Positions 1 to 64,000 of a stretch of 64,000 bases of DNA are shown one piece after another. Made by a program: the position numbers and the translations under genes. The notes under the pieces are model-generated. The model was given only the letters and a program-made list of their open reading frames with translations, was not told where the DNA came from and ran no database searches. Numbering within the stretch: position 1 is the first letter of the stretch; every line of letters starts with the position of its first letter. Source of the DNA: Candidatus Omnitrophota bacterium. Lineage in GTDB: Bacteria; Hinthialibacterota; Hinthialibacteria; Hinthialibacterales; JAKPRU01. The stretch is from assembly GCA_029570205.1 (NCBI GenBank), contig JAKQSI010000042.1:52936-116935 (forward strand), in the 5' to 3' direction.

Positions 1-308
1 TGAATCGTGAAGCGCTCGAGCGAACTCTGTCTACCGGCAAAATGCACTATTACCGCCGCTCCACGGGACGCTTGTGGTTTAAGGGAGAAGAATCGGGTAA
101 GTATCAGATTGTGAAGGCAGTCCGGGTCAACTGCTATGCGGATTCGCTGCTGTTCCTCGTGGATCAGATCGACGCGGCCTGTCACGAGGGCTACTTCTCG
201 TGTTATTTTCGCGAGTTTGATGAAGAAGGAAATTTGCAGGTAATCGCGGAGAGGATTTTCGATCCGGATGAAGTGTATAAGAAAAAGCAGGGTCGCGATG
301 ATGAGTGA
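1..308 (+). CDS. hisI: Phosphoribosyl-AMP cyclohydrolase HisI, 3' portion (5' end lies upstream of the window)
   Basis: Frame 3 is open from the window edge to the stop at 306-308. The translation ...NREALERTLSTGKMHYYRRSTGRLWFKGEESGKYQ...DAACHEGYFSCYF shows the conserved HisI core (RS..LW.KGE.SG, then CH.G..SCF). Confidence 0.8.
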   Translation, partial: NREALERTLSTGKMHYYRRSTGRLWFKGEESGKYQIVKAVRVNCYADSLLFLVDQIDAACHEGYFSCYFREFDEEGNLQVIAERIFDPDEVYKKKQGRDDE

Positions 309-314
309 GAAGAA

Positions 315-417
315 ACCCCACCCCGGCCCTCCCCGTAAACGGGGAGGGAGCAGGGTTTCCCCCCCATGAACGGGAGGGAAGAGGGTTTCCCCCCGTTTGC
401 GGGGGATTAAGGGGGGT
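315..417. repeat. Dispersed GC-rich hairpin repeat, family A copy 1
   Basis: There is a perfect 9-bp stem CCCTCCCCG/CGGGGAGGG (327-348) and a second stem CCCCCG/CGGGGG (390-405). The segment aaccccaccccggccctcccYgtaaacgSggagggag and the tail ttcccccYgtttRcgggg..attRagggggg recur at 11272-11343. Confidence 0.8.
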
Positions 418-446
418 GAATTCAAGGAAATACGGACGATGCAACT

Positions 447-1937
447 ATGCCGGTAATTGAACCATCTAAAGAAGAATTTCTCCGTCTGGCCCGAAAAGGC
501 AACCTGGTTCCGGTTACGTGTCGGATTCTCGCGGACCTGGAGACGCCGGTTTCGGCCTACATGAAACTCTCGGAAGGGGAAGATCATGCTTTCCTGCTGG
601 AGAGCGCGGAACAGCTCGCCGGACGCGGCCGATATTCATTTATCGGGCTGCGTCCCACGCAGATCATCACCAGCAAAGATCGCCGGATCGCAGTCATTAC
701 AGGGAACCAGGTCAACGAATTCGACCTGCCGGAGACCGAAGATCCCCTGCACACGCTTCGATATGTCATCAATCGGTACAAACCGGCGGGACATGAATCC
801 CTTCCGCCCCTGTGCGGCGGTCTGGTGGGATATTTGGGATACGAAATGATCCGGCATTTCGAGCCTGTCCCGTTCACCAAACCGGATGAATACGGAATGC
901 CGGACTCGGTGTTTTACCTGGCGGACTTGATTGTGGCATTCGATCATCAGAAACACCACACGTTCATTATCGCCTGTGCCTATGTGGAGCATTCGGCGGA
1001 CGCCGCCTACGAGGAAGCCTGCGAACGAATCCGCATGGTCCAGGAACGTCTGGCGAAACCCCTGCCGAGCGAGCGGTTCGGTGCGGGACGCACGGAAGCG
1101 CCGGCTCCCCATTTCAACCGAACCAAAGAGGATTACATGCAGGCGGTGGAAACGGCCAGGGAACATATCCGCGCAGGGGACATTTTCCAGGCCATTGTCG
1201 GGATGCGTGCGGATGTGGAGGTGGAGGCAAACCCGCTGGACATCTATCGCGCGCTGAGGCATGTAAATCCATCGCCGTATATGTTTCTGATCCGATATGG
1301 AGATGCGCACTTGATCGGGGCCTCGCCGGAAATCCTGGTTCGCCTGGAAGGAAATAAGGTGACCTACCGCCCGCTCGCCGGGACCCGTCGGCGCGGCAGA
1401 ACGGCGGACGAGGACCGCGCGCTCGAAGAGGAAATGCGGAACGATCCCAAGGAACGCGCCGAGCATATCATGCTGGTGGACTTGGGACGAAACGATATCG
1501 GACGGGTGTGCCGGTTCCGGACGGTCCAGGTGACGGACCTGATGAATGTGGAGCGATACTCCCATGTGATGCACCTGGTCTCGAACGTGACCGGCGAGTT
1601 GGAAACCGGACGGGATGGATTCGATCTGCTCCGCGCAACTTTCCCGGCGGGAACTCTCACCGGCGCTCCCAAAGTACGCGCCATGCAGATCATTGAGAAC
1701 CTGGAACCCACCCGGCGCGGCCCATACGGCGGTGCGGTGGGATATATCGGATTCGCGGGAGACCTGGATTTTTGTATCACGCTGCGGACCATCCTGATGG
1801 TCGGTCAGAAAGTCTATTTCCAGGCCGGGGCCGGGATTGTCGCCGACTCCGATCCGGAAATGGAATACAACGAATGCCGCAACAAAAGCGGCGCGATGTT
1901 GAAAGCCGTGGAGCTGGCGGAATGCTCGAATGAGTAA
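447..1937 (+). CDS. trpE: Anthranilate synthase component I
   Basis: 496-aa ORF with chorismate-binding-enzyme motifs (LAGTRRRG..DE, DPKERAEHIMLVDLGRNDIGRV, FPAGTLTGAPKVRAMQII, GPYGGAVGY). It is directly followed by trpG. Confidence 0.93.
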   Translation: MPVIEPSKEEFLRLARKGNLVPVTCRILADLETPVSAYMKLSEGEDHAFLLESAEQLAGRGRYSFIGLRPTQIITSKDRRIAVITGNQVNEFDLPETEDPLHTLRYVINRYKPAGHESLPPLCGGLVGYLGYEMIRHFEPVPFTKPDEYGMPDSVFYLADLIVAFDHQKHHTFIIACAYVEHSADAAYEEACERIRMVQERLAKPLPSERFGAGRTEAPAPHFNRTKEDYMQAVETAREHIRAGDIFQAIVGMRADVEVEANPLDIYRALRHVNPSPYMFLIRYGDAHLIGASPEILVRLEGNKVTYRPLAGTRRRGRTADEDRALEEEMRNDPKERAEHIMLVDLGRNDIGRVCRFRTVQVTDLMNVERYSHVMHLVSNVTGELETGRDGFDLLRATFPAGTLTGAPKVRAMQIIENLEPTRRGPYGGAVGYIGFAGDLDFCITLRTILMVGQKVYFQAGAGIVADSDPEMEYNECRNKSGAMLKAVELAECSNE

Positions 1938-1958
1938 AAGCGACACGCAGGTGCAATC

Positions 1959-2525
1959 ATGTTGATCGTTATCGACAATTACGATTCCTTCACATTCAAT
2001 CTTTATCAATACCTGGGCGAGTTGGGGGCGCAAATGGAGGTTTACCGCAACGACAAAATCACGGTCAATGAAGTCCTGCAACGCAAGCCGAACGGGATTG
2101 TCATCTCACCGGGTCCGGGAACCCCCGACGAAGGCGGCATTTCGCTGGAACTGATCGAGCGGGCAAGCGGCAAGATCCCCATCCTCGGCGTCTGCCTGGG
2201 ACATCAATGTATCGGCCAACAGTTCGGCGGCACGGTTCGTCGAGCCGACCGTATCATGCACGGGAAAACATCCCTGATTAAGCACAACAAGGAGAATATC
2301 TTCGAGGGGCTGGACAATCCGTTTGTCGCCACCCGGTATCATTCCCTTATTGTAGACCGTGACAGCCTGCCGGATTGCCTGGAGATTACGGCGGAGACGG
2401 ATGAGAAGGAAATCATGGGTCTGCGGCACAAAGAACATCCGACTTTCGGCGTGCAGTTCCACCCGGAATCTATTCTGACCAAAGAGGGAAAGAAGCTGCT
2501 CGGCAACTTCCTGAAAATGCTTTGA
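1959..2525 (+). CDS. trpG: Anthranilate synthase component II (glutamine amidotransferase)
   Basis: 188 aa. The N-terminus [19 protein letters not shown], the catalytic GVCLGHQ and the FGVQFHPES motif are typical of TrpG/PabA class-I GATases. Confidence 0.92.
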
Positions 2526-2581
2526 TCAACGAATGCAGGGAAGGTGGAATCCGGCGGAAACAAGCAGGGTAGCGATATCAA

Positions 2582-2620
2582 AACCCTCACCCCACCCCTC
2601 TCCCGGAGGAAGAGCGGGGA
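2582..2620. repeat. Dispersed GC-rich repeat, family B (reverse orientation)
   Basis: aaccctcaccccacccctctcccggaggaagagcgggg is the reverse complement type of the cttggagNgNgggccggggggtgagg core seen at 27175, 44971 and 49157. Confidence 0.6.
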
Positions 2621-2712
2621 TCTGCGGGTCCTTGAATGGGCAATCCCGTGGGCTTAAACTACGGTTTACAACGGCTGGGTAATTCCATTGTACCCAGGAG
2701 GGGGTAAACATT

Positions 2713-3762
2713 ATGCCAAAGCGTCAATCACTTTGGAAGCGCGAAACACAATGCCTGGTTTGCGAACACAAAATGAACAATTACCAGGCTATGGCGAAAA
2801 GCCAATCCATCGAATATGACAAGTGGCTCGTCGGTCACTCGCACGGCCTCGGCGACTACGACGACTATCCTTCTACTCTAAAAACTACCGTATGCCCGAA
2901 TTGCCTGACCGCCTCGAATGAATACAGTTTTGGCGTGGATAACTACAAGTATTTCACCCGGAACATGCGTAAGAACGGCGAGCTGGTCGAGATGTTCAAG
3001 GAGACGGAACAGGGACGGTTCAAAGCGCTTACCCGGGAATTCGCCTCCCTGGAGGATGCGTGCGCGATCCTCGACCAGGAAAAGGGAAAGCCGGCCAATA
3101 TGCGCTGTCGCGCAACCCTGGAAAAGGTGTGGAGAGAGCGGGACAAATACGGGGAGCGCTTTTTCACCATGTTGCTCTCTGAACCCCGGGATTATGCCAC
3201 CGCGCTGGTCTGTTTCGCGCTGGACCGGCACTGCCAGATGCTTCGCCTGGGATATGAAAAGGACATCCAATACGACGCGAACAATCCGGAGGATGTCCAT
3301 CAAAAAATAAAGGAATTTTTTGAGGGAACCAGGCTGGAGATGAAATCCGCCGAAACGCGCCTGTTCTACATTGCTGCCAATTATCAACAATGTATTCAAT
3401 TCATCGACGAGATGCTGGAACACATCCCGCCACAGAATCATGAGAAATATGAGGAACGAAAGAAGCTCTATGCCCAGGAGGCGTTCGACTTCTATCGCTA
3501 CAGTTATGCCAATGAAGACATGACCGCCATTCCTCTTGAATTCAAGGAAGGCGGGATAGGCTATTTGCTGTGCCTGTTCTATCGGGAGAGAGGGGAGATG
3601 GAGGAGGCCGCCAAGAACCTGCGGATTGCAAAGCGGTACGCGGATAATACGCTCAAGAAGATTTCCACGACCAACCAGCAGAATTTTATCAACTGGGTGG
3701 ACGACCTGTGCAAGGAACTACTGGCTCCGGAGAGAGAGGGAGCGCAGCCGGCACAGGCGTGA
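2713..3762 (+). CDS. Hypothetical protein with an N-terminal split zinc-ribbon and a helical TPR-like C-terminus (DUF2225-like)
   Basis: 349 aa with C-x2-C (CLVC) and C-P-x-C (CPNC) pairs about 45 aa apart, followed by a long helical region ending in a TPR-like YLLCLFYRERGEMEEAAKNLRIAKRY. The family assignment is from memory of DUF2225 architecture only. Confidence 0.6.
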   Translation: MPKRQSLWKRETQCLVCEHKMNNYQAMAKSQSIEYDKWLVGHSHGLGDYDDYPSTLKTTVCPNCLTASNEYSFGVDNYKYFTRNMRKNGELVEMFKETEQGRFKALTREFASLEDACAILDQEKGKPANMRCRATLEKVWRERDKYGERFFTMLLSEPRDYATALVCFALDRHCQMLRLGYEKDIQYDANNPEDVHQKIKEFFEGTRLEMKSAETRLFYIAANYQQCIQFIDEMLEHIPPQNHEKYEERKKLYAQEAFDFYRYSYANEDMTAIPLEFKEGGIGYLLCLFYRERGEMEEAAKNLRIAKRYADNTLKKISTTNQQNFINWVDDLCKELLAPEREGAQPAQA

Positions 3763-3963
3763 AATGCGCCGGATTTTTTCAGTTTTCGAGAGCATACACA
3801 GCCGTGGGTTCACATTCGCAGCTGTTTTTGTTGTGCGGGAAGGACAGCGGATGGGAGTGCCTGCTCTTTCCCTCATCCCAACCGGGAGGGTGGCGGGAGG
3901 TGCAAAATGGCGGGTGTCTATGTATCCTTCTTATCAGAATCGAGACAAAAGTGAGGCATTCCC

Positions 3964-5451
3964 ATGATAACACGCAGAAACGTTCGCCTGATAGGAGTTG
4001 CAATCATGACCGCATCCTGGATCGTATCGGGTTGTTCCTCAAGCAATGGAGCGCGAGACCGCGCAGCGGTGTTTGCGGGGTCCTGGTACTCCGGCACGGA
4101 AAAAGAACTGATGGCAGAGGTGGATGGATACTTGGCACAGGCCTCCCTGGTCGGCGCAACAGACCAGCCGCGCCCGGTTGCGCTGATCGCTCCCCACGCG
4201 GGATATCGGGCCGCCGGAACGGTCACCGGATACGCATATAAGGCCGTCCAGGGTATCCCTTACGAGCGGGTTGTGGTTCTGGCCCTCTCGCACGGGTATC
4301 CCTTTCAAGGTGTTTCAATTGACGATGTGGATTCGTACACAACCCCCCTGGGAACTGTTCCGCTGGATATCGAGACCTGCAAGAAGCTCCGCGAGCATCC
4401 GCTGGTGCGGTATGTCCCGGAGGCCAATGCACAGGAGCATTCGCTGGAGATACAAATCCCCTTCCTGCAACGCGCCTTGGGCCATTTCAAATTGATCCCC
4501 ATCACGGTCGGCGATATGAAAGACGCCGAATTTAAAGAGGTTGCAAATCTTCTCAAACCCCTGGCGGATGAGAAAACACTCTTTGTGGCCAGTTCGGATT
4601 TCACCCATTTCGGGCCAAGGTTCCAGTACATGCCGTTTCGGGACAATTTCCAGAAAAATATCGCCCTTCTGGACAAATCCGCCGTCAACGCCATTATTCA
4701 CCTGGATGTCGAAGGATTCAATCGGGTTCTGGAGGAGACGCAAGCTACGATCTGCGGACGGAATCCGATTCGCCTGCTGCTCATGTCCCTTCCGGCGAAT
4801 AGCGAAGGCTGCCTGGTAAAGTACGACACCTCCGGGCGGATTTTCGGCGATCCGAGCAACAGTGTGAGTTACGCCGCCATTGTGTTCCGTGCCTATCCCG
4901 ATTATTTGAATGAAACGGAACAGAAAACTCTGCTGAAATTCGCTCGCGACACCATCGCCGCGTATTTGAAAGGACAGCCTCTGCCGAAGATCCCGCCCGA
5001 GCAACTCACCGAGCGACTGAGAAAACCGAGCGGGGCATTTGTGACCATCCATGTTAAAGAACCGTATCAGCTGCGAGGATGTATCGGGTCGGTTTACGCA
5101 AGCCGTCCGCTTTATGAAGACGTTCAGGAGAACGCCATCAATGCCAGCACACGCGACCCGCGATTCCGCCCGATGACCCCGGATGAACTGGATAATGTAC
5201 AGATTGAGATCTCCGTGCTGTCGGAGATGAAAACGGTAAACAGCTATAAGGACATTGTGCTTGGAACGCACGGAATTGTGCTGAAAAAAGGGATGAACCG
5301 CGCGCTGTTTCTGCCGCAGGTTCCCTGGGAGGTCGGCTGGGAAATCGAAGAGACGCTTTCCCACCTGTCACAGAAAGCGGGATTGAGCGCGGATGCCTGG
5401 AAAGAAGGAGCCACATTCGAGGTGTTCACGGCGCAGGTGTTTCACGAGTGA
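3964..5451 (+). CDS. Predicted lipoprotein, fusion of a Memo-like domain (AmmeMemoRadiSam protein B type) and an AMMECR1 domain (protein A type)
   Basis: 495 aa. The N-terminus has a lipobox (IVSGC). The Memo-like part carries APHAGY..AG, ALSHGYPF, QEHSLEIQIPFLQ and SSDFTHFGPRF. The AMMECR1 part carries GAFVTIH...LRGCIGS and RDPRF.P....EL..V.IEISVLS. Confidence 0.85.
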   Translation: MITRRNVRLIGVAIMTASWIVSGCSSSNGARDRAAVFAGSWYSGTEKELMAEVDGYLAQASLVGATDQPRPVALIAPHAGYRAAGTVTGYAYKAVQGIPYERVVVLALSHGYPFQGVSIDDVDSYTTPLGTVPLDIETCKKLREHPLVRYVPEANAQEHSLEIQIPFLQRALGHFKLIPITVGDMKDAEFKEVANLLKPLADEKTLFVASSDFTHFGPRFQYMPFRDNFQKNIALLDKSAVNAIIHLDVEGFNRVLEETQATICGRNPIRLLLMSLPANSEGCLVKYDTSGRIFGDPSNSVSYAAIVFRAYPDYLNETEQKTLLKFARDTIAAYLKGQPLPKIPPEQLTERLRKPSGAFVTIHVKEPYQLRGCIGSVYASRPLYEDVQENAINASTRDPRFRPMTPDELDNVQIEISVLSEMKTVNSYKDIVLGTHGIVLKKGMNRALFLPQVPWEVGWEIEETLSHLSQKAGLSADAWKEGATFEVFTAQVFHE

Positions 5452-5482
5452 GGTTGAGTGCAAAAGATTCAACCCCTTGATG

Positions 5483-5552
5483 TCTCCCCCAATCTTGGGA
5501 GAAAAGGCTTGGCCGTTTCGCTCCCCGACATTGGAGAGGACAGGGCGTGAGC
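5483..5552. repeat. Two family-B-like hairpin units between convergent genes
   Basis: The units are tctcccccaatcttgggagaaaagg and ctccccgacattggagaggacagggcgtgagc. They have the same CTCYCC..loop..GGAGAG plus G-rich tail design as the other B copies. Confidence 0.55.
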
Positions 5553-5565
5553 AATTCCTGAAGAA

Positions 5566-6084
5566 TTACAGCAACGCTTCGATGATGGTCCTTACGAATG
5601 TCGGGAGATCCTCCGGTCTGCGGGCCGTGATCAGTTTGCCGTCTTTGACCGTTTCCCGATCCACCCACTGCGCACCGGCGGCGACCATGTCATCCTTGAT
5701 GGCAAAGAAGGAGGTCGCTGTTTTCCCGTGAAGGATATCGGCGGAAACCAGCATCCATCCGCCATGGCAAATGGCGGCCACTACCCCGCCATCGCTATGG
5801 ACCTTGCGGACGAGTTTTGCCATATTCGGATCGCGTCGCAGGAAATCCGGCGCCCATCCGCCCGGAATGATTACCGCATCGAACTTCTTGCGCAATGCCG
5901 CGAACGAGGAAAGGTTGCTTGTGATCGGATATCCGTGCTTGCTGCGATAAACCTGCCCCGCTTTCGGCGCCACAAGGCTGATCTGTGCGCCTTCCTCGGT
6001 CAGTCGGAAATAGGGATACCAGACTTCCTGGTCCTGGTAGTCCTGTTCCACAAGAATGGCGATTTTTTTACGCCTGAGCGACAT
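5566..6084 (-). CDS. DJ-1/PfpI family protein (type 1 glutamine amidotransferase-like)
   Basis: 172 aa with the nucleophile elbow AAICHGGW and IIPGGWAPD, typical of the PfpI/DJ-1 family. Confidence 0.88.
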   Translation of the reverse strand: MSLRRKKIAILVEQDYQDQEVWYPYFRLTEEGAQISLVAPKAGQVYRSKHGYPITSNLSSFAALRKKFDAVIIPGGWAPDFLRRDPNMAKLVRKVHSDGGVVAAICHGGWMLVSADILHGKTATSFFAIKDDMVAAGAQWVDRETVKDGKLITARRPEDLPTFVRTIIEALL

Positions 6085-6124
6085 GATTGCCCTCCCGGTG
6101 AATTCGTGGATTTATCGGTCTGTC

Positions 6125-6559
6125 TCAAAGCCGTTTGAGAATATCGGCAACTTGCTCTTTCAGGAATGTGATATCGTCCTCGATGCGATCCAGTTTCTTG
6201 GAGGTCTCTTCCATATAGTCCATGATCCGTTCCAGGCGCGCATCGGTATCCTGGGGTTGGTTGGACCGTGACTCTTCTTCCGGTTCCTCGGTTTTTTTCT
6301 GTCGGAACCGATAGAAAAGGCTTTTGGCTTCCTCTCGTGTGAATCCATCCTTATTTCGAACCATGAACGAGAAGCGCTGCGGTGCGAGTGTTTCCGCTGT
6401 GGCGGTCATACCCGCCCGAATCCTTCGAACCCTTTTCTCCATAACCCCCAGGAACAGCTCCAGAAATTCGGCTCGAGTTCTCAGTTCTCCAAATCCGACA
6501 CCATCCGGAACGGAAGCGAACTGCAAAGCCGGGATCAGTTGTCCGCAGGATTCTTCCAT
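6125..6559 (-). CDS. Hypothetical protein (acidic linker plus C-terminal coiled coil)
   Basis: 144-aa ORF filling the gap between two same-strand genes. I recognise no motif. The coding call rests on ORF length, context and codon style only. Confidence 0.45.
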   Translation of the reverse strand: MEESCGQLIPALQFASVPDGVGFGELRTRAEFLELFLGVMEKRVRRIRAGMTATAETLAPQRFSFMVRNKDGFTREEAKSLFYRFRQKKTEEPEEESRSNQPQDTDARLERIMDYMEETSKKLDRIEDDITFLKEQVADILKRL

Positions 6560-6599
6560 GATGTGTCTCCTTCACCGCGTGTGTCCGGATCGAACCCTG

Positions 6600-7577
6600 T
6601 CAATAAAGCGCGCGTTCCAGGGCACGGATTTGTTTGCGGGCTGACTCCGCCCAGCTGCTGCTGGAATCGCGCTGCAGGTAGATTCGATAGTTCTTAAGCG
6701 CTTCCTCCCACTTCCCCCGTTTCTCCAGCAGAACGGCCAGATTGTAGTACGAGTCGGTGTGATCGCCGACTCGAATGGCCTCCTGGTAGGCGGCCATGGC
6801 ATCCTCAACCCGTCCCATGCTTTCATAAGTCACCCCCAGGTTGTTGTATGCACCCGCGAGACCGGGATTCAGGTCCAGCGCCTGACGGTATTCGAAGTGC
6901 GCCCGTTCCAGGTCTCCCTGTTTCAAATAGAGATTCCCGAGGTAATAATGGAACTTCGCATGTTTCGGGGCGATTTCGATACAGGCTTTGTGGGCTTCGA
7001 TAGCCTCTTTCAAATTATTTTCATCGAGCGCCTTCTGAGCGCGCGCCATCAGTGCATCGATTTCTTTCTGCTGCTCCGGTGTGAGAGGCGGTTCCTGAAC
7101 AGCGGGAGCAGCAGCGGGCGTGGCCGCCGGTTGGGGGGCCTCCCGCTTCACCTGCGCGGAAGGCAGATAAGGAAACGGCTGGTGCAATTCCTGTCTTCTC
7201 TCCGGCCGGCCCATCCGCTCCACAACCGTGATTTTCGCTTTCAGTTGTTCCTGTGCATCCCGCGCCTTGGCGTATTCCGGGTTTCCGGTGAGAGCCAGTT
7301 CGAGATGTTTCCCCGCTTCCTCAAATTGTCCCAAATCCATCAACACATACGCCAGACGGAGATGGACAATCGGCCGCGGACTGACCGCCAGGGATCGTCG
7401 ATACGAGCTCGCCGCCGCCTCCAGATTCCCTGCCTCACGGGCCTTCTCTCCCGCGTAATAAAGATCAAGTGCGTATTTGACCTGTTCCTTGAAATCCGGG
7501 CCTTTCTTGCCGCACCCGATCCCTGCAAACAGAATCCACACCGTCAGAACCAATGTTCCGTATTGTCTCATAATCAT
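6600..7577 (-). CDS. TPR-repeat lipoprotein
   Basis: 325 aa with a signal peptide and lipobox (FAGIGCGKK), several TPR units (e.g. YYLGNLYLKQGDLERAHFEYRQALDLNP, YNNLGVTYESMGRVEDAMAAYQEAI) and a Pro/Ala-rich linker. Confidence 0.85.
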   Translation of the reverse strand: MIMRQYGTLVLTVWILFAGIGCGKKGPDFKEQVKYALDLYYAGEKAREAGNLEAAASSYRRSLAVSPRPIVHLRLAYVLMDLGQFEEAGKHLELALTGNPEYAKARDAQEQLKAKITVVERMGRPERRQELHQPFPYLPSAQVKREAPQPAATPAAAPAVQEPPLTPEQQKEIDALMARAQKALDENNLKEAIEAHKACIEIAPKHAKFHYYLGNLYLKQGDLERAHFEYRQALDLNPGLAGAYNNLGVTYESMGRVEDAMAAYQEAIRVGDHTDSYYNLAVLLEKRGKWEEALKNYRIYLQRDSSSSWAESARKQIRALERALY

Positions 7578-7665
7578 CCTTTATCCGCCGGCGGCCAATA
7601 TCGTGAATGCGATCATTCAACCATATTTCCCGCAAAACCGGCAGTCCTGTGGACTTGCGCCCGGA

Positions 7666-8775
7666 TCATCCGACAGGCGTTTCTCGAGGAAGATCTTTCT
7701 TTCGAATGTGTTCGTCCCAATACTGGATCCATTCGGCTCGATCCCGACGAACGACATTCCAGTCGATGGGCATTTTGCGGAGCATGTCCCTGACATCCAC
7801 GCCTCTCAGCCACTCCGGAAGCCGGTCTCCAAGGTCATCCCGCGTGGGAATCCGGTAATAGCCGTTTTTCGGATCGGCCAGATAGAGCTGCATATCGGCG
7901 CTCGTGACGAACTCGACAAACTCTTTGCCGGTCTCCAGGTGGGAACAGCCGCGAATCAGGGCCACCCCCTCGGTCAGGACCGGTGTCCCGCTTTCCGGGA
8001 TGACATAGCCGAGATTGTAATTATACCGATGTCGCTGCACGACCACATCCGGCAGGGTCCATATTGTGATGGCTGCCGGGTTGCCTTCGTTCAGTCGCGC
8101 AAATAAATGATCCGTGTTCTCCGTGTGAGCAAGAACATTGGACTCCAGATTCCGCAGCCATTCGTAGCCTGCATCGGGGTTACCGGAGCTGCCGGAGCGG
8201 GCTTGAATCAGCGCGGCAAATATCTGCCCCATAGCCTCGGTAATGACCGGGTCCTGGATCAGAATGCGGCCTTTCCATTTCGGATTCAGCAGGTCCTCCC
8301 AGTCTCGTGGCGCTTCCCAGTCCGGGATGGCGGCCTTGTTGTATACAATGACAGCCGGCAAAACAAAGGTCCCCAGCCAATAGTAATCCGGGTCACGCAG
8401 GTCCAGGCTGAGATGAGCGGCAACTTCCGCTGCCGGGCATGGGTCCAGCAGGCCATCTGCTTTTGCTTCCATGAACATCAAAGAGGATCCGCCCCACCAG
8501 ACATCACATCGCGGCTGGACTCGTTCTTCCTCGATTTGCCGGAGAATCGCGTGGGATGGAATACTGAAAGAGGTCGTCCGTATCCCAATCTCGTCATTTT
8601 GATGCTGCGCCTCAAACCGGTGTGCAATATCCTCCACGATCTCCAGCCCGTGCGGAGAATACACCACCAGATGATGAAACCGCCTCGGCCCCTTCGAGCA
8701 ACCGCACACAACCAGTCCGGTTCCGATCAGAACCGCCATGAACCGTTTCCACGTCCTGTTCGTTTCGGTACACAT
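7666..8775 (-). CDS. ABC-transporter periplasmic substrate-binding lipoprotein (iron(III)/polyamine-type fold)
   Basis: 369 aa with lipobox LVVCGCS. The pattern LVVYSP......DVWWGG....F, ..AVIVYNK and W.DLLNPKWKGRI is typical of Fbp/PotD-like solute-binding proteins. No permease or ATPase is adjacent. Confidence 0.75.
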   Translation of the reverse strand: MCTETNRTWKRFMAVLIGTGLVVCGCSKGPRRFHHLVVYSPHGLEIVEDIAHRFEAQHQNDEIGIRTTSFSIPSHAILRQIEEERVQPRCDVWWGGSSLMFMEAKADGLLDPCPAAEVAAHLSLDLRDPDYYWLGTFVLPAVIVYNKAAIPDWEAPRDWEDLLNPKWKGRILIQDPVITEAMGQIFAALIQARSGSSGNPDAGYEWLRNLESNVLAHTENTDHLFARLNEGNPAAITIWTLPDVVVQRHRYNYNLGYVIPESGTPVLTEGVALIRGCSHLETGKEFVEFVTSADMQLYLADPKNGYYRIPTRDDLGDRLPEWLRGVDVRDMLRKMPIDWNVVRRDRAEWIQYWDEHIRKKDLPRETPVG

Positions 8776-8871
8776 GACACCGCCATTCTATCGGCTCACA
8801 ATCCGCATGACAACGGTCTGTTTCTACCCGCCGTTTTTTTCGCAAGACAGGTTGCGTAGAGTAGATAAGAA

Positions 8872-10281
8872 ATGGCGGACAGGATGCAAGGCGGAATAAT
8901 GGACGAGACAATTACAGGTTCGGTGCTGGTTGTAGATGACGAAGCTGGAATGCGTCACATCCTCAACAAGCTGCTTTCCGGGAAAGGATATAGCGTGTTC
9001 ACGGCGGAATCCGCTCACGAGGCGCTGGAACTGGCCCGCAAAGACCACCCGGATATCGCGTTTCTGGATATCCGCATCCCGGACATGAACGGTCTGGAAC
9101 TGCTGACCGCGCTCAAAAGCCAGGACCCCGACCTTGTGGTGATTATGATGACGGCGTTCGGCACGGTAGAGACGGCAGTGCAGGCAATCAAGTCCGGCGC
9201 GTATGAATACATCACCAAACCGTTCGAGAACGACAAGATACTGGTAATGGCGGCTAATGCCGTCGAACGTCGGCGACTGATCGACCGGACCCGTCGTCTG
9301 ACCGAGGAGGTGCAGGATCGCCGGGCGTTCGAGGGATTGATCGGCCGCAGCAAATCCATGCAGGAATTGTACGCGCTGATTAAGCGGGTAGCGGCAACCG
9401 AAAGCACGGTGCTGATTATGGGAGAGAGCGGTACCGGCAAAGAAGTTGTAGCCCGCGCCATTCATGCGCAATCGCCCCGCGCAGACAAACGTTTTGTGCC
9501 GGTGAATTGCGGGGCGCTGCCGCGCGACCTGATCGAGAGCGAACTGTTCGGGCATGAGAAGGGAGCCTTTTCGGGCGCTCACCAGCGCCGGATCGGCCTG
9601 GTGGAGGCGGCGGATCGGGGAACTCTGTTTTTGGATGAGATTGCCGACCTGCCCGCGGATCTCCAGGTGAAAATCCTTCGCGTAATTGAGCAAAAGGAGA
9701 TCCGCCGTGTGGGAAGTGTAACCGATATCAAAGTGGATGTGCGCCTTCTCTCCGCCACCAATCGCGACCTGGAGGCAGATGTGAAAAGCGGGAGATTCCG
9801 GGAAGACCTCTATTACCGACTTTCGATCGTGCCGATCCGTATCCCGCCGCTGCGGGAAAGAACAGAAGATATTCCGCTGTTGGCACAACATTTCATCGAG
9901 CAATTCAACAAGAAAATGAACCGTTCCGTATGCGGAACCACTCCGGCGGCGATGCGCTTGCTACGGGAGTATCCGTGGCCCGGCAATGTCCGCGAATTGG
10001 AAAACACAATTGAGCGTGCCCTCGTTCTTCGAGACCAGGGAGAAATCTGCGAGGAGGACCTGCCCATCCAGCTCCGCCGACAGCCCCCGGAGGCTGTCAA
10101 CGATACCTATTTGCTCGATCAGAGCGAGCTGACATTCCAGCAGGCGCGAGAAGCGTTTGAACGGTCCTACCTGGAATCCCTGCTCAAAGCCAACGACAAC
10201 AACGTCACCCGTTCCGCAATGCTGGCGGGGCTGTCGCGGCGGCGGTTGCAGGAATTGATTAAGAAGTATGGGTTGAAGTAA
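8872..10281 (+). CDS. Sigma-54-dependent response regulator (NtrC family: REC + AAA+ + Fis-type HTH)
   Basis: 469 aa with a receiver domain (VLVVDDE...DIAFLDIRIPDMNG), Walker A GESGTGKEV, the sigma-54 contact loop ELFGHEKGAFSGA, and a C-terminal HTH (NVTRSAMLAGLSRRRLQELIKKYGL). The start could be a downstream Met (8899). Confidence 0.92.
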   Translation: MADRMQGGIMDETITGSVLVVDDEAGMRHILNKLLSGKGYSVFTAESAHEALELARKDHPDIAFLDIRIPDMNGLELLTALKSQDPDLVVIMMTAFGTVETAVQAIKSGAYEYITKPFENDKILVMAANAVERRRLIDRTRRLTEEVQDRRAFEGLIGRSKSMQELYALIKRVAATESTVLIMGESGTGKEVVARAIHAQSPRADKRFVPVNCGALPRDLIESELFGHEKGAFSGAHQRRIGLVEAADRGTLFLDEIADLPADLQVKILRVIEQKEIRRVGSVTDIKVDVRLLSATNRDLEADVKSGRFREDLYYRLSIVPIRIPPLRERTEDIPLLAQHFIEQFNKKMNRSVCGTTPAAMRLLREYPWPGNVRELENTIERALVLRDQGEICEEDLPIQLRRQPPEAVNDTYLLDQSELTFQQAREAFERSYLESLLKANDNNVTRSAMLAGLSRRRLQELIKKYGLK

Positions 10282-10288
10282 ATATGTC

Positions 10289-10310
10289 GGGGCGACGCAT
10301 GCGTCACCCC
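10289..10310. repeat. GC-rich palindromic hairpin between convergent genes
   Basis: GGGGCGACGC/GCGTCACCCC centred on CATG, with one mismatch. It sits between the stops of the NtrC-like gene and the methyltransferase gene. No U-tract follows, so I do not call it a terminator. Confidence 0.5.
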
Positions 10311-10349
10311 TACACCCATCCCCGCGAGCCATCCGATACCGGATAGCGT

Positions 10350-11144
10350 TCATTCGTTTTTACGGATTTCGATCCAGATACCGTAATTGATACCGTCCGA
10401 TCCTTCAGGGCGCGGAATAATGATGGTGTAGGTCTCGATAGCCAAATCCCGCATGATCGTCTCCAATTCCTCGCGGGCTTCCTCGATTGAGTAATTGGGA
10501 AATCCTTTACCTATCTTATTGCCTGTGTCTTCGCCTTTTTTCTTTCTTTCCGCCTGGCTCTTGATCTGGCTCTCGCGAATTTCCCTCGCAATCTCCACAG
10601 GAAGATTTTCGGAAAATCCCCGACCGATATAGGCTACGCCACCCGGTTTCAAAATACGCCAAACCTCCGCGAATCCCGCCTTTTTATCGTCCCAGAAGGG
10701 ATACGACCCGCGCGAGACAGCAATATCCACATAACTATCGCGCAGGGCCATCCATTGCGCATCAGAAAAAATCGCGCTCACCTGGCCCCCAATCCCGGCT
10801 TCCTGCGCTTTCCGAAAGAAATCGGGGAAAACGGACGGATTGATATCGAGGTTGATCCAGTGCATTTTTGGCGAACGCTTACAGAGCTCGATCACTAAGG
10901 ATCCCGACCCGCCTCCGATATCCACACCGATTCCCGATTTGTCTGCGAGGTTGTAATGGGCCACAAGCCATTCCGCCAACGGAGCATAGACCGGCGCCAG
11001 TCGAGAGGGTCCTGTATTGCGAGGTTTTTCCGTGGTCTCCTTCTTGAATTTCTCCGGATTCGGAACTTTTAATATGTCGGCGCCGGCGATGAGACAAAAA
11101 ATCAGTGCGCAAAGAATTGTTGCGGATATTGCGGATTTTCTCAT
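10350..11144 (-). CDS. Class I SAM-dependent methyltransferase with an N-terminal signal peptide or signal anchor
   Basis: 264 aa. The N-terminus is MRKSAISATILCALIFCLIAGA (hydrophobic, positive N-end). Motif I is GVDIGGGSGSL, post-I is an acidic residue (INLDIN), and there is a LKPGG motif. Confidence 0.85.
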   Translation of the reverse strand: MRKSAISATILCALIFCLIAGADILKVPNPEKFKKETTEKPRNTGPSRLAPVYAPLAEWLVAHYNLADKSGIGVDIGGGSGSLVIELCKRSPKMHWINLDINPSVFPDFFRKAQEAGIGGQVSAIFSDAQWMALRDSYVDIAVSRGSYPFWDDKKAGFAEVWRILKPGGVAYIGRGFSENLPVEIAREIRESQIKSQAERKKKGEDTGNKIGKGFPNYSIEEAREELETIMRDLAIETYTIIIPRPEGSDGINYGIWIEIRKNE

Positions 11145-11195
11145 ACGATGATCCTTTCGTATTGCTGGTGTTGTTCGTATTTCCTGTTGCCTGGG

Positions 11196-11343
11196 AAACC
11201 CTCACCCAGCCCTCCCGGGGGGAGAGGGAGCGGCCTTCGCTTTTCTGACAGGCAGTGACGCCTGTCCTGCCAACCCCACCCCGGCCCTCCCTGTAAACGC
11301 GGAGGGAGACACTTCCCCCTGTTTACGGGGAGATTGAGGGGGG
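11196..11343. repeat. Composite repeat block: family B unit, family C unit, family A copy 2
   Basis: 11196-11230 aaaccctcacccagccctcccggggggagagggag is family B. 11246-11270 gacaggcagtgacgcctgtcctgcc is family C (compare 54246-54270). 11272-11343 matches 315-417 (family A) but lacks the middle unit. Confidence 0.8.
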
Positions 11344-11372
11344 TATGAATGCATATACGTCCGGAATCCCCC

Positions 11373-14300
11373 TCACTTCCCCGCGCGAATGGGATGATAC
11401 CGGATGGGATTGCCGTCACGGTCCGTAATTCGAGCGCTGAAACACCACAGACCGCCTGTCTGAGTAATCTTCATGAGAATGGTGTTGATCCCTTTCTTGC
11501 CATGGACCGGCAGGGCATCCTGGTCCGGCTCACAGCCCCGCTCCCCATCATACTCTCCGGCAACCTCACCGTTCCACCAGCATCGGAAGCCATCATTGCT
11601 GCCGACTTTCACATACAAATCCTGGTCGTTCTCCAGGGGAACCTCGGCATACGCATACGCGGACACCCATTCTCCGCCGCCACAGATGCCGACCAGATCC
11701 ACTATGGGCGCATCGCCGACAAATCGCTCCCAGTGTCGTGTGCCCTCGTCCGTGTCATAGGAGAGGCTGACATCTACCGCCGGTTCTCCCACAAAGGCTT
11801 TATCCAGCGGATACTCACCGCCAAAGGGGAACGGCCCGGCCAGAAGCCAGCGTGTAACATACCCCTTTTCCGCCGCATCCTTGCCGACCTCAAAGCCGAA
11901 GTTGTCCAATTTGCTCAAGATGTCTTGTGTCAGGGAACGGGTTGGAGAGATCACACGCGCACGGTTCAGCATTCCGATCGCCTTGGCGGGGTCGGATTTT
12001 CCAATATCATCCGCAACGGCGACATAAACCCGAAGCGCCTGCTCGACAATATCCGAATCCGGCTCACGGTAATTCCACAGCACCGGCGACAAATCCCCGC
12101 AGTACGGCTTGATGATCGATAGAGATTGGGGGGATTTTATCTGGGCCATTTTCTGTAGTGCAGAGACTAGAACAGATTTGGGCCAGGCCGTTGAGGCGGC
12201 AGCATGGTAAAAAACCAACGCGCGATCCCTGTCACCCTGCTCCAACGCTGCATCGGCTAGGGTAATCCATTCCGCAGGTTGTTTCTCTTTCGCAAAATCG
12301 GGTAAGGCTTCGGATGCGCTCTTGGGAACGTCTTCCCGAACCGCTTTCACAAAATTGAGCAGCGGGGCCTGTTCTTTTGTGGGATTCTCCACTTTGGGTA
12401 TCAGTTCGACGGTGAGTGCATTCGAGACCGAAACGCCGGGCAACTCCTTGATGATCGTTTTCTGTTGCCCGGCAGTCTCTTTTGCGGGATCAAAGTTCTC
12501 GGCAACAACCTTTCCCTGGACACGAATATCAAACACACGCTGCCCGATGCGGTCGCTCACCATTGGAATGAATCCGAGCAAAATCGTATACCGGCCCGGT
12601 TCCTCACCCCAGGTATCATCAATGAGCGGAACATCAAACCGCAGCGCACCCAGGCAACCGGATGCGAACAGCCACGGCTTGTCAATGCCTTGGAATCTGT
12701 CCGTGCGGAAGTCCTCGGCAAAATAGCCCATACCGTTGAGAAACTTTTCATTCAGTTTGAACTGCACACCGTACGGGCTTTCGCCGCCGTGACTGGTGTA
12801 CTTTGTGGCAAAGCGGGGATATCCGAACCAGAGGGTCCCGTCATCATCCCGCATGTCGCCCGGCGCGCCGAGATTGATCGCTAACTCCTTGACCGGCGTC
12901 TCAGGACCATGCGCGACAAATACCGTCCAGTCTTTCGGCGTATGGTTTTCCCTGGGCTTGAAAGCCATGGAGCATTTCAGCGGGAACGAACAGGTGCAGC
13001 CGGAACTGGCCTCCGGAAACAGGAGGAGACCATTGGCCGGAATAAGATTGATCCAACATCCGGGGCGAATCGCGCCGAAGAACGAAATGCCCGCATCGTT
13101 GTTCATGTCGTAAAACGCGGCATTGTAAGAGCGATAGAACAGCCCGCTGGGAGCCGCCGAGGTAATGCTGCAACAATGTCCGGGGCGCAGGAACTCCCAC
13201 GGAACTTTCTCGCCGGAAATCGGGTGCGTGCGGGTCTCAATCTCGCCGGTCTCCAGATTACAAGCACGCGGCTCGATAATGACCTTATTGCCGACAAGAA
13301 GAGGCCGACGCAGGTAATTCAGCGGGCGCGACCAACGAACATCCCCCACCGATGCAGACAATGCCGTAATGCGCCGCCATCGCAGCGCACCCTCCTGAAA
13401 TGAGCCTCCGTCATGGTTGCTGAATGTACCGAAGAAAAGCAGCACTCCGTTCTGATATGCGCTTGCAAGCCTGTCTCCCCCGCAGCCGGTGAGATCGACC
13501 GGCTTCTCCCACAGTTTCTTTCCCGTTTTGGCATCGAGCGACACGACCATACGAATGTCCGCCTCCCCGGGCAACAAAGCGGTTTCTTCGCTCTCTTCGT
13601 ACTTCTTCTCATCAATCAGGCGTTTCCGTTCATTCAACGCCAGGGCCTTTTGTTCACCTGTCACATTCTGATGTGCCAGAAACACTTTTCCATCCGCGAT
13701 CACCGGGACAATGTTCGCAAACTTGCCTTCTTTGAAAGTCCATAAAACATCCCCGGTTTTCGCATCAAGCGCAAAGAAACACTCAGAGAGCATGATCCGG
13801 TCGGTCAGAGCGGCTTTCGGCGATTTCTGACTCCCCCAGGCCGGATAGGTGTTCATCTGATGCCACAGTGCGCCGGCACGATGCAGGTCCTGCCAGGCAT
13901 CCCGGTTCGGTTCGGGATATCGCTGCTTGAACGTGTCAAGATATTCCGTATATCGCGAATCCTTTTGTGTTTCGGGAGTCTGCGGAGTTTCTTTCCATTT
14001 TTCGCCGTCCGTCAGATTGTCCCATGTTGATGCGTAGTCGGCTTCCAGCGGATCGGCGACGGAGCCGAACAGGATTTTCCCATCCGAGGAGATATATCCC
14101 CATCGTTTGCGGCCCGAATCGGCGGGTATCGGGAGGGGATAGATATGAACGGTTTCGCCGGTTTCGGGGTCGAGGCGGTGGCATTTGTCGTGCGCGGCGA
14201 CATACAGGGCATCGTCCGTAACAACCAGGTTTCCACCGTCCACATCGACACGGACCCGCACAGCGCCGGGGATTTCCCGCTTCCACAGGAAGGTTCCGTT

Positions 14301-16556
14301 ATAGGCATCGTACGCGCTGATTTCCTCTTCGCCCTGTATAAACAGGCGTCCATCGATGGAGACAGGGGCCATGGAACGCGCGTGACGTTCCACCATACCA
14401 CTCGGTCCCGGTTCGCCGAACCAGAGGACACCCAGCGGGCATTCGACCAGCTGGTCATCGGAACATGCGGTGTTCTGAGAATTGCCGTACAGCTCGCGCC
14501 AGGAACCGGCTTTCTCAAGCGGCTTGCGCTTTCCACACAGAGTGCAGATACCGGCGCCCTTTTCCGCAATCATCATGGATATATCGCCAATTGACGCGCT
14601 GGAATCCTGGAATTCCTGCATCTTTGATTCCTGAGCGATAGGCGAACGAAAAAAGATGGCTCCCCCGTCGGGACGAAGAACGCGGGATATCTCTCTGGCA
14701 TTCAATTCTGCTTCCCCACTTGTTACGGTGGAATCATAGACAATCAGATTGGCGAAATAATCCGGCAAGTCCCGAATATCCCAGTTCTCGACGATTATCT
14801 TTGTTCCGTAGAGAGCCGCGCCATCGAGTTTCGCTTTGGCGTTTTGGACGTTTTGTGGATCGGAGTCGATGGCAATCACAAACATCTCGGATTGCCGCGC
14901 GATCTCATAAGCCAAGTGCCCGTCCCCGCACCCCAGAACGAGGCAATAGCCTTTACGGACGGAGGACTGCGTGAAGACATCCTTCGCAAAAGACTGGTAG
15001 TCCTTTGAGAGCCTGTCCCCCTTGTACGGAGTCTCTTCGATTTTCGCCGTGCGCTTGCCGGGATTCTTGGGAGCGCCTTCGGTGAAACAGGAAACCGAGC
15101 CGTCATTCGAGCTGACAAGGAGTTTTCCATCGGAGACTGCCAATCCGGCAACCTCACCGGAGACACTGCCTTTCCATACCTCTTTGCCGTTCGTGATATC
15201 CAGCGCGATCAGCGATTCCTTGCCGCCGAGAATTAAGGTCTGTCCGGCCAAGGCCATCACATTGAAATTCTTTGCGGGGGCAAACCAGCGGCAGGCGGCC
15301 GATTTCAACTGCCCCTGCTCTTGCTGAATGGCTTTCATTCTCGAAGAGATTTGGGCGATTTCTTCATTTACGGAGTCTTTGGTTGCCTGATCCGCCTGCG
15401 CCAGCTTCGCCCGCAGATCGGCAATCCGTCGTCGGATGTTGGCTTCTTCCGACGCCAGCTCCTGCAAGCGCTTGTTGATTTCGGGGTATTTCACCCGGTC
15501 GATTGCGTAAACACCCTCCGGTGTAAGAACAAACGAGTTCTCCGGAGTAACTACAAGATCAACGCCTGGGAACCACGCGTATGGTTCGCCGAGTCGTTGT
15601 CCGGTTCCATCCTCGTAGGAAACTTTGGCCGGAGTGCCGGAAAGATCAACGCCGGCAATTAACTCATTCCGATCCAGCAGCACCCACGTGCCGCCGACCT
15701 TGCCGCCCGGATTGAGATAGAAAAGAAACTCGCCATTTCTCCGACTGAATCCGGCAGGCATGGCACGGCTCGAAGGCACATAAAGGACCTCTTTCGATAC
15801 AACCAGGTATCCCTGGGGCGAGATTCCGCCGAAGTTGAGTTCATGTGCCCGGTCTCCGATGGTGTCGTTTTTCCAAATGACCTCGCCGGTTTCGGCGTTG
15901 AGCGCATAAATCTGAATCCCTTCATAGGGAAACACACCGGCGGCGAAATACGCAATACCGTCATCCACCAGGACATTCGTGCGAACCGGCCAGAGCGAGA
16001 TCATACGGCCGTTCCCCAGAACCTTCCGGTTGCTGGGGCCTGCGCGGAACTTCCAGACAATCTCACCATTCTGCGCGGACAGGCAATAAACATAACCGTC
16101 ATCGGAGCCGACATAAACATTCCCGTTCGAGATAGATGGGGCCAGCCGCACGGGGCCATCGGTGAACCGGGTCCACCGGATCTCGCCGGTTTCCGCATCA
16201 AGCGCGTATACCTTGTTGTCTACCGAGGAACCAAAATACGCGATCCCATCCGCGACAGTAACCTGATAGGCGCTGTCGAAACGCATTCGGGGAAGTTCCT
16301 CCGCCGGTTCGTACCAGGCCGGTTTCGGAGCATGGGGAGTCCGGTATTCCCAGGCGAATGAGAGCGGCGGTTTGATCCCTTGTGAAGTGACGGCATGTTG
16401 GGCGCTGTCGTGACGATAGGTCGGCCAGTTCTCCCCGCAAGCATCATCGGCTGTTATGGCGGAAAACCAGAGACAGACGGCTAAAAAGGCGAAAAACATC
16501 CCCACGGGCTTCATGAGAAAAAATCTGTGGAAATTCATTCTCGGGTCTCCGATCAT
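11373..16556 (-). CDS. Giant exported multidomain protein: PQQ/BamB-type beta-propeller repeats, coiled coil, embedded class I methyltransferase fold, second propeller region, malectin-like module, helical region, C-terminal beta-sandwich-like module
   Basis: 1,727-aa ORF with an N-terminal hydrophobic signal. It has many PQQ-like blades (VYALDAETGEIRW, VYCLSAQNGEIVWKF, IYALNAETGEVIWK, FFALDAKTGDVLWTF, VVSLDAKTGKKLWE). The methyltransferase motif I LVLGCGDGHLA lies at about 14901-14951. The malectin-like signature GRYTILLGF....IGQRVFDIRVQGKVVAENFDP lies at about 12390-12790. Confidence 0.9.
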   Translation of the reverse strand: MIGDPRMNFHRFFLMKPVGMFFAFLAVCLWFSAITADDACGENWPTYRHDSAQHAVTSQGIKPPLSFAWEYRTPHAPKPAWYEPAEELPRMRFDSAYQVTVADGIAYFGSSVDNKVYALDAETGEIRWTRFTDGPVRLAPSISNGNVYVGSDDGYVYCLSAQNGEIVWKFRAGPSNRKVLGNGRMISLWPVRTNVLVDDGIAYFAAGVFPYEGIQIYALNAETGEVIWKNDTIGDRAHELNFGGISPQGYLVVSKEVLYVPSSRAMPAGFSRRNGEFLFYLNPGGKVGGTWVLLDRNELIAGVDLSGTPAKVSYEDGTGQRLGEPYAWFPGVDLVVTPENSFVLTPEGVYAIDRVKYPEINKRLQELASEEANIRRRIADLRAKLAQADQATKDSVNEEIAQISSRMKAIQQEQGQLKSAACRWFAPAKNFNVMALAGQTLILGGKESLIALDITNGKEVWKGSVSGEVAGLAVSDGKLLVSSNDGSVSCFTEGAPKNPGKRTAKIEETPYKGDRLSKDYQSFAKDVFTQSSVRKGYCLVLGCGDGHLAYEIARQSEMFVIAIDSDPQNVQNAKAKLDGAALYGTKIIVENWDIRDLPDYFANLIVYDSTVTSGEAELNAREISRVLRPDGGAIFFRSPIAQESKMQEFQDSSASIGDISMMIAEKGAGICTLCGKRKPLEKAGSWRELYGNSQNTACSDDQLVECPLGVLWFGEPGPSGMVERHARSMAPVSIDGRLFIQGEEEISAYDAYNGTFLWKREIPGAVRVRVDVDGGNLVVTDDALYVAAHDKCHRLDPETGETVHIYPLPIPADSGRKRWGYISSDGKILFGSVADPLEADYASTWDNLTDGEKWKETPQTPETQKDSRYTEYLDTFKQRYPEPNRDAWQDLHRAGALWHQMNTYPAWGSQKSPKAALTDRIMLSECFFALDAKTGDVLWTFKEGKFANIVPVIADGKVFLAHQNVTGEQKALALNERKRLIDEKKYEESEETALLPGEADIRMVVSLDAKTGKKLWEKPVDLTGCGGDRLASAYQNGVLLFFGTFSNHDGGSFQEGALRWRRITALSASVGDVRWSRPLNYLRRPLLVGNKVIIEPRACNLETGEIETRTHPISGEKVPWEFLRPGHCCSITSAAPSGLFYRSYNAAFYDMNNDAGISFFGAIRPGCWINLIPANGLLLFPEASSGCTCSFPLKCSMAFKPRENHTPKDWTVFVAHGPETPVKELAINLGAPGDMRDDDGTLWFGYPRFATKYTSHGGESPYGVQFKLNEKFLNGMGYFAEDFRTDRFQGIDKPWLFASGCLGALRFDVPLIDDTWGEEPGRYTILLGFIPMVSDRIGQRVFDIRVQGKVVAENFDPAKETAGQQKTIIKELPGVSVSNALTVELIPKVENPTKEQAPLLNFVKAVREDVPKSASEALPDFAKEKQPAEWITLADAALEQGDRDRALVFYHAAASTAWPKSVLVSALQKMAQIKSPQSLSIIKPYCGDLSPVLWNYREPDSDIVEQALRVYVAVADDIGKSDPAKAIGMLNRARVISPTRSLTQDILSKLDNFGFEVGKDAAEKGYVTRWLLAGPFPFGGEYPLDKAFVGEPAVDVSLSYDTDEGTRHWERFVGDAPIVDLVGICGGGEWVSAYAYAEVPLENDQDLYVKVGSNDGFRCWWNGEVAGEYDGERGCEPDQDALPVHGKKGINTILMKITQTGGLWCFSARITDRDGNPIRYHPIRAGK

Positions 16557-17228
16557 CTATGTTGAGGATGGGTTTTCGACGATTTCACCTCCCCGCAGAA
16601 AGACAATTTGATTCGCATACTGGTCCGCCGAATGCCCGTGGGTCACCACAATCACCGTGCCCCCTTCCCGTTGGAACTCGTGCAGGTGGCGAATCACCTC
16701 CTCGGCGTTTTCGGGATCGAGATTGCCGGTGGGTTCATCGGCCAGAAGGATGGAGGGCCGATTCATCAGCGCGCGGGCAATTGCAGTGCGCTGTTTTTCG
16801 CCTGCGCTCAGTTCGGCAGGCTTATGAAACTCGCGGTGAGAAAGTCCCAGATTCTTGAGTAATTCCCGTGCCCGTTCACTGGACTCTGCATTCCGCTCGA
16901 ACCCCGATGCCAGAAGGACATTCTCCAGCACGTTCAAATAGGGAATCAGGTGAAACATCTGGAAGACAAATCCGATATTCTTTGCCCGGAACTGCGCCCG
17001 TTCCAGTTCATTCATTGCGGAGATTTCCTGGTTGTTCACGGTGACTCGTCCGGTTGTGGGACGCATCATTCCACCGATGGTCAACAGCAACGTGCTCTTG
17101 CCACTTCCGCTCGGCCCGCGAACAACAAGAAATTCCCCTTGCCGAACATGCAGATTGATATTGTGAATGGCGCGGACCTCGTTTCGGCCCACTCGGAAAG
17201 TTTTACTTACATTTTCGAGAAGAACCAT
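16557..17228 (-). CDS. ABC transporter ATP-binding protein (MacB/LolD/FtsE-like)
   Basis: 223 aa with Walker [10 protein letters not shown], signature LSAGEKQR, Walker [13 protein letters not shown] and an H-loop VTHG. Its stop codon abuts the start codon of the giant gene. Confidence 0.93.
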
Positions 17229-17230
17229 GA

Positions 17231-18385
17231 TTATTCCTCCCTCAGCGTAACAGCGGGATCCTCCGTAACCGCGACAACCGCCGGAATGAAACTGGACAGC
17301 GCCGTAAATGTCGGCGCAACCAGCAGCGACCAGGTGAGCAGTGAGTAAATCGGACGAATCGACTTCGCGGTTACTTTGAAAACTTGCGGCCCGAAACTCA
17401 TCGCAAAAGCGGTCCCCAGAAAGAATCCGATGGCCGCTCCGATCAGCCCGATGATGATGGCCTTGCCCAGGAACAGCGCAGCGATTCGGAAAGAACCATA
17501 TCCCAGCGCGCGCAAAACCCCGATTTCAAACCGGCGTTCCCGCACATTCAGGAACGCCAACGCGCCGATCCAGATTGCGCAGCCGACCAACACAAGGGGC
17601 AACAACCGCGCGAAAAACCGCTCAAGCATAAACCGCTGCTCCCGACGCGCATCGGAAATCGCTTTGAGTTGGATCACCTTGCCCTCCGGCAGCACTTGTT
17701 CCAGCTGAGATCGTAACCGATCCAGAGGATCACCGGGTTCCTTGCACAGGCATTCCAGCGCTTGGATCTCATTGATCCGGCCATCGAGGTTCAGAATACT
17801 CTGTATATCTTTCAGGTGACCGTAGATTCGGATGTCGTCATCGCTGCCCGTTTCCGGCAGACAGGAGGCTACCTGGAACGGCTTACCGAAAAGATCCACC
17901 ATATCGCCATTCTTCACCCCCGTTTTTTGTACCAGTTCGTATCCGAGATACACTTTGCCCGGTTCCACCGCAAACGGAATCATGGAGGATTCCACCACCC
18001 CTTTCGGTACGACTTCCTTTGCGGCAATACCGGTCAGAAGAACCTCCATTCCCTGCCAGGTGACTTTTTGCTGAAGAGTCGCCAGCAGATGTCGATACTG
18101 AATCTCGTCCTGTGTCTTCTCAGCAAACCGAAGGACATAATCCTCCGGCATGGTGTAATCGGAAAATCCGGTCTCCCAGAACTTAATCATGTCCGTTTCT
18201 TTCGGAATGATGCGCAGGTTATAGCCGATGTCGCGCATCAGGCGTGTGGTCTCGCGCTGAGAATCCTGCGCGCTCGTGAAAAAGGCGACATACACCGCCA
18301 CCGCAGTAACTACTGCCAGCAGGCTGAGAACAAAGTTATATTCCCGGTGAGTGATTTCTTTGAGAATCAGCAGTAGCGTTGACAT
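17231..18385 (-). CDS. ABC transporter permease, FtsX/MacB family
   Basis: 384 aa with TM1, a roughly 220-aa extracytoplasmic domain, then three TMs containing the FtsX-type RRFEIGVLRALG motif. There are 2 nt between its stop and the ATPase start. Confidence 0.88.
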   Translation of the reverse strand: MSTLLLILKEITHREYNFVLSLLAVVTAVAVYVAFFTSAQDSQRETTRLMRDIGYNLRIIPKETDMIKFWETGFSDYTMPEDYVLRFAEKTQDEIQYRHLLATLQQKVTWQGMEVLLTGIAAKEVVPKGVVESSMIPFAVEPGKVYLGYELVQKTGVKNGDMVDLFGKPFQVASCLPETGSDDDIRIYGHLKDIQSILNLDGRINEIQALECLCKEPGDPLDRLRSQLEQVLPEGKVIQLKAISDARREQRFMLERFFARLLPLVLVGCAIWIGALAFLNVRERRFEIGVLRALGYGSFRIAALFLGKAIIIGLIGAAIGFFLGTAFAMSFGPQVFKVTAKSIRPIYSLLTWSLLVAPTFTALSSFIPAVVAVTEDPAVTLREE

Positions 18386-18432
18386 GATACCCTTTCCCTG
18401 AAATCACCCATAAACTGGGTGACTGATCTGTT

Positions 18433-19662
18433 TCATTTTGATCCAAGTCCTCTTCGAACAGCGATCACAATCCCCACCAGAATAACAACCCCAAATCCGG
18501 CGATTGTCCAGAGGACTGTTCGAGTATAGAGGTCAGGTTTCCGTTCCTCGGAAGATGGAGGATCGATTGCCCGCGACGGAACAGGCTGCTCGACAACCGG
18601 CGCAGACTCGGCTCCGAACTCCACAACCTGCTCGCTGTATCCGAACAGAGGATCCGTGTTCGGATTCTCGGAAGATATTCCCACCGTCTCCCCGGACAGG
18701 CCGGAAGCCAGTATCTGGCCGATCTCCATTTTCACCATCGGGTTCTCCGCATCAAAACCGGCCGATTCGATCACTTGCGATCGCATGGTGGAATCCCAAC
18801 GGAGAGGCACAGGCATCCCCATAATCAGGCTCCGGTCCAGGCCGCATTCGCACGATGCGCCAACCAGCCCAAGCAACGAAAAAAGGCGGCTTTCAACAAT
18901 CTCGTCTCGGTGCAAAACCGGCCCCATCCTGCGCCCTCTTCCGTACAGCGCCACGACATGAGGATCGTTTAATGCTTCCTCATCGAGATTCATACCCCAC
19001 AACAACACTTGCTCATTCGGAAATGATTTTGGAGAAATCCGAACCAGGTAAGGATTCACCTCCACAGGTTTCGGCAATTGGTCTGCCAATCCGGTGATCC
19101 GCTCGATAGCACGTTGAATGTGCTGCAAGGCCCGCTGATTCGCTTCCGCATCTTGTCCCTCGATCAGAAGAACAACGCAGTATGATTTCACGAGATGCTC
19201 CAGGATGTCCCGGCGGACCGGAGAATCACAGGCCTGCTCGAGGGATGTCATTAAAGAGTCCGATGTTTCGGCAATGGGGAGCAACAGGGACCTTCCATCC
19301 GGCGCAACAAGAACACAGGCGGGAGATTGGAGATTCTGCCCTGAGGGAAAATATCGGAGCGCGGGATGATCCGGCTCGCTGTCCGTGCGGACAATCTCAG
19401 GCTGGATATTGGAGTCCATCAGGGCAACCAGCGCGGCCCTGTCGAACGCCTCGATTCGAGCCGGGGGAGTTTGGTCCCCGACGAAGCAATAGAGATGGTA
19501 CAAATCGCCCGGGAACTGAACAAACCCGACATCGCGAACCGTATATCGGCAGGCATGGGCGTGCGAAACGAAGAAGAGCAGCACAAAGAAAACTGCCGGG
19601 AAAAACGCAGATGTCTTGGGAATCATACATAACATTATCCGAAGGAGTGTGGCGAGGGTCAA
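18433..19662 (-). CDS. Hypothetical envelope protein with a signal peptide and a C-terminal transmembrane anchor
   Basis: 409 aa. The N-terminal hydrophobic segment ends SHAHA-C and is followed by CRYTVRDVGFV. The C-terminal TM is VLWTIAGFGVVILVGIVIAV, followed by RRG. I recognise no family. Confidence 0.7.
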   Translation of the reverse strand: MTLATLLRIMLCMIPKTSAFFPAVFFVLLFFVSHAHACRYTVRDVGFVQFPGDLYHLYCFVGDQTPPARIEAFDRAALVALMDSNIQPEIVRTDSEPDHPALRYFPSGQNLQSPACVLVAPDGRSLLLPIAETSDSLMTSLEQACDSPVRRDILEHLVKSYCVVLLIEGQDAEANQRALQHIQRAIERITGLADQLPKPVEVNPYLVRISPKSFPNEQVLLWGMNLDEEALNDPHVVALYGRGRRMGPVLHRDEIVESRLFSLLGLVGASCECGLDRSLIMGMPVPLRWDSTMRSQVIESAGFDAENPMVKMEIGQILASGLSGETVGISSENPNTDPLFGYSEQVVEFGAESAPVVEQPVPSRAIDPPSSEERKPDLYTRTVLWTIAGFGVVILVGIVIAVRRGLGSK

Positions 19663-19675
19663 GGAAGAGGAACCA

Positions 19676-20489
19676 ATTGACTCATATTAAAGCTTACCGA
19701 AGGGAGAGAGAAAAGAGGATCGTTGACTCATAATTGAGGATACCGAGAAACGAGGTGTCGGAAATTATGAGTGGCATGTTGAGAAAAGAATATTTAAGAG
19801 AGATATGCGGGTGGACGGAGAATCGAGCGACGTGGAATCGGGGCGCGCGAGGCGTTCTGACTCAGATTCAGGACATGGAAACCTCCCTGGTGTTTCCGAT
19901 TCTGGGGTTTGATTGCGACAACGGTTCCGAGTTTCTGAATTATCATCTGTTCCGGTATTGGACCGGTCGGAACTCCCCGGTCTCGTTTACACGCGGTCGT
20001 CCGTATCATACCAATGACAGTGCGCACGTCGAGCAAAAGAATTGGACCCATGTTCGCCAATTATTGGGCTATGATCGGTTCAGTAATCCGGATTTAGTGG
20101 AACCGATCAACGGTCTCTACGCCCACGAGTGGAGCCAATTCCAGAATTTCTTTTGTCCCACCTTGAAACTCGAAAGCAAGGAACGGATCCACTCCAAAAT
20201 ACGGCGCCGGTACGGGAAACCACAGACACCCGCCGAACGTCTGCTGGAGTGTCCGGATGTGACCTGTGAGGCCAAACAGCGTCTTCGGGACACCCTGCGT
20301 TCCCTGAATCCGTTCCAGCTTCGGGAAGCCATTGAACGGAAACTCAAAATGATTTTCAATCTTCGTGAGGAAACGAAATATGGGTCAGCGATTTGCTCTG
20401 AACGGGTGTTTAACTCCAGTCGGCCTACGGCCTCCTTCCGTTAAACACCCGTTCACTTACCCCTTCGGTAAGCTTTTCCCATGAGTCAA
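19676..20489 (+). mobile_element. Internally deleted insertion-sequence remnant bounded by imperfect terminal inverted repeats
   Basis: The left end TTGACTCATATTAAAGCTTACCGAAGGG (19676-19703) is the inverted match of the right end CCCTTCGGTAAGCTTTTCCCATGAGTCAA (20461-20489). Between them lies only the C-terminal part of an rve-type transposase. Confidence 0.65.
19734..20444 (+). pseudogene. Truncated DDE (rve/integrase-core) transposase, N-terminal part missing
   Basis: The 236-aa ORF begins at TTG right after an in-frame TAA. It contains FDCDNGSEF and RGRPYHTNDSAHVEQKNWTHVR (second D and E region of a DDE core), but no first catalytic D region and no HTH domain. Confidence 0.7.
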
Positions 20490-20550
20490 CGCGGTACAGA
20501 AATGTAAACTATAGTGTACAGAATAATGTGCAGAATAGCAACCCACGCAT

Positions 20551-20584
20551 AAAAAAACGGGAGACCGAGCGGTCTCCCGTTTTC
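20551..20584. terminator. Bidirectional rho-independent terminator (serves trpB2 on the minus strand)
   Basis: Perfect 9-bp stem CGGGAGACC (20558-20566) / GGTCTCCCG (20571-20579) with loop GAGC, flanked by AAAAAAA upstream and TTTT downstream. Confidence 0.8.
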
Positions 20585-20612
20585 CTTCAAGAGATCAATC
20601 CTGTATGGCCGA

Positions 20613-21965
20613 TCACACTTTCGGCAGTTTTGCCAAGGCTTCCTGGAGCTTCTCTTCCGGGAAATCATAGTCCATCAGTTCCCCGGCGAAGTAGCGATCA
20701 TACGCGCCCAAGTCGAAATAGCCGTGGCCGGAGCAATTGAAGACAATGACCTTCTCTTTGCCTTCCTCCTTGGCCCGCAAGGCTTCTTCGATGGCAACCG
20801 CGATGGCATGAGAGGTCTCCGGGGCCGGAAGAAACCCTTCGGTGCGGGTGAATTGAATGGCCGCATCGAAGACCTTTGTCTGGTAGACTGCGACAGCCTC
20901 GATCAGTTTTTCGTGTACCAGGAGGCACAGGCTTTGGGCAGCGCCATGATAGCGCAATCCGCCCGCGTGGATTCCCGGCGGCACGAAGGTGTGACCCAAT
21001 GTATACTGTTTCAGCACCGGAGTGAGATGGGCGGTATCGCCGTAATCGTAAGCATAACGGCCCCTGGTTAATGTCGGACAGGCAGTAGGCTCCACGGCGA
21101 TGACACGCAGATCGTTACCCCGCATCTTTCTTTTCATAAACGGATACGCAAATCCGGCGAAGTTGCTGCCGCCACCGACACAACCGATCAGAATATCCGG
21201 CTTTTCATCGACCAGCGCGAGCTGCTTTTCGGTTTCCAGGCCGACAACGGTCTGGTGGAGCAGGACGTGGTTCAGAACGCTGCCAAGGGAGTACCGGGTG
21301 TCGTCGTGCTTCACCGCGTCCTCGACAGCTTCGCTGATGGCGATGCCCAGAGAGCCGGGGCAGTCGGGGTCCTCGGCGAGGATGGCCCGCCCGGAATCGG
21401 TGAGATCCGTCGGGCTGGCGAAAACCTCGGCTCCGAACGATTGCATAAACGATTTGCGGTAAGGTTTCTGTTGATAACTGACCTTGACCATGTACACGGT
21501 GCATTTCAACCCGAACATGCACGCGGCAAAGGCAAGCGCGCTCCCCCATTGCCCCGCACCGGTTTCTGTGGCCAGGCGGGAAATGCCCTCTTGTTTGTTG
21601 TAATAGGCCTGCGGGACGGCGGTATTGGGTTTGTGGCTTCCCGGTGGGCTGACCCCTTCGTTCTTGTAGTAGATTCGTGCAGGGGTCTTCAGGGCTTTCT
21701 CCAGGGCGGTTGCGCGAATCAGCGGCGTTGGCCGCCACACTTGATAGATCCGCCGGACATCGTCCGGAATAGGTATCCAGCGCTCCTGAGAAACCTCCTG
21801 CCGGATCAGTTCCATCGGGAAGATGGCAGCGAGCTGGTCCGGCGTGATCGGTTGATAGGTCTCCGGATGAAGCGGCGGATCCAACGGCCTCGGAAGGTCG
21901 GGAATGATATTGTACCACTCCTGGGGGATATCCTTCTCACTGAGCAAAATCTTACGTGTGTCCAT
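20613..21965 (-). CDS. trpB: Tryptophan synthase beta chain, TrpB2 (long, stand-alone type)
   Basis: 450 aa with the N-terminal extension typical of TrpB2 ([18 protein letters not shown]...PLHP) and PLP-enzyme motifs ([23 protein letters not shown]). No trpA is adjacent. Confidence 0.9.
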
Positions 21966-22308
21966 TCATTCAATCTCCTTCACGGTGGGTCATCAAGTAT
22001 CCACACATCCTGCAACTATGCCACAGCCGAAGGGGAATGCCAAGGAAATCACCCCTTTTTCAGCGATTCCGCAACAAGTTGCTGGAAGGAGGGGTTGGGT
22101 GAAGGAATTGCTGGGTTTACGGGTTGGAGGGGATACTGGGGAGATTCGACGGGGAGATTTGGGTGGGTAAATAGTGGAAAATGGAAGGGATTGTCGGTGC
22201 AAAGGACAGGCCGTGGGAATGCACCAGTTGGGCCAGGCGGGAACGCCGTTCCCGTTCCGCCTTTGTCAGTTTGGCACGGCCAGGCATAATCTGCCCCCCT
22301 GCGAATGC

Positions 22309-22352
22309 AAAAGGAAATCTCGAATGCGAATCTGCTTTCACTTCGAGATTCC
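22309..22352 (-). terminator. Rho-independent terminator downstream of corA
   Basis: On the minus strand the arms GGAATCTCGAA and TTCGAGATTTCC pair (one bulged base) and are followed by TTTTG. The hairpin lies 70-110 nt after the corA stop. Confidence 0.6.
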
Positions 22353-22420
22353 CACCTGACTCAATATGGCGCCAACGGTTAGAGCATCAAAAATATCCAT
22401 GTCGCGGAATCGCTGAACAA

Positions 22421-23515
22421 TCACAACCACCTTTTGCGTTTGAAAAACAGCACCAATATACCGGTCACCACAACCATCAATCCAAGTGCGAACGGATATC
22501 CCCAATACCAACTCAATTCGGGCATATTCCAGGGAGAGACCTCCGTATTGAAATTCATCCCGTAAATCCCTGCGATAAACGTGAGCGGAATGAAAATGGT
22601 GGCAATCACTGTCAGCACTTTCATCACGTCGTTCATCCGGGCGCTCACCGAGGACAGATAAAGGTCCATCAAATCCGAAGCCTGGTCCTCAAAAATCTCG
22701 ATCAGTTCCGTGATATGAAGGGCGTGGTCATGACAATCCCGAAGATAAACCCGCGTAGTTTCCGTGAGCGAAGGAAAATCGTCCTTCATCAGCATGTCCA
22801 CAACGTCCGGCAGGGGCCAGACGGCTTTGCGCAGGGTTCGGAGTTCGCGTTTCAGGTCGTGAATTCTGGATCTGCCCTCATCGGTCGGTTGATCGAAAAT
22901 TTCATCTTCCAGCTCCTCCAAACGCATATCGAGGGTCTCCAGAATCGGGAGGTAATGATCGATTATGGAGTCCAGCAAAGCATATCCCAGGTAATCGGCC
23001 CCCATGTTCCGTATGCGCCCTCGTTTTCCCCGAATACGGTCCCGGATCACTCCCACCCCATCTCCGCTTCGCTCCTGAAAGGTCAGCACATAGTTCTTTC
23101 CGATGAAAATACTCAGTTGCTCGGTCTCAAAAGGTTCCTCGTCTCTGGGGATATGGCCGACAAGAAAAAGGTGATCTTCGTACGGTTCGAATTTGCCGCG
23201 CTGATTGTTGCTGACCACATCCTCCAGGGCCAGTCTGTGCAGGTTGAACAGAATGCCGATTTGCTGAATGACTTGCGCATCGCCCAATCCTGTTACTTGA
23301 ATCCAGGTTACCGGCCATTTCCGAAGATACTCAGAGAGACTGCCTACAGAGGAAACATCCTCCTCAATCCAGGCGTCCGGGCCGTATGCCAGGACCCGGA
23401 TTGCAGGTCGGGGAGACTCGAAATCCGCCGTCAATATGCCCGGAACCGATCCGGGCAGGAAATTCTTCCCGACCAGCCTTTTTCGGATGTGCCGTCTTCT
23501 GGACTTTCGGCTCAT
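22421..23515 (-). CDS. corA: Magnesium/cobalt transporter CorA
   Basis: 364 aa with two C-terminal TMs and the signature YGMNF (GIYGMNFN) in the loop-proximal position. Confidence 0.92.
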   Translation of the reverse strand: MSRKSRRRHIRKRLVGKNFLPGSVPGILTADFESPRPAIRVLAYGPDAWIEEDVSSVGSLSEYLRKWPVTWIQVTGLGDAQVIQQIGILFNLHRLALEDVVSNNQRGKFEPYEDHLFLVGHIPRDEEPFETEQLSIFIGKNYVLTFQERSGDGVGVIRDRIRGKRGRIRNMGADYLGYALLDSIIDHYLPILETLDMRLEELEDEIFDQPTDEGRSRIHDLKRELRTLRKAVWPLPDVVDMLMKDDFPSLTETTRVYLRDCHDHALHITELIEIFEDQASDLMDLYLSSVSARMNDVMKVLTVIATIFIPLTFIAGIYGMNFNTEVSPWNMPELSWYWGYPFALGLMVVVTGILVLFFKRKRWL

Positions 23516-23599
23516 AAAGATCTCCCGTGAGAATCAATGTCGTCAGGCTCGGCAAGCGAATCAAGGGAAACTCTCTCAGAATTTGGGAATTAACTCAAG

Positions 23600-23627
23600 A
23601 GCCTCTCCCCCATGATGGGGGAAATAC
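23600..23627. repeat. Short family-B-like hairpin
   Basis: gcctctcccccatgatgggggaaataca contains a CCCCC/GGGGG stem around ATCAT. Confidence 0.4.
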
Positions 23628-23664
23628 AGAGTGGGTTGAATTCACTAGACTTATCAAGTCATTC

Positions 23665-25155
23665 TCAACGCTGTTTCTTGTTTCGGATTCCCTTCAGAAT
23701 AGCGTAAGGGAAATAGGTGAAATGGCGTAACCCAGGAATATTGGAAACATGCCGCATCACATTCCGAATTTCCGTGGACAACCGGACCAGAACCACGTCC
23801 TCCTTGACCTCCCCGACCTCCTTAATCAGGATCAATCGCCGGACCGCGTAAAGTCCGAATATGAACGAGAAGACAAAGAGAAAGTCCAACCCACGCAATT
23901 GAATCGGGGTCCACTGTATCTCGTGATGGGCCATGAGATCGGATATCCAATGGAGGGTAATCTTGAATTCCTGTGTGGCCAGGCCATCTGCCGCCATCCC
24001 TGCAAGCAGAGGAGCCACGGTTGCCGCGCATCCCGATACGAGGGCATTCGTCGCCAGGTAGGCGGTTGCCCGGCCACGCGGGGCGCTTTTCAGCGCAATC
24101 CCCCTCGAACACAGCGTCACCCCGGCTGTCGAAACTCCAGCCAAGGTATGAATCACAATCAATAAAAGCAGCGCGAACCGATCGGACCCCGGCGCTGTCG
24201 TAAACGGCCAGAGAATCACACTGAGCATAAACATCGGCCCGCAAATCGCAAGAACCGACTTATTGGAGTATGCGTCCGCCAGCCGACCCCAAATCCGCAG
24301 AAACAGCACGTTCACAATCTGGCTCAGTGTGGACAGCAACAACACGACACTCATGCTGAGATTCAACCGCTGAAGCATGTACACCGCAAAGAAAGGCGCA
24401 GACAGGTTGGCCGCGAACTGCCACGCCGCCAGAAAAAACAACAGCATTCGATAATTTGTATCTCGAATCGGCTCCATCAGGATGGAGATAAGACTCCGCC
24501 CGGGCAGAATCTCCATCCTGGGTTCCGGGATACGCGCCAGGCAAACCACACCGATCATTCCGGACAACATGCCGACCGAAAAAACCATGCTGTAAACATA
24601 TAGATCATTGGCATATCGCGCTTTATAGAAATCAATCCCAAACGCGGCCAGCAATCCCATCACCATCGCGATTCCGGTCGCCCAAGCCATCCGGTCCGCC
24701 CAGAATCGTCCCATCACCTCATCGGGAATCAGGTCCCGAATCCAGGAATTGAAAGCACACGTGCTGATCGCATTCAGCGAAAAATAGCCGAAAAGAGCGA
24801 TCAGAAAAATTTCCAGCCGGTGCGGCCCCTCCGAGAAAAACGGCAAAACAATGATCACCAGCCAGAACAAACGTCCCCAGAAAGACGCTGTGACCGAAAG
24901 CGCTTTACGCCGCCGCGTCTTCTCCACCAGGAAAATCGACGGGATCTGAAGAATCTGCGTCAAAGGACCCACCGCCGAGATCAAGCCCACGACTGTGTTG
25001 GAGGCTCCAAGAAGCAGGGCATAAGCAATCAGAAATGCTCCGCCTGTGAGGCTCCCCATCATATTGGAGAAAACCCCATCCCACAGGATCATCCGAAGAC
25101 CCTTTTCATGCGATTCCTGCGATATGCTGGTTTGTGGAGAAAGCCAACGAAACAT
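23665..25155 (-). CDS. MFS transporter
   Basis: Polytopic hydrophobic protein with about 12 or more TM segments. The ORF is open to 25374, but a terminator hairpin (25347-25387) and a perfect palindrome lie inside that extension. I therefore place the start at Met-74 (MFRWLSPQ, 25155). Confidence 0.8.
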   Translation of the reverse strand: MFRWLSPQTSISQESHEKGLRMILWDGVFSNMMGSLTGGAFLIAYALLLGASNTVVGLISAVGPLTQILQIPSIFLVEKTRRRKALSVTASFWGRLFWLVIIVLPFFSEGPHRLEIFLIALFGYFSLNAISTCAFNSWIRDLIPDEVMGRFWADRMAWATGIAMVMGLLAAFGIDFYKARYANDLYVYSMVFSVGMLSGMIGVVCLARIPEPRMEILPGRSLISILMEPIRDTNYRMLLFFLAAWQFAANLSAPFFAVYMLQRLNLSMSVVLLLSTLSQIVNVLFLRIWGRLADAYSNKSVLAICGPMFMLSVILWPFTTAPGSDRFALLLLIVIHTLAGVSTAGVTLCSRGIALKSAPRGRATAYLATNALVSGCAATVAPLLAGMAADGLATQEFKITLHWISDLMAHHEIQWTPIQLRGLDFLFVFSFIFGLYAVRRLILIKEVGEVKEDVVLVRLSTEIRNVMRHVSNIPGLRHFTYFPYAILKGIRNKKQR

Positions 25156-25229
25156 GCCGATTGCCTGAATTTCCTGCTGTCGGCGGACATTGTAGACCGC
25201 GTGGACGCAGTGGACCGTCTTCACACAAA

Positions 25230-25264
25230 GATATCGCGCCCGGCTATACACCAGGCGCGATATC
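25230..25264. promoter_or_regulatory. Perfect 11-bp inverted repeat upstream of the MFS gene (candidate operator or 5'-UTR hairpin)
   Basis: GATATCGCGCC (25230-25240) and GGCGCGATATC (25254-25264) are separated by 13 nt, 75 nt upstream of the proposed MFS start. Confidence 0.35.
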
Positions 25265-25329
25265 CCCATTTTTCTGCAATTTACAAAGCATTCACACGTT
25301 TGAAAACACCACACCCGTTCAAGTCTATG

Positions 25330-25388
25330 AAAAAGGAGAAGGAAAAAGCCCGTTCGCCGGGCCGGTAATCCCAATTACGAACGGGCTT
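25330..25388 (-). terminator. Rho-independent terminator of the secreted repeat-protein gene
   Basis: On the minus strand the stem AGCCCGTTCG / CGAACGGGCT (10 bp, plus-strand coordinates 25347-25356 and 25378-25387) is followed by TTTTTCCTTCTCCTTTTT. Confidence 0.7.
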
Positions 25389-25413
25389 CTCTTCTGCTTA
25401 CCAATCCCTCAAA

Positions 25414-26979
25414 TCAATAAATCGACCAATCCTGAATATCCACCGGTTTCAATGGGTTCTCGAAAATGCGAAGCACCGGGTCATTCAACGGCAGACCGAA
25501 CGCTTTCGCCAACTGTTTCATCAGGTCGGGGACCCCGGGCACGATGGTTGTGCCGTCCATCACAGCCGCAACCTGCGAATTGATCGCACAGCGCGGCTGA
25601 TGAATATCCCCCGCGGGGACCTGGCCGTACGGACCATAGTCGACCACCGAGGGTTCCGTTCGGTAATTCTTGAATACCGGGAACTCGCCACCATGGGGAT
25701 TCCCGTTTTTGTCGAAGAACCGTCCGAAGATCTGCAGCTCGCCTTCAGCTTCGCCGAACCGGCCGTCTTGCCACACCACAAACACATTACCGTTTTCATC
25801 CATATCGACAGATGTTCGATCGACCAAGCCGTAGTAATTCACCAAATCCGACTCATCGAAACGCACCCAGTTCCGAACGGAGCCATCTACATTGTAATAA
25901 ATCAATGCTCCAATCGCGTCATTGCCGGATTCCACCTTCACGCTCTTTACCACCAGATCTTTCCCATTGCTGGCGATCATGCTGCTGTCGCCGCGCCCCC
26001 CCGAATCAGTGCCAAAAGTAAAAGCAAATCCTTCCACAAGTTCCACCCCAGCGAGCGACTCATGATCCGGCATGGACGGTGTTCGCGGCGTGCCGTCATT
26101 GTTGTACCAGCGCATTCCAAGCCCGTGATCGATCATAAACCCGCCGTCAAACGCCACGATATTTTGGTAAACAACACTGCTGTTGCCGGTCCCGATGTAT
26201 TGACCGTTTTCATCGGTGTGTACCAGGAATGGGGCCTTTTTTTGCGTTCCATCCGGCCCGAGGATCACCGCAACAACCGCCTCACCGCCGACAAGACCTG
26301 CCGCGTCTTTCGCATCGTCGCTCTGCTGACGGTCTTCCCCAATAGCCACGATATCCCCATTGCTGAGAATGACCGCACCGATATCCCGGTAACCTCCCTC
26401 CTCAGCGGTCAGAGTGCCGAAGGCGTTGATGCTGGTCCCTCTGGGAGTGCCGTCATTGTTGAACAGTTGCACGAGGGTAAACGCCTCATCCCCGAGCTCA
26501 TCCGCGAATTCCCATCCCAGAGTGGCGGCATATTGGCCTTGGTTATGAACGACAAAACCGTTCCCGTTCGTGCGATCCGCCGCTGCGCCGTGAGTGAACG
26601 CACCCCACGCTCCACCCAATGATGGATAATCGCATACCGGGATCGGGGCGCCCGTGGAATCGTAACTGCCGCTGATCGGCAGAGGGGTAAGTTGCGACCC
26701 ATCCGGCCCAAAAATCAGAAACTCACTTCCGCCGAGCCACCCGGGTTGCTCCATATCCATAGCCAATTTAAAGGCCACAATACTGCCGTTCTTCAATGCA
26801 ATAACCCAGATATTGTCGTAATTCGCCATGTCTGCGCCGTACGCGCGCCAGGGTGTCAAATCGCCGGTTACCGCGGTAATCCCGGCCTCTTCCGGAGAAC
26901 TGGCGGATTGCACAACCGTCGCCAGGGGAACCAACAGAATCGTCAGTCCCACTGTCCACAGACAGAACCGTTTTTTCAT
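25414..26979 (-). CDS. Secreted hypothetical protein with recurring N-x-D-G-(T/S/N)-P-type blades (beta-propeller-like)
   Basis: I place the start at MKKRFCLWTVGLTILLVPLATVVQSAS (26979), preceded by AAGGAGAG. Recurrent units are FNNDGTPRG, YNNDGTPRT, YNVDGSVRN and FDKNGNPHG. I recognise no family. Confidence 0.75.
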   Translation of the reverse strand: MKKRFCLWTVGLTILLVPLATVVQSASSPEEAGITAVTGDLTPWRAYGADMANYDNIWVIALKNGSIVAFKLAMDMEQPGWLGGSEFLIFGPDGSQLTPLPISGSYDSTGAPIPVCDYPSLGGAWGAFTHGAAADRTNGNGFVVHNQGQYAATLGWEFADELGDEAFTLVQLFNNDGTPRGTSINAFGTLTAEEGGYRDIGAVILSNGDIVAIGEDRQQSDDAKDAAGLVGGEAVVAVILGPDGTQKKAPFLVHTDENGQYIGTGNSSVVYQNIVAFDGGFMIDHGLGMRWYNNDGTPRTPSMPDHESLAGVELVEGFAFTFGTDSGGRGDSSMIASNGKDLVVKSVKVESGNDAIGALIYYNVDGSVRNWVRFDESDLVNYYGLVDRTSVDMDENGNVFVVWQDGRFGEAEGELQIFGRFFDKNGNPHGGEFPVFKNYRTEPSVVDYGPYGQVPAGDIHQPRCAINSQVAAVMDGTTIVPGVPDLMKQLAKAFGLPLNDPVLRIFENPLKPVDIQDWSIY

Positions 26980-27036
26980 TCTCTGCTCTCCTTTGAACTG
27001 TGAAGTTTCGGGGGGTAGCCCCATTGATTTGTACGA

Positions 27037-27065
27037 AATATAGCACGGAATCAAATGACTTGCAA
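27037..27065 (-). promoter_or_regulatory. Sigma-70-type promoter for the secreted repeat-protein gene
   Basis: On the minus strand: TTGCAA (27065-27060), a 17-nt spacer, then TATATT (27042-27037). It is about 55 nt upstream of the ATG at 26979. Confidence 0.5.
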
Positions 27066-27174
27066 CCGCCAGAGAGTGATAATCAAGGATAATCAAGATT
27101 CAGGGGCGAGTTTTTCCCAATCGGTTCGCAAATAATTCCTTTCCCGTCGCTTTCCCTATCAACCTTCTCTTCTG

Positions 27175-27214
27175 CCTCTCTCCATCCTTGGAAAGGAAGC
27201 CGGGGGGTGAGGTC
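27175..27214. repeat. Dispersed GC-rich repeat, family B
   Basis: cctctctccatccttggaaaggaagccggggggtgaggtc shares the core cttggaNaggNNgccggggggtgagg with 44971-45011 and 49157-49210. It lies just downstream of the hflX stop. Confidence 0.7.
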
Positions 27215-27221
27215 GTTTCGC

Positions 27222-28391
27222 TTATACACCTCCCGCCACAAGCCTCGCTATCTCCCATTGCCCTTGAGGCGAGTAAATCTCAAACAAACTTTCCAGCAGG
27301 TCGATCAACGGTTGAAGTGTCCTGTCCTGCGTAGCGGATAAAACCAGCGATGGCGACGGCTCCAGCCACTCCATGGCGGCATATACCGCCTGCTTGGATT
27401 TCACACAATCCCACTTGTTGAAAATCGTAACAGTCGGTTTCTTGTCTCCGCCCAGCTCCCGCATCAATCCGGCCACCGCCTCCATTTCCAAATCGATATG
27501 TGGGGAACTCGCGTCTACGACATGAAGAATCAGGTCCGCTTCTTCCACAACCTCAAGCGTGGCCCGGAATGCGGCCAGCAACGGCTCCGGCAGGTCGGTG
27601 ATGAACCCCACCGTATCCGAAAGAAGAAGCATTTTTCGTTCGCCGAGGTACAATTTGCGCGTCGTTGTGTCGAGTGTGGAAAACAGCTGGTCACGGGCCA
27701 CTACATCGGCGGAGGTCAGCCGGTTCAACAGGGTGGATTTCCCCGCATTTGTGTACCCGACGAGTACGGCCGTTGCCACGCCCCGACGGTGTCTGGCTCT
27801 CCGCTGGATTCGATTTGTGCGTTCAATGGCGCGGAGGTCTTTCGCAAGGTGTTCAATGCGCTTGTTGATCCGCCGCCGGTCAACCTCCAACTGCGTTTCG
27901 CCCGGTCCGCGTGTCCCGATCCCACCGCCCAGTCGGGACAAATCCCGACGGCCTCCAGTCAGGCGGGGCCGCAGATACCTCAGCTGCGCCAATTCTACCT
28001 GGATTTTACCGTCGCGAGTCTGGGCGTGCTGCGCGAAAATATCCAAAATCAACTCTGTCCGGTCGATCACGCGGATCCCCAGGCGATCCTCCAGGTTCCT
28101 CTGCTGGACCGGAGACAGGTCCCGGCTGAATACCACCAGGTCCAAGTCGTTCTCGCCGACCAGGGAACGCAGCTCATCCACCTTGCCCCGCCCGATGTAT
28201 GTGGCCGGATGAATATCGCGAATGTGCTGCCGTGTGAAACACTCAATCTCCGCCCCGGCAGTCTCGGCCAGTTTTGTCAGTTCAGCAATTTGCTGATCGG
28301 ACCGCTCCGGTGGGACATGAGGGGGGTACACGCCGACCAGCAGCGCGCGTTCTGTCCGTGCTGAGGATTGTGGCAATTCCGAAAGAGACAT
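27222..28391 (-). CDS. hflX: GTPase HflX
   Basis: It has G1 GYTNAGKSTLLN and DTVGF, plus the HflX N-terminal domain. I place the start at MSLSELP (28391), preceded by AGGAGG. The ORF is open to 28418. Confidence 0.92.
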   Translation of the reverse strand: MSLSELPQSSARTERALLVGVYPPHVPPERSDQQIAELTKLAETAGAEIECFTRQHIRDIHPATYIGRGKVDELRSLVGENDLDLVVFSRDLSPVQQRNLEDRLGIRVIDRTELILDIFAQHAQTRDGKIQVELAQLRYLRPRLTGGRRDLSRLGGGIGTRGPGETQLEVDRRRINKRIEHLAKDLRAIERTNRIQRRARHRRGVATAVLVGYTNAGKSTLLNRLTSADVVARDQLFSTLDTTTRKLYLGERKMLLLSDTVGFITDLPEPLLAAFRATLEVVEEADLILHVVDASSPHIDLEMEAVAGLMRELGGDKKPTVTIFNKWDCVKSKQAVYAAMEWLEPSPSLVLSATQDRTLQPLIDLLESLFEIYSPQGQWEIARLVAGGV

Positions 28392-28418
28392 ACACCTCCT
28401 GGCAATCGGCGCCTGCAA

Positions 28419-28454
28419 TACAAAAACGGGGATAGCCGCCCCGGACTATCCCCG
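28419..28454 (-). terminator. Rho-independent terminator between hfq and hflX
   Basis: On the minus strand the stem CGGGGATAG / CTATCCCCG (plus-strand coordinates 28446-28454 and 28427-28435) is followed by TTTTTG. Confidence 0.65.
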
Positions 28455-28482
28455 TCTGTGTTCTTACCTGGACAACGCGGAC

Positions 28483-28734
28483 TTATTCCCCCGGTCGTGG
28501 GGGCTTCGTCCCAACCTGATTCCAGCGAACTTTCTGTTTCGCACCGGGGCTTACCGTCGCTACGGCGTGCTTGTAAATCAAATACTGTTCGTCCCGCTCG
28601 TCGTTCTGAAGGATCAACGTAAAATTGTCGAACGCCGAGATCTTGCCATGCAGGTCCGAACCATCCAACAGATGGATGATCAAGTTCATCCGTTCTCGTC
28701 GTGCCTGGTTCAGGAAGCTATCTTGGATATTCAT
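28483..28734 (-). CDS. hfq: RNA chaperone Hfq
   Basis: It carries the Sm1/Sm2 motifs: IQDSFLNQARRERMNLIIHLLDGSDLHGKISAFDNFTLIL....EQYLIYKHAVATV. The start is ambiguous (28734, 28791 or 28809). I chose the Met immediately before IQDSFLN. Confidence 0.9.
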   Translation of the reverse strand: MNIQDSFLNQARRERMNLIIHLLDGSDLHGKISAFDNFTLILQNDERDEQYLIYKHAVATVSPGAKQKVRWNQVGTKPPRPGE

Positions 28735-28848
28735 CGTACCTTTTTGAACCACATCCCACCTCACTTGGTAGATTCCCGCACCCTCTGCCATGATAAAAAC
28801 AGACCACAATCAAGCAATCAAAAACATCTGATACTTTTTGTATCACAT

Positions 28849-29811
28849 TTAATCTTCAAAAGCAAGGAACTCCCGTATCTTTTTTTTCATATTCTCCAAG
28901 TCAATGTTTTCAAGCCACATAGCGTCAGTCTGATGCCGAAACCAGGTCATCTGGCGACGCGCAAACCGCTTTGTCGCTCTCGCCAGGTCGGTTTTGGCCT
29001 GATCCAGGGTAATTTCCCCCTGTAAATAGGGGAAAACTTCCTTGTATCCTATGGCCTGACGCACCGTGCGGCTGCCCCCGCCCATTCCGAGAAGCCATTG
29101 GGCCTCTTGCAAAAGACCATCCCGGATCATCCGCTCCACCCGTTCCTCAATTCTTTGGTCGATCACCGGCCACGGAGCCTGAATACCGAGCATCAATGTC
29201 CGTTCCAACCATGGTTTCGTTTCTTGCCCTTTTCGGAGGTCGCTGGGCTTCCGGCCGGTGGTTTCATAGACCTCCAAGGCCCGAATTGTGCGCCGGGCAT
29301 CCTGGGGCAGAATCCGCCTTGCCCATTCCGGATCGATGGCCTCCAGGCGTTCGCGGAGCGGAGCCGGACCCTCCGTTTGGTACTGTCGCTCCAGAGTCTC
29401 GCGAATCTCTTTCGGAGGCGCCGGCGCATCAAAAAAACCCGCCAGCAGGGCGCGAAAATACAGGCCTGTTCCGCCGCAAAGAATGGGCAGTCGTCCCCAC
29501 GCGAGAATGTCCCGCAATGCCGGCTCGCCCACGAAGGCAAACCGCGAGGCGTTGAACTCCTCCCACGGCTCCGCTAAGTCCAATAAATGATGGGGGATAC
29601 GCGCACGCAATTCCGGCCCGGGCTTGCCGGTCCCCACATCCAAACCCCGATAAACCTGCATGGAATCAATGTTCAGTATCTCCCCACCGAAACATTCCGC
29701 CAACTGCACCGCAATCTCGCTTTTGCCCAACGCAGTCGGCCCGGCAATCGCCACCAGCCGCACCCGATTTATGTCGACATCTCCCCCATCCATTCTGTCC
29801 GTTTTGTCCAC
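28849..29811 (-). CDS. miaA: tRNA dimethylallyltransferase
   Basis: It has the P-loop AIAGPTALGKSEIAVQLA, then DSMQVYRGLDVGTGKP and IPHHLLD. It also has the conserved miaA-hfq-hflX order. Confidence 0.93.
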   Translation of the reverse strand: MDKTDRMDGGDVDINRVRLVAIAGPTALGKSEIAVQLAECFGGEILNIDSMQVYRGLDVGTGKPGPELRARIPHHLLDLAEPWEEFNASRFAFVGEPALRDILAWGRLPILCGGTGLYFRALLAGFFDAPAPPKEIRETLERQYQTEGPAPLRERLEAIDPEWARRILPQDARRTIRALEVYETTGRKPSDLRKGQETKPWLERTLMLGIQAPWPVIDQRIEERVERMIRDGLLQEAQWLLGMGGGSRTVRQAIGYKEVFPYLQGEITLDQAKTDLARATKRFARRQMTWFRHQTDAMWLENIDLENMKKKIREFLAFED

Positions 29812-29842
29812 CCTGCCTACCCCCCTTCTATTCTCTTTTCTT

Positions 29843-31006
29843 TTAATTCCCCTTCACTCCCAAAACCGTAATAACCGGCAGATCCTCCGGCTCAAACCAG
29901 GCATGGGAACACCGGATCTCCACCACGTTCCGGCCCGCCCGCAAAATGCCCTGGGTTTCATAGTCCGAGGGGCTGCCCATATTGACCTCAATTGTTCCAC
30001 CGGGTGTGCCGTTCAGAAAGATGGACAGTTCCATCTTCTCTGTGTGAAGGCTGTCCGGTTGAAGAGTCAGCGCCGACCGCCGACCTTCCAGTTGTGTTCC
30101 CGCCACAAACTCCATCATACACCCGGCAGGCCAGGTGAATGACACCGACTCGATTCCCGCGGAAGCCACAAAAGCCTTGGCGGGGTTGAAAAGTATCCCG
30201 TCGGTGACCGGAGGCTGTGTCCCCGTTATGTCCGCCAGCGCCCAGGCCGCCACCGGATCCTCCTCGGCCTGCGGTTGCAGGGCCGCAATCGCTTTCGGTC
30301 GGTCTGCAAGACGAAGGTATGATCTGCCGAGAACCGTTCCGGTTGTACAGTGGATACTTCCGGCAATTTGCACAATGGTTTTGGCGGTCTCCTCGTCCGG
30401 CTCCCAGGGGTGAAATGTAAGCGCGGTACACCAGGCCGGGTAGGCTTCATCCCACCGTTCCAGTCTCGTAAGAATTTCTGCCCGGTTTTTACATGCCCGG
30501 ATTGCCGGTTGATTTGATACGCAGGCAATCACACCCGCATACCATTGCAGCGCAGATTCGGGATTCTGATCCCGATCCAGATCTCCCAGCAGAAACTGTC
30601 CCTCTCCCTGTCCAACCCCGGCATCCAGCTCCACCGCTTGTTTAAATTGCTCTCTGGCTCTCTCAAGGTCCCCCGACTCGTTCCGCTTTAAAAAAAGGAG
30701 TCCCATCTTGTGATGTACTGTTGCCACTGCCGCCCGATGCCGGGCGGAATTCGTCTTCTCCATCTGTTCCCGGTAAAACGTAAGGGCATCGTGATAGGCT
30801 CCCAAAGCGTCCTCGTATCGCCCCTGCTGTTCCAGGTCGCTGCCTCGGACCATCCCCAGGCTGGGTTGATTCCTTTCTGTTGCGAGAAACCAGTCGGGAT
30901 GATCGGCCAAATAAAGAAAAATCGGGAACAGCACAACCAGAAGAATCCCCCAGGCAATCAGCGCATGACGGTTTGATGGGCCGGGAAGGGGATTGGATGG
31001 GTTCAT
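29843..31006 (-). CDS. Membrane-anchored TPR protein with a C-terminal beta-rich domain
   Basis: 387 aa with one N-terminal TM (ALIAWGILLVVLFPIFLYLA) and TPR-like helices (GRYEDALGAYHDALTFY, LERAREQFKQAVELD). Its start overlaps the stop of the upstream C25-like gene by 4 nt. Confidence 0.75.
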   Translation of the reverse strand: MNPSNPLPGPSNRHALIAWGILLVVLFPIFLYLADHPDWFLATERNQPSLGMVRGSDLEQQGRYEDALGAYHDALTFYREQMEKTNSARHRAAVATVHHKMGLLFLKRNESGDLERAREQFKQAVELDAGVGQGEGQFLLGDLDRDQNPESALQWYAGVIACVSNQPAIRACKNRAEILTRLERWDEAYPAWCTALTFHPWEPDEETAKTIVQIAGSIHCTTGTVLGRSYLRLADRPKAIAALQPQAEEDPVAAWALADITGTQPPVTDGILFNPAKAFVASAGIESVSFTWPAGCMMEFVAGTQLEGRRSALTLQPDSLHTEKMELSIFLNGTPGGTIEVNMGSPSDYETQGILRAGRNVVEIRCSHAWFEPEDLPVITVLGVKGN

Positions 31007-34000
31007 TGATTTGCCTTGAGCGGTATGCGGGCGCGGTTGTTCTTGAACGTCTCTTCGTCGATGACCTCGTCGGGATCGGCGGCCACTTCAAACCAGGCGG
31101 CACGGTCCGTCACTCGAACCCGGTGCGCCGACCTCTGTCCCCCCGCCGGAATGGACCAGATGTCCAAAGTAATCGACTGCTTCGGTGATCCGTCATCAAA
31201 TCCCACGGTAATCTGAATCACCGCATCCTTCGCATCTGTGTCCCCGATATTATGAACAGTAAAATCGATGATATACTGCCCCCGCTCCGCGTCGTGCCGG
31301 ACCTGGATATCCTTTTCCTCCACCGCCAGATCGACTTTCTTCACCACATTGATTTCCAGCCGGGCGGAGTTATCCTCTTCGTGCGATTCCACTACACTGC
31401 CGAACGGATCGCACTGGAATATCAGGACGTTCTTCCCCGAATTATCAACGGGATCCCAGCGAAGTGTCACCACACGGCTTGCCCCGGGAACCAGCGCCGG
31501 AACAACCGCCGCACTTTGACCGACCAGATTCCGAACCTCCCCGGCAAGTCCTGCAACCCCTTCCAGGCTCGCGTTGAGAATAGTCTCCCGCGAGCTCGCA
31601 TCCCCGTTATTCAACACCGGTATATCGAAATACACCGTCATTCCATTCTCGGGACGCGGCGGCCGATAAACAATTTCGTTTTCCAGAATCGTTAGATTCG
31701 GTGTCCCTGATCCGACTCGCGGCGTAACAGGCTTCGGCATAACCATCACCGTTCCACCGTGGATTATCCCTTCTGCCAAAAATGCAGTCGCCCCGAATGA
31801 AAAATGACGTTCCTCGTTCCAGTATGGGCCGCACAATTGCCCCAGAGATAGTGTTCCTTCTGCCGGCCAGTCTTTTGGAGTAACAGTGTTTTCCCACAAA
31901 GGCCGAAACACGCTGTCCCGAAGCCACAGATTCGCCGTGGCATCCGGGACCGGCGGCTCAACCCGGTATTTGAGGAACCCGCCGGAATCCACAGTTGCAT
32001 CCAATGAAACATCCTTCGGCCACTTTTGGGGAATAGGCAGTTCGAACAACGGATCTCCCAGAATGCAGAATTGCTTTTGCGGCTCGAATGAGGGCCTTTC
32101 GGCCAGCGCAATCAGGCACGAGGCGACATAAGCCTTGCAAAGGTTCCTTATCCCGCGATGGAACACCGCATCGTGCATCCCCCGCGCCAGAGTCGAATGG
32201 TCCACCGGATATCCTCTGCCGGTCGCCGCCAGAACGCTGATCGCCCCGCCTGTCGGTCGGGTCAGCAGGTCTTCCGCAATGGAGATATTCCATTTCTCCT
32301 GTGCATAATCGAATGTCCCGGTCTGGCACGTAAAACCCCAGAACACTGTAAGCATATTCTTGTTCGTCAGACGCTTCGCCTCGCTGAATCTCGACCCGCC
32401 CGCGAAAAATACACGCTCCTGTGTCATCACATTCGGCGCGCCATGCCCAAAAAACTCCCACAGGACCGCGCCCCGGTTTAATGCCTCAATCACTGCGTTG
32501 GTCGCTTCGGGGCTGGTTTTGCACTTCAATTCTCTCCGCACGTCTTCCGGCAGGTAATAATTGTCCCGGAACGGGTAGTCGGCCACGCGAATTTCCGTCA
32601 CCTCATACCCCGGCGGAAGCCAGGTCAAAGACACTTCGTCCATTCGATCTTCAAAGTCGTTATCGGTCAGAAGCAGTACACGGTTCATCCATTCCTGTGA
32701 GGCGGTTCGAGGATAATGGACGTTCCGGTCGATCATGACCTCCAGGTCTGTCGCCGAGCGGATCGGGTATCGCGCAACAAGCATCTCCGGCAGCGTATCG
32801 TCCGGTGTCAGGCAACCAAACCAGTTCTCGTCCGGGTAATCTTCCTCTCCGCGATAGGCCGGAAGGAAATTCGCAATCCCATTCTTGTATCGTCCCCAAT
32901 GGTCCCAGGTTGCATCCCCGACCAGGAGAACGTAGCCGGGCCGATGATCGGGAGTCCGACGGTAAACCCAAGTGAGGTATTTCTTGATATTGTGCGGCGA
33001 CATGCGCCCGTCGCCAAAAATAGCCTCGATCTCCTCAAGCGTTGCAATGTGCGGTTCGAATCCCCTTGCCCGATAATCCGCGCAAAGTGGGAGCAGATTC
33101 CGACTGAACCTCCGGGGCGTCACAATGATGACATCCACAGGTCCCTTCGGAACCAGCGGATGGTTCTCCGGCAACACGGCGGGCATGAATTCGCAGGTCT
33201 TTACCGGGGATACACGGGCCGGATCGAAGATGACCAATTCCTCGTTCGCCGATGCGTCTGTGACTATGGCCGCGCCGGGTTTCAGATATCGGCTGCTCCG
33301 CACGATTCCGTTCTCCGGTATGTGCCACAACATCGCATCCGATAATGCTTTGGACTGGATTCGGTATCGGCCCTGTTCCGGCTGGAACCGAACCGGGTCT
33401 CCCGCATAAAAAGCCTGACGCTCGAATTTGAATTCGATTCGATCCAGGTAAATGGCATATTCCTTCTCATCGGGCGGCGCAGTTCGAATTTCGAGCAGAT
33501 TGGTTCCCGCCAAAAGGGAAGCCGATGCAATTCGCGCTGCCGCCGTAAGAAACGGCGCGGTTCCCTGTTCGATAATTGTCTCCAGCGAGGCCCCGTTTAT
33601 CAGGAACGAAAACCCCCCGTCGGAGTTCTTGTAGAAATGCCGTTTCTGTAACAGTCGCGCCGAAACAGTCACATCGGAGACCAATCCCGCAAAGTCGGGG
33701 CACGCCATCGCGGCCGATTCATCGGGAAGTTTTTTCCAGATCCAATAATCCGCTTGGGCCTCATTCTGCTTGCCTTCGGGGAAATGGTCCAGATCCTCCT
33801 CCAGACGGCAAATCGTTCGAATGCTGTCCAACGGTGGAGAGCTGGAGCGTATCTCCGGCTCTCCATGAATCGTCTCGCCCTGCAATCCACACAGCCAATA
33901 GACCGACTCGCGCGAATAAGGCGATGTGGATTTCTTGGCCCAAAACAGGATTTCATCCCCTTGATCCAAAGTTCCCTCATACTTCGGTTCCCCCGCCTTG

Positions 34001-34746
34001 CTCCATATCATGCACGGGATCAATCTCCCTTCACTGAAAAGAGCGATATCCGTTGACTTTGTGCCGGGAGAGAGAAGGCTGGTCCAAAGATCGCTTCCCA
34101 CACGAGCCGGTCCCTCTTCTACAAAACTCAAGCGAATCGAGGGCACACGCCGGTATTCGGGAACCGGCATCTCCGTTTCACTCTCGCCAGGTAATGCAAA
34201 CCGCATGTCCGGATTCAACAGGCAGGTTTGCAGGATTTGCTCCATCGGGTCTTCCTGTTTCGGAGAGATTGTCTCGCCGGGTTCCCAGGAAACCCGCACC
34301 GTGCCGGTCACATATCGGATTCTCTCCTGAGCCGTCGCGCTGTATCCATACACAGGGACATTCAGAGAGGCTACCCGACAATCTCCCATCAGTCCCATCG
34401 TTCGAATCGAAACCTTCGGCGCGGAAATAACGCTTGTTGTCGCTTCCACACCGTATGCGACAACCTCCGGCTCTCCGACAGCTCCATGCGGCACAGAAAT
34501 CAAAACCCGCTCCGACTGCTCCATGGAGCTCGGTGGAAACTCCCAGGACAACGCCATTCCTTCCGAGGTCGCTTCCGCAATTCGGATGTTCTCTGAAAGC
34601 AATGCGGGCAGGGAACCGGCTCCCGAAGTATGTAAAAACAAAAGAAAAATCGCAACTGTCAAAACCGCTCGAATTACAACCATTATTATCCTGATACCCC
34701 GTAGCGGACTTTCCTTTCTGTCCACCCCGCCCACCCGAATTCTCAA
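31003..34746 (-). CDS. Peptidase C25 (gingipain)-like protein with C-terminal CARDB-type beta-sandwich domains
   Basis: The C25 core is VDVIIVTP..F...L.PL...R...GF...I..LEEI, then YVLLVGDATWD. The catalytic-type His (FFGHGAP) and Cys (FWGFTCQTGTFD) are present. Two CARDB-like units follow (VLNNGDASS, VHNIGDTDAKDA). The likely true start is Met-22 at 34683 (signal peptide MVVIRAVLTVAIFLLFL, AGGA upstream). Confidence 0.85.
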   Translation of the reverse strand: MRIRVGGVDRKESPLRGIRIIMVVIRAVLTVAIFLLFLHTSGAGSLPALLSENIRIAEATSEGMALSWEFPPSSMEQSERVLISVPHGAVGEPEVVAYGVEATTSVISAPKVSIRTMGLMGDCRVASLNVPVYGYSATAQERIRYVTGTVRVSWEPGETISPKQEDPMEQILQTCLLNPDMRFALPGESETEMPVPEYRRVPSIRLSFVEEGPARVGSDLWTSLLSPGTKSTDIALFSEGRLIPCMIWSKAGEPKYEGTLDQGDEILFWAKKSTSPYSRESVYWLCGLQGETIHGEPEIRSSSPPLDSIRTICRLEEDLDHFPEGKQNEAQADYWIWKKLPDESAAMACPDFAGLVSDVTVSARLLQKRHFYKNSDGGFSFLINGASLETIIEQGTAPFLTAAARIASASLLAGTNLLEIRTAPPDEKEYAIYLDRIEFKFERQAFYAGDPVRFQPEQGRYRIQSKALSDAMLWHIPENGIVRSSRYLKPGAAIVTDASANEELVIFDPARVSPVKTCEFMPAVLPENHPLVPKGPVDVIIVTPRRFSRNLLPLCADYRARGFEPHIATLEEIEAIFGDGRMSPHNIKKYLTWVYRRTPDHRPGYVLLVGDATWDHWGRYKNGIANFLPAYRGEEDYPDENWFGCLTPDDTLPEMLVARYPIRSATDLEVMIDRNVHYPRTASQEWMNRVLLLTDNDFEDRMDEVSLTWLPPGYEVTEIRVADYPFRDNYYLPEDVRRELKCKTSPEATNAVIEALNRGAVLWEFFGHGAPNVMTQERVFFAGGSRFSEAKRLTNKNMLTVFWGFTCQTGTFDYAQEKWNISIAEDLLTRPTGGAISVLAATGRGYPVDHSTLARGMHDAVFHRGIRNLCKAYVASCLIALAERPSFEPQKQFCILGDPLFELPIPQKWPKDVSLDATVDSGGFLKYRVEPPVPDATANLWLRDSVFRPLWENTVTPKDWPAEGTLSLGQLCGPYWNEERHFSFGATAFLAEGIIHGGTVMVMPKPVTPRVGSGTPNLTILENEIVYRPPRPENGMTVYFDIPVLNNGDASSRETILNASLEGVAGLAGEVRNLVGQSAAVVPALVPGASRVVTLRWDPVDNSGKNVLIFQCDPFGSVVESHEEDNSARLEINVVKKVDLAVEEKDIQVRHDAERGQYIIDFTVHNIGDTDAKDAVIQITVGFDDGSPKQSITLDIWSIPAGGQRSAHRVRVTDRAAWFEVAADPDEVIDEETFKNNRARIPLKANQ

Positions 34747-34848
34747 ACCGTATCATCCGAGAGGATCCTGTCAAGCGCCAAGGGTTCACTTTGCGCGCCG
34801 TCAAGTCTATCTTAATTGTATCTCAACGGGGAAGGAAATCAGGTTTGT

Positions 34849-36012
34849 ATGAAAATCCATGAATACCAGGGCAAGGAAGTCCTGAAACGATATGGCGTGC
34901 CGGTTCCCCGTGGGCAGGTCGCAAAAACCGCCGGGGAGGCCGAAAGGATTGCACGGGAGTTGGGCACAAAGGTTACGGTAATCAAAGCCCAAATCCATGC
35001 CGGAGGTCGCGGCAAAGCCGGCGGCGTGAGACTCGCCAAAAGTCCGGAGGAAGCGCGACAAATCGCCGAACACATGCTCGGTAGGACCCTCGTAACCCAG
35101 CAGACCGGCCCGGAAGGTAAGAAAGTCCTTCAGCTCCTTGTTGAGGAGGGTCTTGAAATTGAACGCGAACTTTATTTGGGCATGGTAATCGACCGGGCTA
35201 CAGCACGGGTCGTTGTGATGGCCTCTGCGCAGGGCGGAATGGAAATCGAGGAGGTAGCCGCGCGGGACCCGGATGCGATCTTGAAAGTCTACGTCGACCC
35301 CGCCGTGGGATTGATGCCGTTCCAGGCCAATCAAATCGCCTTCGGTCTCGGTCTCGACGGACCGACGGTGAAATCGTGCGCAAAATTCGTCCGCAACCTG
35401 TATACGGCCTTTGTTGCCTGCGATGCCTCGCTCGCGGAGATCAATCCGCTTGTGATCACAGAAAACGGCGAGGTTCTGGCGCTGGATGCAAAAATCAACC
35501 TGGACGATAACGCTCTGTATCGCCACCCGGAATATGCCGACCTGAGAGACCTGAACGAAGAGGATCCGCTTGAAACCGAGGCGGCCAAAAACGGCCTGAG
35601 CTACATTAAACTGGACGGTGAAGTCGGTTGCATGGTCAATGGCGCGGGCCTCGCCATGGCGACCATGGACCTCATCCAACTGGCCGGGTCCATGCCCGCC
35701 AATTTCCTGGATGTTGGTGGAACGGCCGGCGCCGACCGTGTTGCCGCGGCGTTTCGGATTCTCATGTCGGACCGCCACGTTCGTGCTGTCCTGGTCAACA
35801 TATTCGGCGGCATCGTCCGCTGTGACCGTGTGGCAAACGGCATCATCGAGGCCATGAAAACCGTCCAGGTCAACGTCCCTGTTGTCGTTCGTCTTCAGGG
35901 AACCAATGCCGCGGAAGCCCGACAGGTTCTCCAAACAGCCGATTTTCCGTTCCAGGTCGCCGATGAACTGGCCGAAGCCGCTCAGAAAGTCGTCGCCGCG
36001 CTGAGAAAGTAA
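34849..36012 (+). CDS. sucC: Succinate--CoA ligase (ADP-forming) beta subunit
   Basis: It begins MKIHEYQGKEVLKRYGVPVP (ATP-grasp N-terminus), shows full-length similarity to the SucC pattern, and has an RBS GGGGAAGGA upstream. No sucD follows. Confidence 0.92.
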   Translation: MKIHEYQGKEVLKRYGVPVPRGQVAKTAGEAERIARELGTKVTVIKAQIHAGGRGKAGGVRLAKSPEEARQIAEHMLGRTLVTQQTGPEGKKVLQLLVEEGLEIERELYLGMVIDRATARVVVMASAQGGMEIEEVAARDPDAILKVYVDPAVGLMPFQANQIAFGLGLDGPTVKSCAKFVRNLYTAFVACDASLAEINPLVITENGEVLALDAKINLDDNALYRHPEYADLRDLNEEDPLETEAAKNGLSYIKLDGEVGCMVNGAGLAMATMDLIQLAGSMPANFLDVGGTAGADRVAAAFRILMSDRHVRAVLVNIFGGIVRCDRVANGIIEAMKTVQVNVPVVVRLQGTNAAEARQVLQTADFPFQVADELAEAAQKVVAALRK

Positions 36013-36052
36013 TTTCTCTACCATCTCGTAACCGTCGCACAGGGAGAGTCGA

Positions 36053-37876
36053 TTGGACCATCAACTGTTTCGCGCCAACCTCAACATCCTTCACCAGGTC
36101 TACCCCGATCTGGCAAACAAACTGGAGTCCTTCGAATACGGAGCCTCCAAACGGTTTGTGATTACGCCGCATCCCGACCGGGGCTGGACCTGTATGGACC
36201 GCGAGGAAAATCCGGAACATGCCATTCACGGTCCCCAGGATCCCTGGGCACAGGTCGAAAACTACCTTCTTAATGTCGACCTGATTGAACCGGAACTCAT
36301 CGTGATCTATCGCTGCGGCCTGGGGTACATGCCACAGTTAATTTATCCTCAGTTGCGCTCCGGTAGACGCGCCCAACGGCTACTGATTACCGAGGATCGC
36401 TGGGAGGTTCTTGCATCCTCTTTCTGGCTCCTGGACTGGACCGACATCCTTCGCTCCGACCGTGTGATTCTCCTGCACAGCGAGGAATCCGCGCAGTCCA
36501 TTATGCAATTCTTTGTAACGAACCCGATCGGGATGCTCCCCGTTCTGACACTCATCCCCGGATGCAACATGAGCCAGACCGACCGGCAGGTCTTTTCCGC
36601 CCTGCGGGAACGGATGGGACAACTCGCAAACGAAGTCCGCGTCCAGACCCAGGGATTTCTCCATGAACTGAAACATTATTACGTGAAACGCAGAGAAAGC
36701 ATCCGAAACGAAACGCCGGACCCTCCCCTCAAAGTCCTCTTTGTCGAACCGGAACATGATTATCTCGCCAAAAACATGATCGAAAGCCTTCGAGAAATGG
36801 GTTTCCGCTCCGACATGTACACGGGCAACATGCGGATGCTGCATTTTGTCAATCCCTGGCTCTGGCTCGTCTACACCGCTGAACATCACCCGGATATTCT
36901 CCTGTGGATGAATCGGAACTCCCTGTCCCCCCTTGGGAAACGATTTCTGGACGATCTTCCGATTACAAAGGCTATCTGGTACCTGGACAATCCCGAACGG
37001 GTCAAGGTCTCTATCGAGGAATTGGAGGCTACCGATATCGTATTCAGCTTCGATAAAAGTTACCTGCCTCTCTTGCGCGAGATGGGCGCCCATTCCGTTC
37101 ATACGCTGCACAACGCCGCCGGGCTGCTTCCGAAAGTCCGCCTGGATAACAATCCCCCGCCGCGACAGGGACCGGAGGTCGGATTTGTCGGCGCTCTTGC
37201 GGCGCACCGCTTCCTCCCCGTCCGCCGTTTCTGGCTCGAACGCGACCACGAATATGTGACAATTCTTGATGATATCGTGGAGGACTATCTCGCCGATCCA
37301 TCGAAAACACTTGCGTACCGCTACAAGAACTCACCTGCAATCGAACGGCTACCCTATTCCGGTTTCCCGGTTCTTTACCTGGAAGAACGCGCCACCTATC
37401 TCCGGCGGCTCCGTTTCCTGCAAGCCGTCAAAGATATGGAACTGAAGACTTATGGCGCACCGGAATGGGCGTCGCCCGAATACGCGAAAGATCTTGCGCC
37501 CTGCTACGCCGGGCACGCTCCCGATTACCATCGCGATCTGCCGCAACTGTACTATGATACGAACATTAACATTAACATCTTTCATGTTCAGTGTATCGAC
37601 TCCCCCAATCCGCGTGTATTTGATGTTCTCGCCTGCGGGGGATTTCTGATTACCGAGTACCGTCCTTCGCTGGAGGAGTATTTCCAGGATGGCGTCGAAC
37701 TCCGCTGGTTCAAGACAAAAGAGGAATTAGCGGAACTGGTTGCTTATTACCCCGAACATCCCGATGAACGGGAAGAGATCGCGCGTCGCGGGCAGAAAAA
37801 GGTTTTGGCCCATCACTTGGCGAAAAACCGCATGGAAACCATGATGAGTATCCTCTGGCCGGAACGAAAGAAATAG
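36053..37876 (+). CDS. CgeB-family glycosyltransferase-like protein with an N-terminal Maf/DUF115-like region
   Basis: 607 aa with a TTG start. The C-terminal block NINIFH......NPRVFDVLACGGFLITEY...LEEYF..G.EL..F....EL......Y..HP.ERE.IA..G resembles the CgeB/DUF3880 glycosyltransferase C-terminus. The N-terminal leader LFRANLNILHQVYPDLANKL resembles motility-accessory-factor-type proteins. Both assignments are from memory. Confidence 0.6.
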   Translation: MDHQLFRANLNILHQVYPDLANKLESFEYGASKRFVITPHPDRGWTCMDREENPEHAIHGPQDPWAQVENYLLNVDLIEPELIVIYRCGLGYMPQLIYPQLRSGRRAQRLLITEDRWEVLASSFWLLDWTDILRSDRVILLHSEESAQSIMQFFVTNPIGMLPVLTLIPGCNMSQTDRQVFSALRERMGQLANEVRVQTQGFLHELKHYYVKRRESIRNETPDPPLKVLFVEPEHDYLAKNMIESLREMGFRSDMYTGNMRMLHFVNPWLWLVYTAEHHPDILLWMNRNSLSPLGKRFLDDLPITKAIWYLDNPERVKVSIEELEATDIVFSFDKSYLPLLREMGAHSVHTLHNAAGLLPKVRLDNNPPPRQGPEVGFVGALAAHRFLPVRRFWLERDHEYVTILDDIVEDYLADPSKTLAYRYKNSPAIERLPYSGFPVLYLEERATYLRRLRFLQAVKDMELKTYGAPEWASPEYAKDLAPCYAGHAPDYHRDLPQLYYDTNININIFHVQCIDSPNPRVFDVLACGGFLITEYRPSLEEYFQDGVELRWFKTKEELAELVAYYPEHPDEREEIARRGQKKVLAHHLAKNRMETMMSILWPERKK

Positions 37877-37886
37877 ATTTCATAAC

Positions 37887-39548
37887 ATGTCTCGCCTCAT
37901 CCCAGGGAGCCGTTTCCTTTCACTGTTACTGGGAGCGTTGTTTTTAACCGCCTGTCTTTCCTGTCGCACGGAAACAACCGCATCATCCAGAGTTCTGCCC
38001 CTGCTTTACCGTGGCCAGGTTGTTCCCGACGAACAGAATAGATTGTGTTTTGTTTATCGCGCCCATCCGATCAGGACGCAAAATCACGAATCCGTTACGA
38101 TTATGATTAACACACTGCAATTCCACCAATGGAAATGCAGTTGGTTCATTGAACGCTCGGATCAGACGATACCATTGGATTCCTCAGAGCCGATCTCCTG
38201 CACGGAAGGCGACGTTCTTGGAGTGCGGCTTTCATACAGAGGCCCACTGGACCTTACAGAAACGGATTTGGAGAATTGCCGCCCACGATTCCTTGCGGTC
38301 AGAATCAATGGCGCACAACCGTCACCGCGAAAGCCGAACGTCGCGATTGTCCTTGTCGATGCCATGCGCCCGGATCATCTCCCCGGCGAGAAATACCCGG
38401 ATATCCTCGCGCCACACCTGCAGAACATGCGCTTGTTGGGGACCGAGTTTACGAACTGGCATTCGACTTCCTCTTCTTCGCGGCCCGCTGTCGGCTCGAT
38501 ATTCACCGGTCTTTACCCGCGCGCTCATGGCGCAATTCGACACACAACCGCCGCTGCCTCCCTCTTTCCGGGAGTGAAAACTATTGCAGAGTGTTTTCGC
38601 GAGGAAGGCTACCGGACAGCTGCATTCCACTCCAACGCACAGATATCCGCGCAATTCGGCTTCGACCGTGGCTTTGATATCTATAAAGGACCTTTATGGG
38701 ACCCGGATGTCATTATGGAATCGAACCGTTGGCTTTCATCCACAACTTCGCCGTTCTTTCTGTATGTTCATTTGATCCGGCTCCATGCTCCTTACCGGCC
38801 GACCGACTATTTCGATCATCTGTATAGAGGCATGACCGGCGATCCCGAACACGACCGGTACTGTTCCGAAATCACATTGAGCGATCAATCCATCGGCGAG
38901 TTCCTGCTGACGATGATTGAATGGGGATATTTTGACAATACGATATTCTGGTTCCTGTCGGATCACGGGGAGGAATTCGGAGAGCATGGCGGCCGCTATC
39001 ATGGCTATGCGCTTTACGAGGAGAGTATTCGCACGCTGTCGATTCTTGTCCGTCCATCTGTTGCCCCGAGGGAGTCCGCGTGTGGGTTGATTACAAGTCA
39101 CGTAGATGTGCTGCCGACGTTATGTTCTTTCGCACATGTGCCGATATCGTCGCCGGTTCAGGGAATGGACCTGTCCGGAGTGGTGGAAGGGAAGGAAACT
39201 GCCATGCAGGATCGGGCCATTTTCGCGCAATCCTACGGTGGCGAGGACTCGGATCCTCTCGTATCTGTACGCGATGCGGTAATATGGAATGGATGGAAAT
39301 GGATCGCACCGGCGTATGGAACCCAGCGTGAATTGTACAACCTGATGGAGGACCCCGGGGAACGGAAGAATCTCTACGCAGACGATCACCCGGTCGCAAC
39401 ACAGTTGGATGCGAAACTCCGCGAGTTTGTAGGCGAATCGGACAAGATTGCGGAGAAGATGGGCCGCGCGGAGGCGTTGGCGGGTCATCCGGCAAGTTAT
39501 TCCGACAAAGAATTAGAAAACCTGCGCCAACTCGGCTATATTCGTTAG
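37887..39548 (+). CDS. Sulfatase-like hydrolase/transferase (alkaline-phosphatase superfamily), exported
   Basis: 553 aa with a signal peptide. It has the metal-site motif VLVDAMRPDHL and a later SDHGEEFGEHG. The position of the C/S-x-P-x-R formylglycine motif reads S-R-P-A-V, so the Arg is missing. Confidence 0.8.
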   Translation: MSRLIPGSRFLSLLLGALFLTACLSCRTETTASSRVLPLLYRGQVVPDEQNRLCFVYRAHPIRTQNHESVTIMINTLQFHQWKCSWFIERSDQTIPLDSSEPISCTEGDVLGVRLSYRGPLDLTETDLENCRPRFLAVRINGAQPSPRKPNVAIVLVDAMRPDHLPGEKYPDILAPHLQNMRLLGTEFTNWHSTSSSSRPAVGSIFTGLYPRAHGAIRHTTAAASLFPGVKTIAECFREEGYRTAAFHSNAQISAQFGFDRGFDIYKGPLWDPDVIMESNRWLSSTTSPFFLYVHLIRLHAPYRPTDYFDHLYRGMTGDPEHDRYCSEITLSDQSIGEFLLTMIEWGYFDNTIFWFLSDHGEEFGEHGGRYHGYALYEESIRTLSILVRPSVAPRESACGLITSHVDVLPTLCSFAHVPISSPVQGMDLSGVVEGKETAMQDRAIFAQSYGGEDSDPLVSVRDAVIWNGWKWIAPAYGTQRELYNLMEDPGERKNLYADDHPVATQLDAKLREFVGESDKIAEKMGRAEALAGHPASYSDKELENLRQLGYIR

Positions 39549-40393
39549 TCCGGCTCGGCGTATCCCATCCGTTCCAATGGTGCGAGTTCCCCCGGATAAG
39601 TAACCCGAACAAGTGTCAGTCCGTGCGCAGGCGCGGTCTGGCCCGCGCGGGTTCGATCGCGACTCTTAAGGATGTCCTGTACGTCTTCGAGAGATAATGT
39701 TCCGAGGCCGACTTCAATTAGCGTTCCGACAATTGTTCTGACCATGTGGCGAAGAAAGGCATAGCCTTCAATCCAGAAATGGATGCAATGGCCTTCCTGC
39801 AAAAGCACGGCTCCGGTAATTCGTCTAACCGGGTTGCGTGCCTCGCAATGGGTACTGCGAAATGCACTGAAATCATGGACCCCGACGAAGACCCGCGTGG
39901 CCTCCTGCATCGCGGGGATATCGAGCGGCCTGTAAATACGGGCCGTTGTTCGCCGGATCAGCGGGTCGCGCCGGCGGGAATGGAGGATACTGTATCGGTA
40001 TGTCCGCCTGCGGGCGTGTCGTCTGGCATCCCAATCCAGCGGCACATCCGAAACATCCGTTACGGTGACATCGTCGGGAAGATAATAATTGATTGCCCGA
40101 TGCAGCGCCTCAGTAGTCAATTGCGTGTGCGAGAAAAACTGCGCCACCTGGTGTTCCGCGTGAACTCCGGCGTCGGTCCGCCCGGCAGCATGAACACGGG
40201 GAAGATCGGGCAGTATATGGCGAATGGCTTCAAGCAACACGCCCTCTACGGATCGCTGATTATCCTGCATCTGCCAGCCGCAAAAATCCGTTCCTTCGTA
40301 ACGAAGGTCTAATCGAATGTTTCGCGGGGTCGTGTGTTCGTCGGGGGATGTCAATCGTTCGATGCTTTCTTTCGCTTGCGGAGTTCCGCCCAT
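39545..40393 (-). CDS. truA: tRNA pseudouridine(38-40) synthase
   Basis: It has Y.GT.F.GWQ.Q and the catalytic AAGRTDAGVHA. The ATG at 40393 overlaps rarA by 43 nt. An alternative TTG at 40354 overlaps the rarA stop as TTGA. Confidence 0.9.
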   Translation of the reverse strand: MGGTPQAKESIERLTSPDEHTTPRNIRLDLRYEGTDFCGWQMQDNQRSVEGVLLEAIRHILPDLPRVHAAGRTDAGVHAEHQVAQFFSHTQLTTEALHRAINYYLPDDVTVTDVSDVPLDWDARRHARRRTYRYSILHSRRRDPLIRRTTARIYRPLDIPAMQEATRVFVGVHDFSAFRSTHCEARNPVRRITGAVLLQEGHCIHFWIEGYAFLRHMVRTIVGTLIEVGLGTLSLEDVQDILKSRDRTRAGQTAPAHGLTLVRVTYPGELAPLERMGYAEPD

Positions 40394-41730
40394 TCCTCAA
40401 GGCGTTTTTTGATTTTTGCTTCGTGCCCGCGATCCGTCGGCTCATAGAATACTTTGCCCTTCAGCTGTTCGGGGAGATCTTCCTGGAGCACGATGGCCTC
40501 ATCGTCGTCGTGGGCGTACTGATATCCTTTGCCGTAGCCGAACTCTTTCATCAGGCGTGTCGGCGCGTTACGGATGTGCATCGGCACGGGCAGGTAGCCG
40601 TGATTCTTTACCGCCTGCATGGCCTCGCCGAATGCGCGATATACGCGGTTGCTCTTTGGCGCGCAGGAAACATACACAACGGCCTCGGCTAATGCGAGTT
40701 CCCCTTCGGGTGTTCCCAGGAAATGGTAGGAATCCTTCGCGGCGAGCGTAACAAGGAGCGCCATCGGATCGGCTAACCCGACATCCTCCGATGCGAAACG
40801 CACAATCCGCCTTGCAAGATACAGCGGGTCTTCGCCGCCTTCCAGCATTCGCGCCAGCCAGTATAGCGCAGCCTGCGGATCGCTGTCCCGCATACTCTTA
40901 TGCAGCGCAGAAATTAAGTTGTAGTGTTCCTCGCCGGACTTGTCGTAGAGAATCCGTTTAGCCTGCAAGGCTTCCCCGCAGACTTTCCGGGTAATGATTC
41001 GTTCGTCCGGCGGTCGGCGGCGCAGATACACGGCGGTCTGCTGCAAGTAGTTGAGCGCGGTCCGCGCGTCGCCATGGGAAGCGCGGGCGATGATTTCCAG
41101 GGATTCCGCGTCGGCGGACTGCACAGCCCCGTCGGATTGAAGGATCGCAAGGCCGCGTTCCAGGATCGTCACCAGATCTCTTTCGCCAAGGCCGTCCAGT
41201 TTGAAGACGGTGACACGGGATAGCAGCGGCCCGACTACCTCGAAGGACGGATTCTCCGTGGTGGCTCCGATCAGATCGACCAGGCCGGATTCGACGTGCG
41301 GAAGCAGCGCGTCCTGCTGGGATTTGTTCCAGCGGTGGATTTCATCAATAAACAGCACCGTCCGTTTACCCCGCGCCTGGTTCCGTTTGGCCTTCTCGAC
41401 AATGGTCCGAAGATCCTTAACCCCCGACTCAGTCGCGGAAAGTTGAAGGAATTCGGCGCGGGTGACACCGGCGATAACTCGCGCCAGTGTCGTCTTCCCG
41501 CTCCCGGGGGGTCCCCATAGAATCATGGAGGGGATACGGTCAATCTCCACCGCCTGCCGCAGCGGTTTGCCGGGGCCGAGAAGCTCGTTCTGCCCGACAA
41601 TCTCATCCAGCGTAACCGGCCGCGCCCGCTCGGCAAGTGGAATGCGCTCTTTCGGCATGGGCACAGGAGTCGGCTCCGCCGTTTCGGGTTCATGCTCAAA
41701 TAGCGCGCCTTGGGAGGATTCTTCATTCAT
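40351..41730 (-). CDS. rarA: Replication-associated recombination protein A (AAA+ ATPase)
   Basis: It has Walker A ILWGPPGSGKTTLA, Walker B LFIDEIHR, and the C-terminal MgsA domain (HYNLISALHKSMRDSDPQAALYWLARML, YQYAHD). Confidence 0.93.
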   Translation of the reverse strand: MNEESSQGALFEHEPETAEPTPVPMPKERIPLAERARPVTLDEIVGQNELLGPGKPLRQAVEIDRIPSMILWGPPGSGKTTLARVIAGVTRAEFLQLSATESGVKDLRTIVEKAKRNQARGKRTVLFIDEIHRWNKSQQDALLPHVESGLVDLIGATTENPSFEVVGPLLSRVTVFKLDGLGERDLVTILERGLAILQSDGAVQSADAESLEIIARASHGDARTALNYLQQTAVYLRRRPPDERIITRKVCGEALQAKRILYDKSGEEHYNLISALHKSMRDSDPQAALYWLARMLEGGEDPLYLARRIVRFASEDVGLADPMALLVTLAAKDSYHFLGTPEGELALAEAVVYVSCAPKSNRVYRAFGEAMQAVKNHGYLPVPMHIRNAPTRLMKEFGYGKGYQYAHDDDEAIVLQEDLPEQLKGKVFYEPTDRGHEAKIKKRLEEWAELRKRKKASND

Positions 41731-41859
41731 GGAACTGATCGCCTGATCCCTGCCGATTTTCTGCGAGACGATGATACACTTCGTTCGTTGATTATCTTGA
41801 CGGAACCGGGCAAATCCGCCAAGTGGCGGCCAGGCCCCAGCCTGTTTGGGAGTTTGTGC

Positions 41860-43137
41860 ATGAAAACCGTTTTATCCGTACTTCTTTGCGCAATCATCCT
41901 GGTCGGCATATCCCTTGCGCCAGGGGCACAGTCACTTCTGGTCCCGATGGATTCATCCCAGAAAAACCACCTGAAGGCGTATGGATTAACCTACTGGGCT
42001 TTGCAGGAGCCGCGACGATTCAAGGCAGACTGGCTGCTGAATTATCGCGGCGGCTCGTTTCTGATCCACGAGGTGGACCAGTCTGCCGAGAAAGCCGCGC
42101 TGATGGGAGTCTCCTGTCAGCCGGTCGGTCCGAGCGAAATCGCCGAGATTTATCAGACCATCGAGCGGGAGAACATGGACCGCATCCTTCTCGAAAAGGC
42201 CCCCAAAATCGCAGTGTATACGCCTCCCAGCGCCGAACCGTGGGATGATGCGGTAACCCTGGCGCTGACTTATGCCGAAATCCCCTACGAGACCCTCTGG
42301 GATGAGGAGGTCTTGCTCGGACGTCTCCCGAATTATGACTGGCTGCACCTGCACCATGAGGACTTCACAGGCCAGTACGGCAAATTTTATCGCACGTATC
42401 GCAATGCGCCCTGGTATATCGAACAGGTCAAAACTTTCGAGGCCACCGCGCGCGCCGCCGGATTCCAGTCTGTTCAGGAACATAAGGCCGCCGTGGCCGC
42501 GAGAGTGGTTGAATACGTGGCTCAAGGCGGATTCCTGTTCGCCATGTGTGCCGCCACCGATACCCTGGATATCGCCCGCGCTGCCACAGGCCTGGATATT
42601 GTTGCGCCGGAAATCGACGGCGATGGCCTCACCCCGGGATTTCAGGATAAGTTGGATTTCACAAAAACACTCGCTTTTGAAAACTTCCAGCTGGTCACCG
42701 ATCCCAATATCTACGAATTTTCAGATATCGACACCAGCAATGCGCCCGTCACACCCGGATCGCGTTACACCGCCGAGCAGTTCACTCTGTTTGAGTTCTC
42801 CGCAAAATTCGATCCCGTCCCGACCATGCTGACCCAGGATCATGTCGCCCAAGTCCATGATTTTCTCGGCCAGACCAGCGCTTTCCGAAAAGAAAAAATC
42901 AAACCCAGTGTTATCATCCTGGGCGAATTCCCCGGACAGAATGTGGCCAAATACATTCATGGCGTGTATGGGCAAGGAACGTTCACTTTCCTGGCGGGCC
43001 ATGACCCCGAGGACAGGGAGCATCTGGTCGGCGAGCAGGCCACCGATCTGGCTCAATACCCCAATTCCCCGGGCTATCGCCTCATTCTCAACAACATCCT
43101 GTTCCCGGCAGCGAAGAAAAAAGAGCGGAAAACCTGA
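41860..43137 (+). CDS. Secreted hypothetical protein (a family I recall being auto-annotated as asparagine synthetase B, probably wrongly)
   Basis: I place the start at MKTVLSVLLCAIILVGISLAPGAQS (41860). The conserved-looking N-terminal block is LVPMDSSQKNHLKAYGLTYWAL. The ORF is open from 41710, but that extension overlaps rarA on the opposite strand and lacks a signal peptide. Confidence 0.6.
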   Translation: MKTVLSVLLCAIILVGISLAPGAQSLLVPMDSSQKNHLKAYGLTYWALQEPRRFKADWLLNYRGGSFLIHEVDQSAEKAALMGVSCQPVGPSEIAEIYQTIERENMDRILLEKAPKIAVYTPPSAEPWDDAVTLALTYAEIPYETLWDEEVLLGRLPNYDWLHLHHEDFTGQYGKFYRTYRNAPWYIEQVKTFEATARAAGFQSVQEHKAAVAARVVEYVAQGGFLFAMCAATDTLDIARAATGLDIVAPEIDGDGLTPGFQDKLDFTKTLAFENFQLVTDPNIYEFSDIDTSNAPVTPGSRYTAEQFTLFEFSAKFDPVPTMLTQDHVAQVHDFLGQTSAFRKEKIKPSVIILGEFPGQNVAKYIHGVYGQGTFTFLAGHDPEDREHLVGEQATDLAQYPNSPGYRLILNNILFPAAKKKERKT

Positions 43138-43152
43138 GGCATTTCTATCTTT

Positions 43153-43196
43153 TTGTCTGTGCCTGTTTGTCTTTGTTCATGTCTGTCTGTGTTTCC
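43153..43196. repeat. Low-complexity TGTCTGT-type tract between convergent genes
   Basis: ttgtctgtgcctgtttgtctttgttcatgtctgtctgtgtttcc contains repeated tgtct/tgttt units. Confidence 0.6.
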
Positions 43197-43247
43197 ACTC
43201 GCTTGTCCGCCGTTAAAAATCTTCCCGCATTGTCCACGGGTCACCCG

Positions 43248-43850
43248 TCAACGGATGGAAATCAGGTTGTCATCCGCAGGCGGATAACCTGCCTCGTCGA
43301 GCATCCGGCTGAGTTCCATGGTGGGAAGCCCGATGATGTTATGATACGAACCTTTCACTTGGGTCACAAATCGTTTTGCCTCTCCCTGGATGGCGTAGGC
43401 TCCCGCCTTGTCCATCGGTTCGCCTCCGGAAACATACTCCGCGATCTCATCCGCTGAAAGCGCGCGAAAACAAACCTCGGATCGAACAACCCTCACACGC
43501 TCCACGGTTCGATCCAGACAGACCAGCGCCAACCCCGTCCACACCTCATGCCATCGACCCGACAGCCCGGCAAGCATGGCCTCCGCATCCCGCGCCGAAC
43601 GCGGTTTCCCCAGGATACGATCATCCACCGAGACCGCCGTATCCGCCCCGATCACCAGATGATCCGGGTACAATGCGGCCACCCGCAAGGCCTTCTCCAG
43701 CGCAATCCGAGCCACATAACTGTTCGGCAGCTCATCAAGTATCGGCAGCTCCGCCAGGTTGCCTGGGACAACATGAAAGTCCAGCCCCATTTTCTGCATC
43801 AACTCGGATCGGCGGGGGGACTCGCTGGCCAAAATCAATCCTTTATACAT
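43248..43850 (-). CDS. maf: Maf-like nucleoside triphosphate pyrophosphatase
   Basis: It has LILASESPRRSELM, IGADT.V..D..ILGKP and GAYAIQG motifs. The start is uncertain (ATG 43850, TTG 43856 or ATG 43907). Confidence 0.88.
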   Translation of the reverse strand: MYKGLILASESPRRSELMQKMGLDFHVVPGNLAELPILDELPNSYVARIALEKALRVAALYPDHLVIGADTAVSVDDRILGKPRSARDAEAMLAGLSGRWHEVWTGLALVCLDRTVERVRVVRSEVCFRALSADEIAEYVSGGEPMDKAGAYAIQGEAKRFVTQVKGSYHNIIGLPTMELSRMLDEAGYPPADDNLISIR

Positions 43851-43872
43851 GGACAAGGAACTCGGTCTCCTT

Positions 43873-44847
43873 TCAGCGACGCCATCGTTGCAAAAACACC
43901 GCCGCAATAATGATAGCGCCTTTCAGAACGTATTGGACATTGGAGTCCACATTCTGCAGGTTCAGCACGTTGATAATGATCCCGATAATCAGCGCACCCG
44001 CCAGGGTGTCGATCACACGCCCCACTCCTCCCGCCAGGCTGGTTCCCCCGATCACCGCCGCCGCAATTGCGTCCAACTCGTAGGCCAGCCCATCGCTGGC
44101 CGGATTCCCCTGAACCAGCTGGGCACATTGGATAATCCCGCCCAGCGCCGAGAGCAGTCCCGAGAGGGCATAAGTCACAATGATGGTGAATCCCACATTG
44201 ATCCCCGCCAGCCGCGCCGCTTCCTGGTTGCCCCCGATGGCATAGACATTTCGCCCGTAACGGGTCTTGCTCAGAAGGATATGAAACACCCCCACGACCA
44301 CAAGGAATAGAATCGCCTGGGCGGGGATTGGAATAAACCAGAGATCGAATCGGTATGCGATCCACGCAAATGCGGGGTCTGCGCCGTCCGGACCATACCC
44401 GATCGGCTGACTGGGACCCCCCGTAATAAGCCGCGCCGCTCCACGAATTGCGATCATCAATGCAAGGGTCGCCACAAACGGTTGGAATCGCCCCCATGTA
44501 ATCAACAAGCCCGCCAGCACGCCAAAAGATATCCCCGGCAGGAGCGTCAGAAAAATCGTCGGTATCGCCGACATGTGCCGTTGCATCAGCAGCACCGCCG
44601 CCATCGTGGAGGCAAACGCCAGGATCGCTCCGACCGATAGATCGATTCCCCCCGTAATAATCACCAGCGTCATCCCGACCGCCAGAATCCCCTTCACCGA
44701 AACCATCCGCACAATTTCCGTGAGGTTGGATGGGTCCAGGAATACCACTTCTCCCCGACGAATCGGAGAACAGACACACGCGGCCACAAATACCAGCAGC
44801 AAAACCGGCCACGGACCGGACAACCGCCGGATCCATTCTTGTCTCAT
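43873..44847 (-). CDS. ABC transporter permease, sugar (RbsC/branched) type
   Basis: 324 aa with about 9-10 TMs and typical GGIDLSVGAI and GG.SL.GG.G motifs. No ATPase or binding-protein gene is adjacent. Confidence 0.85.
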   Translation of the reverse strand: MRQEWIRRLSGPWPVLLLVFVAACVCSPIRRGEVVFLDPSNLTEIVRMVSVKGILAVGMTLVIITGGIDLSVGAILAFASTMAAVLLMQRHMSAIPTIFLTLLPGISFGVLAGLLITWGRFQPFVATLALMIAIRGAARLITGGPSQPIGYGPDGADPAFAWIAYRFDLWFIPIPAQAILFLVVVGVFHILLSKTRYGRNVYAIGGNQEAARLAGINVGFTIIVTYALSGLLSALGGIIQCAQLVQGNPASDGLAYELDAIAAAVIGGTSLAGGVGRVIDTLAGALIIGIIINVLNLQNVDSNVQYVLKGAIIIAAVFLQRWRR

Positions 44848-44897
44848 TTTGTCAGGCTTCTCCCTGACTCAGGGTGGGGGCAAACCCTAAACCCTCT

Positions 44898-44951
44898 TTG
44901 ATATAGGATGGGGTCAACTCCTGAACCGTATTTGACGCAGGATGGCGTCAA
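44898..44951. promoter_or_regulatory. Two tandem operator-like sites TTGAYRY-AGGATG-GSGTCAA upstream of the permease gene
   Basis: Site 2 (44932-44951) is TTGACGC AGGATG GCGTCAA, with perfect 7-bp inverted arms. Site 1 (44898-44917) is TTGATAT AGGATG GGGTCAA, with the same spacer and partial arms. Their centres are 34 bp apart. Confidence 0.35.
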
Positions 44952-44970
44952 CCTTGTCTGCGCGCTACCC

Positions 44971-45011
44971 CCCCCTCTCCATTCTTGGAGAGGGGGCCGG
45001 GGGGTGAGGAC
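44971..45011. repeat. Dispersed GC-rich repeat, family B
   Basis: It has a perfect 10-bp hairpin CCCCTCTCCA-TTCT-TGGAGAGGGG followed by gccggggggtgaggac. It lies immediately downstream of the YbgF-like gene. Confidence 0.75.
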
Positions 45012-45014
45012 ATC

Positions 45015-45623
45015 CTAAATCCCCCCAAGCTCCTGCAACGCCTCACGCGCATCCTCGGCATACTCGCTGTCCGGGTAATTGGTCAAAAGAGCCTTGTATT
45101 CCCGAATGGCGCTGGAATTATCCTTGAGATATCGATGATAGATCTTCGCTATCCGATACTGCGCTTCGGGAGCATACTGGGAGGCAGGCCACTCCTCAAT
45201 GATCTTGCGAAATTCCCCGATCACCCTCTGGAAATAAGCCGGCTGGTCCCTGCGGCGTGTCTCGAAAATCGCAACGTGCTGCAATTCCATGGCAACTTTG
45301 TATTGCACGATGGCATCCAGGCCCCCGCCCGCCGCGGCCTCATCCAGCTTGGTCCGCTGTGTGGAAAGGTCCTGTCTTTGCTGTTCGATGATCTGTTGCT
45401 GCTGCTGGATGGTCTCCGCCTGCTTCTGAATAGCCGCCCGCAACTCGTCGATCTGGGTCTGCTGGGTCTTTATTGTCTGAAGAATCTCGTTCAGCGTCGC
45501 CTGAACGTCCAGGTCCTGCCCGAATGTCGGCGGGGCAAGCCAGATCGAAATCGCCATGATAACCAGGCCGGTGGGTCGCAAAAACCTGCTTAGGTATTCC
45601 CCGCGAAATGTGTGTTGTTTCAC
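45015..45623 (-). CDS. YbgF/CpoB-like periplasmic protein (signal peptide, Gln-rich coiled coil, TPR-like C-terminus)
   Basis: I place the start at GTG 45623, preceded by GGAGA with a 7-nt spacer. It has a signal peptide ending PPTFGQ, a coiled coil (IDELRAAIQKQAETIQQQQQIIEQQRQDL), and a C-terminal W/YP.S.YA.EA.Y.IA..Y pattern. The longer ORF to 45950 has no supporting features. Confidence 0.7.
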   Translation of the reverse strand: MKQHTFRGEYLSRFLRPTGLVIMAISIWLAPPTFGQDLDVQATLNEILQTIKTQQTQIDELRAAIQKQAETIQQQQQIIEQQRQDLSTQRTKLDEAAAGGGLDAIVQYKVAMELQHVAIFETRRRDQPAYFQRVIGEFRKIIEEWPASQYAPEAQYRIAKIYHRYLKDNSSAIREYKALLTNYPDSEYAEDAREALQELGGI

Positions 45624-45946
45624 CTTTGGATCTCCGTTATTCTCTTGGTTTGTCCCGCCTGCAATAAATACCCCGCCCCGCCGTGTGGAGGGGATTTCAA
45701 AGCACTGTCTCAACAAGTGGGCGCCCTGTGGAAAACCGCATACTCTTCCCCTGCATGAGGGGCCTGAGACTCGCTTTCCAGGAAGGACTCCCGTGGAACT
45801 TCCATCGCCTCGAAATTTCCCAACCATCACGAACGGCGCAGGGATTTTAATACATTCTATCCGAACTCTCTGGAAACTCAATTTACCAGACCCGATTCCA
45901 ATGCGCAATCTCTCTCCGGCGCCGGCCTCGATGCGCAGAGGGAACA

Positions 45947-46372
45947 TCATTCGTTGAAATGACGACCGGAGAGGATGCGCTCGAATGTCGTCTGGTCCAG
46001 GACACTTTCGATGGAATGTCGCACATCATCCCAGATATAATTGATCGGGCAGGTTCTCGCGCGGGGACATCGGGGATGTCCGCTGGAGATTTCGCACCGA
46101 AACGGAAGAATCGGACCGTCAATCTGCCGAATCACCTGCCCCACCGAAATATCTTTCGGATGGCAGGTGAGCATGTATCCGCCGCCCGCTCCCCGTCGGC
46201 TCTCAATGAATCCGGCCTTTTTCAATTCCTGAAGAATCTGCACCAGAAACGGGTGCGGAATGTCCTGGTTGTGCGCGATCGCATCAATCGTAAGGACCTC
46301 ATCCGATTCGTACTTCTTGGCCAATTCATAAATAGCCAGCAGCGCATATTCACCTTTTGCAGACACACGCAT
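45947..46372 (-). CDS. Rrf2-family transcriptional regulator (three-Cys cluster-ligand pattern)
   Basis: It starts MRVSAKGEYALLAIYELA (46372). It has the winged-helix block FLVQILQELKKAGFIESRRGAGGGYML and the Cys pattern C-x8-C-x5-C (FRCEISSGHPRCPRARTCP). The upstream ORF extension to 46918 is rejected. Confidence 0.88.
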   Translation of the reverse strand: MRVSAKGEYALLAIYELAKKYESDEVLTIDAIAHNQDIPHPFLVQILQELKKAGFIESRRGAGGGYMLTCHPKDISVGQVIRQIDGPILPFRCEISSGHPRCPRARTCPINYIWDDVRHSIESVLDQTTFERILSGRHFNE

Positions 46373-46657
46373 CGTCTTGTTTCCGAATCCGATGTTTATG
46401 ATCTTTTTGATAAACTTACCCCCGGTTTCGCAAAGCGTCAATGGGAAAGAGCAGGAATCAATTTCGCCCGACCTGATCTTTGTCCGAATCCTGGGATTGC
46501 CAAATGCTCGTTCTGATCCCATAATATCTGCAAGTTCGCAGTTGTGGCGATATATATGCCGTCGGCGGCGGATACGGATGATGGTGGGAACAGTGCAAGG
46601 TTCTTTTACTTTCTCACGGAGTCTGCTCCGCCCGCTCTGTTCATATAGAAACCTATT

Positions 46658-47425
46658 ATGTTCCGCAACATCGGTTCCATATCGGAGGATCTTACATCCG
46701 GATTGGAGGCCCTCCGCAAACACATCGAGTCCGCCGACTCGACCGATGACCGTACCTGTCCGCTGTGTGATGGTTACGGCAATATCATCGATGAGAAGGG
46801 CGCTCGCCCGTGCCGTTGTGTGCTGAGCCTTCGTCATAGAGAGTTGCTGACCAGCGCCCGCATCCCTCCCCACTATCGCAAAAAGGATCTGGATAACTTC
46901 CAGGCGTATAATCCTCAATTAAAAGCGTGCCTGGTTACCGCGAGGGAATACGTTCAAAACTATTCTCCCGACAACAACCGGGGACTGTATCTCTATGGCG
47001 GACCCGGACTCGGAAAGACCCATCTTGCCATCGCTATCCTGAAAGGACTTCTCCTGCGGGGATTCGATGGCGTTTTCTATAACTTGACAGATCTCTTTGA
47101 TCAGCTGCGCACTTCCATCGCCGATGATACCGGGGGAATTGGCGATCTTATGCGGGATCTGGACCGAGACATCCTGGTTCTCGACGATGTGACTATTCCG
47201 AAACAAACCGCCTGGGTCAGCGACAGACTGTATGCATTCGTCAATTCCCGTTACCAGAACAACAAAACCCTGATTATCACCACCAACCTGGACCCCAAGG
47301 AGCTCACGCTTCGCCTGGGGGATGTGTTTGCCTCCCGCATTTGCGCCATGTGCCGCCAGATCGAACTGAAAGGGGATGATTACCGCGCCCGGATGGAACG
47401 CTCCGGCAAATCCACCTGGCCCTGA
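46658..47425 (+). CDS. DnaC/DnaI-like AAA+ ATPase with an N-terminal four-Cys zinc-ribbon
   Basis: It has C-P-L-C-D...C-R-C at the N-terminus, Walker A LYGGPGLGKTHLA, Walker B ILVLDDV and sensor LIITTNL. Confidence 0.8.
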   Translation: MFRNIGSISEDLTSGLEALRKHIESADSTDDRTCPLCDGYGNIIDEKGARPCRCVLSLRHRELLTSARIPPHYRKKDLDNFQAYNPQLKACLVTAREYVQNYSPDNNRGLYLYGGPGLGKTHLAIAILKGLLLRGFDGVFYNLTDLFDQLRTSIADDTGGIGDLMRDLDRDILVLDDVTIPKQTAWVSDRLYAFVNSRYQNNKTLIITTNLDPKELTLRLGDVFASRICAMCRQIELKGDDYRARMERSGKSTWP

Positions 47426-47544
47426 TCTCTCACCAGTCTGTTCTTTCCCAGTCTCTTTATTGGTGTTACCTGTGCCATTCGTCCTATTCTTCTTTCTTCC
47501 TCTCTCTGGATTCACCCTCTCAAACCGGCTACACTCGCACCGCA

Positions 47545-48681
47545 ATGAAAGCAATTTACCTGGATCACAATGCAACCACTCCGCTCGATCCTCGCGTCCT
47601 GGATGCGATGATGCCCTACCTGCGGGAGGAGTATGGTAATCCGTCCTGCCGGTACGGTCCCGGGGTCAATGCCGCTTATGCCGTCGAACGGGCGCGTCTC
47701 CAGGTGGCGAAACTGATCGGCGCGAAACCGGGGGAAATCATCTTCACCAGCGGCGGCACGGAATCCAACAACCTTGCTCTCCGAGGCGCTGTGCGATCGA
47801 TGGGCCGGAAGCATATCGTTACCACATCCGTTGAGCATCCCGCTGTCCTGAATACCTGCAAAGACCTGGAACATTATGAGAACTGCACCCTCAGCATCCT
47901 GCCTGTCGATGCGGAAGGGCGAATCGCTCCTCACAAAGTCATCCGGGCCGTTACCGCTCGGACTGCCGTGGTCAGCGTAATGACCGCCAACAATGAAATC
48001 GGTACGATCCAGCCCATCGCCGAAATCGGATCTCTCTTGCAGAAAGAGGATGTCCTTTTTCACACCGATGCGGTTCAGGCGTTTGGGCGTATTCCGCTGA
48101 ACGTGGTGAACTTGCATGTGGACCTGTTGTCTCTGTCCGGGCACAAGATATTCGGTCCCAAGGGGATCGGCGCGCTGTATATCCGCGAAGGAGTTTCTCT
48201 TCGACCTCAAATCACCGGCGGGGAACAGGAATTCGGCTTGCGCGGCGGAACCCCCAATGTGCCCGCAATTGCCGGATTGGGTATGGCGGCGGAACTGGCG
48301 CGGCTTGAAATGGATAACCGCTCGGTCAGGATCACCTCGCTCGCTGAACAGCTCCGGGACCGCCTGCTCAGCGCGATCCCCGGCCTTCTCATCAATAGCC
48401 CGCCTCGGGATTGCCTGCCGGGAACGTTGAACATCTCCATCCCGGGAGTCTCCGCGCCCCGCTTGGTCGAAAGTCTGGATCGCGAGGGAATCTGTGTGTC
48501 CAGCGGATGTGCCTGTTCCGAGGGCAAGCGGGGGCCATCCCAGGTTGTCTTGGCTGTCACCGGCGACCCTGACCGGGCTATGTCTTGCATTCGGTTCTCC
48601 ATCGGACCCGAAAACACAATGGACGAAATCAACCACGTCGCCCTCACTCTCCCCAAACTCCTTTCCCACCCCACACCCTGA
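47545..48681 (+). CDS. Cysteine desulfurase (NifS/IscS class)
   Basis: It begins MKAIYLDHNATTPLDPRV, has the PLP lysine motif SLSGHKIFGPKGIGALY, and has the catalytic loop SSGCACSEG. Confidence 0.92.
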   Translation: MKAIYLDHNATTPLDPRVLDAMMPYLREEYGNPSCRYGPGVNAAYAVERARLQVAKLIGAKPGEIIFTSGGTESNNLALRGAVRSMGRKHIVTTSVEHPAVLNTCKDLEHYENCTLSILPVDAEGRIAPHKVIRAVTARTAVVSVMTANNEIGTIQPIAEIGSLLQKEDVLFHTDAVQAFGRIPLNVVNLHVDLLSLSGHKIFGPKGIGALYIREGVSLRPQITGGEQEFGLRGGTPNVPAIAGLGMAAELARLEMDNRSVRITSLAEQLRDRLLSAIPGLLINSPPRDCLPGTLNISIPGVSAPRLVESLDREGICVSSGCACSEGKRGPSQVVLAVTGDPDRAMSCIRFSIGPENTMDEINHVALTLPKLLSHPTP

Positions 48682-48734
48682 AATACCGTCTGTCTTCTTT
48701 TACATTCCTTCCTTCCTTCCATTTTATCTTCCTT

Positions 48735-48775
48735 ATTCCTTTAATTTTCAATGTTTAATTCTCAATTCTCTTCCT
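48735..48775. repeat. AT-rich TTAATT-type motif, family F
   Basis: cctttaattttcaatgtttaattctcaattctc has related copies at 54339-54364, 56745-56770 and 59784-59819. All are just downstream of plus-strand genes. Confidence 0.55.
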
Positions 48776-48882
48776 GCCGGCTTCCTATCGCGGTAAACTA
48801 TACTATGGTAAATATAAGTGGATCGTATTTTTCGGGTCTTGCGTCCCAGCGGGAACAAGTCCCGCAAAGAAGGAGTCCGACA

Positions 48883-49071
48883 ATGATTCAACCTCCCGGG
48901 CCGTGGGAACTGATGGTAATTCTCCTTATCGTGATGGTGGTTTTCGGCGCGAAACGTCTCCCTGAAATCGGCAAGGGTCTGGGCAAGGGTATCCGGGAGT
49001 TTAAAAAATCCTTGCGTGAGATCTCGGAAGACGAAAAAGACGAGAATTCCCAGATCGAAGAACCGAAGTAA
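48883..49071 (+). CDS. tatA: Twin-arginine translocase subunit TatA/E
   Basis: It reads [43 protein letters not shown] (TM, F-G hinge, amphipathic helix). An AAGGAG RBS sits 7 nt upstream of the ATG at 48883. Confidence 0.9.
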
Positions 49072-49101
49072 TTCTCCGGCAATTTAACTTGCAGATATGC
49101 A

Positions 49102-49138
49102 GCCGCCTCCCATCCCGGCGAGGCGGTTGTTTCTTTGT
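49102..49138 (+). terminator. Probable rho-independent terminator after tatA
   Basis: The stem CCGCCTC (49103-49109) / GAGGCGG (49120-49126) has a 10-nt loop and is followed by TTGTTTCTTTGT. Confidence 0.5.
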
Positions 49139-49156
49139 ATCGGGGTTCTTCGACGA

Positions 49157-49235
49157 CCTCCCCCCATCCCTCCCCGCTCTTGGAGCGCGGGCCGGGGGGC
49201 GAGGACACCCCTCGCCCGCTCCCATCCTCTTGCTA
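49157..49235. repeat. Dispersed GC-rich repeat, family B (extended copy)
   Basis: ctccccgctcttggagcgcgggccggggggcgaggac matches the 44971 and 27175 core, followed by acccctcgcccgctcccatcc. Confidence 0.7.
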
Positions 49236-49293
49236 CTCTCCGGCCTATGTATGAAAATACTCCTTCACCCCATCTCGACCGGGAGAAACTCTC

Positions 49294-51417
49294 ATGGCCT
49301 CTCTTCTGGATTTGATTTCCTGCGCCGCTCTCTGCATTACCGCAGGCGCTCTCTGCGTCTCCGCCACAGACCTGGAAAAGATCGACCCCGAAATGCTGTT
49401 TCAATATCAATGGGACCTTGTTCAGAAGGCAGATAACATGCGCCGCGAGAAACTCGCACAGATCCAAACCGTCCCGCAGTGGGAGGCCCGAAAGCAGTAC
49501 GTCCGGGAAAAGATCATGGAAATGATCGGCGCGTTCCCGGAACGCACACCCCTCAATGCGCGTGTCGTGGGGCGGCTCGACCATGAGGATTACCAAGTCG
49601 AAATGGTGATTTACGAAAGCCGACCGAGTTTCTACGTCACCGCCAACTTGTATCTCCCCAAAAACCGCCCGTTCCCCGCGCCCGCCGTTCTGTTTGCCTG
49701 CGGGCATTATCCCGAAGCCAAGGCGGCTGAGAATTACCAACGCTGCTGCATCGGTCTGGTAAAAAAGGGATATGTTGTCCTCAGCTTTGATCCGCTGGGG
49801 CAGGGGGAACGGTTCCAGCATTGGGAGATTGACTTGCACAAGTCTCCGACAGGCCCTACCGTTTTCGAACACTCAAAACTCGGAAATGTTTGCATCCTTC
49901 TGGGATTCAACCTCGCCAACTATTTCATCTGGGATGGAATCCGCAGCCTGGATTATCTGCTGTCACGCCCGGAGGTGGACCCGACACGAATCGGCGCCGC
50001 AGGCAATTCCGGCGGCGGCACACAGACTACCTATATCGCCTCTCTGGATAACCGTGTCACCGTCGCAGTCCCTGATTGCTATATCACCACGCTGAAACAC
50101 CGAATCGAAACCCGCCAGGGCGCGGATGATGAACAGAACTTCAATCCCTGTTTCGTCTATGGCATTGACCACTTCGATCTCCTGAGCCTGCGCGCTCCGA
50201 AACCGATTCAGATCAACGCGGCTATCGAAGATTTCTTCCCGCTGGCGGGCGCTCGACAGACCGCCCAGGACCTGAAAAATCTTTATGGATTTTATGATGC
50301 TGCCGAACGGGTGAACATTGCGGAACTCCCCGGCCCCCATGCTTATGACAAGCCGCATCGTGAGGCGACATACACCTGGATGAACCGCTGGCTCGGAAAT
50401 GAAGCCGCCGGAGATACCGAACCCGAAATCGAAATCGACAACGAATGGCTCCTGCGATGCACCGTAAGCGGCCAGGTGGTGGAATCCCTGGGTGGCGAGA
50501 CCGTTTATACTCTCAATAAGGCTTTCTATCGGAAACACGGGTATGACCGTCCGGTTCCATCTTCATCACCCGAGTTGGAAAAATGGCTCGACATCCTTCG
50601 TGCGGATGTCCGCAGGCTCCTCGCCCTGCCTCCCGCAACCGGCACGCCGCGCCTCTTCCGCTCGGAACCCTCAACAACCGATTTCGGCACACAAACCCGG
50701 CTGGTTTTTGAGAGCGAACAGGGAATTGCGGTTCCCGGATGGCTGCTTATGCCGGAGAAACCTTCGAAGGGAATTGTAATCCTGGTCTTCGAGGACGGCA
50801 AAGATGCCCATCTCAACGATGAGTATGTGCAGAAATCCTTGGCAGACGGTACTGCGATATACCTGATCGACCCGCGAGGCATGGGGGAAACTATGTCCAA
50901 ATTCGGCGATGCCGAGAAATACTACGACTACTTCCGGGAAGAACAGAACCTGGCGTACACCGCGTTCATGTTGGGGAGGCCCTTGCTGGGTGAGCGCGTA
51001 TGGGATGTCCTGCAAGCCGTCGAGGTCGCCGCAACATTACCGGAGCGGAACGGCGGACGGATCGCCTTGCAAGGGCAGGGAAGCGCCGCGCTCCTGGCTC
51101 TGTTCGCGGGTGCATTCGATGAACGAGTCAGCAAAACCACCTGCTGCGATATGCTTGTTTCATACAAATCCCTCGTGATGAATAAGTATTTCCGCTGGCA
51201 TTCCGCGTGCCTGATCCCGGGCGTCTTGCGCTCGTTCGACCTTCCCCTGGTCGCCGTGCTGGTTGCTCCGCGCGCGCTGCTCCTGGATAACACAGTGGAT
51301 GAAATGAAACGACCGATACCTGCCACCAAAGTCCGCGAAATCTATCAGCCTGCCGAGGCCGTCTACCGTATGCGCGGCCACATCCGCTCCTTTAGCATAC
51401 ACGGCCCGGCAATGTAG
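49294..51417 (+). CDS. Exported alpha/beta-hydrolase (acetyl-xylan-esterase / dienelactone-hydrolase-like)
   Basis: 707 aa with an N-terminal hydrophobic signal and the nucleophile elbow G-N-S-G-G-G (IGAAGNSGGGTQT). A second alpha/beta-like half contains LIDPRGMGET. Confidence 0.7.
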   Translation: MASLLDLISCAALCITAGALCVSATDLEKIDPEMLFQYQWDLVQKADNMRREKLAQIQTVPQWEARKQYVREKIMEMIGAFPERTPLNARVVGRLDHEDYQVEMVIYESRPSFYVTANLYLPKNRPFPAPAVLFACGHYPEAKAAENYQRCCIGLVKKGYVVLSFDPLGQGERFQHWEIDLHKSPTGPTVFEHSKLGNVCILLGFNLANYFIWDGIRSLDYLLSRPEVDPTRIGAAGNSGGGTQTTYIASLDNRVTVAVPDCYITTLKHRIETRQGADDEQNFNPCFVYGIDHFDLLSLRAPKPIQINAAIEDFFPLAGARQTAQDLKNLYGFYDAAERVNIAELPGPHAYDKPHREATYTWMNRWLGNEAAGDTEPEIEIDNEWLLRCTVSGQVVESLGGETVYTLNKAFYRKHGYDRPVPSSSPELEKWLDILRADVRRLLALPPATGTPRLFRSEPSTTDFGTQTRLVFESEQGIAVPGWLLMPEKPSKGIVILVFEDGKDAHLNDEYVQKSLADGTAIYLIDPRGMGETMSKFGDAEKYYDYFREEQNLAYTAFMLGRPLLGERVWDVLQAVEVAATLPERNGGRIALQGQGSAALLALFAGAFDERVSKTTCCDMLVSYKSLVMNKYFRWHSACLIPGVLRSFDLPLVAVLVAPRALLLDNTVDEMKRPIPATKVREIYQPAEAVYRMRGHIRSFSIHGPAM

Positions 51418-51463
51418 ATCTAATCCGCGCCCGTGTTTTTGCACAGATGAGACTTGCCAATAT

Positions 51464-51560
51464 CGTCATTCCGGCGCAAGCCGGAATCCAGGGAATCCGT
51501 GCCCTTGCACGTCCTGGTCTCTTTTTCGTGGCTTCGTGCGGTTTCGTGATTTCGTGATTC
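51464..51560. repeat. Hairpin repeat (family E) followed by a TTCGTG tandem tract
   Basis: The stem in gtcattccggcgcaagccggaatcc is ATTCCGGC/GCCGGAAT. It is followed by ttcgtggcttcgtgcggtttcgtgatttcgtgattc, which has four TTCGTG units. Confidence 0.65.
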
Positions 51561-51577
51561 TTTCCCTCCACCTTTCC

Positions 51578-51606
51578 TTGACACAAATGTCTTCCATCGC
51601 TATATT
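51578..51606 (+). promoter_or_regulatory. Consensus-like sigma-70 promoter of the ilv leader/operon
   Basis: TTGACA (51578-51583), a 17-nt spacer, then TATATT (51601-51606). Confidence 0.6.
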
Positions 51607-51616
51607 TTCTCTAATC

Positions 51617-51712
51617 ATGAACGCGATCACTCTTCTTCCCAACGGTATGGTTCTTGGCGTCGCTCTTGTCGTCGTAGTAGCGACGCATACGCCCATGGCC
51701 GTGGGGAGGTAG
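51617..51712 (+). CDS. ilv leader peptide (31 aa, Val/Leu/Ile-rich)
   Basis: The sequence is MNAITLLPNGMVLGVALVVVVATHTPMAVGR, with 12 of 31 residues branched-chain including a VVVV run. It is followed by an antiterminator/terminator pair and lies directly upstream of ilvB. Confidence 0.65.
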   Translation: MNAITLLPNGMVLGVALVVVVATHTPMAVGR

Positions 51713-51737
51713 AGCTCGAACAAAAAAAATCCCCGAA

Positions 51738-51775
51738 GGCCGTGGGCGGCGAAAGCGCCCACGGCCTTTTCTTTT
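51738..51775 (+). terminator. Attenuator terminator upstream of ilvB
   Basis: Perfect 11-bp stem GGCCGTGGGCG (51738-51748) / CGCCCACGGCC (51756-51766) followed by TTTTCTTTTTC. The 5' arm can alternatively pair with GCCCAUGGCC (51691-51700) inside the leader ORF. Confidence 0.75.
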
Positions 51776-51816
51776 TCGGGAGACTGCCTATCTCACGCAG
51801 GGATTGGAGGTACACC

Positions 51817-53616
51817 ATGACCGGCAAGCCGCAAGATAAAACGGAACCCGCCGCACCACCCGCAATCTCAAACGAACCACGGGCCACGCTCGGCGCGCAA
51901 ATTGTCATTGACGCCCTCGAACAGGAGGGAACCGAAGTCGCATTCGGATTCCCGGGTGGCGCCATCATTGATGTGTTCGACATGCTCAACCGATCCGAGA
52001 AAATCCGCTTCGTTCTCGTTCGGCATGAGCAGGGGGCCATGCACATGGCGGAAGGGTATGCCCGCTCCACGGGCAAGGTCGGCGTTGTCCTTGTCACCTC
52101 CGGTCCCGGCGCAACAAACACCGTCACCGGACTCGCCGATGCCTATATGGATTCCATTCCTCTCGTGGTGATCTCCGGACAGGTCGCCACGCCGCTCATC
52201 GGCAATGATGCTTTCCAGGAGGCCGATGTCGTCGGAATTACACGTCCCGTTACCAAGCACAACTATCTCGTCAAAAACGTCCGGGAACTGCCCCAGATTC
52301 TCCGGAATGCCTTCCATATCGCCCGGACCGGCAGGCCCGGCCCCGTCGTCGTGGATATCCCCAAGGATATCCAGAAAGCCACATTGGAACACGGTGTCTA
52401 CCCCGATGAACCCCTCCTGCCGGGATACCATGTCCGGACCTCCGCACCCATTGAGAAGGTCAAACAGGCCTGGGATCTCATCAAGCGTTCCAAGCGTCCC
52501 CTGATTTACGCAGGGGGTGGCGTGATTAACGCCGATGCTGCCGATGAACTGTTCCAGTTCGCCACACGCGCCAATATACCTGTCACCACCACACTGATGG
52601 GACTGGGCGCATTCCCCGAAACGCATCCCCTGTCCCTGCTCATGCTGGGGATGCACGGGACGGTGTACGCCAACAAGGCCGTCCAGACGTGCGATGTCCT
52701 CATTGCCATCGGCTCCCGTTTCGATGACCGTGTGACCGGCAAGATCAGCGAGTTTGCCCCTAATGCGAAAATCATCCACGCCGATATCGACCCCTCGTCC
52801 ATCAGCAAGAATGTCGAGGTCGATGTCGATCTGGTCGGCGATGCCAAAAACATCCTGCGCGACCTGAATAAGTTGGCCGATCGTTGCGATACCGACGAAT
52901 GGGTCGAACTGATCACCCAGTGGAAAAACCAATATCCGTTGCGCTACAACCACTGCGGCGATGAGGAAATCAAACCGCAGTACCTCATCGAACAGGTGTG
53001 CCGACTGGCCCCTGATGATGCCATCATCGCCAGCGAGGTGGGCCAGCATCAGATGTGGACCGCTCAATACTATACGTTTACCCGCCCGCGCTGCTGGCTG
53101 ACCTCCGGCGGACTCGGCACAATGGGCTACGGGTTCCCGGCGGCTATCGGCGCTCAGGTGGCGCATCCGGGACGCCTGGTGATCGACATCGCAGGCGATG
53201 GCTCCATTCAGATGAATATCCAGGAAATGGCCACCGCCGTGTACAACAACCTGCCTGTGAAAGTTGTTATCGTAAACAACGGCTGGCTGGGTATGGTGCG
53301 CCAGTGGCAGGACCTCTTCTATCAAAAGAACTATTCCGCCACCGAACTTGTCCGACCTCGCCCCGCAAAAGATCCGTCCTCCTATGGTTCATGGGAGGGA
53401 CAGGATTATCGCCCCAACTTCGCCGAATTGGCCCGAGCCTATGGGGCTTGGGGAAAACGCGTCACCAAACGCTCCGAGCTGGAACCTGCTCTGAAAGAGG
53501 CGTTCTCCAACGACCAGCTGTGCCTCATTGATGTGTGGGTCACACGGGAGGAGAACGTGTATCCCATGGTCCCCGCAGGGGCGTCGCTCAACCAAATGCT
53601 CGAAGGAATGGCGTGA
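51817..53616 (+). CDS. ilvB: Acetolactate synthase (acetohydroxy-acid synthase) large subunit
   Basis: I place the start at MTGKPQDK (51817), preceded by GGAGG. TPP-enzyme motifs are GAQIVIDALEQEGTEVAFGFPGG, SGPGATN and GGLGTMGYGFPAAIGA...GDGS.QMNIQE. The ORF extension to 51742 would run through the terminator. Confidence 0.93.
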   Translation: MTGKPQDKTEPAAPPAISNEPRATLGAQIVIDALEQEGTEVAFGFPGGAIIDVFDMLNRSEKIRFVLVRHEQGAMHMAEGYARSTGKVGVVLVTSGPGATNTVTGLADAYMDSIPLVVISGQVATPLIGNDAFQEADVVGITRPVTKHNYLVKNVRELPQILRNAFHIARTGRPGPVVVDIPKDIQKATLEHGVYPDEPLLPGYHVRTSAPIEKVKQAWDLIKRSKRPLIYAGGGVINADAADELFQFATRANIPVTTTLMGLGAFPETHPLSLLMLGMHGTVYANKAVQTCDVLIAIGSRFDDRVTGKISEFAPNAKIIHADIDPSSISKNVEVDVDLVGDAKNILRDLNKLADRCDTDEWVELITQWKNQYPLRYNHCGDEEIKPQYLIEQVCRLAPDDAIIASEVGQHQMWTAQYYTFTRPRCWLTSGGLGTMGYGFPAAIGAQVAHPGRLVIDIAGDGSIQMNIQEMATAVYNNLPVKVVIVNNGWLGMVRQWQDLFYQKNYSATELVRPRPAKDPSSYGSWEGQDYRPNFAELARAYGAWGKRVTKRSELEPALKEAFSNDQLCLIDVWVTREENVYPMVPAGASLNQMLEGMA

Positions 53617-53635
53617 CATCCGATAGGAGGAAATC

Positions 53636-54169
53636 ATGGCGACTAACGCAAATAACGGCAATCAGGAATTCATTCGGCATATCTTCTTTGTTCTCGTGGA
53701 AAACCGCTCCGGCGTTCTGGCGCGCGTCGCCGGGCTGTTCTCTGCCCGCGGTTACAACATCGAAAGCCTCTCCGTGGCTGAAACCGAGAACCCCCAGGTC
53801 TCTCGTATGACCATCGTCGTCCCCGGCGACCGGAACATTATGAGCCAAGTCCGCAAACAACTCAGCAAACTGGTCGATACCCTGGAGGTCCATGACTTCT
53901 CCGTCGAGGACCGGGATATCGTGGATCGCGAAATGATCCTGGTCAAAGTGTCGGCGGATGATGGGACCAAGCGCACCCAGATTCTCCAGATCGCCAATGT
54001 CTATCGGGCCAAGATCGTCAACCTGTCCGAACAATCCATGATCGTGGAGGCCACCGGCAACCAGGGCAAGATTCACGCGCTTCTTCAATGCCTTGAACCC
54101 TACGGCATCCTGGAGGTCGCTCGCTCCGGGCGGGTCGCCATGGCACGCGGAATCAGCGAGAAAACTTGA
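53636..54169 (+). CDS. ilvN: Acetolactate synthase small (regulatory) subunit
   Basis: It has the ACT domain HIFFVLVENRSGVLARVAGLFSARGYNIESLSV..TE....SRMTIV. It lies directly after ilvB. Confidence 0.92.
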   Translation: MATNANNGNQEFIRHIFFVLVENRSGVLARVAGLFSARGYNIESLSVAETENPQVSRMTIVVPGDRNIMSQVRKQLSKLVDTLEVHDFSVEDRDIVDREMILVKVSADDGTKRTQILQIANVYRAKIVNLSEQSMIVEATGNQGKIHALLQCLEPYGILEVARSGRVAMARGISEKT

Positions 54170-54189
54170 AAATGAACCCGATCGAGGCA

Positions 54190-54364
54190 GCAATTGCAGG
54201 GTGGGCTGAAGCCCGTCTGCGGGCTGGCCCACCACACAGATTCATGGCAGGACAGGCGTCCCTGCCTGTCGGCACTTTCGTCCCTGCCCACGTCCACTCT
54301 GTCTGCCCTATTCCTCCATTTACCTAGCCCCTCCACTTTCTTCAATTTTTAATTCTTAATTCGC
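54190..54364. repeat. Repeat-filled spacer between ilvN and ilvC (family C hairpin plus family F AT-rich motif)
   Basis: ggcaggacaggcgtccctgcctgtc (54246-54270) is the inverse type of 11246-11270. ttcttcaatttttaattcttaattcgc (54339-54364) is family F. Confidence 0.65.
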
Positions 54365-54456
54365 ACCCCTCCCCCCAACATGGCCCGAAAGTCCAGGTTC
54401 TGATATAGTAAATAGAATTCCTTTACGACATCAATTTCAACATGAGGAGAATCGCT

Positions 54457-55482
54457 ATGGTAACTGTGTACTACGATAAAGACGCCAATCTGGATGTGCT
54501 CAAGGGCAAGAAAATCGGGATCATCGGCTATGGCAGCCAGGGCCATTCCCACGCCCAAAACCTGCGGGACAGCGGCCTGGATGTCATCATCGCGGAGGTT
54601 CCGGGACCGAATTACGATCTCGCCGTCTCCCACAAATTCAAACCCATGACCGCGGCCGAGTTGACCCAAAAGGCCGATCTCATCACCATGACCGTCCCGG
54701 ATCAACTCCAGGCAATGGTGTATGACTCCGAAATCAAAGCCAATCTCCGCGATGGGCAAACCCTTCTTTTCGCCCATGGATTCAACATCCACTACGGTCA
54801 GATTGTGCCTCCAAAAACCATTGATGTCATTATGGTGGCTCCCAAGGGGCCGGGGCATCTTCTCCGCAAAACCTTTGTGGAAGAGAGTGGCGTGCCCTGC
54901 CTCATCGCCGTTCACCAGGATGCTTCCGGTAAAGCCAAAGACAAGGCCCTCGCGTATGCGAAGGGTATCGGCGGAACCCGCGCCGGTGTCATCGAAACCT
55001 CATTCGCCGAGGAAACGGAAACGGACCTGTTCGGCGAGCAGGTGGTCCTCTGCGGCGGGCTGACTGCACTGATCAAGGCCGGATTCGAAACCCTCGTTGA
55101 GGCAGGCTACCAGCCCGAAATGGCCTACTTCGAATGCCTCCATGAGACCAAGCTGATCGTCGATCTGATCTACGAGGCCGGAATTACCGGAATGCGCTAC
55201 TCCGTCTCCGATACCGCCGAGTATGGCGACCTGACACGCGGACCCCGCATCGTTACCGAGGAAACCCGCAAGGAAATGCGCAAAATCCTCAAGGAAATCC
55301 AGACCGGCGAATTCGCACGCGAGTGGATCCTCGAAAACCAGGCCAAGCGCCCTGTATTCAACGCCTTGCGTCGCAAAGATGCCGTCTCCCAGCTGGAGAA
55401 AGTCGGCAAAATGCTGCGCGGCATGATGCCTTTCATTAAGAAAAAGGGCGCTGCCCTGGGTGAGGTCAAAGAACTCGGATAA
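54457..55482 (+). CDS. ilvC: Ketol-acid reductoisomerase (class I)
   Basis: It begins [40 protein letters not shown], preceded by a GAGGAG RBS. The ATG at 54442 is a less likely start. Confidence 0.93.
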
Positions 55483-55500
55483 TAGCGCCATCGCCGCACA

Positions 55501-55710
55501 GAGAGGCCTGTCCCACCAGTAGGCCAGGCGTCTCTGCCTGGCAAGGCACGGGTTCCCATCCGCTGTCATCGCGAATCCCAGCCCGGAGTCCGCGAAGGGC
55601 GGCGACGTGGCGATCTCAGGCTTGCTGAAATTCCTCACATTCGTTCGGAATGACAATAGGTCTGTCATTTCGATTCCTTCCCTGTCATTTCGACCGAAGG
55701 GAGAAATCTC
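55501..55710. repeat. Composite repeat block (family C-like, family D copy 1, gtcatttcga direct repeats)
   Basis: 55565-55620 gtcatcgcga...gagtccgcgaagggcggcgacgtggcgatctca matches 62452-62507. ctgtcatttcga occurs twice (55661 and 55682). There is an AATGACA/TGTCATT hairpin at 55648-55671. Confidence 0.75.
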
Positions 55711-55897
55711 ATTCAAGCACCCAGTCTGTCGATGGGCGAGCTTTCTCAGGCAGAGCAGCCAGGAGTCTGCGAGTTCTCTGCTCGTCCTGCATTTTTCCAG
55801 GCTCCGGCTTGCTGCGCTCTGTGCGCTATGATAGCTTGATCTCCCGTGGGTTATTCAAGTTTTCCCAAGTCTTTTTCGAATAGAGGAGGATCGGAGT

Positions 55898-56650
55898 ATG
55901 TCCGGCCACTCAAAATGGAGTACCATCAAGCATAAAAAAGCGAAGATGGATGCTCAGCGCGGTAAAATCTTCACCAAACTAATCAAGGAAATCACCGTCG
56001 CGGCACGGTCCGGCGGCGGTGACCTGGATGGTAATCCCCGACTTCGCACTGCGGTCGCTGCGGCCAGGGCCGCTAACATGCCTGCCGCCAACGTCGAGAA
56101 AGCCATCAAAAAAGGAACCGGCGAACTGGAAGGCGTGACCTACGAGGAGGTCACTTATGAGGGGTATGGACCGGGCGGCGTCGCCATCTATGTCGAGTGT
56201 GTAACCGACAACCGGAACCGCACAACCGCCGAAATCCGCCACCTGTTCTCCAAGTATGGCGGCAATCTCGGCGCATCCGGCTGTGTCTCCCACATGTTTC
56301 ATCGTCGAGGATTGATTTCTCTCAGCAAATCCGCAATCAAAAATGAGGATGCCTTCATGGAGGCCATCCTGGAAGCCGGCGCGGAGGATGTCAAAGAAGA
56401 GGGCGACACCATGGAGGTCATCACCAGCGTCGCCGACTTCGAGTCCGTTAAAGAGGCAGTCGCCGCTCTCGGAATTACGCCGGAAGTTGCCGAACTGACA
56501 CGTATCCCATCCAACACGGTCAAACTCGAAGGCAAAGCGGCCGAAACCATGCTCAAACTCATGGAGTTCATCGAGGATCACGATGATGTTCAGAATGTCT
56601 ACGCGAACTTCGATATTCCCGATGAGGTCATGGCTGCCGCTCAGGCGTGA
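55898..56650 (+). CDS. yebC: YebC/PmpR-family transcriptional regulator
   Basis: It begins [32 protein letters not shown] and shows a full-length YebC pattern. Confidence 0.93.
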
Positions 56651-56675
56651 TCGTTCTCCTCTCCTGTCGCAAACC

Positions 56676-56717
56676 GAAACGGGGCGCTCCCTCACCAGGA
56701 CGCCCCGTTTCTTATTC
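56676..56717 (+). terminator. Rho-independent terminator after yebC
   Basis: The stem GAAACGGGGCG (56676-56686) / CGCCCCGTTTC (56701-56711) is followed by TTATTC. Confidence 0.65.
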
Positions 56718-56744
56718 GCCTTCCTCTCCCCCGTCTCTTTTCTT

Positions 56745-56770
56745 TCATTCTTAATTTTTAATTTTTTCCC
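56745..56770. repeat. AT-rich TTAATT-type motif, family F
   Basis: ttcattcttaatttttaattttttcc. Confidence 0.5.
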
Positions 56771-56814
56771 CCTCTCCCTTCCCTTCGACGTTCGGTTTCC
56801 CTAAAATATCTTCC

Positions 56815-57546
56815 ATGAGTGAACTTCAGGACGTCTCCCCTGTTACGCAGGATTATTTAGAGGCTATTTACCGCCTCCAGTTGCAGAAACGGGTCATCCG
56901 AGTCCGAGACATCGCCGGTGAACTGGGGCTGAAAGCCCCCACTGTCTCCGAAAACCTTCGTTTGCTCGCCGAACGCGGTCTTGTCGAGCATGAACGGTAT
57001 GAGGATGTTCGCCTTTCCCCTGAAGGTGCGCGAGTCGCCCAGCAGGTTCATAACAGCCATCGCATTCTATGTAGTTTCCTGACCGATGTTTTGGGTGTAG
57101 ATTCTGAAACTGCTGAAAAGGATGCCTGTGCCATCGAGCATAACATCAGCCCCATAACCATGAATCGCCTCGCTGCCTTCATGGGATACGTCCACTCCGA
57201 GGACCCGGCCCATACAATCCAACTGTTTGAGGAATATAAGAAACAGAAGCGGGATGCTTTTCAAACCCGTCCGGCTCCGGTCAAACCTTCTGCCGACATG
57301 AAAATCTGCAAATTGTCTGAAATGAAGCCTGGCGAGGAAGGCGAAATCCGCGCCGTCCATGAAACCGGCCCGATTCGAAAACGTCTGATGGAAATGGGGG
57401 TCCTGCGCGGCGAGCGCGTCCGATTCATTCGTGAGGCCCCGCTCGGGGACCCAATCGAGATCCGTATTCGCGGCTATAATCTGTCCCTCCGAAAATCCGA
57501 GGCCTCTGCGGTAGAGGTCATTCTCGACGGGGCAGCAAACAACTAA
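56815..57546 (+). CDS. DtxR/MntR-family metal-dependent regulator with a C-terminal FeoA (SH3-like) domain
   Basis: The N-terminal winged helix is TQDYLEAIYRL......IRVRDIAGELGLKAPTVSENLRLLAERGLVEHERY. The C-terminal FeoA-type block is KLSEMKPGEEGEIRAV.....IRKRLMEMGVLRGERVRFIREAPLGDPIEIRIRGYNLSLRKSEASAVEV. Confidence 0.88.
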   Translation: MSELQDVSPVTQDYLEAIYRLQLQKRVIRVRDIAGELGLKAPTVSENLRLLAERGLVEHERYEDVRLSPEGARVAQQVHNSHRILCSFLTDVLGVDSETAEKDACAIEHNISPITMNRLAAFMGYVHSEDPAHTIQLFEEYKKQKRDAFQTRPAPVKPSADMKICKLSEMKPGEEGEIRAVHETGPIRKRLMEMGVLRGERVRFIREAPLGDPIEIRIRGYNLSLRKSEASAVEVILDGAANN

Positions 57547-57549
57547 TTC

Positions 57550-59778
57550 ATGATGAACTCTCTGAACACTCTCCGTACCCCAGTCTCTTTGACAGACACC
57601 CCACAACCCCCTCCTGTCGCTCATGAGACAGCCGTTTCGGCAAAGCACGCACAACTCACCTGCGTCCTTCTCGGAAATCCTAATGCCGGTAAAACCTGCA
57701 TTTTTAACTCACTCACCGGAAGTCGCCAGAGAGTAGCCAATTACCCCGGCGTCACAGTCTCGGTCAAAGAAAGCACAGTCCGCCATGCCGATCATACCTT
57801 CACGGTTATCGACCTTCCCGGTACCTACAGCCTCTCCGCCTATTCCATCGAGGAGATGATCGTTCAGTCCTACTTGCTCGATCAGAAACCCGATGTAGTC
57901 ATCAATGTAGTCGATGTGACTAATCTCGAGCGGAATCTGTACCTGACAACCCAGCTGATCGAACTGGGCCTTCCTACCGTTGTCGCCCTGAACATGAGCG
58001 ATGAGGCCCGCAACCAGGGTATTGCCGTTGACCACGATAAACTCGGCCGATTACTCGGGGTTCCCTTTGTGCCGACCGTGGGGAATCGCGGCATCGGCCT
58101 GAGTGAATTACTCGATACCGCCGTCGCCGTTGCCGAGGGGACCAGCGACATTGTTCGCCGGGTCCCCGTCAATTACGGCGAGGATGTCGAACAGCAGATT
58201 GCTCTGGTCGAGCAGCGCATCGAGGCGGCCCCCGATCTCATAGAACGCTACGGGAAACGGTGGCTGGCCATCCATCTCCTCGAGAAAGACAAAACGGTTT
58301 GCGAGGTCATCGCGTCGCACCCGAAAGGTCCGGCCATCCTTGCCGCTCGCGATGCGGCCGCTCAGTATCTGGAATCCGTCCTCCAGGAGGATATCCCCAG
58401 CCTGTTTGCCGAACGCCGGTATGGATTTGTGCGAGGTGCGGTCCGCGAAACTGTCCGCATGTCGGTCGAGCAGAACATTAAAATCTCCGATGTGATTGAT
58501 GCCGTCGTAACCCATCGTCTGCTCGGCCTCCCGATCTTTATTGCGTTCTTGTGGTTGATGTTTAAGGCCACCTTCTCATTCGGAGAGATTCCCATGGGCT
58601 GGATCGAATTCGGCGTGAGGCGGTTCGGCGCGGTGGCGGCCGGGGTTCTGCCGGAGGGATTTCTGCGCGGCCTTGTGGTAGATGGCGTGATTAACGGAGT
58701 CGGAAGCGTGATTATTTTCCTGCCGAACATCCTCATTCTGTTCTTCTTTATTTCTTTAATGGAGGATACCGGCTATATGGCCCGTGCCGCGTTTATTATG
58801 GATCGCGTTATGCACACTCTTGGCCTGCACGGCAAATCGTTTATCCCCATGGTGATGGGTTTCGGCTGCAATGTCCCGGCTATTCTCGCCACACGTACCC
58901 TTGAGAACCGTTCCGATCGGCTATTAACTATTCTCATCAGCCCGCTCATGAGTTGCACCGCTCGGTTGCCTGTTTATATTTTGCTCGCCGGCACCTTCTT
59001 TGCGGCTCATGCCACCCTGGTCATTTTCGGTATTTATGCGTTGGGAATTGCTCTGGCTATACTGGTAGGCCAACTGTTCCGACGAACTCTGTTCCGGGGC
59101 GAGGCCATGCCTTTCGTCATGGAATTGCCCCCGTATCGAATCCCCCTGTTGCGCAGTGTTCTCCTCCATGTGTGGGATCGAGCGTACCTGTTTATCCGCA
59201 AAGTGGGCACGGTGATTCTTTTGGCTACTATTGTGATCTGGGTGATCTGTTCCTTCCCGAAACAATTCCCCGGTTCTGAAAATATCCGGGAATCGATTCG
59301 CCAACTGGAGGCAACTGCCGTTTCAACCGATAATTCGGCAGAATTGAACCGCCTGAAAACAGAATTCGCAGAACAGCAATTGCGCTACTCGTTTGCCGGG
59401 AGGTTGGGTGAGCAGGTCGCGCCGATTCTGCGTCCCATGGGATTGGGTTGGAAAGAGGGTCTCGCCCTCCTCACTGGGATCGCCGCCAAAGAAACCGTCG
59501 TCAGCACCCTGGGCGTTCTCTATCAAGCCGGAGCCGATGCGGATGAGAGTAGTGAAAGCCTTCGCGCGGCCCTGCGAAATTCCGGTCTCACCCCCGCTTC
59601 CGCTCTGGCTATGATGGTTATCGTTCTGATCTACGTCCCCTGTTTGGGAACCATAACCATCATTCGCCGCGAAACCGGCTCTCGACGATGGACCCTGTTC
59701 GCCGTCACCTACTCCTGTGTCCTGGCCTGGGTCGTGGGATTCACTATCTATCATATCGCCCGCCTCTTTAATTTATAG
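57550..59778 (+). CDS. feoB: Ferrous iron transporter FeoB
   Basis: It has the G-domain LLGNPNAGKTCIFNSLTG and DLPGTYSL, then a polytopic membrane domain. It starts 4 nt after the regulator gene. Confidence 0.93.
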   Translation: MMNSLNTLRTPVSLTDTPQPPPVAHETAVSAKHAQLTCVLLGNPNAGKTCIFNSLTGSRQRVANYPGVTVSVKESTVRHADHTFTVIDLPGTYSLSAYSIEEMIVQSYLLDQKPDVVINVVDVTNLERNLYLTTQLIELGLPTVVALNMSDEARNQGIAVDHDKLGRLLGVPFVPTVGNRGIGLSELLDTAVAVAEGTSDIVRRVPVNYGEDVEQQIALVEQRIEAAPDLIERYGKRWLAIHLLEKDKTVCEVIASHPKGPAILAARDAAAQYLESVLQEDIPSLFAERRYGFVRGAVRETVRMSVEQNIKISDVIDAVVTHRLLGLPIFIAFLWLMFKATFSFGEIPMGWIEFGVRRFGAVAAGVLPEGFLRGLVVDGVINGVGSVIIFLPNILILFFFISLMEDTGYMARAAFIMDRVMHTLGLHGKSFIPMVMGFGCNVPAILATRTLENRSDRLLTILISPLMSCTARLPVYILLAGTFFAAHATLVIFGIYALGIALAILVGQLFRRTLFRGEAMPFVMELPPYRIPLLRSVLLHVWDRAYLFIRKVGTVILLATIVIWVICSFPKQFPGSENIRESIRQLEATAVSTDNSAELNRLKTEFAEQQLRYSFAGRLGEQVAPILRPMGLGWKEGLALLTGIAAKETVVSTLGVLYQAGADADESSESLRAALRNSGLTPASALAMMVIVLIYVPCLGTITIIRRETGSRRWTLFAVTYSCVLAWVVGFTIYHIARLFNL

Positions 59779-59783
59779 TCCTT

Positions 59784-59819
59784 GGTTTCTGGTTTTTAAT
59801 TCTTAGTTTTTAATTCAAC
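59784..59819. repeat. AT-rich TTAATT-type motif, family F (overlaps the 3' end of the PRMT-like gene)
   Basis: ggtttctggtttttaattcttagtttttaattcaac. The last codons (ELKTKN-stop) of the minus-strand gene are encoded by it. Confidence 0.5.
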
Positions 59820-60824
59820 TGTGTGCCTTGTTCGCACCTTCGGAAGCAGAAACCGGTCCGCATTACAGAAATCGAACCGGCGAATCCCTCCGCGTGTGTG
59901 GATCACCCCGGACCAGGCCCATTGGTCCTCTCCGGCCGTTGTGTTGTAACGGAACCGGAATGACACCCGGTCCCCCTTCTCTACTGCCTGGGCTTCCCCG
60001 ATGGGAAAAATAATCTGGTCCCAGTGCGTTCTGTTCTCATTGGGCGGATTCGACAGAGAAATCCCTTCGCACAAATCGATCTCAAACCACCCGGCCAGTC
60101 CGATCATCCGTCCCTGTTCCGTGATGGAAAAGTTTACCCGGCTTTCAATCGTATCGCTCTCGCATGTCAGAAAATCAAACTCCGCAAGCAACTGCGGCTC
60201 CGCGAGCCGCCGCGCGTTGCGAAAGTTCAGCAGGTAGATATTGTTGTCCGCAAGCCGGGCCAGCGGTGAAAAATCTATGCCATACAGCACAGATCGGTAC
60301 ACCCCAAACTCCCGTTCGAGGCTCTCTTCCATAATCGGTACAACAAACAGACGAAGACCGGCGGGGACAATCTTGCCGCCTTTTTTCAATGCTTTATTGC
60401 GAACGGTCGGGAGCACACTAAGGATATTCTCATCAATCCCGAAATTGCCGATCAGTTCAATCAGGATGGCGTCTACTTTGCCGCCTTGAAACGTCACGCG
60501 ATCGGCCATGCCACGGATAAATGTCGCCCGGTCCAGCCAGCCCGCATGTTTGAAAATCTCCTGGGCGCATGACAATATGTCTTCCGATTCCACCAGGTAC
60601 ACATGCTGTGCGCCCGCCTGGATTGCAAACGCCGAAAGGATCCCTGTCCCCGCCCCCACATCCAGCGCCAGATCCCCCGGTCTCACAACCCGGCGAATCG
60701 CCTCTTGAAAGGCCTCGTTCCGTACCCGGTCCCGCAGCAATAGATGGTGCGAGGTCAGGTGATCTTCTGTCCCGGTGGACAACGGCCATACGTCCATCAG
60801 GTATTCAATGGGGTCCGACATCAT
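59796..60824 (-). CDS. Protein arginine N-methyltransferase (PRMT)-like class I methyltransferase
   Basis: 342 aa. It has the motif LRDRVRNEAFQEAI, motif I ALDVGAGTGILSAFA, post-I LVESE, a double-E loop E-LIGNFGID-E (8-residue spacing) and a THW loop (RTHWDQ). Confidence 0.8.
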   Translation of the reverse strand: MMSDPIEYLMDVWPLSTGTEDHLTSHHLLLRDRVRNEAFQEAIRRVVRPGDLALDVGAGTGILSAFAIQAGAQHVYLVESEDILSCAQEIFKHAGWLDRATFIRGMADRVTFQGGKVDAILIELIGNFGIDENILSVLPTVRNKALKKGGKIVPAGLRLFVVPIMEESLEREFGVYRSVLYGIDFSPLARLADNNIYLLNFRNARRLAEPQLLAEFDFLTCESDTIESRVNFSITEQGRMIGLAGWFEIDLCEGISLSNPPNENRTHWDQIIFPIGEAQAVEKGDRVSFRFRYNTTAGEDQWAWSGVIHTRGGIRRFDFCNADRFLLPKVRTRHTVELKTKN

Positions 60825-60934
60825 AGATTCTTATACCGAATGCCCTCTCTCTCGTTGGATATGCACTTCAATTTCGCAAACATATTGCGTATGTTGCCAC
60901 TGGTCATTTAACGATACCAGCGATGGCAAGTAAT

Positions 60935-60970
60935 CCCTCCCCCGAAGACCGGGGGAGGCAAGGTGGGGGT
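60935..60970. repeat. Family-B-like hairpin in a divergent promoter region
   Basis: CCTCCCCCG-AAGAC-CGGGGGAGG (9-bp stem) followed by caaggtggggg. Confidence 0.55.
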
Positions 60971-60994
60971 TGACCGAATAACAGGAGAAAACTT

Positions 60995-62416
60995 ATGACG
61001 AAGATCATTTTCGGAACCGACGGATGGCGGGCAGTCATCAGTCGCGAATTTACATTTGACAATGTCCGGTATGTCGCGGTTGCTGCCACCGAGTACTTCC
61101 AGCGAGTCGGAAAAGGGAAACCGGTCACCGTCGGTTACGACCGACGGTTTCTTTCGCGCGAATATGCCGAGGAAGTCGCGCAAGTCGCAACCGCGAAAGA
61201 CCTGAAAATCATCCTGTCGGATGATGTCTGCTCCACACCCGCGATTTCCCTGGAGACCATCCGCCGAAAGGCCGTCGGCGGCGTAATGATTACCGCCAGC
61301 CACAATCCGGGACAATACAACGGCATCAAAATCAAAGGCCCTTTCGGCGGGCCGGTCGGCTCCGATGTCACACAAGGTATCCAGGATCGCGCCAATGCCC
61401 TGCTTGAACACGGCAAATCCCCCCAAATGCTCTCCCTGGAGGAGGCCCGCAAACAGAAACGGCTTCAATTCTTCAGCCCCAAAAAACGATACCTCGATGA
61501 GATTTCCTCCCATGTGGACATCACCCGCATAAAACGTCTGAAACCCCGCGTCGTGGTGGATGCCATGTATGGTTCCGGCGTCGGCCTCCTCGCCCCGCTG
61601 CTGGAATCTTGGGGACTCCCCACGAAAGAAATTCACGGGGAAACCAACCCCTCTTTCGGTGGCCTGAACCCCGAACCCATCGGCAAAAACCTGGAACCGC
61701 TCTGTCGGGCCGTCAAAGAGGCGAACGCCGATATCGGTTTCGCGCTCGATGGTGATGCCGACCGCATCGGCGTTGTCGATCACCGAGGTGAATGGCTTAC
61801 TACACAGGATGTCTTTGCCCTTCTCCTCATGCACGCTGTCGAGGATCTGAAACTGACCGGCGAGATTGTGAAAACCTGCTCCTCAACAAGCATGTTGGAC
61901 AAACTCTGCCGGATGTACGGCTTGCTTCTCCACGAGACCCCAGTCGGATTCAAGTATGTGGCGGACCTTATGCTGGAGCGGAATGCGCTGCTGGGCGGTG
62001 AGGAAAGTGGCGGATATGCCCTTCGCGGTCACATCCCGGAGCGGGATGGTTCCATGGCCGCCCTGTTCCTCCTCCAGATGATGGCCATGCGCAAACAGCC
62101 CCTGTCGAATATCCTGGACAGTCTATACCGCAAAGTCGGCTATCATGCTTTCCGCCGAGATGATCTGCGCCTGCCCAAAGAAAAAATGGCCGAGGTCCTC
62201 GACATGCTGAAAAACCGACCTCTCAAAACCATTGCCGGGCGGTCTGTCGAACGCATCCTCACCGTCGATGGATTCAAATTCTTCCTGTCGGACGGCAGCT
62301 GGCTCCTGTTGCGGCCCTCCGGCACAGAGCCGCTGTTCCGCGTATATGTGGAGGCCCCATCCGAAAACGCTGTCGATGAAATCCTGAAAAAAGCAAAAAG
62401 GCAACTCCTGCGCTAA
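60995..62416 (+). CDS. Phosphoglucomutase/phosphomannomutase (alpha-D-phosphohexomutase family)
   Basis: It has the active-site ITASHNPGQYNGIK, the metal loop GFALDGDADR, the sugar loop GGEESGG, and an AGGAGA RBS. Confidence 0.9.
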   Translation: MTKIIFGTDGWRAVISREFTFDNVRYVAVAATEYFQRVGKGKPVTVGYDRRFLSREYAEEVAQVATAKDLKIILSDDVCSTPAISLETIRRKAVGGVMITASHNPGQYNGIKIKGPFGGPVGSDVTQGIQDRANALLEHGKSPQMLSLEEARKQKRLQFFSPKKRYLDEISSHVDITRIKRLKPRVVVDAMYGSGVGLLAPLLESWGLPTKEIHGETNPSFGGLNPEPIGKNLEPLCRAVKEANADIGFALDGDADRIGVVDHRGEWLTTQDVFALLLMHAVEDLKLTGEIVKTCSSTSMLDKLCRMYGLLLHETPVGFKYVADLMLERNALLGGEESGGYALRGHIPERDGSMAALFLLQMMAMRKQPLSNILDSLYRKVGYHAFRRDDLRLPKEKMAEVLDMLKNRPLKTIAGRSVERILTVDGFKFFLSDGSWLLLRPSGTEPLFRVYVEAPSENAVDEILKKAKRQLLR

Positions 62417-62451
62417 TGTTCTGTAACTGAATTGCCTTTACAGGGCGTCAC

Positions 62452-62560
62452 GTCATCGCGAGGAGCCGCCCTGAGTCTGCGAAGGGCGGCGACGTGGCGA
62501 TCTCAATCTTGCGCGTTCGAACGGCGAGATTGCCACGCTTCGCTCGCAATGACCGTATTG
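62452..62560. repeat. Family D repeat copy 2 with an internal long hairpin
   Basis: gtcatcgcga..gagtctgcgaagggcggcgacgtggcgatctca matches 55565-55620 (33 nt with 1 mismatch in the core). CGTGGCGATCTC pairs with downstream GAGATTGCCACG (11/12). Confidence 0.75.
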
Positions 62561-62596
62561 TCAAGATTATTCATTTACACAACACCAGGATGTTCC

Positions 62597-63226
62597 CTAC
62601 TTGCTCGTGATCTTCCCGGCGACGCCCGGACGAGTTCCTTTCCTCCACGGGCACGGCGACAATGCCGCACGCGTCGCCTCCCCGAATGCGCGAAATACCG
62701 ATTCCCACAGGTGGTGCGGATCATCGCCGGCGATCAGATCGATCTGCATCGTGGCCTGTGCCCCCTGGGCAATCCCCCCCAGAAATGCAATCAGGTCCGC
62801 CGAGGCAATATCCTCCGCGCGATCCGCAATCCGCACATCCCCCGGACGAAGGTAAAATCCCACCCGATACTCAAATGAAATCCCCACACGCGCCATCGCC
62901 TCGTCAATCATCCCATAGGCCACTCCGCAGCCGTTCGCTCCCCCTTTCTCAAATACCTGTTCCATTACCTGGCCCAGACATTGCCCCAGGCAGATTCCGC
63001 TGTCCTCGCAGATCACATGGTCCAGACGGTAGCCCGTCAATTCAACCTCCACTTTCGGATTCAGACAGGCCCGCCAGGCCCACTGCTCGATCGCATGATT
63101 CAGAAAATTGATCGGTGTCCGAATTCCGCTCTTCAGCTGCGGGTCCCGTTCGCCGCCGCCCACCGCAATACAAATCCGGCTTTCCTGCGATGTTCGGGTT
63201 CGTGTTACCGGCTCGATATCAACCAT
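62597..63226 (-). CDS. hisB: Imidazoleglycerol-phosphate dehydratase-like protein (divergent)
   Basis: I place the start at MVDIEPV (63226), preceded by GGAGG. The second IGPD signature is intact (GDDPHHLWESVFRAF). The first reads LDHVICEDSGICLGQ instead of D-x-H-H-x2-E. It lies downstream of hisD. Confidence 0.7.
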   Translation of the reverse strand: MVDIEPVTRTRTSQESRICIAVGGGERDPQLKSGIRTPINFLNHAIEQWAWRACLNPKVEVELTGYRLDHVICEDSGICLGQCLGQVMEQVFEKGGANGCGVAYGMIDEAMARVGISFEYRVGFYLRPGDVRIADRAEDIASADLIAFLGGIAQGAQATMQIDLIAGDDPHHLWESVFRAFGEATRAALSPCPWRKGTRPGVAGKITSK

Positions 63227-63309
63227 GTCTGTCCTCCAATCGTTCCCTTCGGTCGATGCAATCTCCAATCTATCCGGGTGGCACGGGCTTCCAGCCTGTG
63301 ATAACAATT

Positions 63310-64000
63310 TCATCTCGCTTTCAATGCCCGCGCGTGAGCCGGGAAGCCCTCAAAATCCGCGAAGGTTTTCACGGTGTCTTTCAACGATTCAAAACCCTCT
63401 TTCGTGACATAACTGATCGAGGTTCGCTTTAGAAAATCATGGACTGTCACCACAGAAGCCGTCTTCGCGCGGCCTCCTGTCGGAAGAATCGCGTTCACCC
63501 CCACCGAGAAATTGCAGAGAGAAATGGGGGTGTATCGGCCCAGCATGATCTCCCCCGCATGTTTCAACTTTCCGAGCAGAGCATGAGGTTCCGAGGTCAG
63601 CGCCTCCAGGTGTTCCGGCGCGTATTCGTTGACAAACTCGCAGGCTTCATCGAGCGTATCGGTCAGGATCACCCCGCCGTAGTTGGTTAAAACACGGGTG
63701 GTGTATTCCTGTTGCTTTTCGGGCAGCTGCGCAATGATTTGCGGTACAATCCGCGCCACTTCCAGGCCGAATTTCTCCACCGGCGTTACCAGAAGCGCTG
63801 CTGAGTATGGCCCGTGTTCCGCCTCAATCAGCAGATCCCCCGCCGCAAGCTCTGCCGAAACGGAATCGTCCGCCAGAATGATTGCCTCGCTGGGACCGGC
63901 AGGTGTCCCCACATCAATCTTTCCATACAGGATTTTCTTCGCCGCCGCGCCGTAAATGTTCATCGGTCCGATCAGTTTGAATACAGGTTTCACACTTTCG
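63310..64000 (-). CDS. hisD: Histidinol dehydrogenase, 3' portion (5' end beyond the window)
   Basis: The frame is open to the window edge. It has GPSEAIILADDS, LLIEAEHGP and a C-terminal DFLKRTSISYVTKEG....V..FADFEGFPAHA. Confidence 0.88.
   Translation of the reverse strand, partial: ESVKPVFKLIGPMNIYGAAAKKILYGKIDVGTPAGPSEAIILADDSVSAELAAGDLLIEAEHGPYSAALLVTPVEKFGLEVARIVPQIIAQLPEKQQEYTTRVLTNYGGVILTDTLDEACEFVNEYAPEHLEALTSEPHALLGKLKHAGEIMLGRYTPISLCNFSVGVNAILPTGGRAKTASVVTVHDFLKRTSISYVTKEGFESLKDTVKTFADFEGFPAHARALKAR

What the first reader, a model, noticed from the sequence alone, without database searches (positions are those of the whole stretch)
10350..19662. Candidate undescribed envelope system: unknown anchored protein + MacB/FtsX-type ABC pair + 1,727-aa exported giant + exported methyltransferase
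Seen in the sequence: there are five consecutive minus-strand genes. The ABC ATPase stop (TAG, 16557-16559) directly abuts the ATG of the giant gene (16554-16556). The permease stop and ATPase start are 2 nt apart. The 409-aa gene ends 47 nt before the permease. The methyltransferase follows the giant after a 228-nt repeat-filled spacer. No HlyD-type adaptor, TolC-like protein or substrate-binding protein is present. Established knowledge: FtsX/MacB-type ABC proteins (MacB, LolCDE, FtsEX) do not transport across the inner membrane. They use ATP to do mechanical work on periplasmic or envelope partners. Inference: the ABC pair may drive release, folding or activation of the giant propeller protein, with the 409-aa signal-peptide/C-terminal-anchor protein as a periplasmic adaptor. 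I do not recognise this gene combination as a described system.
Basis: partly seen in the sequence, partly recalled or inferred. Interest (0 to 1): 0.75.

Follow-up and report, generated by a model that had tools for sequence, protein, structure and literature searches.

The report
Undescribed ABC-driven envelope system, widely conserved
Four of the five genes form a conserved module, found in over 400 uncultured bacterial species from about ten phyla, that links an ATP-driven membrane motor to a tethered thioredoxin-like protein and a giant exported propeller/methyltransferase protein, and its function has not been described.

Summary
Five tightly spaced minus-strand genes lie at 10350-19662.

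Relatives of the 409-aa protein occur in 424 species-level genomes, all MAGs or SAGs. In 64 loci with at least 5 kb on both sides, an FtsX-type permease is adjacent in 57, a propeller/methyltransferase giant in 58, and both in 52.

New findings:
- The 409-aa protein is exported and anchored by a C-terminal helix. It has two thioredoxin-fold domains (PDI b-b'-like), no CXXC, an invariant Cys as first mature residue, and an invariant Cys-Glu-Cys.
- The giant's first BamB-like propeller carries an antiparallel helical hairpin, the element EnvC uses to bind FtsX.
- All three periplasmic parts carry a conserved Cys-x-Cys.
- One natural fusion joins the thioredoxin-fold protein to a giant.
- The small exported methyltransferase is accessory (8 of 64 loci). 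A ModABC-like importer, a MoeB-like enzyme and a TauE-like protein are further accessories.

Best reading: a new type VII ABC mechanotransduction system that controls folding, redox state or activation of the giant. The mechanism is inferred. No family model or paper describes the system.

The parts
18433..19626 (-). Exported, C-terminally anchored tandem thioredoxin-fold protein (397 aa from ATG 19626; the ORF extends to TTG 19662). It belongs to a family with no Pfam or NCBIfam model.
   Evidence: Searches give no family hit, even at E=10. The AF2 model has pLDDT 80.5 and pTM 0.71. Foldseek best matches are ERp57 bb', PDI, calsequestrin and ERp44. There are 727 representatives of 50%-identity clusters at E<=1e-30.
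19549..19626 (-). Signal peptide of the thioredoxin-fold protein, ending at a signal-peptidase-I-type site directly before the invariant Cys26 (codon 19549-19551). The mature N-terminus reads CRYTVRDVGF.
   Evidence: In 210 family members, position -3 is A/V/S/T/G in 186 and position -1 is A/G/S in 203. Position -2 is mostly bulky, which makes a poor lipobox. Invariant residues are listed.
19234..19500 (-). Thioredoxin-fold domain 1 (residues about 43-131). It has no CXXC. The invariant Pro102 sits at the cis-proline position before strand 3.
   Evidence: Order of secondary-structure elements in the AF2 model; invariant columns. The cis-proline assignment is my inference from the canonical fold.
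18862..19176 (-). Thioredoxin-fold domain 2 (residues about 151-255). It has no CXXC. Gly157, Asn163 and Pro222 are invariant, and the Arg-rich YGRGRR loop lies at 18928-18945.
18841..18852 (-). Invariant Cys-Glu-Cys-Gly (C259, C261) of the thioredoxin-fold protein.
   Evidence: Invariant in alignments A1 and A3. The pattern CxCG[LMI][DE] is present in 184 of 210 members. Coordinates.
18445..18696 (-). Disordered, variable-length linker (residues 311-365) followed by the C-terminal transmembrane helix (about 367-394) and a basic tail.
   Evidence: pLDDT is below 50 for residues 311-365 and a helix spans 367-394. A C-terminal hydrophobic stretch is present in 209 of 210 members. Hydropathy.
17231..18385 (-). 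Type VII ABC permease (FtsX/MacB/LolC class), 384 aa, with four transmembrane helices (18-36, 261-279, 301-319, 355-373). The family-specific periplasmic domain spans residues 37-260 (17606-18277).
   Evidence: Pfam FtsX at 264-374 and a weak MacB_PCD hit. Best solved relatives are MacB, LolC/E/F, YtrF and YbbP, aligned over the membrane part only. Hydropathy. Identity across phyla is 47-61%.
17744..17752 (-). Invariant Cys-Leu-Cys (C212, C214) in the permease periplasmic domain.
   Evidence: Invariant in A5. A CxC is present at this place in 96 of 96 unique permease ORFs, and is CLC in 79.
16557..17228 (-). ABC ATPase of the LolD/FtsE/MacB type with intact Walker A (GPSGSGKST), signature (LSAGEKQR), Walker B (ILLADE) and H-loop.
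   Evidence: Pfam ABC_tran at E 7e-36. LolD scores 212 bits and FtsE 201 bits, both below the equivalog cut-offs. Motifs read.
11373..16556 (-). Giant exported protein (1727 aa; the likely start is 16538, giving 1721 aa). Its order of parts is: Sec signal peptide, propeller 1 with hairpin, class I methyltransferase fold, propeller 2 with a Cys/His cluster, malectin, then a TPR-like stretch and an unassigned C-terminal part.
   Evidence: Pfam hits. The only hydrophobic segment is residues 18-36. Homologues have Sec or lipoprotein signal peptides and a mature start DWPTYRHD. Identity is about 50% across phyla.
15057..16430 (-). Propeller 1 (residues 43-500), an eight-bladed BamB-like beta-propeller.
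   Evidence: AF2 pLDDT 82.8, pTM 0.83. Foldseek matches BamB at E 3e-19 with target-normalised TM 0.70-0.75, and also tetrathionate hydrolase.
15294..15488 (-). Antiparallel helical hairpin inserted in propeller 1 (two helices, residues about 357-385 and 390-421).
   Evidence: The AF2 model has helices at 318-346 and 351-382 of the fragment, with pLDDT about 90. An insertion of 51-93 aa is present in all 49 giants that could be measured with window-derived anchor blocks, and in 44 of 54 in a separate alignment. Sequences are shown.
14592..14999 (-). Class I SAM-methyltransferase-fold domain inside the giant (residues 520-655). Motif I, LVLGCGDG, lies at 14919-14942.
   Evidence: Pfam Methyltransf_25, _31 and _11. 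In alignment A2 motif I is intact in the window but degenerate in about a third of homologues. The best solved relative is 3dlc.
12957..14489 (-). Propeller 2 region (residues about 690-1200), ending in the conserved cluster GH-x-C, RPGCW and GC-x-C (12990-13181).
   Evidence: Pfam PQQ_2 matches in four stretches. Conservation. The motif PE..GCxC is present in 66 of 71 giants and RPxCW in 52 of 71. Coordinates.
12420..12779 (-). Malectin (glycan-binding) domain, residues 1260-1379. It is present only in the long form of the giants.
   Evidence: Pfam PF11721 at E 9e-12. Some homologues carry PA14 or NPCBM instead or in addition.
11376..12299 (-). C-terminal region (residues 1420-1727): a weak TPR-like stretch followed by an unassigned domain. 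It varies among homologues.
   Evidence: One search gives TPR_14 at E 3e-4 and nothing else. Alignment occupancy is low.
11145..11372 (-). 228-nt spacer with short G+C-rich imperfect palindromes.
10350..11144 (-). Small exported class I SAM methyltransferase (264 aa) with a signal peptide at residues 4-22 and a canonical D-x-G-x-G-x-G motif at 10902-10922. It is an accessory component.
   Evidence: Pfam Methyltransf_11 and _25. All 12 homologues in related loci have a signal peptide or a lipobox and an intact motif. It is present in 8 of 64 full loci. The best solved relative is 3dlc at E 6e-21.

Best explanation
This is a dedicated type VII (MacB/FtsX-class) ABC mechanotransduction system that has not been described.

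Shown or strongly indicated:
- The ATPase and the four-helix permease have the architecture of ABC systems that use cytoplasmic ATP to move a periplasmic domain rather than to transport a substrate.
- They are genetically locked, usually by overlapping or abutting genes, to an exported and C-terminally tethered protein built of two thioredoxin-fold domains.
- They are also locked to giant exported proteins made of two BamB-like propellers flanking a methyltransferase fold.
- All three extracytoplasmic parts carry a conserved Cys-x-Cys.
- The giant carries an antiparallel helical hairpin.

Inferred mechanism:
- A permease dimer grips the giant's hairpin, as FtsX grips the coiled coil of EnvC.
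- The tethered PDI-like protein sits beside the permease through its transmembrane helix.
- ATP-driven movements, coupled to thiol-disulfide (or metal) chemistry at the Cys-x-Cys sites, fold, isomerise or switch on the cysteine-rich giant.
- The giant then acts in the envelope through its methyltransferase fold and glycan-binding modules.

The giant's substrate is unknown.
For: Architecture:
- Pfam and NCBIfam place the pair in the FtsX/LolD/MacB class.
- The permease has four transmembrane helices and a 224-residue periplasmic domain.
- The solved relatives are MacB, LolC/E/F, YtrF and YbbP.
- The ATPase motifs are intact.

Linkage:
- The same cluster appears in Phycisphaerales, Poribacteria and other contigs that carry Pfam-labelled gene calls.

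The partner protein:
- The AF2 model and Foldseek give PDI bb', calsequestrin and ERp44 folds.
- It has a signal-peptidase site before the invariant Cys and a C-terminal anchor in 209 of 210 members.

The hairpin:
- It is modelled with pLDDT about 90 and is conserved.
- EnvC binds two FtsX periplasmic domains through an antiparallel coiled coil (PMC7668044).

Cys-x-Cys in all three parts:
- Such motifs have PDI-like redox potentials in CsgC, YphP and CGC peptides (PMC3173608).

Fusion:
- In P0322 the partner's transmembrane helix, a short basic loop and the giant's former signal peptide form a topologically consistent membrane hairpin.

Precedent:
- YbbAP-TesA pairs a type VII ABC with a periplasmic enzyme (PMC12646458).
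Against: - No physical interaction was tested, and no multimer modelling tool was available.
- The hairpin-FtsX docking rests on analogy only. I found no correlation between presence of a hairpin and presence of FtsX: 4 full loci have a hairpin-bearing giant but no FtsX within 7 kb.
- 7 of 64 full loci lack the permease nearby and 6 lack a giant.
- The conserved cysteines could simply be structural disulfides.
- A methyltransferase fold outside the cytoplasm has no known source of SAM (my knowledge). Its glycine-rich loop is degenerate in about a third of the giants, so the output activity is uncertain.
- The link to a ModABC-like importer in 18 of 64 loci is not explained by this model.
Confidence: 0.45

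Rival explanations
1. Extraction and hand-off, as in YbbAP-TesA or LolCDE. The ABC pair pulls a hydrophobic or lipid-linked molecule out of the inner membrane and presents it to the exported methyltransferase folds (in the giant or the small enzyme) for modification. The thioredoxin-fold protein acts as a carrier or receiver.
For: - YbbAP-TesA sets the precedent of a type VII ABC that feeds a periplasmic enzyme.
- 52 of 64 full loci have an exported methyltransferase-fold protein next to the core.
- The minimal Poribacteria operon is unknown-FtsX-ABC-methyltransferase, with no giant.
- The small enzyme's weak best named hits are quinone (UbiE/MenG) methyltransferases.
Against: - There is no known source of SAM in the periplasm (my knowledge).
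- Motif I is degenerate in about a third of the giants.
- This reading explains neither the hairpin, nor the Cys-x-Cys in all three parts, nor the thioredoxin folds.
Confidence: 0.2
2. Oxyanion, metal or metalloid handling. The cysteine triad and Arg-rich loop of the thioredoxin-fold protein (reminiscent of ArsC) and the Cys/His cluster of the giant bind a thiophilic species such as Mo, W, As, Se or a sulfur oxyanion. The ABC pair drives its transfer or insertion into the propeller, as NosDFY-NosL does for nitrous oxide reductase. The methyltransferases may then methylate it.
For: - A ModA/ModB/WtpC-like importer is adjacent in 17-18 of 64 full loci, a MoeB/ThiF-like enzyme in 9 and a small TauE-like membrane protein in 11, often in one operon with the core.
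- ModA scores above its curated cut-off in L088 (105 against 62.5 bits).
- The family has invariant Cys1, Cys-Glu-Cys and YGRGRR.
- Propeller 1 resembles tetrathionate hydrolase as well as BamB.
Against: - The importer is absent from most loci and from this window.
- No metal-binding family was detected.
- The resemblance to ArsC and to the Nos system is recalled from memory and was not tested.
- The tetrathionate hydrolase match is a shared propeller fold only.
Confidence: 0.15
3. Lol-like release or surface localisation of the giant. The ABC pair detaches the giant's N-terminal anchor from the inner membrane and passes the giant outwards.
For: - Giants in Bacteroidota and Calditrichota have lipoprotein-type signal peptides.
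- LolC, LolE and LolF are among the closest solved permeases.
- The malectin, PA14 and NPCBM modules suggest a location at the cell surface.
Against: - Most giants have ordinary Sec signal peptides.
- There is one permease gene, and no LolA-like or LolB-like gene is among the conserved neighbours.
- The Lol models score far below their cut-offs.
- Lol has no thioredoxin-fold component.
Confidence: 0.12
4. Ordinary housekeeping LolCDE, FtsEX or MacAB pair that merely happens to lie next to unrelated genes.
For: Only the generic domain class of the pair.
Against: - The linkage is conserved across about ten phyla.
- The curated model scores are far below their cut-offs.
- The periplasmic domain is family-specific and has an invariant CxC.
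- No HlyD or TolC is present.
- A second pair of the same type occurs in L031 and L068.
Confidence: 0.03

Closest known systems
FtsEX-EnvC (also FtsEX-PcsB and FtsEX-RipC)
   Same: A type VII ABC pair with a single permease gene. The periplasmic partner carries an antiparallel coiled-coil hairpin. The system regulates a partner rather than transporting a substrate.
   Different: The permease is not an FtsX orthologue (16 bits against a cut-off of 255). The partner is a 1,700-aa propeller/methyltransferase protein, not a LytM or CHAP activator. There is an additional thioredoxin-fold partner, and Cys-x-Cys motifs are present. No link to cell division is evident.
YbbAP-TesA
   Same: A type VII ABC with a dedicated periplasmic enzyme encoded next to it.
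   Different: YbbP is a duplicated 804-aa permease, whereas this one has 384 aa. The partner there is a small hydrolase. Here the partners are a thioredoxin-fold protein and methyltransferase-fold proteins.
LolCDE-LolA and MacAB-TolC
   Same: The permease and ATPase belong to the same class, and these are the closest solved structures.
   Different: There is no second permease gene, and no LolA, HlyD adaptor or TolC. The curated models score far below their cut-offs. The periplasmic domain is unrelated in sequence.
PDI b-b' domains, ERp57, ERp44 and calsequestrin (tandem thioredoxin folds); YphP and CsgC (redox-active CxC)
   Same: Two consecutive thioredoxin folds without CXXC. A Cys-x-Cys motif of the kind that has PDI-like redox potentials.
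   Different: There is no sequence similarity (best PDB E-value 0.49). This protein is bacterial, anchored by a C-terminal helix, starts with a mature N-terminal Cys, and has its CxC after the second fold rather than at the canonical active-site position.
BamB and PQQ_2 propellers
   Same: The eight-bladed propeller fold (target-normalised TM 0.70-0.75).
   Different: The BamB models score 90 bits against a cut-off of 285. Here the propeller is one module of a giant protein with a helical hairpin, a methyltransferase fold and a malectin domain.
NosDFY-NosL (recalled from my own knowledge, not tested)
   Same: An ABC system that serves the maturation of a periplasmic propeller protein together with a small anchored chaperone.
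   Different: It uses a different ABC class (ABC-2 permease) and different partner folds. No copper or Nos genes are present here.

Membership tests
Type VII ABC systems (MacB/FtsX/LolCDE superfamily) | Permease with four transmembrane helices, a large periplasmic domain between helices 1 and 2, and a C-terminal FtsX domain | tested here: met
   Pfam FtsX at residues 264-374. Hydropathy gives helices at 18-36, 261-279, 301-319 and 355-373. The PDB profile matches MacB, LolC/E/F, YtrF and YbbP.
Type VII ABC systems (MacB/FtsX/LolCDE superfamily) | Cognate ATPase of the LolD/FtsE/MacB type with intact catalytic motifs | tested here: met
   LolD 212 bits, FtsE 201 bits and MacB 187 bits are the top models. 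Walker A, the signature motif, Walker B and the H-loop were read.
Type VII ABC systems (MacB/FtsX/LolCDE superfamily) | ATP-driven mechanotransmission to a periplasmic partner | not testable with these tools
   This needs structures with and without nucleotide, or biochemistry. Only the genetic linkage to candidate partners is shown.
LolCDE | Orthology to LolC/LolE (curated equivalog model) and two paralogous permease genes | tested here: not met
   TIGR02212 scores 40 bits against a cut-off of 362, and the LolE and LolC models score 18-22 bits. There is a single permease gene.
FtsEX | Orthology to FtsX and FtsE (curated equivalog models) | tested here: not met
   FtsX_Gneg scores 16 bits against 255, and FtsE scores 201 against 265.
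FtsEX | Periplasmic partner bound through an antiparallel coiled coil | tested here: inconclusive
   The giant has a confidently modelled antiparallel helical hairpin, but its binding to the permease was not tested.
MacAB-TolC | HlyD-family adaptor and TolC-type outer-membrane duct | tested here: not met
   None of the five proteins has such a domain. Neither appears among the identified conserved neighbour clusters.
Thioredoxin/PDI superfamily | Thioredoxin fold | tested here: met
   The AF2 model shows two beta-alpha-beta-alpha-beta-beta-alpha units. Foldseek E-values are 2e-6 to 1e-4 against PDI-family and calsequestrin chains. TM-scores are low (0.2-0.36) because the domain orientation differs.
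Thioredoxin/PDI superfamily | CXXC active site at the start of helix 1 | tested here: not met
   No CXXC occurs in the family. The invariant cysteines are C26 and C259-x-C261.
Class I SAM-dependent methyltransferases | Rossmann fold with a glycine-rich motif I and an acidic residue after strand 2 | tested here: met
   The small enzyme has DIGGGSG and LDIN, and all 12 homologues are canonical. The window giant has LVLGCGDG and IDSD. The motif is degenerate in about a third of giant homologues.
Class I SAM-dependent methyltransferases | SAM binding and methyl transfer | not testable with these tools
   This needs binding and activity assays. The exported location was inferred from signal peptides.
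BamB | Orthology (curated model): a lipoprotein of about 390 aa in the BAM complex | tested here: not met
   TIGR03300 scores 90 bits against a cut-off of 285. Only the propeller fold is shared.
Anti-phage defence systems | Match to a defence-specific protein model | tested here: not met
   PADLOC gives only generic methyltransferase, ATPase and LolE-TM domain hits. The thioredoxin-fold protein has none.

The most novel reading that the evidence does not exclude
The system is the first case in which a type VII ABC motor powers thiol-disulfide (or metal) chemistry and folding outside the cytoplasm. It would be an ATP-driven periplasmic PDI-like foldase or activator dedicated to a giant client. 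That client performs SAM-type methyl transfer in the periplasm or at the cell surface, a compartment where no such chemistry is known in bacteria.
Probability: 0.25. Interest if true: 0.85.

Novelty: new variant of a known kind. Interest (0 to 1): 0.7.

Why it matters
Type VII ABC systems are one of the few ways bacteria deliver ATP energy to the ATP-free periplasm, and only a handful of partner types are known (EnvC-like activators, LolA, MacA-TolC, TesA).

This system adds two partner families with no model in Pfam or NCBIfam:
- a tethered tandem thioredoxin-fold protein with an N-terminal Cys and a Cys-x-Cys;
- giant propeller/methyltransferase proteins that are about 50% identical across phyla.

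It is widespread in poorly known, mostly uncultured lineages: Planctomycetota, Verrucomicrobiota, Omnitrophota, Aminicenantes, KSB1, Calditrichota, Poribacteria, Hydrogenedentota, Bacteroidota and Gemmatimonadota.

It raises two concrete questions that can be tested. Can ATP hydrolysis be coupled to redox folding in the periplasm? What do exported SAM-methyltransferase folds do where no SAM is known to exist?

Tried and rejected
- Sequence search of the thioredoxin-fold family against the PDB found nothing (best E 0.49). Pfam at E up to 10 also found nothing.
- Six full-text literature searches on the gene combination, exported methyltransferases and type VII ABC partners found no description of the system.
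- A twin-arginine (Tat) signal on the giant was considered, because its N-terminus (HRFFLMK) loosely resembles one and Tat export would allow a cofactor to be loaded in the cytoplasm. Homologues have ordinary Sec or lipoprotein signals, so this was rejected.
- A lipobox reading of the Cys after the signal peptide was rejected. Positions -3 and -1 fit signal peptidase I, and position -2 is bulky.
- A sigma-54 promoter was sought because an NtrC-type regulator lies next door. No match lies near the operon start. The sigma-70 and terminator scans were at chance level.
- Rfam found no RNA element in the cluster.
- PADLOC gave only generic hits.
- A test for correlation between the giant's hairpin and FtsX presence failed. 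My first coiled-coil detector was too strict. The alignment-based versions left too few hairpin-less giants to compare.
- Two look-ups of other window genes in the contig index found nothing.
- Two genome scans returned only MAGs or SAGs among the 160 best loci, so no cultured host can be named.

Full report
**1. The observation**

ORF listing and direct reading confirm five consecutive minus-strand genes:
- methyltransferase, 10350-11144;
- giant, 11373-16556;
- ABC ATPase, 16557-17228;
- FtsX-type permease, 17231-18385;
- unknown, 18433-19662.

The ATPase stop TAG is followed directly by ATG. The permease stop and the ATPase start are 2 nt apart. The unknown gene ends 47 nt before the permease. 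The giant and the methyltransferase are separated by 228 nt.

Identical copies of the locus occur on 13 public metagenome contigs. Gene callers there start the unknown at ATG 19626 (397 aa) and the giant at ATG 16538 (1721 aa). A GGAG lies 8 nt before that second start.

The spacer holds short G+C-rich imperfect palindromes rather than long repeats. One palindrome recurs at 329-350.

Promoter and terminator scans are at chance level. No sigma-54 site lies near the operon start. Rfam finds nothing in the cluster.

The rest of the window is ordinary chromosome: HflX, MiaA, TruA, MgsA, FeoB, acetolactate synthase, anthranilate synthase, a sulfatase and esterases.

**2. What the five proteins are**

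*ATPase.* It is of the LolD/FtsE/MacB type and has intact catalytic motifs.

*Permease.* It has four transmembrane helices, with a 224-residue periplasmic domain between helices 1 and 2, and a C-terminal FtsX domain. Its closest solved relatives are MacB, LolC/E/F, YtrF and YbbP, but the similarity covers only the membrane part. It is not an orthologue of LolC/E (40 bits against a cut-off of 362) or of FtsX (16 against 255).

*Giant.* It has a single N-terminal hydrophobic segment. After it come PQQ_2/BamB-type propellers, a class I methyltransferase fold at 520-655, a second propeller region, a malectin domain at 1260-1379, and a weakly TPR-like, otherwise unassigned C-terminus.

*Small methyltransferase.* It has a signal peptide and a canonical D-x-G-x-G-x-G motif.

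*The 409-aa protein.* It matches no Pfam, NCBIfam, PADLOC or PDB sequence.

**3. The 409-aa protein**

It belongs to a well-defined family of about 400 residues. There are 727 representatives of 50%-identity clusters at E<=1e-30. The family carries no domain annotation, and the only names given by sources are "hypothetical protein".

Alignments show these features:
- a signal peptide;
- an invariant Cys followed by RY-x-VRD-x-GF;
- an Arg-rich YGRGRR loop;
- an invariant Cys-Glu-Cys-Gly-Leu-Asp;
- a GFD-x-ENP-x-VK motif;
- a variable low-complexity linker;
- a C-terminal hydrophobic helix with a basic tail.

In 210 members, position -3 is small in 186 and position -1 is A/G/S in 203, while position -2 is bulky. 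This fits signal peptidase I and is a poor lipobox, so the Cys is most likely the first residue of the mature protein. 209 of the 210 have the C-terminal anchor.

An AF2 model (pLDDT 80.5, pTM 0.71) gives two complete thioredoxin folds, a helical region, a disordered linker (311-365) and the transmembrane helix. Foldseek matches ERp57 bb', PDI, ERp44, QSOX and calsequestrin at E 2e-6 to 1e-4. TM-scores are low because the domain orientations differ.

There is no CXXC. Invariant prolines 102 and 222 sit where the cis-proline of thioredoxin folds lies; this is my inference from the order of secondary-structure elements.

**4. Linkage**

Two pattern scans of one genome per species found 367 and then 424 genomes that encode a relative. 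All of the 160 best loci are MAGs or SAGs. They come from Planctomycetota (Phycisphaerae, Sedimentisphaerales, Pirellulales), Verrucomicrobiota, Omnitrophota, Aminicenantes, KSB1, Calditrichota, Poribacteria, Hydrogenedentota, Bacteroidota, Gemmatimonadota and Cloacimonadota.

I translated all six frames of the loci and searched them with the window's proteins. Among 130 non-redundant loci, 64 have at least 5 kb on both sides. Of these 64:

| Neighbour within 7 kb | Loci |
|---|---|
| FtsX-type permease | 57 |
| Giant | 58 |
| Both | 52 |
| At least one | 63 |
| An exported methyltransferase-fold protein | 52 |

The permease follows the family member directly on the same strand in 51 of the first 82 loci. 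Gene order varies: unknown-FtsX-ABC-giant, giant-unknown-FtsX-ABC, and unknown-giant-FtsX-ABC all occur.

Pfam-labelled gene calls on long contigs show the same picture in a Phycisphaerales chromosome, a Poribacteria MAG and a 125-kb contig. Starting from giant homologues, two of three long contigs have the triad directly upstream.

The giants form a large family, with more than 2,500 proteins at E<=1e-10. They are named only "PQQ-binding-like beta-propeller repeat protein" or "BamB family", and are about 45-55% identical to the window's giant across phyla. The permeases are 47-61% identical across phyla.

The small methyltransferase is adjacent in only 8 of 64 loci, so it is an accessory.

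**5. Features that bear on mechanism**

(a) *All partners are extracytoplasmic.* Giants have Sec or lipoprotein signal peptides followed by DWPTYRHD, and there is no consistent twin-arginine motif. All small methyltransferase homologues have a signal peptide or a lipobox.

(b) *The giant has a helical hairpin.* An AF2 model of giant residues 40-500 (pLDDT 82.8, pTM 0.83) is an eight-bladed BamB-like propeller (Foldseek E 3e-19; it also matches tetrathionate hydrolase). From it projects an antiparallel hairpin of two helices of about 30 residues, giant residues 357-385 and 390-421, with pLDDT about 90. An insertion of 51-93 residues at this place is present in all 49 giants that could be measured with window-derived anchors, and in 44 of 54 in an independent alignment. 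EnvC binds two FtsX periplasmic domains through exactly such an antiparallel coiled coil (PMC7668044).

(c) *A Cys-x-Cys motif is conserved in each of the three periplasmic parts.*
- Thioredoxin-fold protein: Cys-Glu-Cys, invariant in two alignments.
- Permease periplasmic domain: Cys-Leu-Cys, present in 96 of 96 unique ORFs.
- Giant: GC-x-C at the end of propeller 2, present in 66 of 71, together with GH-x-C and RPGCW.

Cys-x-Cys motifs have PDI-like redox potentials in CsgC, the thioredoxin-fold protein YphP and CGC peptides (PMC3173608).

(d) *A natural fusion exists.* The 1,541-aa protein P0322 joins the thioredoxin-fold protein, its transmembrane helix, a short basic loop, a second hydrophobic segment (the former giant signal peptide) and a short-form giant. 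This topology keeps both parts periplasmic. A sequencing or gene-calling artefact cannot be excluded.

(e) *The methyltransferase fold is uneven.* The giants' domain keeps the overall class I pattern, but its glycine-rich loop is degenerate in about a third of homologues. The small enzyme is canonical throughout. Both are most similar to the uncharacterised 3dlc protein.

**6. Accessory genes elsewhere**

In 17-18 of the 64 full loci, a ModA/ModB/WtpC-like importer lies in the same gene string. ModA scores above its curated cut-off in L088. A MoeB/ThiF-like adenylyltransferase is present in 9 loci and a small TauE-like membrane protein in 11. None of these is in this window. The association is real but unexplained, and it keeps a metal or oxyanion reading alive.

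**7. Interpretation**

The system is best filed as a new variant of the type VII ABC mechanotransduction systems. In this class cytoplasmic ATP hydrolysis moves a periplasmic domain that works on a partner. The known partners are EnvC, PcsB and RipC, LolA, MacA-TolC and TesA.

Here the partners are a tethered PDI-like tandem thioredoxin-fold protein and giant propeller/methyltransferase proteins. I consider the following most likely (0.45):
- the permease docks on the giant's hairpin, as FtsX docks on EnvC;
- the tethered protein sits alongside through its transmembrane helix;
- the ATP cycle, coupled to chemistry at the Cys-x-Cys sites, folds, isomerises or switches the giant.

Shown: the architecture, the exported location, the folds, the motifs and the genetic linkage. 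Inferred: every physical contact, the redox role of the cysteines, and the output activity.

Rival readings:
- extraction of a membrane compound for periplasmic methylation, as in YbbAP-TesA (0.2);
- metal or oxyanion handling linked to the ModABC-like genes (0.15);
- Lol-like release of the giant (0.12);
- a housekeeping pair with chance neighbours (0.03).

An open problem for any reading that needs methyl transfer is that no periplasmic source of SAM is known (my knowledge).

**8. Novelty**

No Pfam or NCBIfam model covers the thioredoxin-fold family. The giants carry only generic names. Six full-text searches found no description of the combination.

The kind of system is known. The partners and the shared Cys-x-Cys signature are new.

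Noticed in passing
window 45666-45847 (-): A 6S (SsrS) RNA gene matches Rfam at 71.6 bits against a gathering score of 46.4. The 311-aa ORF 45015-45950 overlaps it and is therefore probably spurious.
   Followed up: no
window 19734-20444 (+): This ORF lies on the opposite strand, directly upstream of the cluster. By eye it looks like a truncated DDE transposase or integrase core (DNGSEF ... RPYHTNDSAHVEQKN), but it has no Pfam, NCBIfam or PADLOC hit. It separates the cluster from a PLP-enzyme gene that ends in a strong hairpin plus T-run at about 20550-20590.
   Followed up: partly
window 11287-11308 and 329-350: The palindromic element CTCCCTGTAAACGCGGAGGGAG occurs in the spacer between the giant and the methyltransferase and again, with 2 mismatches, in another intergenic region. 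None is expected by chance. It may be a small REP-like element.
   Followed up: partly
L088 5422-10005; also L006, L008, L026, L034, L044, L051, L053, L069, L091: In about a quarter of related loci, the core system sits in one gene string with a ModA (often duplicated or fused), ModB and WtpC-like importer, a MoeB/ThiF-like adenylyltransferase and a TauE-like membrane protein of about 135 aa. This points to a link with molybdate, tungstate or sulfur-anion handling that remains unexplained.
   Followed up: partly
protein P0322 (1541 aa, metagenomic): A natural fusion joins the thioredoxin-fold protein to a short-form propeller/methyltransferase giant through two hydrophobic segments separated by RSKRGKQ. 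A sequencing or gene-calling artefact was not excluded.
   Followed up: partly
L092 4136-15031: A giant paralogue without a detectable methyltransferase domain has no FtsX/ABC next to it. Instead it lies beside a radical SAM/SPASM protein, a protein like the hydrazine-synthase alpha subunit, and a propeller protein with cytochrome c domains. L091 also has a cytochrome c/propeller gene and a URO-D family gene nearby.
   Followed up: no
L031 2-1953 (-) and L068 3996-5976 (-): A second FtsX/ABC pair of the same subfamily, which also carries the periplasmic CxC, lies within 10 kb of the first. Some genomes therefore hold two copies of the motor, often together with two giants.
   Followed up: no
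window 18386-18432: The 47-nt gap between the thioredoxin-fold gene and the permease gene contains a 7-bp inverted repeat (TCACCCA gttta TGGGTGA) of unknown significance.
   Followed up: no
window 31003-34746 (-): A 1,247-aa protein has a gingipain-type Peptidase_C25 domain and a CARDB domain. It is followed by a TPR protein.
   Followed up: no
window 59796-60824 (-): A 342-aa bacterial protein combines a class I methyltransferase domain with a PRMT-type oligomerisation subdomain, which makes it resemble a protein arginine methyltransferase.
   Followed up: no
window 3964-5451 (+): A single 495-aa protein fuses Memo-like and AMMECR1 domains.
   Followed up: no

What the first reader, a model, noticed from the sequence alone, without database searches (positions are those of the whole stretch)
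11373..16556. Unusual domain mosaic in one exported 1,727-aa protein
The translation shows, in order: a signal or anchor segment; a first set of PQQ/BamB-type blades; a roughly 60-aa coiled coil (about 15303-15480); more blades; a class I methyltransferase fold; a second large propeller region with Cys-rich stretches (CCSITS, GCTCSFPLKC); a malectin-like carbohydrate-binding signature (GRYTILLGF...GQRVFDIRVQGKVVAENFDP, about 12390-12790); a helical region; and a C-terminal beta-sandwich-like module beginning WLLAGPFPF (about 11373-11880). Carbohydrate-binding plus propeller modules suggest a glycan- or envelope-directed scaffold. I know of no characterised protein with this combination.
Basis: partly seen in the sequence, partly recalled or inferred. 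Interest (0 to 1): 0.65.

Follow-up and report, generated by a model that had tools for sequence, protein, structure and literature searches.

The report
Exported propeller–methyltransferase–lectin protein with ABC partner
The 1,727-codon gene is real and encodes an exported multi-domain protein of a large but unnamed and unstudied bacterial family, which usually sits in an operon with an energy-transmitting ABC membrane complex and a second unknown lipoprotein, so it looks like an undescribed cell-envelope machine aimed at sugars.

Summary
The order is: Sec signal peptide, PQQ/BamB-type propeller 1 carrying a 66-aa antiparallel helical hairpin, a class I methyltransferase (MT) fold, propeller 2 with invariant Cys and His, a malectin domain, a TPR-like helical region, and a C-terminal beta-sandwich that folds like PA14.

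The ORF is not a chimera. Two independent sequencing runs each cover it with one contig at flat depth, and metatranscriptomes contain pieces of it.

The mosaic is not rare. The propeller 2 plus malectin segment finds 1,280 protein clusters at E<=1e-30, and 238 loci in species genomes across about ten phyla, the best 80 of them all MAGs. None has a name beyond 'PQQ-binding-like beta-propeller repeat protein', and I found no paper on it.

New here:
- The gene follows an FtsX/MacB-type permease, an ABC ATPase and an unnamed lipoprotein-like gene, and this arrangement recurs in distant relatives.
- All three extracytoplasmic partners carry an invariant CxC motif.
- The embedded MT fold and a neighbouring 264-aa MT are both exported yet keep their SAM-binding motifs.

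Best reading, confidence 0.4: a glycan-directed periplasmic or surface effector driven by a type VII ABC mechanotransducer. The chemistry is unknown.

The parts
18433..19662 (-). 'up409': unnamed partner protein. It has a signal peptide ending in a lipobox-like [VAL][FL][GA]|C and an invariant Cys38 followed by conserved C-x-Y-x-V-R-D-x-G-F. It also has an invariant SCECGLD motif (C271-x-C273), a C-terminal TM helix and a basic tail. The true start is probably an internal ATG (MIPKTS...).
   Evidence: There was no Pfam or NCBIfam hit even at E 10 and no PDB hit with a profile. The homolog search found 295 proteins, all 'hypothetical protein'. A homolog lies beside the giant gene in 33 of 83 loci.
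17231..18385 (-). FtsX/MacB/LolC-type permease (type VII ABC). TM1 is followed by a ~210-aa periplasmic domain and then TM2-4. The periplasmic domain carries C212-x-C214, invariant in 26/26 sequences.
   Evidence: Pfam FtsX scores 51.3 bits and MacB_PCD 21.4 bits. NCBIfam lolCE, LolE, MacB and FtsX models all score far below their cutoffs. Orthologs in other loci are 52-57% identical.
16557..17228 (-). ABC ATPase of the LolD/FtsE/MacB-NBD type. Its stop codon abuts the giant ORF.
   Evidence: Pfam ABC_tran E 6.8e-36. LolD scores 211.8 bits (cutoff 307.75) and FtsE 200.8 bits (cutoff 264.85).
11373..16556 (-). The giant ORF: 1727 codons, probably starting at Met7 (16538) to give 1,721 aa.
   Evidence: Contiguity and transcription are shown.
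16440..16538 (-). Sec-type signal peptide, aa 7-39. The mature protein starts just before the conserved W-P-T-Y-R-H-D.
15048..16427 (-). Propeller 1: PQQ_2/BamB-like fold of about eight blades, aa 44-503, interrupted by the hairpin.
   Evidence: Pfam. Foldseek to BamB gives TMt 0.66-0.74.
15294..15491 (-). Antiparallel two-helix hairpin, aa 356-421, projecting from propeller 1. Its length is tightly conserved while its sequence is poorly conserved.
   Evidence: The model has helices at 337-366 and 371-402, which is +19 in ORF numbering. The insert is 69-70 aa in 81 of 120 homologs. Column identity is about 0.38.
14520..15014 (-). Class I (Rossmann) methyltransferase fold, aa 515-679, with motif I G542-x-G544-x-G546 and an acidic residue at 564.
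   Evidence: Pfam. A profile of this domain matches PDB 3dlc at E 1.2e-16.
12912..14510 (-). Propeller 2, aa 683-1215, the most conserved part of the protein. It holds many invariant Arg, His, Asp, Asn and Cys residues: R724, H725, N753, D773, D1000, H1048, D1049, R1062, E1095, R1124, H1127, C1129, R1142, S1143, D1154, C1167.
   Evidence: Pfam PQQ_2 gives E 2.6e-15. The PDB profile search gave only weak hits to tetrathionate hydrolase and PQQ dehydrogenases.
12990..12998 (-). Invariant C1187-T-C1189 within P-E-A-S-S-G-C-T-C-S-F-P, in a loop that AlphaFold2 models with pLDDT below 50.
   Evidence: 120/120. One search lists the low-confidence segment 1167-1171 in model numbering. The motif is kept in malectin-less paralogs.
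12336..12887 (-). Malectin-like (CBM57-like) beta-sandwich, aa 1224-1407.
   Evidence: Pfam Malectin scores 45.7 bits. The model is and the Foldseek matches.
11868..12299 (-). TPR-like all-helical repeat, aa 1420-1563. It is present in about 74% of the 120 closest homologs.
   Evidence: TPR_14, 24.4 bits. Its presence correlates with up409/FtsX adjacency.
11421..11852 (-). PA14-like beta-sandwich, aa 1569-1712. It is present in about 37% of the 120 closest homologs.
   Evidence: The model is. Foldseek matches PA14 domains with probability 1.00 and TMt 0.45-0.49. The window copy has no Pfam PA14 hit. P0082 and P0089 have Pfam PA14 at this position.
10350..11144 (-). Stand-alone 264-aa class I methyltransferase with its own signal peptide, of the same subfamily as the embedded MT domain. 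It is a facultative neighbour, with homologs beside the giant gene in 8 other loci.

Best explanation
The giant protein is the extracytoplasmic working subunit of a four-gene envelope module: a lipoprotein-like 'up409' protein, an FtsX/MacB-type permease, an ABC ATPase and the giant protein itself.

Shown:
- It is Sec-exported, and about 30% of homologs look like lipoproteins.
- It is transcribed.
- It is conserved as a unit with the ABC genes.

Inferred:
- The permease and ATPase form a type VII ABC complex. Such complexes do not carry a substrate across the membrane. They pass ATP-driven movements to their periplasmic domains, as FtsEX does to EnvC, PcsB, RipC or CwlO.
- The length-conserved helical hairpin on propeller 1 is the most likely docking lever. 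The TPR-like region is a second candidate contact, because its presence tracks with the ABC genes.
- The malectin and PA14-like modules (NPCBM or Laminin_G_3 in relatives) hold the protein on a glycan, either the cell's own envelope polysaccharide or an external one.
- The chemistry is done by the highly conserved propeller 2 centre, rich in Arg, His and Asp and carrying a mobile CxC loop. The embedded SAM-binding-type methyltransferase fold may take part.
- The invariant CxC motifs in all three extracytoplasmic partners suggest that a thiol-based step, either disulfide exchange or hand-over of a thiophilic ligand, is part of the cycle.
For: Operon:
- The ABC stop codon lies 0-18 nt from the giant's start, and FtsX and ABC are 2 nt apart.
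- FtsX plus ABC precede the gene on the same strand in all four homolog loci first examined, at 43-49% identity.
- Across 83 loci, up409 is adjacent in 33, FtsX in 28 and ABC in 26.
- Among loci with at least 4.5 kb of upstream sequence, 15 of 18 proteins with the helical extension have up409 and/or FtsX nearby, against 10 of 37 core-only proteins. Fisher p = 1e-4.
- The link is reciprocal. Three up409 homologs picked independently each sit beside a PQQ plus MT protein, and two also have FtsX plus ABC.
- The FtsX orthologs are 52-57% identical, at least as conserved as the giant itself.

Partner features:
- The permease has the type VII topology.
- The hairpin is antiparallel and is 69-70 aa long in 81 of 120 homologs.
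- Precedent: EnvC binds two FtsX periplasmic domains through an antiparallel coiled coil, and type VII ABC proteins work by mechanotransmission (PMC7668044, read).
- Search listing (paper not read): a paper titled 'SweC and SweD are essential co-factors of the FtsEX-CwlO cell wall hydrolase complex in Bacillus subtilis' (PMC6705773), which suggests membrane co-factors of FtsEX as a precedent for up409.

Glycan targeting: malectin is universal, and PA14, NPCBM and Laminin_G_3 were recruited independently.

CxC motifs: giant 120/120, FtsX 26/26, up409 30/30.

Expression and contiguity.
Against: - No physical interaction was tested, and no multimer model could be run.
- Adjacency is not universal. 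27 of 37 core-only genes with enough flank have no ABC or up409 gene within 7 kb. Yet all members keep the hairpin, so the hairpin cannot be explained by the ABC partner alone.
- In P0100 an NPCBM domain sits at the hairpin position. This suggests the site may be a display arm rather than a docking lever.
- The permease fails every curated FtsX, LolCE and MacB model cutoff, so transfer of mechanism is by superfamily only.
- An exported SAM-dependent enzyme has no known SAM supply in the periplasm, so the MT fold may be non-catalytic.
- No catalytic activity can be assigned to propeller 2. Its conserved Cys/His region matches nothing solved.
Confidence: 0.4

Rival explanations
1. It is a stand-alone secreted or periplasmic carbohydrate-active enzyme. 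Propeller 2 would be a polysaccharide lyase or hydrolase for an anionic glycan. The malectin, PA14 and NPCBM modules would serve as CBMs. The ABC genes would be neighbours with a separate or only loosely related role.
For: - Several independent carbohydrate-binding modules occur in the family.
- Propeller 2 has many invariant Arg, His, Asp and Asn residues, as in beta-propeller lyases (the comparison is from general knowledge, not tested).
- Sulfatase genes lie nearby in 10 loci and GFO_IDH_MocA genes in 9. GH43, GH123 and BNR genes occur in individual loci.
- The host phyla are known glycan degraders.
- Most core-only members lack an adjacent ABC system.
Against: - There was no sequence or fold match to any CAZy-type propeller. 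The top matches were BamB, tetrathionate hydrolase and PQQ dehydrogenases.
- This reading does not explain the embedded MT fold, the hairpin, the CxC motifs shared with FtsX and up409, or the reciprocal linkage with up409.
- Malectin-less paralogs keep the same core and the same partners.
Confidence: 0.2
2. The ABC system is a dedicated Lol-like sorter. It would extract up409 and the giant protein, many of whose homologs are lipoproteins, from the inner membrane for delivery to the outer membrane or cell surface. The giant protein would be cargo rather than a regulated partner.
For: - The best NCBIfam hits are LolD (211.8 bits) and lolCE.
- up409 has a lipobox-like signal in essentially all members.
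- 31 of 107 giant homologs have lipobox-like signals.
Against: - The window protein and most homologs have SPase I-type signals, not lipoboxes.
- The Lol models score far below their cutoffs.
- up409 also has a C-terminal TM anchor. The residues right after its Cys are invariant, which is atypical for a lipoprotein tether.
- The invariant CxC in the FtsX periplasmic domain is not explained.
Confidence: 0.12
3. It is a periplasmic thiol, metal or metalloid and oxyanion processing machine. The three CxC motifs would relay a thiophilic species, for example an S, Se, As, Mo or W compound, to the propeller 2 centre. The exported MT folds would methylate that species. The process would be linked to a ModABC-like importer.
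For: - All three extracytoplasmic partners carry an invariant CxC.
- A ModABC-like importer is adjacent in 6 distinct loci: L001, L017, L041, L044, L086 and L087. It has 1-3 SBP_bac_11 proteins and a ModB-like permease scoring 204-206 bits against TIGR01581. L086 also has a TauE gene.
- Both propellers give their best non-BamB PDB sequence hits to tetrathionate hydrolase.
- The stand-alone MT gives weak ArsM-type hits.
- The hosts are mostly from anoxic sludge and sediment.
Against: - The window itself has no Mod-like importer. Its nearby SBP is PhnS/FbpA-like.
- The association covers only about 6 of 35 module-bearing loci.
- Conserved Cys residues in exported proteins are most often structural disulfides.
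- This reading does not explain the universal malectin domain.
- The periplasmic SAM supply problem remains.
Confidence: 0.1
4. It is a PQQ-dependent quinoprotein dehydrogenase, or a BamB-type outer-membrane-protein assembly factor, as the database names imply.
For: - Pfam PQQ_2 and PQQ hits.
- Foldseek to BamB gives TMt up to 0.74.
- Source names are 'BamB' or 'PQQ-binding-like'.
Against: - TIGR03075 (PQQ alcohol dehydrogenase) scores 62.9 bits against a cutoff of 480.
- BamB TIGR03300 scores 90.1 against 285.2, and NF008351 scores 77.8 against 423.
- The hits reflect the shared blade repeat only.
- BamB is a ~390-aa single-propeller lipoprotein, whereas this protein is 1,721 aa with five additional domain types.
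Confidence: 0.03
5. The long ORF is an assembly chimera or a fused gene call.
For: None was found.
Against: - In each of two independent activated-sludge runs, one Logan contig covers window 10000-19704 with 0 differences at flat depth (11.6 and 10.9) and no joints.
- More than 100 homologs at 43-54% identity are collinear over 80-100% of the length.
- A 91%-identical copy lies in an Omnitrophota MAG.
Confidence: 0.01

Closest known systems
FtsEX with its coiled-coil partners (EnvC in E. coli; PcsB, CwlO and RipC in Gram-positives and mycobacteria): type VII ABC mechanotransmission systems
   Same: - An FtsX-type permease with four TM helices and a large periplasmic domain between TM1 and TM2.
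- A LolD/FtsE-like ATPase.
- An exported partner encoded in the same operon that carries an antiparallel helical hairpin.
- An extra membrane-anchored accessory protein (up409), possibly comparable to SweC/SweD, which I know only from a paper title in the search listing (PMC7668044 read; PMC6705773 from the listing, not read).
   Different: - The permease scores only 16.4 bits on the FtsX model (cutoff 255), and its periplasmic domain has an invariant CxC.
- The partner has no LytM, CHAP or NlpC/P60 domain. It has two propellers, an MT fold and lectin modules instead.
- The hairpin is about 66 aa, much shorter than the EnvC coiled coil.
- No link to cell division genes is seen.
- No interaction has been shown.
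LolCDE and MacAB (other type VII ABC systems)
   Same: The best-scoring curated models for the ATPase (LolD, 211.8 bits) and the permease (lolCE, 40.4 bits), and a MacB_PCD-like periplasmic domain.
   Different: - All scores are far below the curated cutoffs.
- There is a single permease gene.
- There is no MacA-type adaptor and no TolC gene.
- up409 has no known relative.
BamB, PQQ quinoprotein dehydrogenases and tetrathionate hydrolase (PQQ_2-type eight-bladed propellers)
   Same: The blade repeat and the overall propeller fold of both propellers.
   Different: - Far below family cutoffs.
- The conserved Cys/His/Arg region of propeller 2 (aa 1085-1195) aligns to nothing solved.
- The multi-domain context is different.
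Malectin / CBM57 and PA14 carbohydrate-binding modules
   Same: - The malectin Pfam hit is above its cutoff.
- The fold matches human malectin, the plant ANX/FER malectin-like ectodomains and a bacterial GH2 accessory domain.
- The C-terminal module matches PA14 domains of the MpIBP adhesin, yeast beta-glucosidase and Cea1A.
   Different: - The ligand is unknown and sugar-binding residues were not checked.
- The window's C-terminal module does not reach Pfam PA14, so the match is by fold only. Some homologs do reach it.
PDB 3dlc, a putative SAM-dependent methyltransferase of Methanococcus maripaludis (uncharacterised)
   Same: This is the closest solved relative of the embedded MT domain (profile E 1.2e-16). 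The match includes the N-terminal helix motif (L)xPxY...AE.I, which the neighbouring exported 264-aa MT shares.
   Different: - 3dlc is a small stand-alone protein, and from general knowledge I presume it to be cytoplasmic.
- Here the fold is embedded between two propellers of an exported protein.
- The substrate is unknown in both.

Membership tests
PQQ-dependent alcohol/glucose dehydrogenase (quinoprotein) | Full-length match to the curated family model (TIGR03075 / TIGR03074) | tested here: not met
   TIGR03075 scores 62.9 bits against a cutoff of 480. TIGR03074 scores 19.9 against 832.65.
PQQ-dependent alcohol/glucose dehydrogenase (quinoprotein) | PQQ- and Ca/Ln-binding active-site residues | not tested
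The vicinal C1128-C1129 of the window protein is not conserved: position 1128 is T, S or C.
BamB (outer membrane protein assembly factor) | Match to the BamB equivalog models; a ~390-aa single-propeller lipoprotein | tested here: not met
   TIGR03300 scores 90.1 against 285.2. NF008351 scores 77.8 against 423. The protein is 1,721 aa with an SPase I-type signal. The fold of propeller 1 does resemble BamB, with TMt up to 0.74.
Malectin domain (PF11721 / CBM57-like) | Pfam model above gathering score, and the malectin beta-sandwich fold | tested here: met
   45.7 bits against a cutoff of 23. Foldseek gives human malectin 9ikp TMt 0.64 and ANX1/2 and FER at E 4e-8 to 6e-7.
Malectin domain (PF11721 / CBM57-like) | Carbohydrate binding | not testable with these tools
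   Needs a glycan array or ITC.
PA14 domain (PF07691) | Pfam model above gathering score | tested here: not met
   The window protein has no PA14 hit, either whole or as the isolated segment at E<=10. Homologs P0082 and P0089 score 59.4 and 53.2 bits at the same position.
PA14 domain (PF07691) | PA14 beta-sandwich fold | tested here: inconclusive
   Foldseek probability is 1.00 but TM is modest: 6m8m TMt 0.45, 6x8a/6x8d 0.47-0.49 and 5a3l 0.42.
Class I SAM-dependent methyltransferase | Pfam class I MT models above gathering score, and a seven-stranded Rossmann-like fold | tested here: met
   Methyltransf_25 scores 35.0 (cutoff 27), Methyltransf_31 29.6 (27) and Methyltransf_11 29.3 (21.2). The profile matches 3dlc at E 1.2e-16.
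Class I SAM-dependent methyltransferase | SAM-binding motifs: glycine-rich motif I and an acidic residue at the end of beta-2 | tested here: met
   The window has G542-C-G544-D-G546. Across the family G546 is 118/120, G544 is 93/120 and position 542 is D or G. Position 564 is E or D in 106/120. R-V-L-[RK]-P-x-G-G is conserved.
Class I SAM-dependent methyltransferase | SAM binding and methyl transfer | not testable with these tools
   The protein is Sec-exported, and no periplasmic SAM source is known. Activity is therefore doubtful until assayed.
Type VII ABC system (FtsEX / MacB / LolCDE superfamily), for the two upstream genes | FtsX-type permease with four TM helices and a large extracytoplasmic domain between TM1 and TM2, plus a cognate ABC ATPase | tested here: met
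   Pfam FtsX scores 51.3 bits (cutoff 25.5) and ABC_tran gives E 6.8e-36. The hydropathy map puts TM1 at ~15-40, a loop at 41-252 and TM2-4 at 253-375.
Type VII ABC system (FtsEX / MacB / LolCDE superfamily), for the two upstream genes | Membership of a named subfamily (FtsX, LolC/E, MacB) | tested here: not met
   FtsX_Gneg scores 16.4 against 255, lolCE 40.4 against 362.45 and MacB 17.2 against 966. For the ATPase, LolD scores 211.8 against 307.75 and FtsE 200.8 against 264.85.
FtsEX-EnvC-type regulated periplasmic partner | The partner carries an antiparallel coiled coil | tested here: met
   AlphaFold2 predicts a hairpin of two ~30-residue helices, with length conserved across the family. 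This is a prediction only.
FtsEX-EnvC-type regulated periplasmic partner | The coiled coil binds the FtsX periplasmic domains, and ATPase activity controls the partner | not testable with these tools
   No multimer prediction or experiment was available.

The most novel reading that the evidence does not exclude
This is an undescribed ATP-powered extracytoplasmic enzyme system. A type VII ABC mechanotransducer and a novel lipoprotein would drive, through a relay of CxC motifs, a glycan-anchored two-propeller enzyme. That enzyme would carry a functional SAM-dependent methyltransferase outside the cytoplasm. It would be the first bacterial periplasmic or surface methylation machine, acting on envelope or environmental glycans, or on thiophilic sulfur or metalloid species linked to the ModABC-like importers seen in some loci.
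Probability: 0.1. Interest if true: 0.85.

Novelty: new variant of a known kind. Interest (0 to 1): 0.6.

Why it matters
- Scale of the gap. A family with more than a thousand 50%-identity clusters is spread over PVC, FCB and Acidobacteriota lineages that dominate sludge and anoxic sediments. It has no name, no Pfam family for its partner protein and no literature.
- New output for a known machine. If the operon logic holds, it extends the type VII ABC 'mechanotransmission' principle, known from cell division (FtsEX), lipoprotein sorting (Lol) and efflux (MacB), to a new kind of output: a lectin-decorated propeller enzyme.
- Methylation outside the cytoplasm. The intact SAM-binding motifs in two Sec-exported methyltransferase folds raise a concrete, testable question about methyl transfer, or SAM sensing, outside the bacterial cytoplasm.
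- Annotation. The current 'BamB' and 'PQQ-binding' labels on these genes are misleading.

Tried and rejected
- Assembly chimera: rejected.
- Tat export or an Fe-S reading of the Cys cluster: rejected. The N-termini are Sec or lipoprotein signals with no twin arginine.
- PQQ dehydrogenase or BamB membership: rejected on curated cutoffs.
- Sequence and profile searches of PDB for propeller 2 gave only generic PQQ-propeller hits. The same search for up409 gave nothing.
- Foldseek of the 1,196-residue model was dominated by BamB and tetrathionate hydrolase and gave nothing specific for propeller 2.
- Literature searches for the domain combination and for periplasmic or exported bacterial methyltransferases found nothing relevant.
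- A sigma-54 promoter upstream of the operon, prompted by the neighbouring sigma-54 response regulator, was not found above chance.
- No Rfam element lies in 9000-21000.
- The window's own nearby SBP gene (7666-8775) is PhnS/FbpA-like, not the ModA-like type seen in other loci. It was not counted as part of the system.
- A full-length single-HSP extraction of the MT domain from loci failed, with only 4 loci usable. Alignment-derived segments were used instead.

Full report
**The observation**

The ORF 11373..16556 on the minus strand is present and uninterrupted: 1727 codons starting at ATG. GC content across it is even, at 0.52-0.60. The stop codon (TAG) of the upstream ABC ATPase gene is followed directly by this ATG. 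A second ATG 18 nt downstream (Met7, 16538) has GGAG 8 nt upstream and matches the 1,721-aa database gene call P0001, so it is probably the true start.

**Domain content**

Pfam gives four kinds of hit (TPR figure):
- PQQ_2, E 4.5e-40, six stretches.
- Malectin, aa 1260-1379, 45.7 bits against a cutoff of 23.
- Three class I methyltransferase models above cutoff, aa 539-654.
- A TPR_14 hit in the helical region, 24.4 bits on the isolated segment.

Two AlphaFold2 models built on family alignments are confident. The model of aa 20-1215 has pLDDT 85.4 and pTM 0.86. The model of aa 1200-1727 has pLDDT 89.4 and pTM 0.85. Together they give this order:
1. Signal peptide.
2. Propeller 1.
3. An antiparallel two-helix hairpin, aa 356-421.
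4. The remaining blades of propeller 1.
5. A Rossmann methyltransferase fold, aa 515-679.
6. Propeller 2, aa ~683-1215, with two helical inserts.
7. A beta-sandwich, aa 1224-1407.
8. A helical repeat, aa 1420-1563.
9. A second beta-sandwich, aa 1569-1712.

Foldseek assigns the first sandwich to malectin or malectin-like domains and the last to PA14. The window's C-terminal module does not reach Pfam PA14, but homologs P0082 and P0089 do at the same position.

**Not a chimera, and expressed**

The sequence comes from activated sludge. In each of two independent DNA runs, a single Logan contig covers window 10000-19704 with no differences, flat depth (11.6 and 10.9) and no joints. Two metatranscriptomes contain 100%-matching contigs scattered over the giant ORF, the ABC genes, the upstream gene and the downstream methyltransferase.

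**How common it is**

The 120 best database hits all share the architecture at 43-54% identity. They fall into three length classes, which the alignment explains:
- The core, aa 1-1405, is present in all.
- The helical region is present in about 74%.
- The PA14-like module is present in about 37%.

An exhaustive search with propeller 2 plus malectin finds 5,116 50%-identity clusters at E<=1e-3 and 1,280 at E<=1e-30.

A scan of one genome per species found 238 loci. The closest is a Candidatus Omnitrophota MAG at 91% identity. The rest, at 44-52%, come from Phycisphaerae, Sedimentisphaerales, Pirellulales, Planctomycetales, Aminicenantes and other Acidobacteriota, KSB1, Poribacteria, Latescibacterota, Calditrichota, Bacteroidales and Verrucomicrobiales. 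The best 80 are all MAGs.

The only names attached are 'PQQ-binding-like beta-propeller repeat protein' or 'BamB family'. The curated BamB and PQQ-dehydrogenase models are missed by wide margins. Literature searches found nothing on the combination. The mosaic is thus common but uncharacterised.

**Export**

All 107 homologs with complete N-termini have a hydrophobic Sec-type segment ending just before the conserved W-P-T-Y-R-H-D. Thirty-one have a lipobox-like motif, and none has a twin-arginine motif.

**Conservation pattern**

Propeller 2 is the most conserved part of the protein. It has a dense set of invariant Arg, His, Asp and Asn residues and four invariant cysteines: C1129, C1167, C1187 and C1189. 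H1127 is nearly invariant. The invariant P-E-A-S-S-G-C-T-C-S-F-P motif lies in a loop that AlphaFold2 models with pLDDT below 50. A profile of propeller 2 finds only weak PDB matches to tetrathionate hydrolase and PQQ dehydrogenases, and the Cys/His region matches nothing.

The methyltransferase fold keeps the hallmarks of SAM binding. G546 is present in 118/120 sequences, G544 in 93/120, position 542 is D or G, and position 564 is E or D in 106/120. The R-V-L-[RK]-P-x-G-G motif is conserved. Its closest solved relative is the uncharacterised 3dlc, at E 1.2e-16.

The hairpin has low sequence conservation but a tightly conserved length: 69-70 residues between the flanking anchors in 81 of 120 sequences.

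**Genomic context, the main new clue**

In the window the giant gene is the fourth gene of a same-strand run:
- An unnamed 409-codon gene, 'up409' (18433-19662).
- An FtsX-type permease (17231-18385).
- An ABC ATPase (16557-17228).
- The giant gene, with gaps of 47, 2 and 0-18 nt between successive genes.

A 264-aa class I methyltransferase lies 228 nt downstream (10350-11144).

FtsX plus ABC directly precede the gene in all four distinct homolog loci first examined. Across 83 loci, the recurrent neighbours are up409 in 33, FtsX in 28, ABC in 26, sulfatase in 10, GFO_IDH_MocA in 9 and the small methyltransferase in 8.

Among loci with at least 4.5 kb of upstream sequence, 15 of 18 genes that encode the helical extension have up409 and/or FtsX nearby, against 10 of 37 core-only genes. 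Fisher p = 1e-4.

The link is reciprocal. Three up409 homologs chosen only for lying on long contigs each sit next to a PQQ plus MT protein, and two also have FtsX plus ABC. Those partners have the same core without malectin, or the core split into two genes, and they keep the G-C-[TH]-C motif.

The FtsX orthologs are 52-57% identical.

**The partners**

The permease has the type VII ABC topology: TM1, a ~210-residue periplasmic domain, then TM2-4. It scores far below the FtsX, LolC/E and MacB cutoffs. Its periplasmic domain has an invariant C212-x-C214 in 26 of 26 sequences.

up409 has no Pfam, NCBIfam or PDB relative. The homolog search found 295 proteins, all annotated as hypothetical. Its features are:
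- A signal peptide ending in a lipobox-like motif.
- An invariant first cysteine followed by conserved C-x-Y-x-V-R-D-x-G-F.
- An invariant S-C-E-C-G-L-D.
- A C-terminal TM anchor.

All three extracytoplasmic components therefore carry an invariant CxC.

The 264-aa methyltransferase and its homologs also have signal peptides or lipoboxes, and they share the L-A-P-V-Y...A-E motif with 3dlc and the embedded domain.

**Interpretation**

Type VII ABC proteins use cytoplasmic ATP hydrolysis to move their periplasmic domains. In FtsEX, two periplasmic domains grip the antiparallel coiled coil of EnvC (PMC7668044). A paper titled 'SweC and SweD are essential co-factors of the FtsEX-CwlO cell wall hydrolase complex in Bacillus subtilis' (PMC6705773) appeared in the listing; I did not read it, but its title suggests that FtsEX-CwlO also needs membrane co-factors.

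By analogy, I propose that the giant protein is the regulated extracytoplasmic partner of this ABC complex. The proposal has four parts:
- The hairpin, and possibly the TPR-like region, act as contact elements.
- up409 acts as a co-factor.
- The lectin modules fix the protein to a glycan.
- Propeller 2, perhaps with the MT fold, acts as the working centre.

The operon linkage is shown. The interaction and the chemistry are inferred. Confidence in the general statement is 0.4.

**Evidence against**

- Most core-only paralogs lack an adjacent ABC system yet keep the hairpin.
- One member carries an NPCBM domain at the hairpin site.
- An exported SAM enzyme has no known cofactor supply.

**Rivals**

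- A stand-alone glycan-active enzyme, confidence 0.2.
- A dedicated Lol-like sorter for which the giant protein is cargo, 0.12.
- A thiol, metalloid or oxyanion processing machine, 0.1. This is prompted by the three CxC motifs and by ModABC-like importers adjacent in six loci.
- The database labels, quinoprotein dehydrogenase or BamB, 0.03.
- Assembly chimera, 0.01.

**Verdict**

The glycan-directed scaffold interpretation is partly supported and is extended by the operon context. The claim of an unusual mosaic must be softened to a common but unnamed and unstudied family. I rate it a new variant of a known kind, a type VII ABC system with an unprecedented partner. Interest is 0.6.

Noticed in passing
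L001 13242-16761; L017 3-3392; L041 11104-14559; L044 12009-16288; L086 2963-8874; L087 5810-8839: A ModABC-like oxyanion importer lies directly beside the up409/FtsX/ABC/giant module in six distinct loci. It has 1-3 tandem SBP_bac_11 proteins, a ModB-like permease scoring 204-206 bits on TIGR01581, and an ABC ATPase that carries TOBE_2 in L086. L086 also has a TauE gene. The ModB-like permeases are 72-82% identical to L001's in four of the loci, more conserved than the giant protein. The window has no such importer.
   Followed up: partly
window 11145-11372 (especially 11212-11309): The intergenic region between the giant gene and the 264-aa methyltransferase holds GC-rich, REP-like inverted repeats (cccctc...gagggg, gggagggc...). 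Short high-depth contigs and loose ends in both DNA runs show that a ~30-nt piece (11272-11309) is repeated elsewhere in the metagenome.
   Followed up: partly
window 18433-19662 (up409), residues 38-47: The invariant Cys sits exactly at the predicted signal-peptide cut. It is followed by nearly invariant residues (C-x-Y-x-V-R-D-x-G-F), unlike the variable tether of ordinary lipoproteins. The N-terminal Cys may therefore be functional, as a nucleophile, a ligand or a disulfide partner of C271/C273, rather than only a lipid anchor.
   Followed up: partly
window 10350-11144: The stand-alone class I methyltransferase has a Sec signal peptide. Its homologs next to giant genes in other loci have signal peptides or lipoboxes. 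This is a second exported SAM-MT fold in the same neighbourhood.
   Followed up: partly
P0100 residues 383-517 (homolog, Planctomycetota): An NPCBM/NEW2 carbohydrate-binding domain (E 1.3e-38) is inserted at the position of the helical hairpin. This member also lacks a Pfam methyltransferase hit.
   Followed up: no
L087 12515-16832; L005 12383-19059: There are natural gene fission and permutation variants. L087 splits the core into a 475-aa propeller 1 plus hairpin gene and a 956-aa Laminin_G_3 plus MT plus propeller 2 gene. L005 has two tandem MT-first paralogs with a W-A-C-D-C motif in place of G-C-T-C.
   Followed up: partly
window 8872-10281 (+): A sigma-54-dependent response regulator lies convergent to the operon's downstream end. 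No sigma-54 promoter consensus above chance was found upstream of the operon or elsewhere in the window.
   Followed up: partly
window 16538-16556: The longest ORF starts at an ATG abutting the ABC stop codon. The second ATG (Met7) has the better ribosome-binding site (GGAG 8 nt upstream) and matches the public gene call of 1,721 aa.
   Followed up: yes
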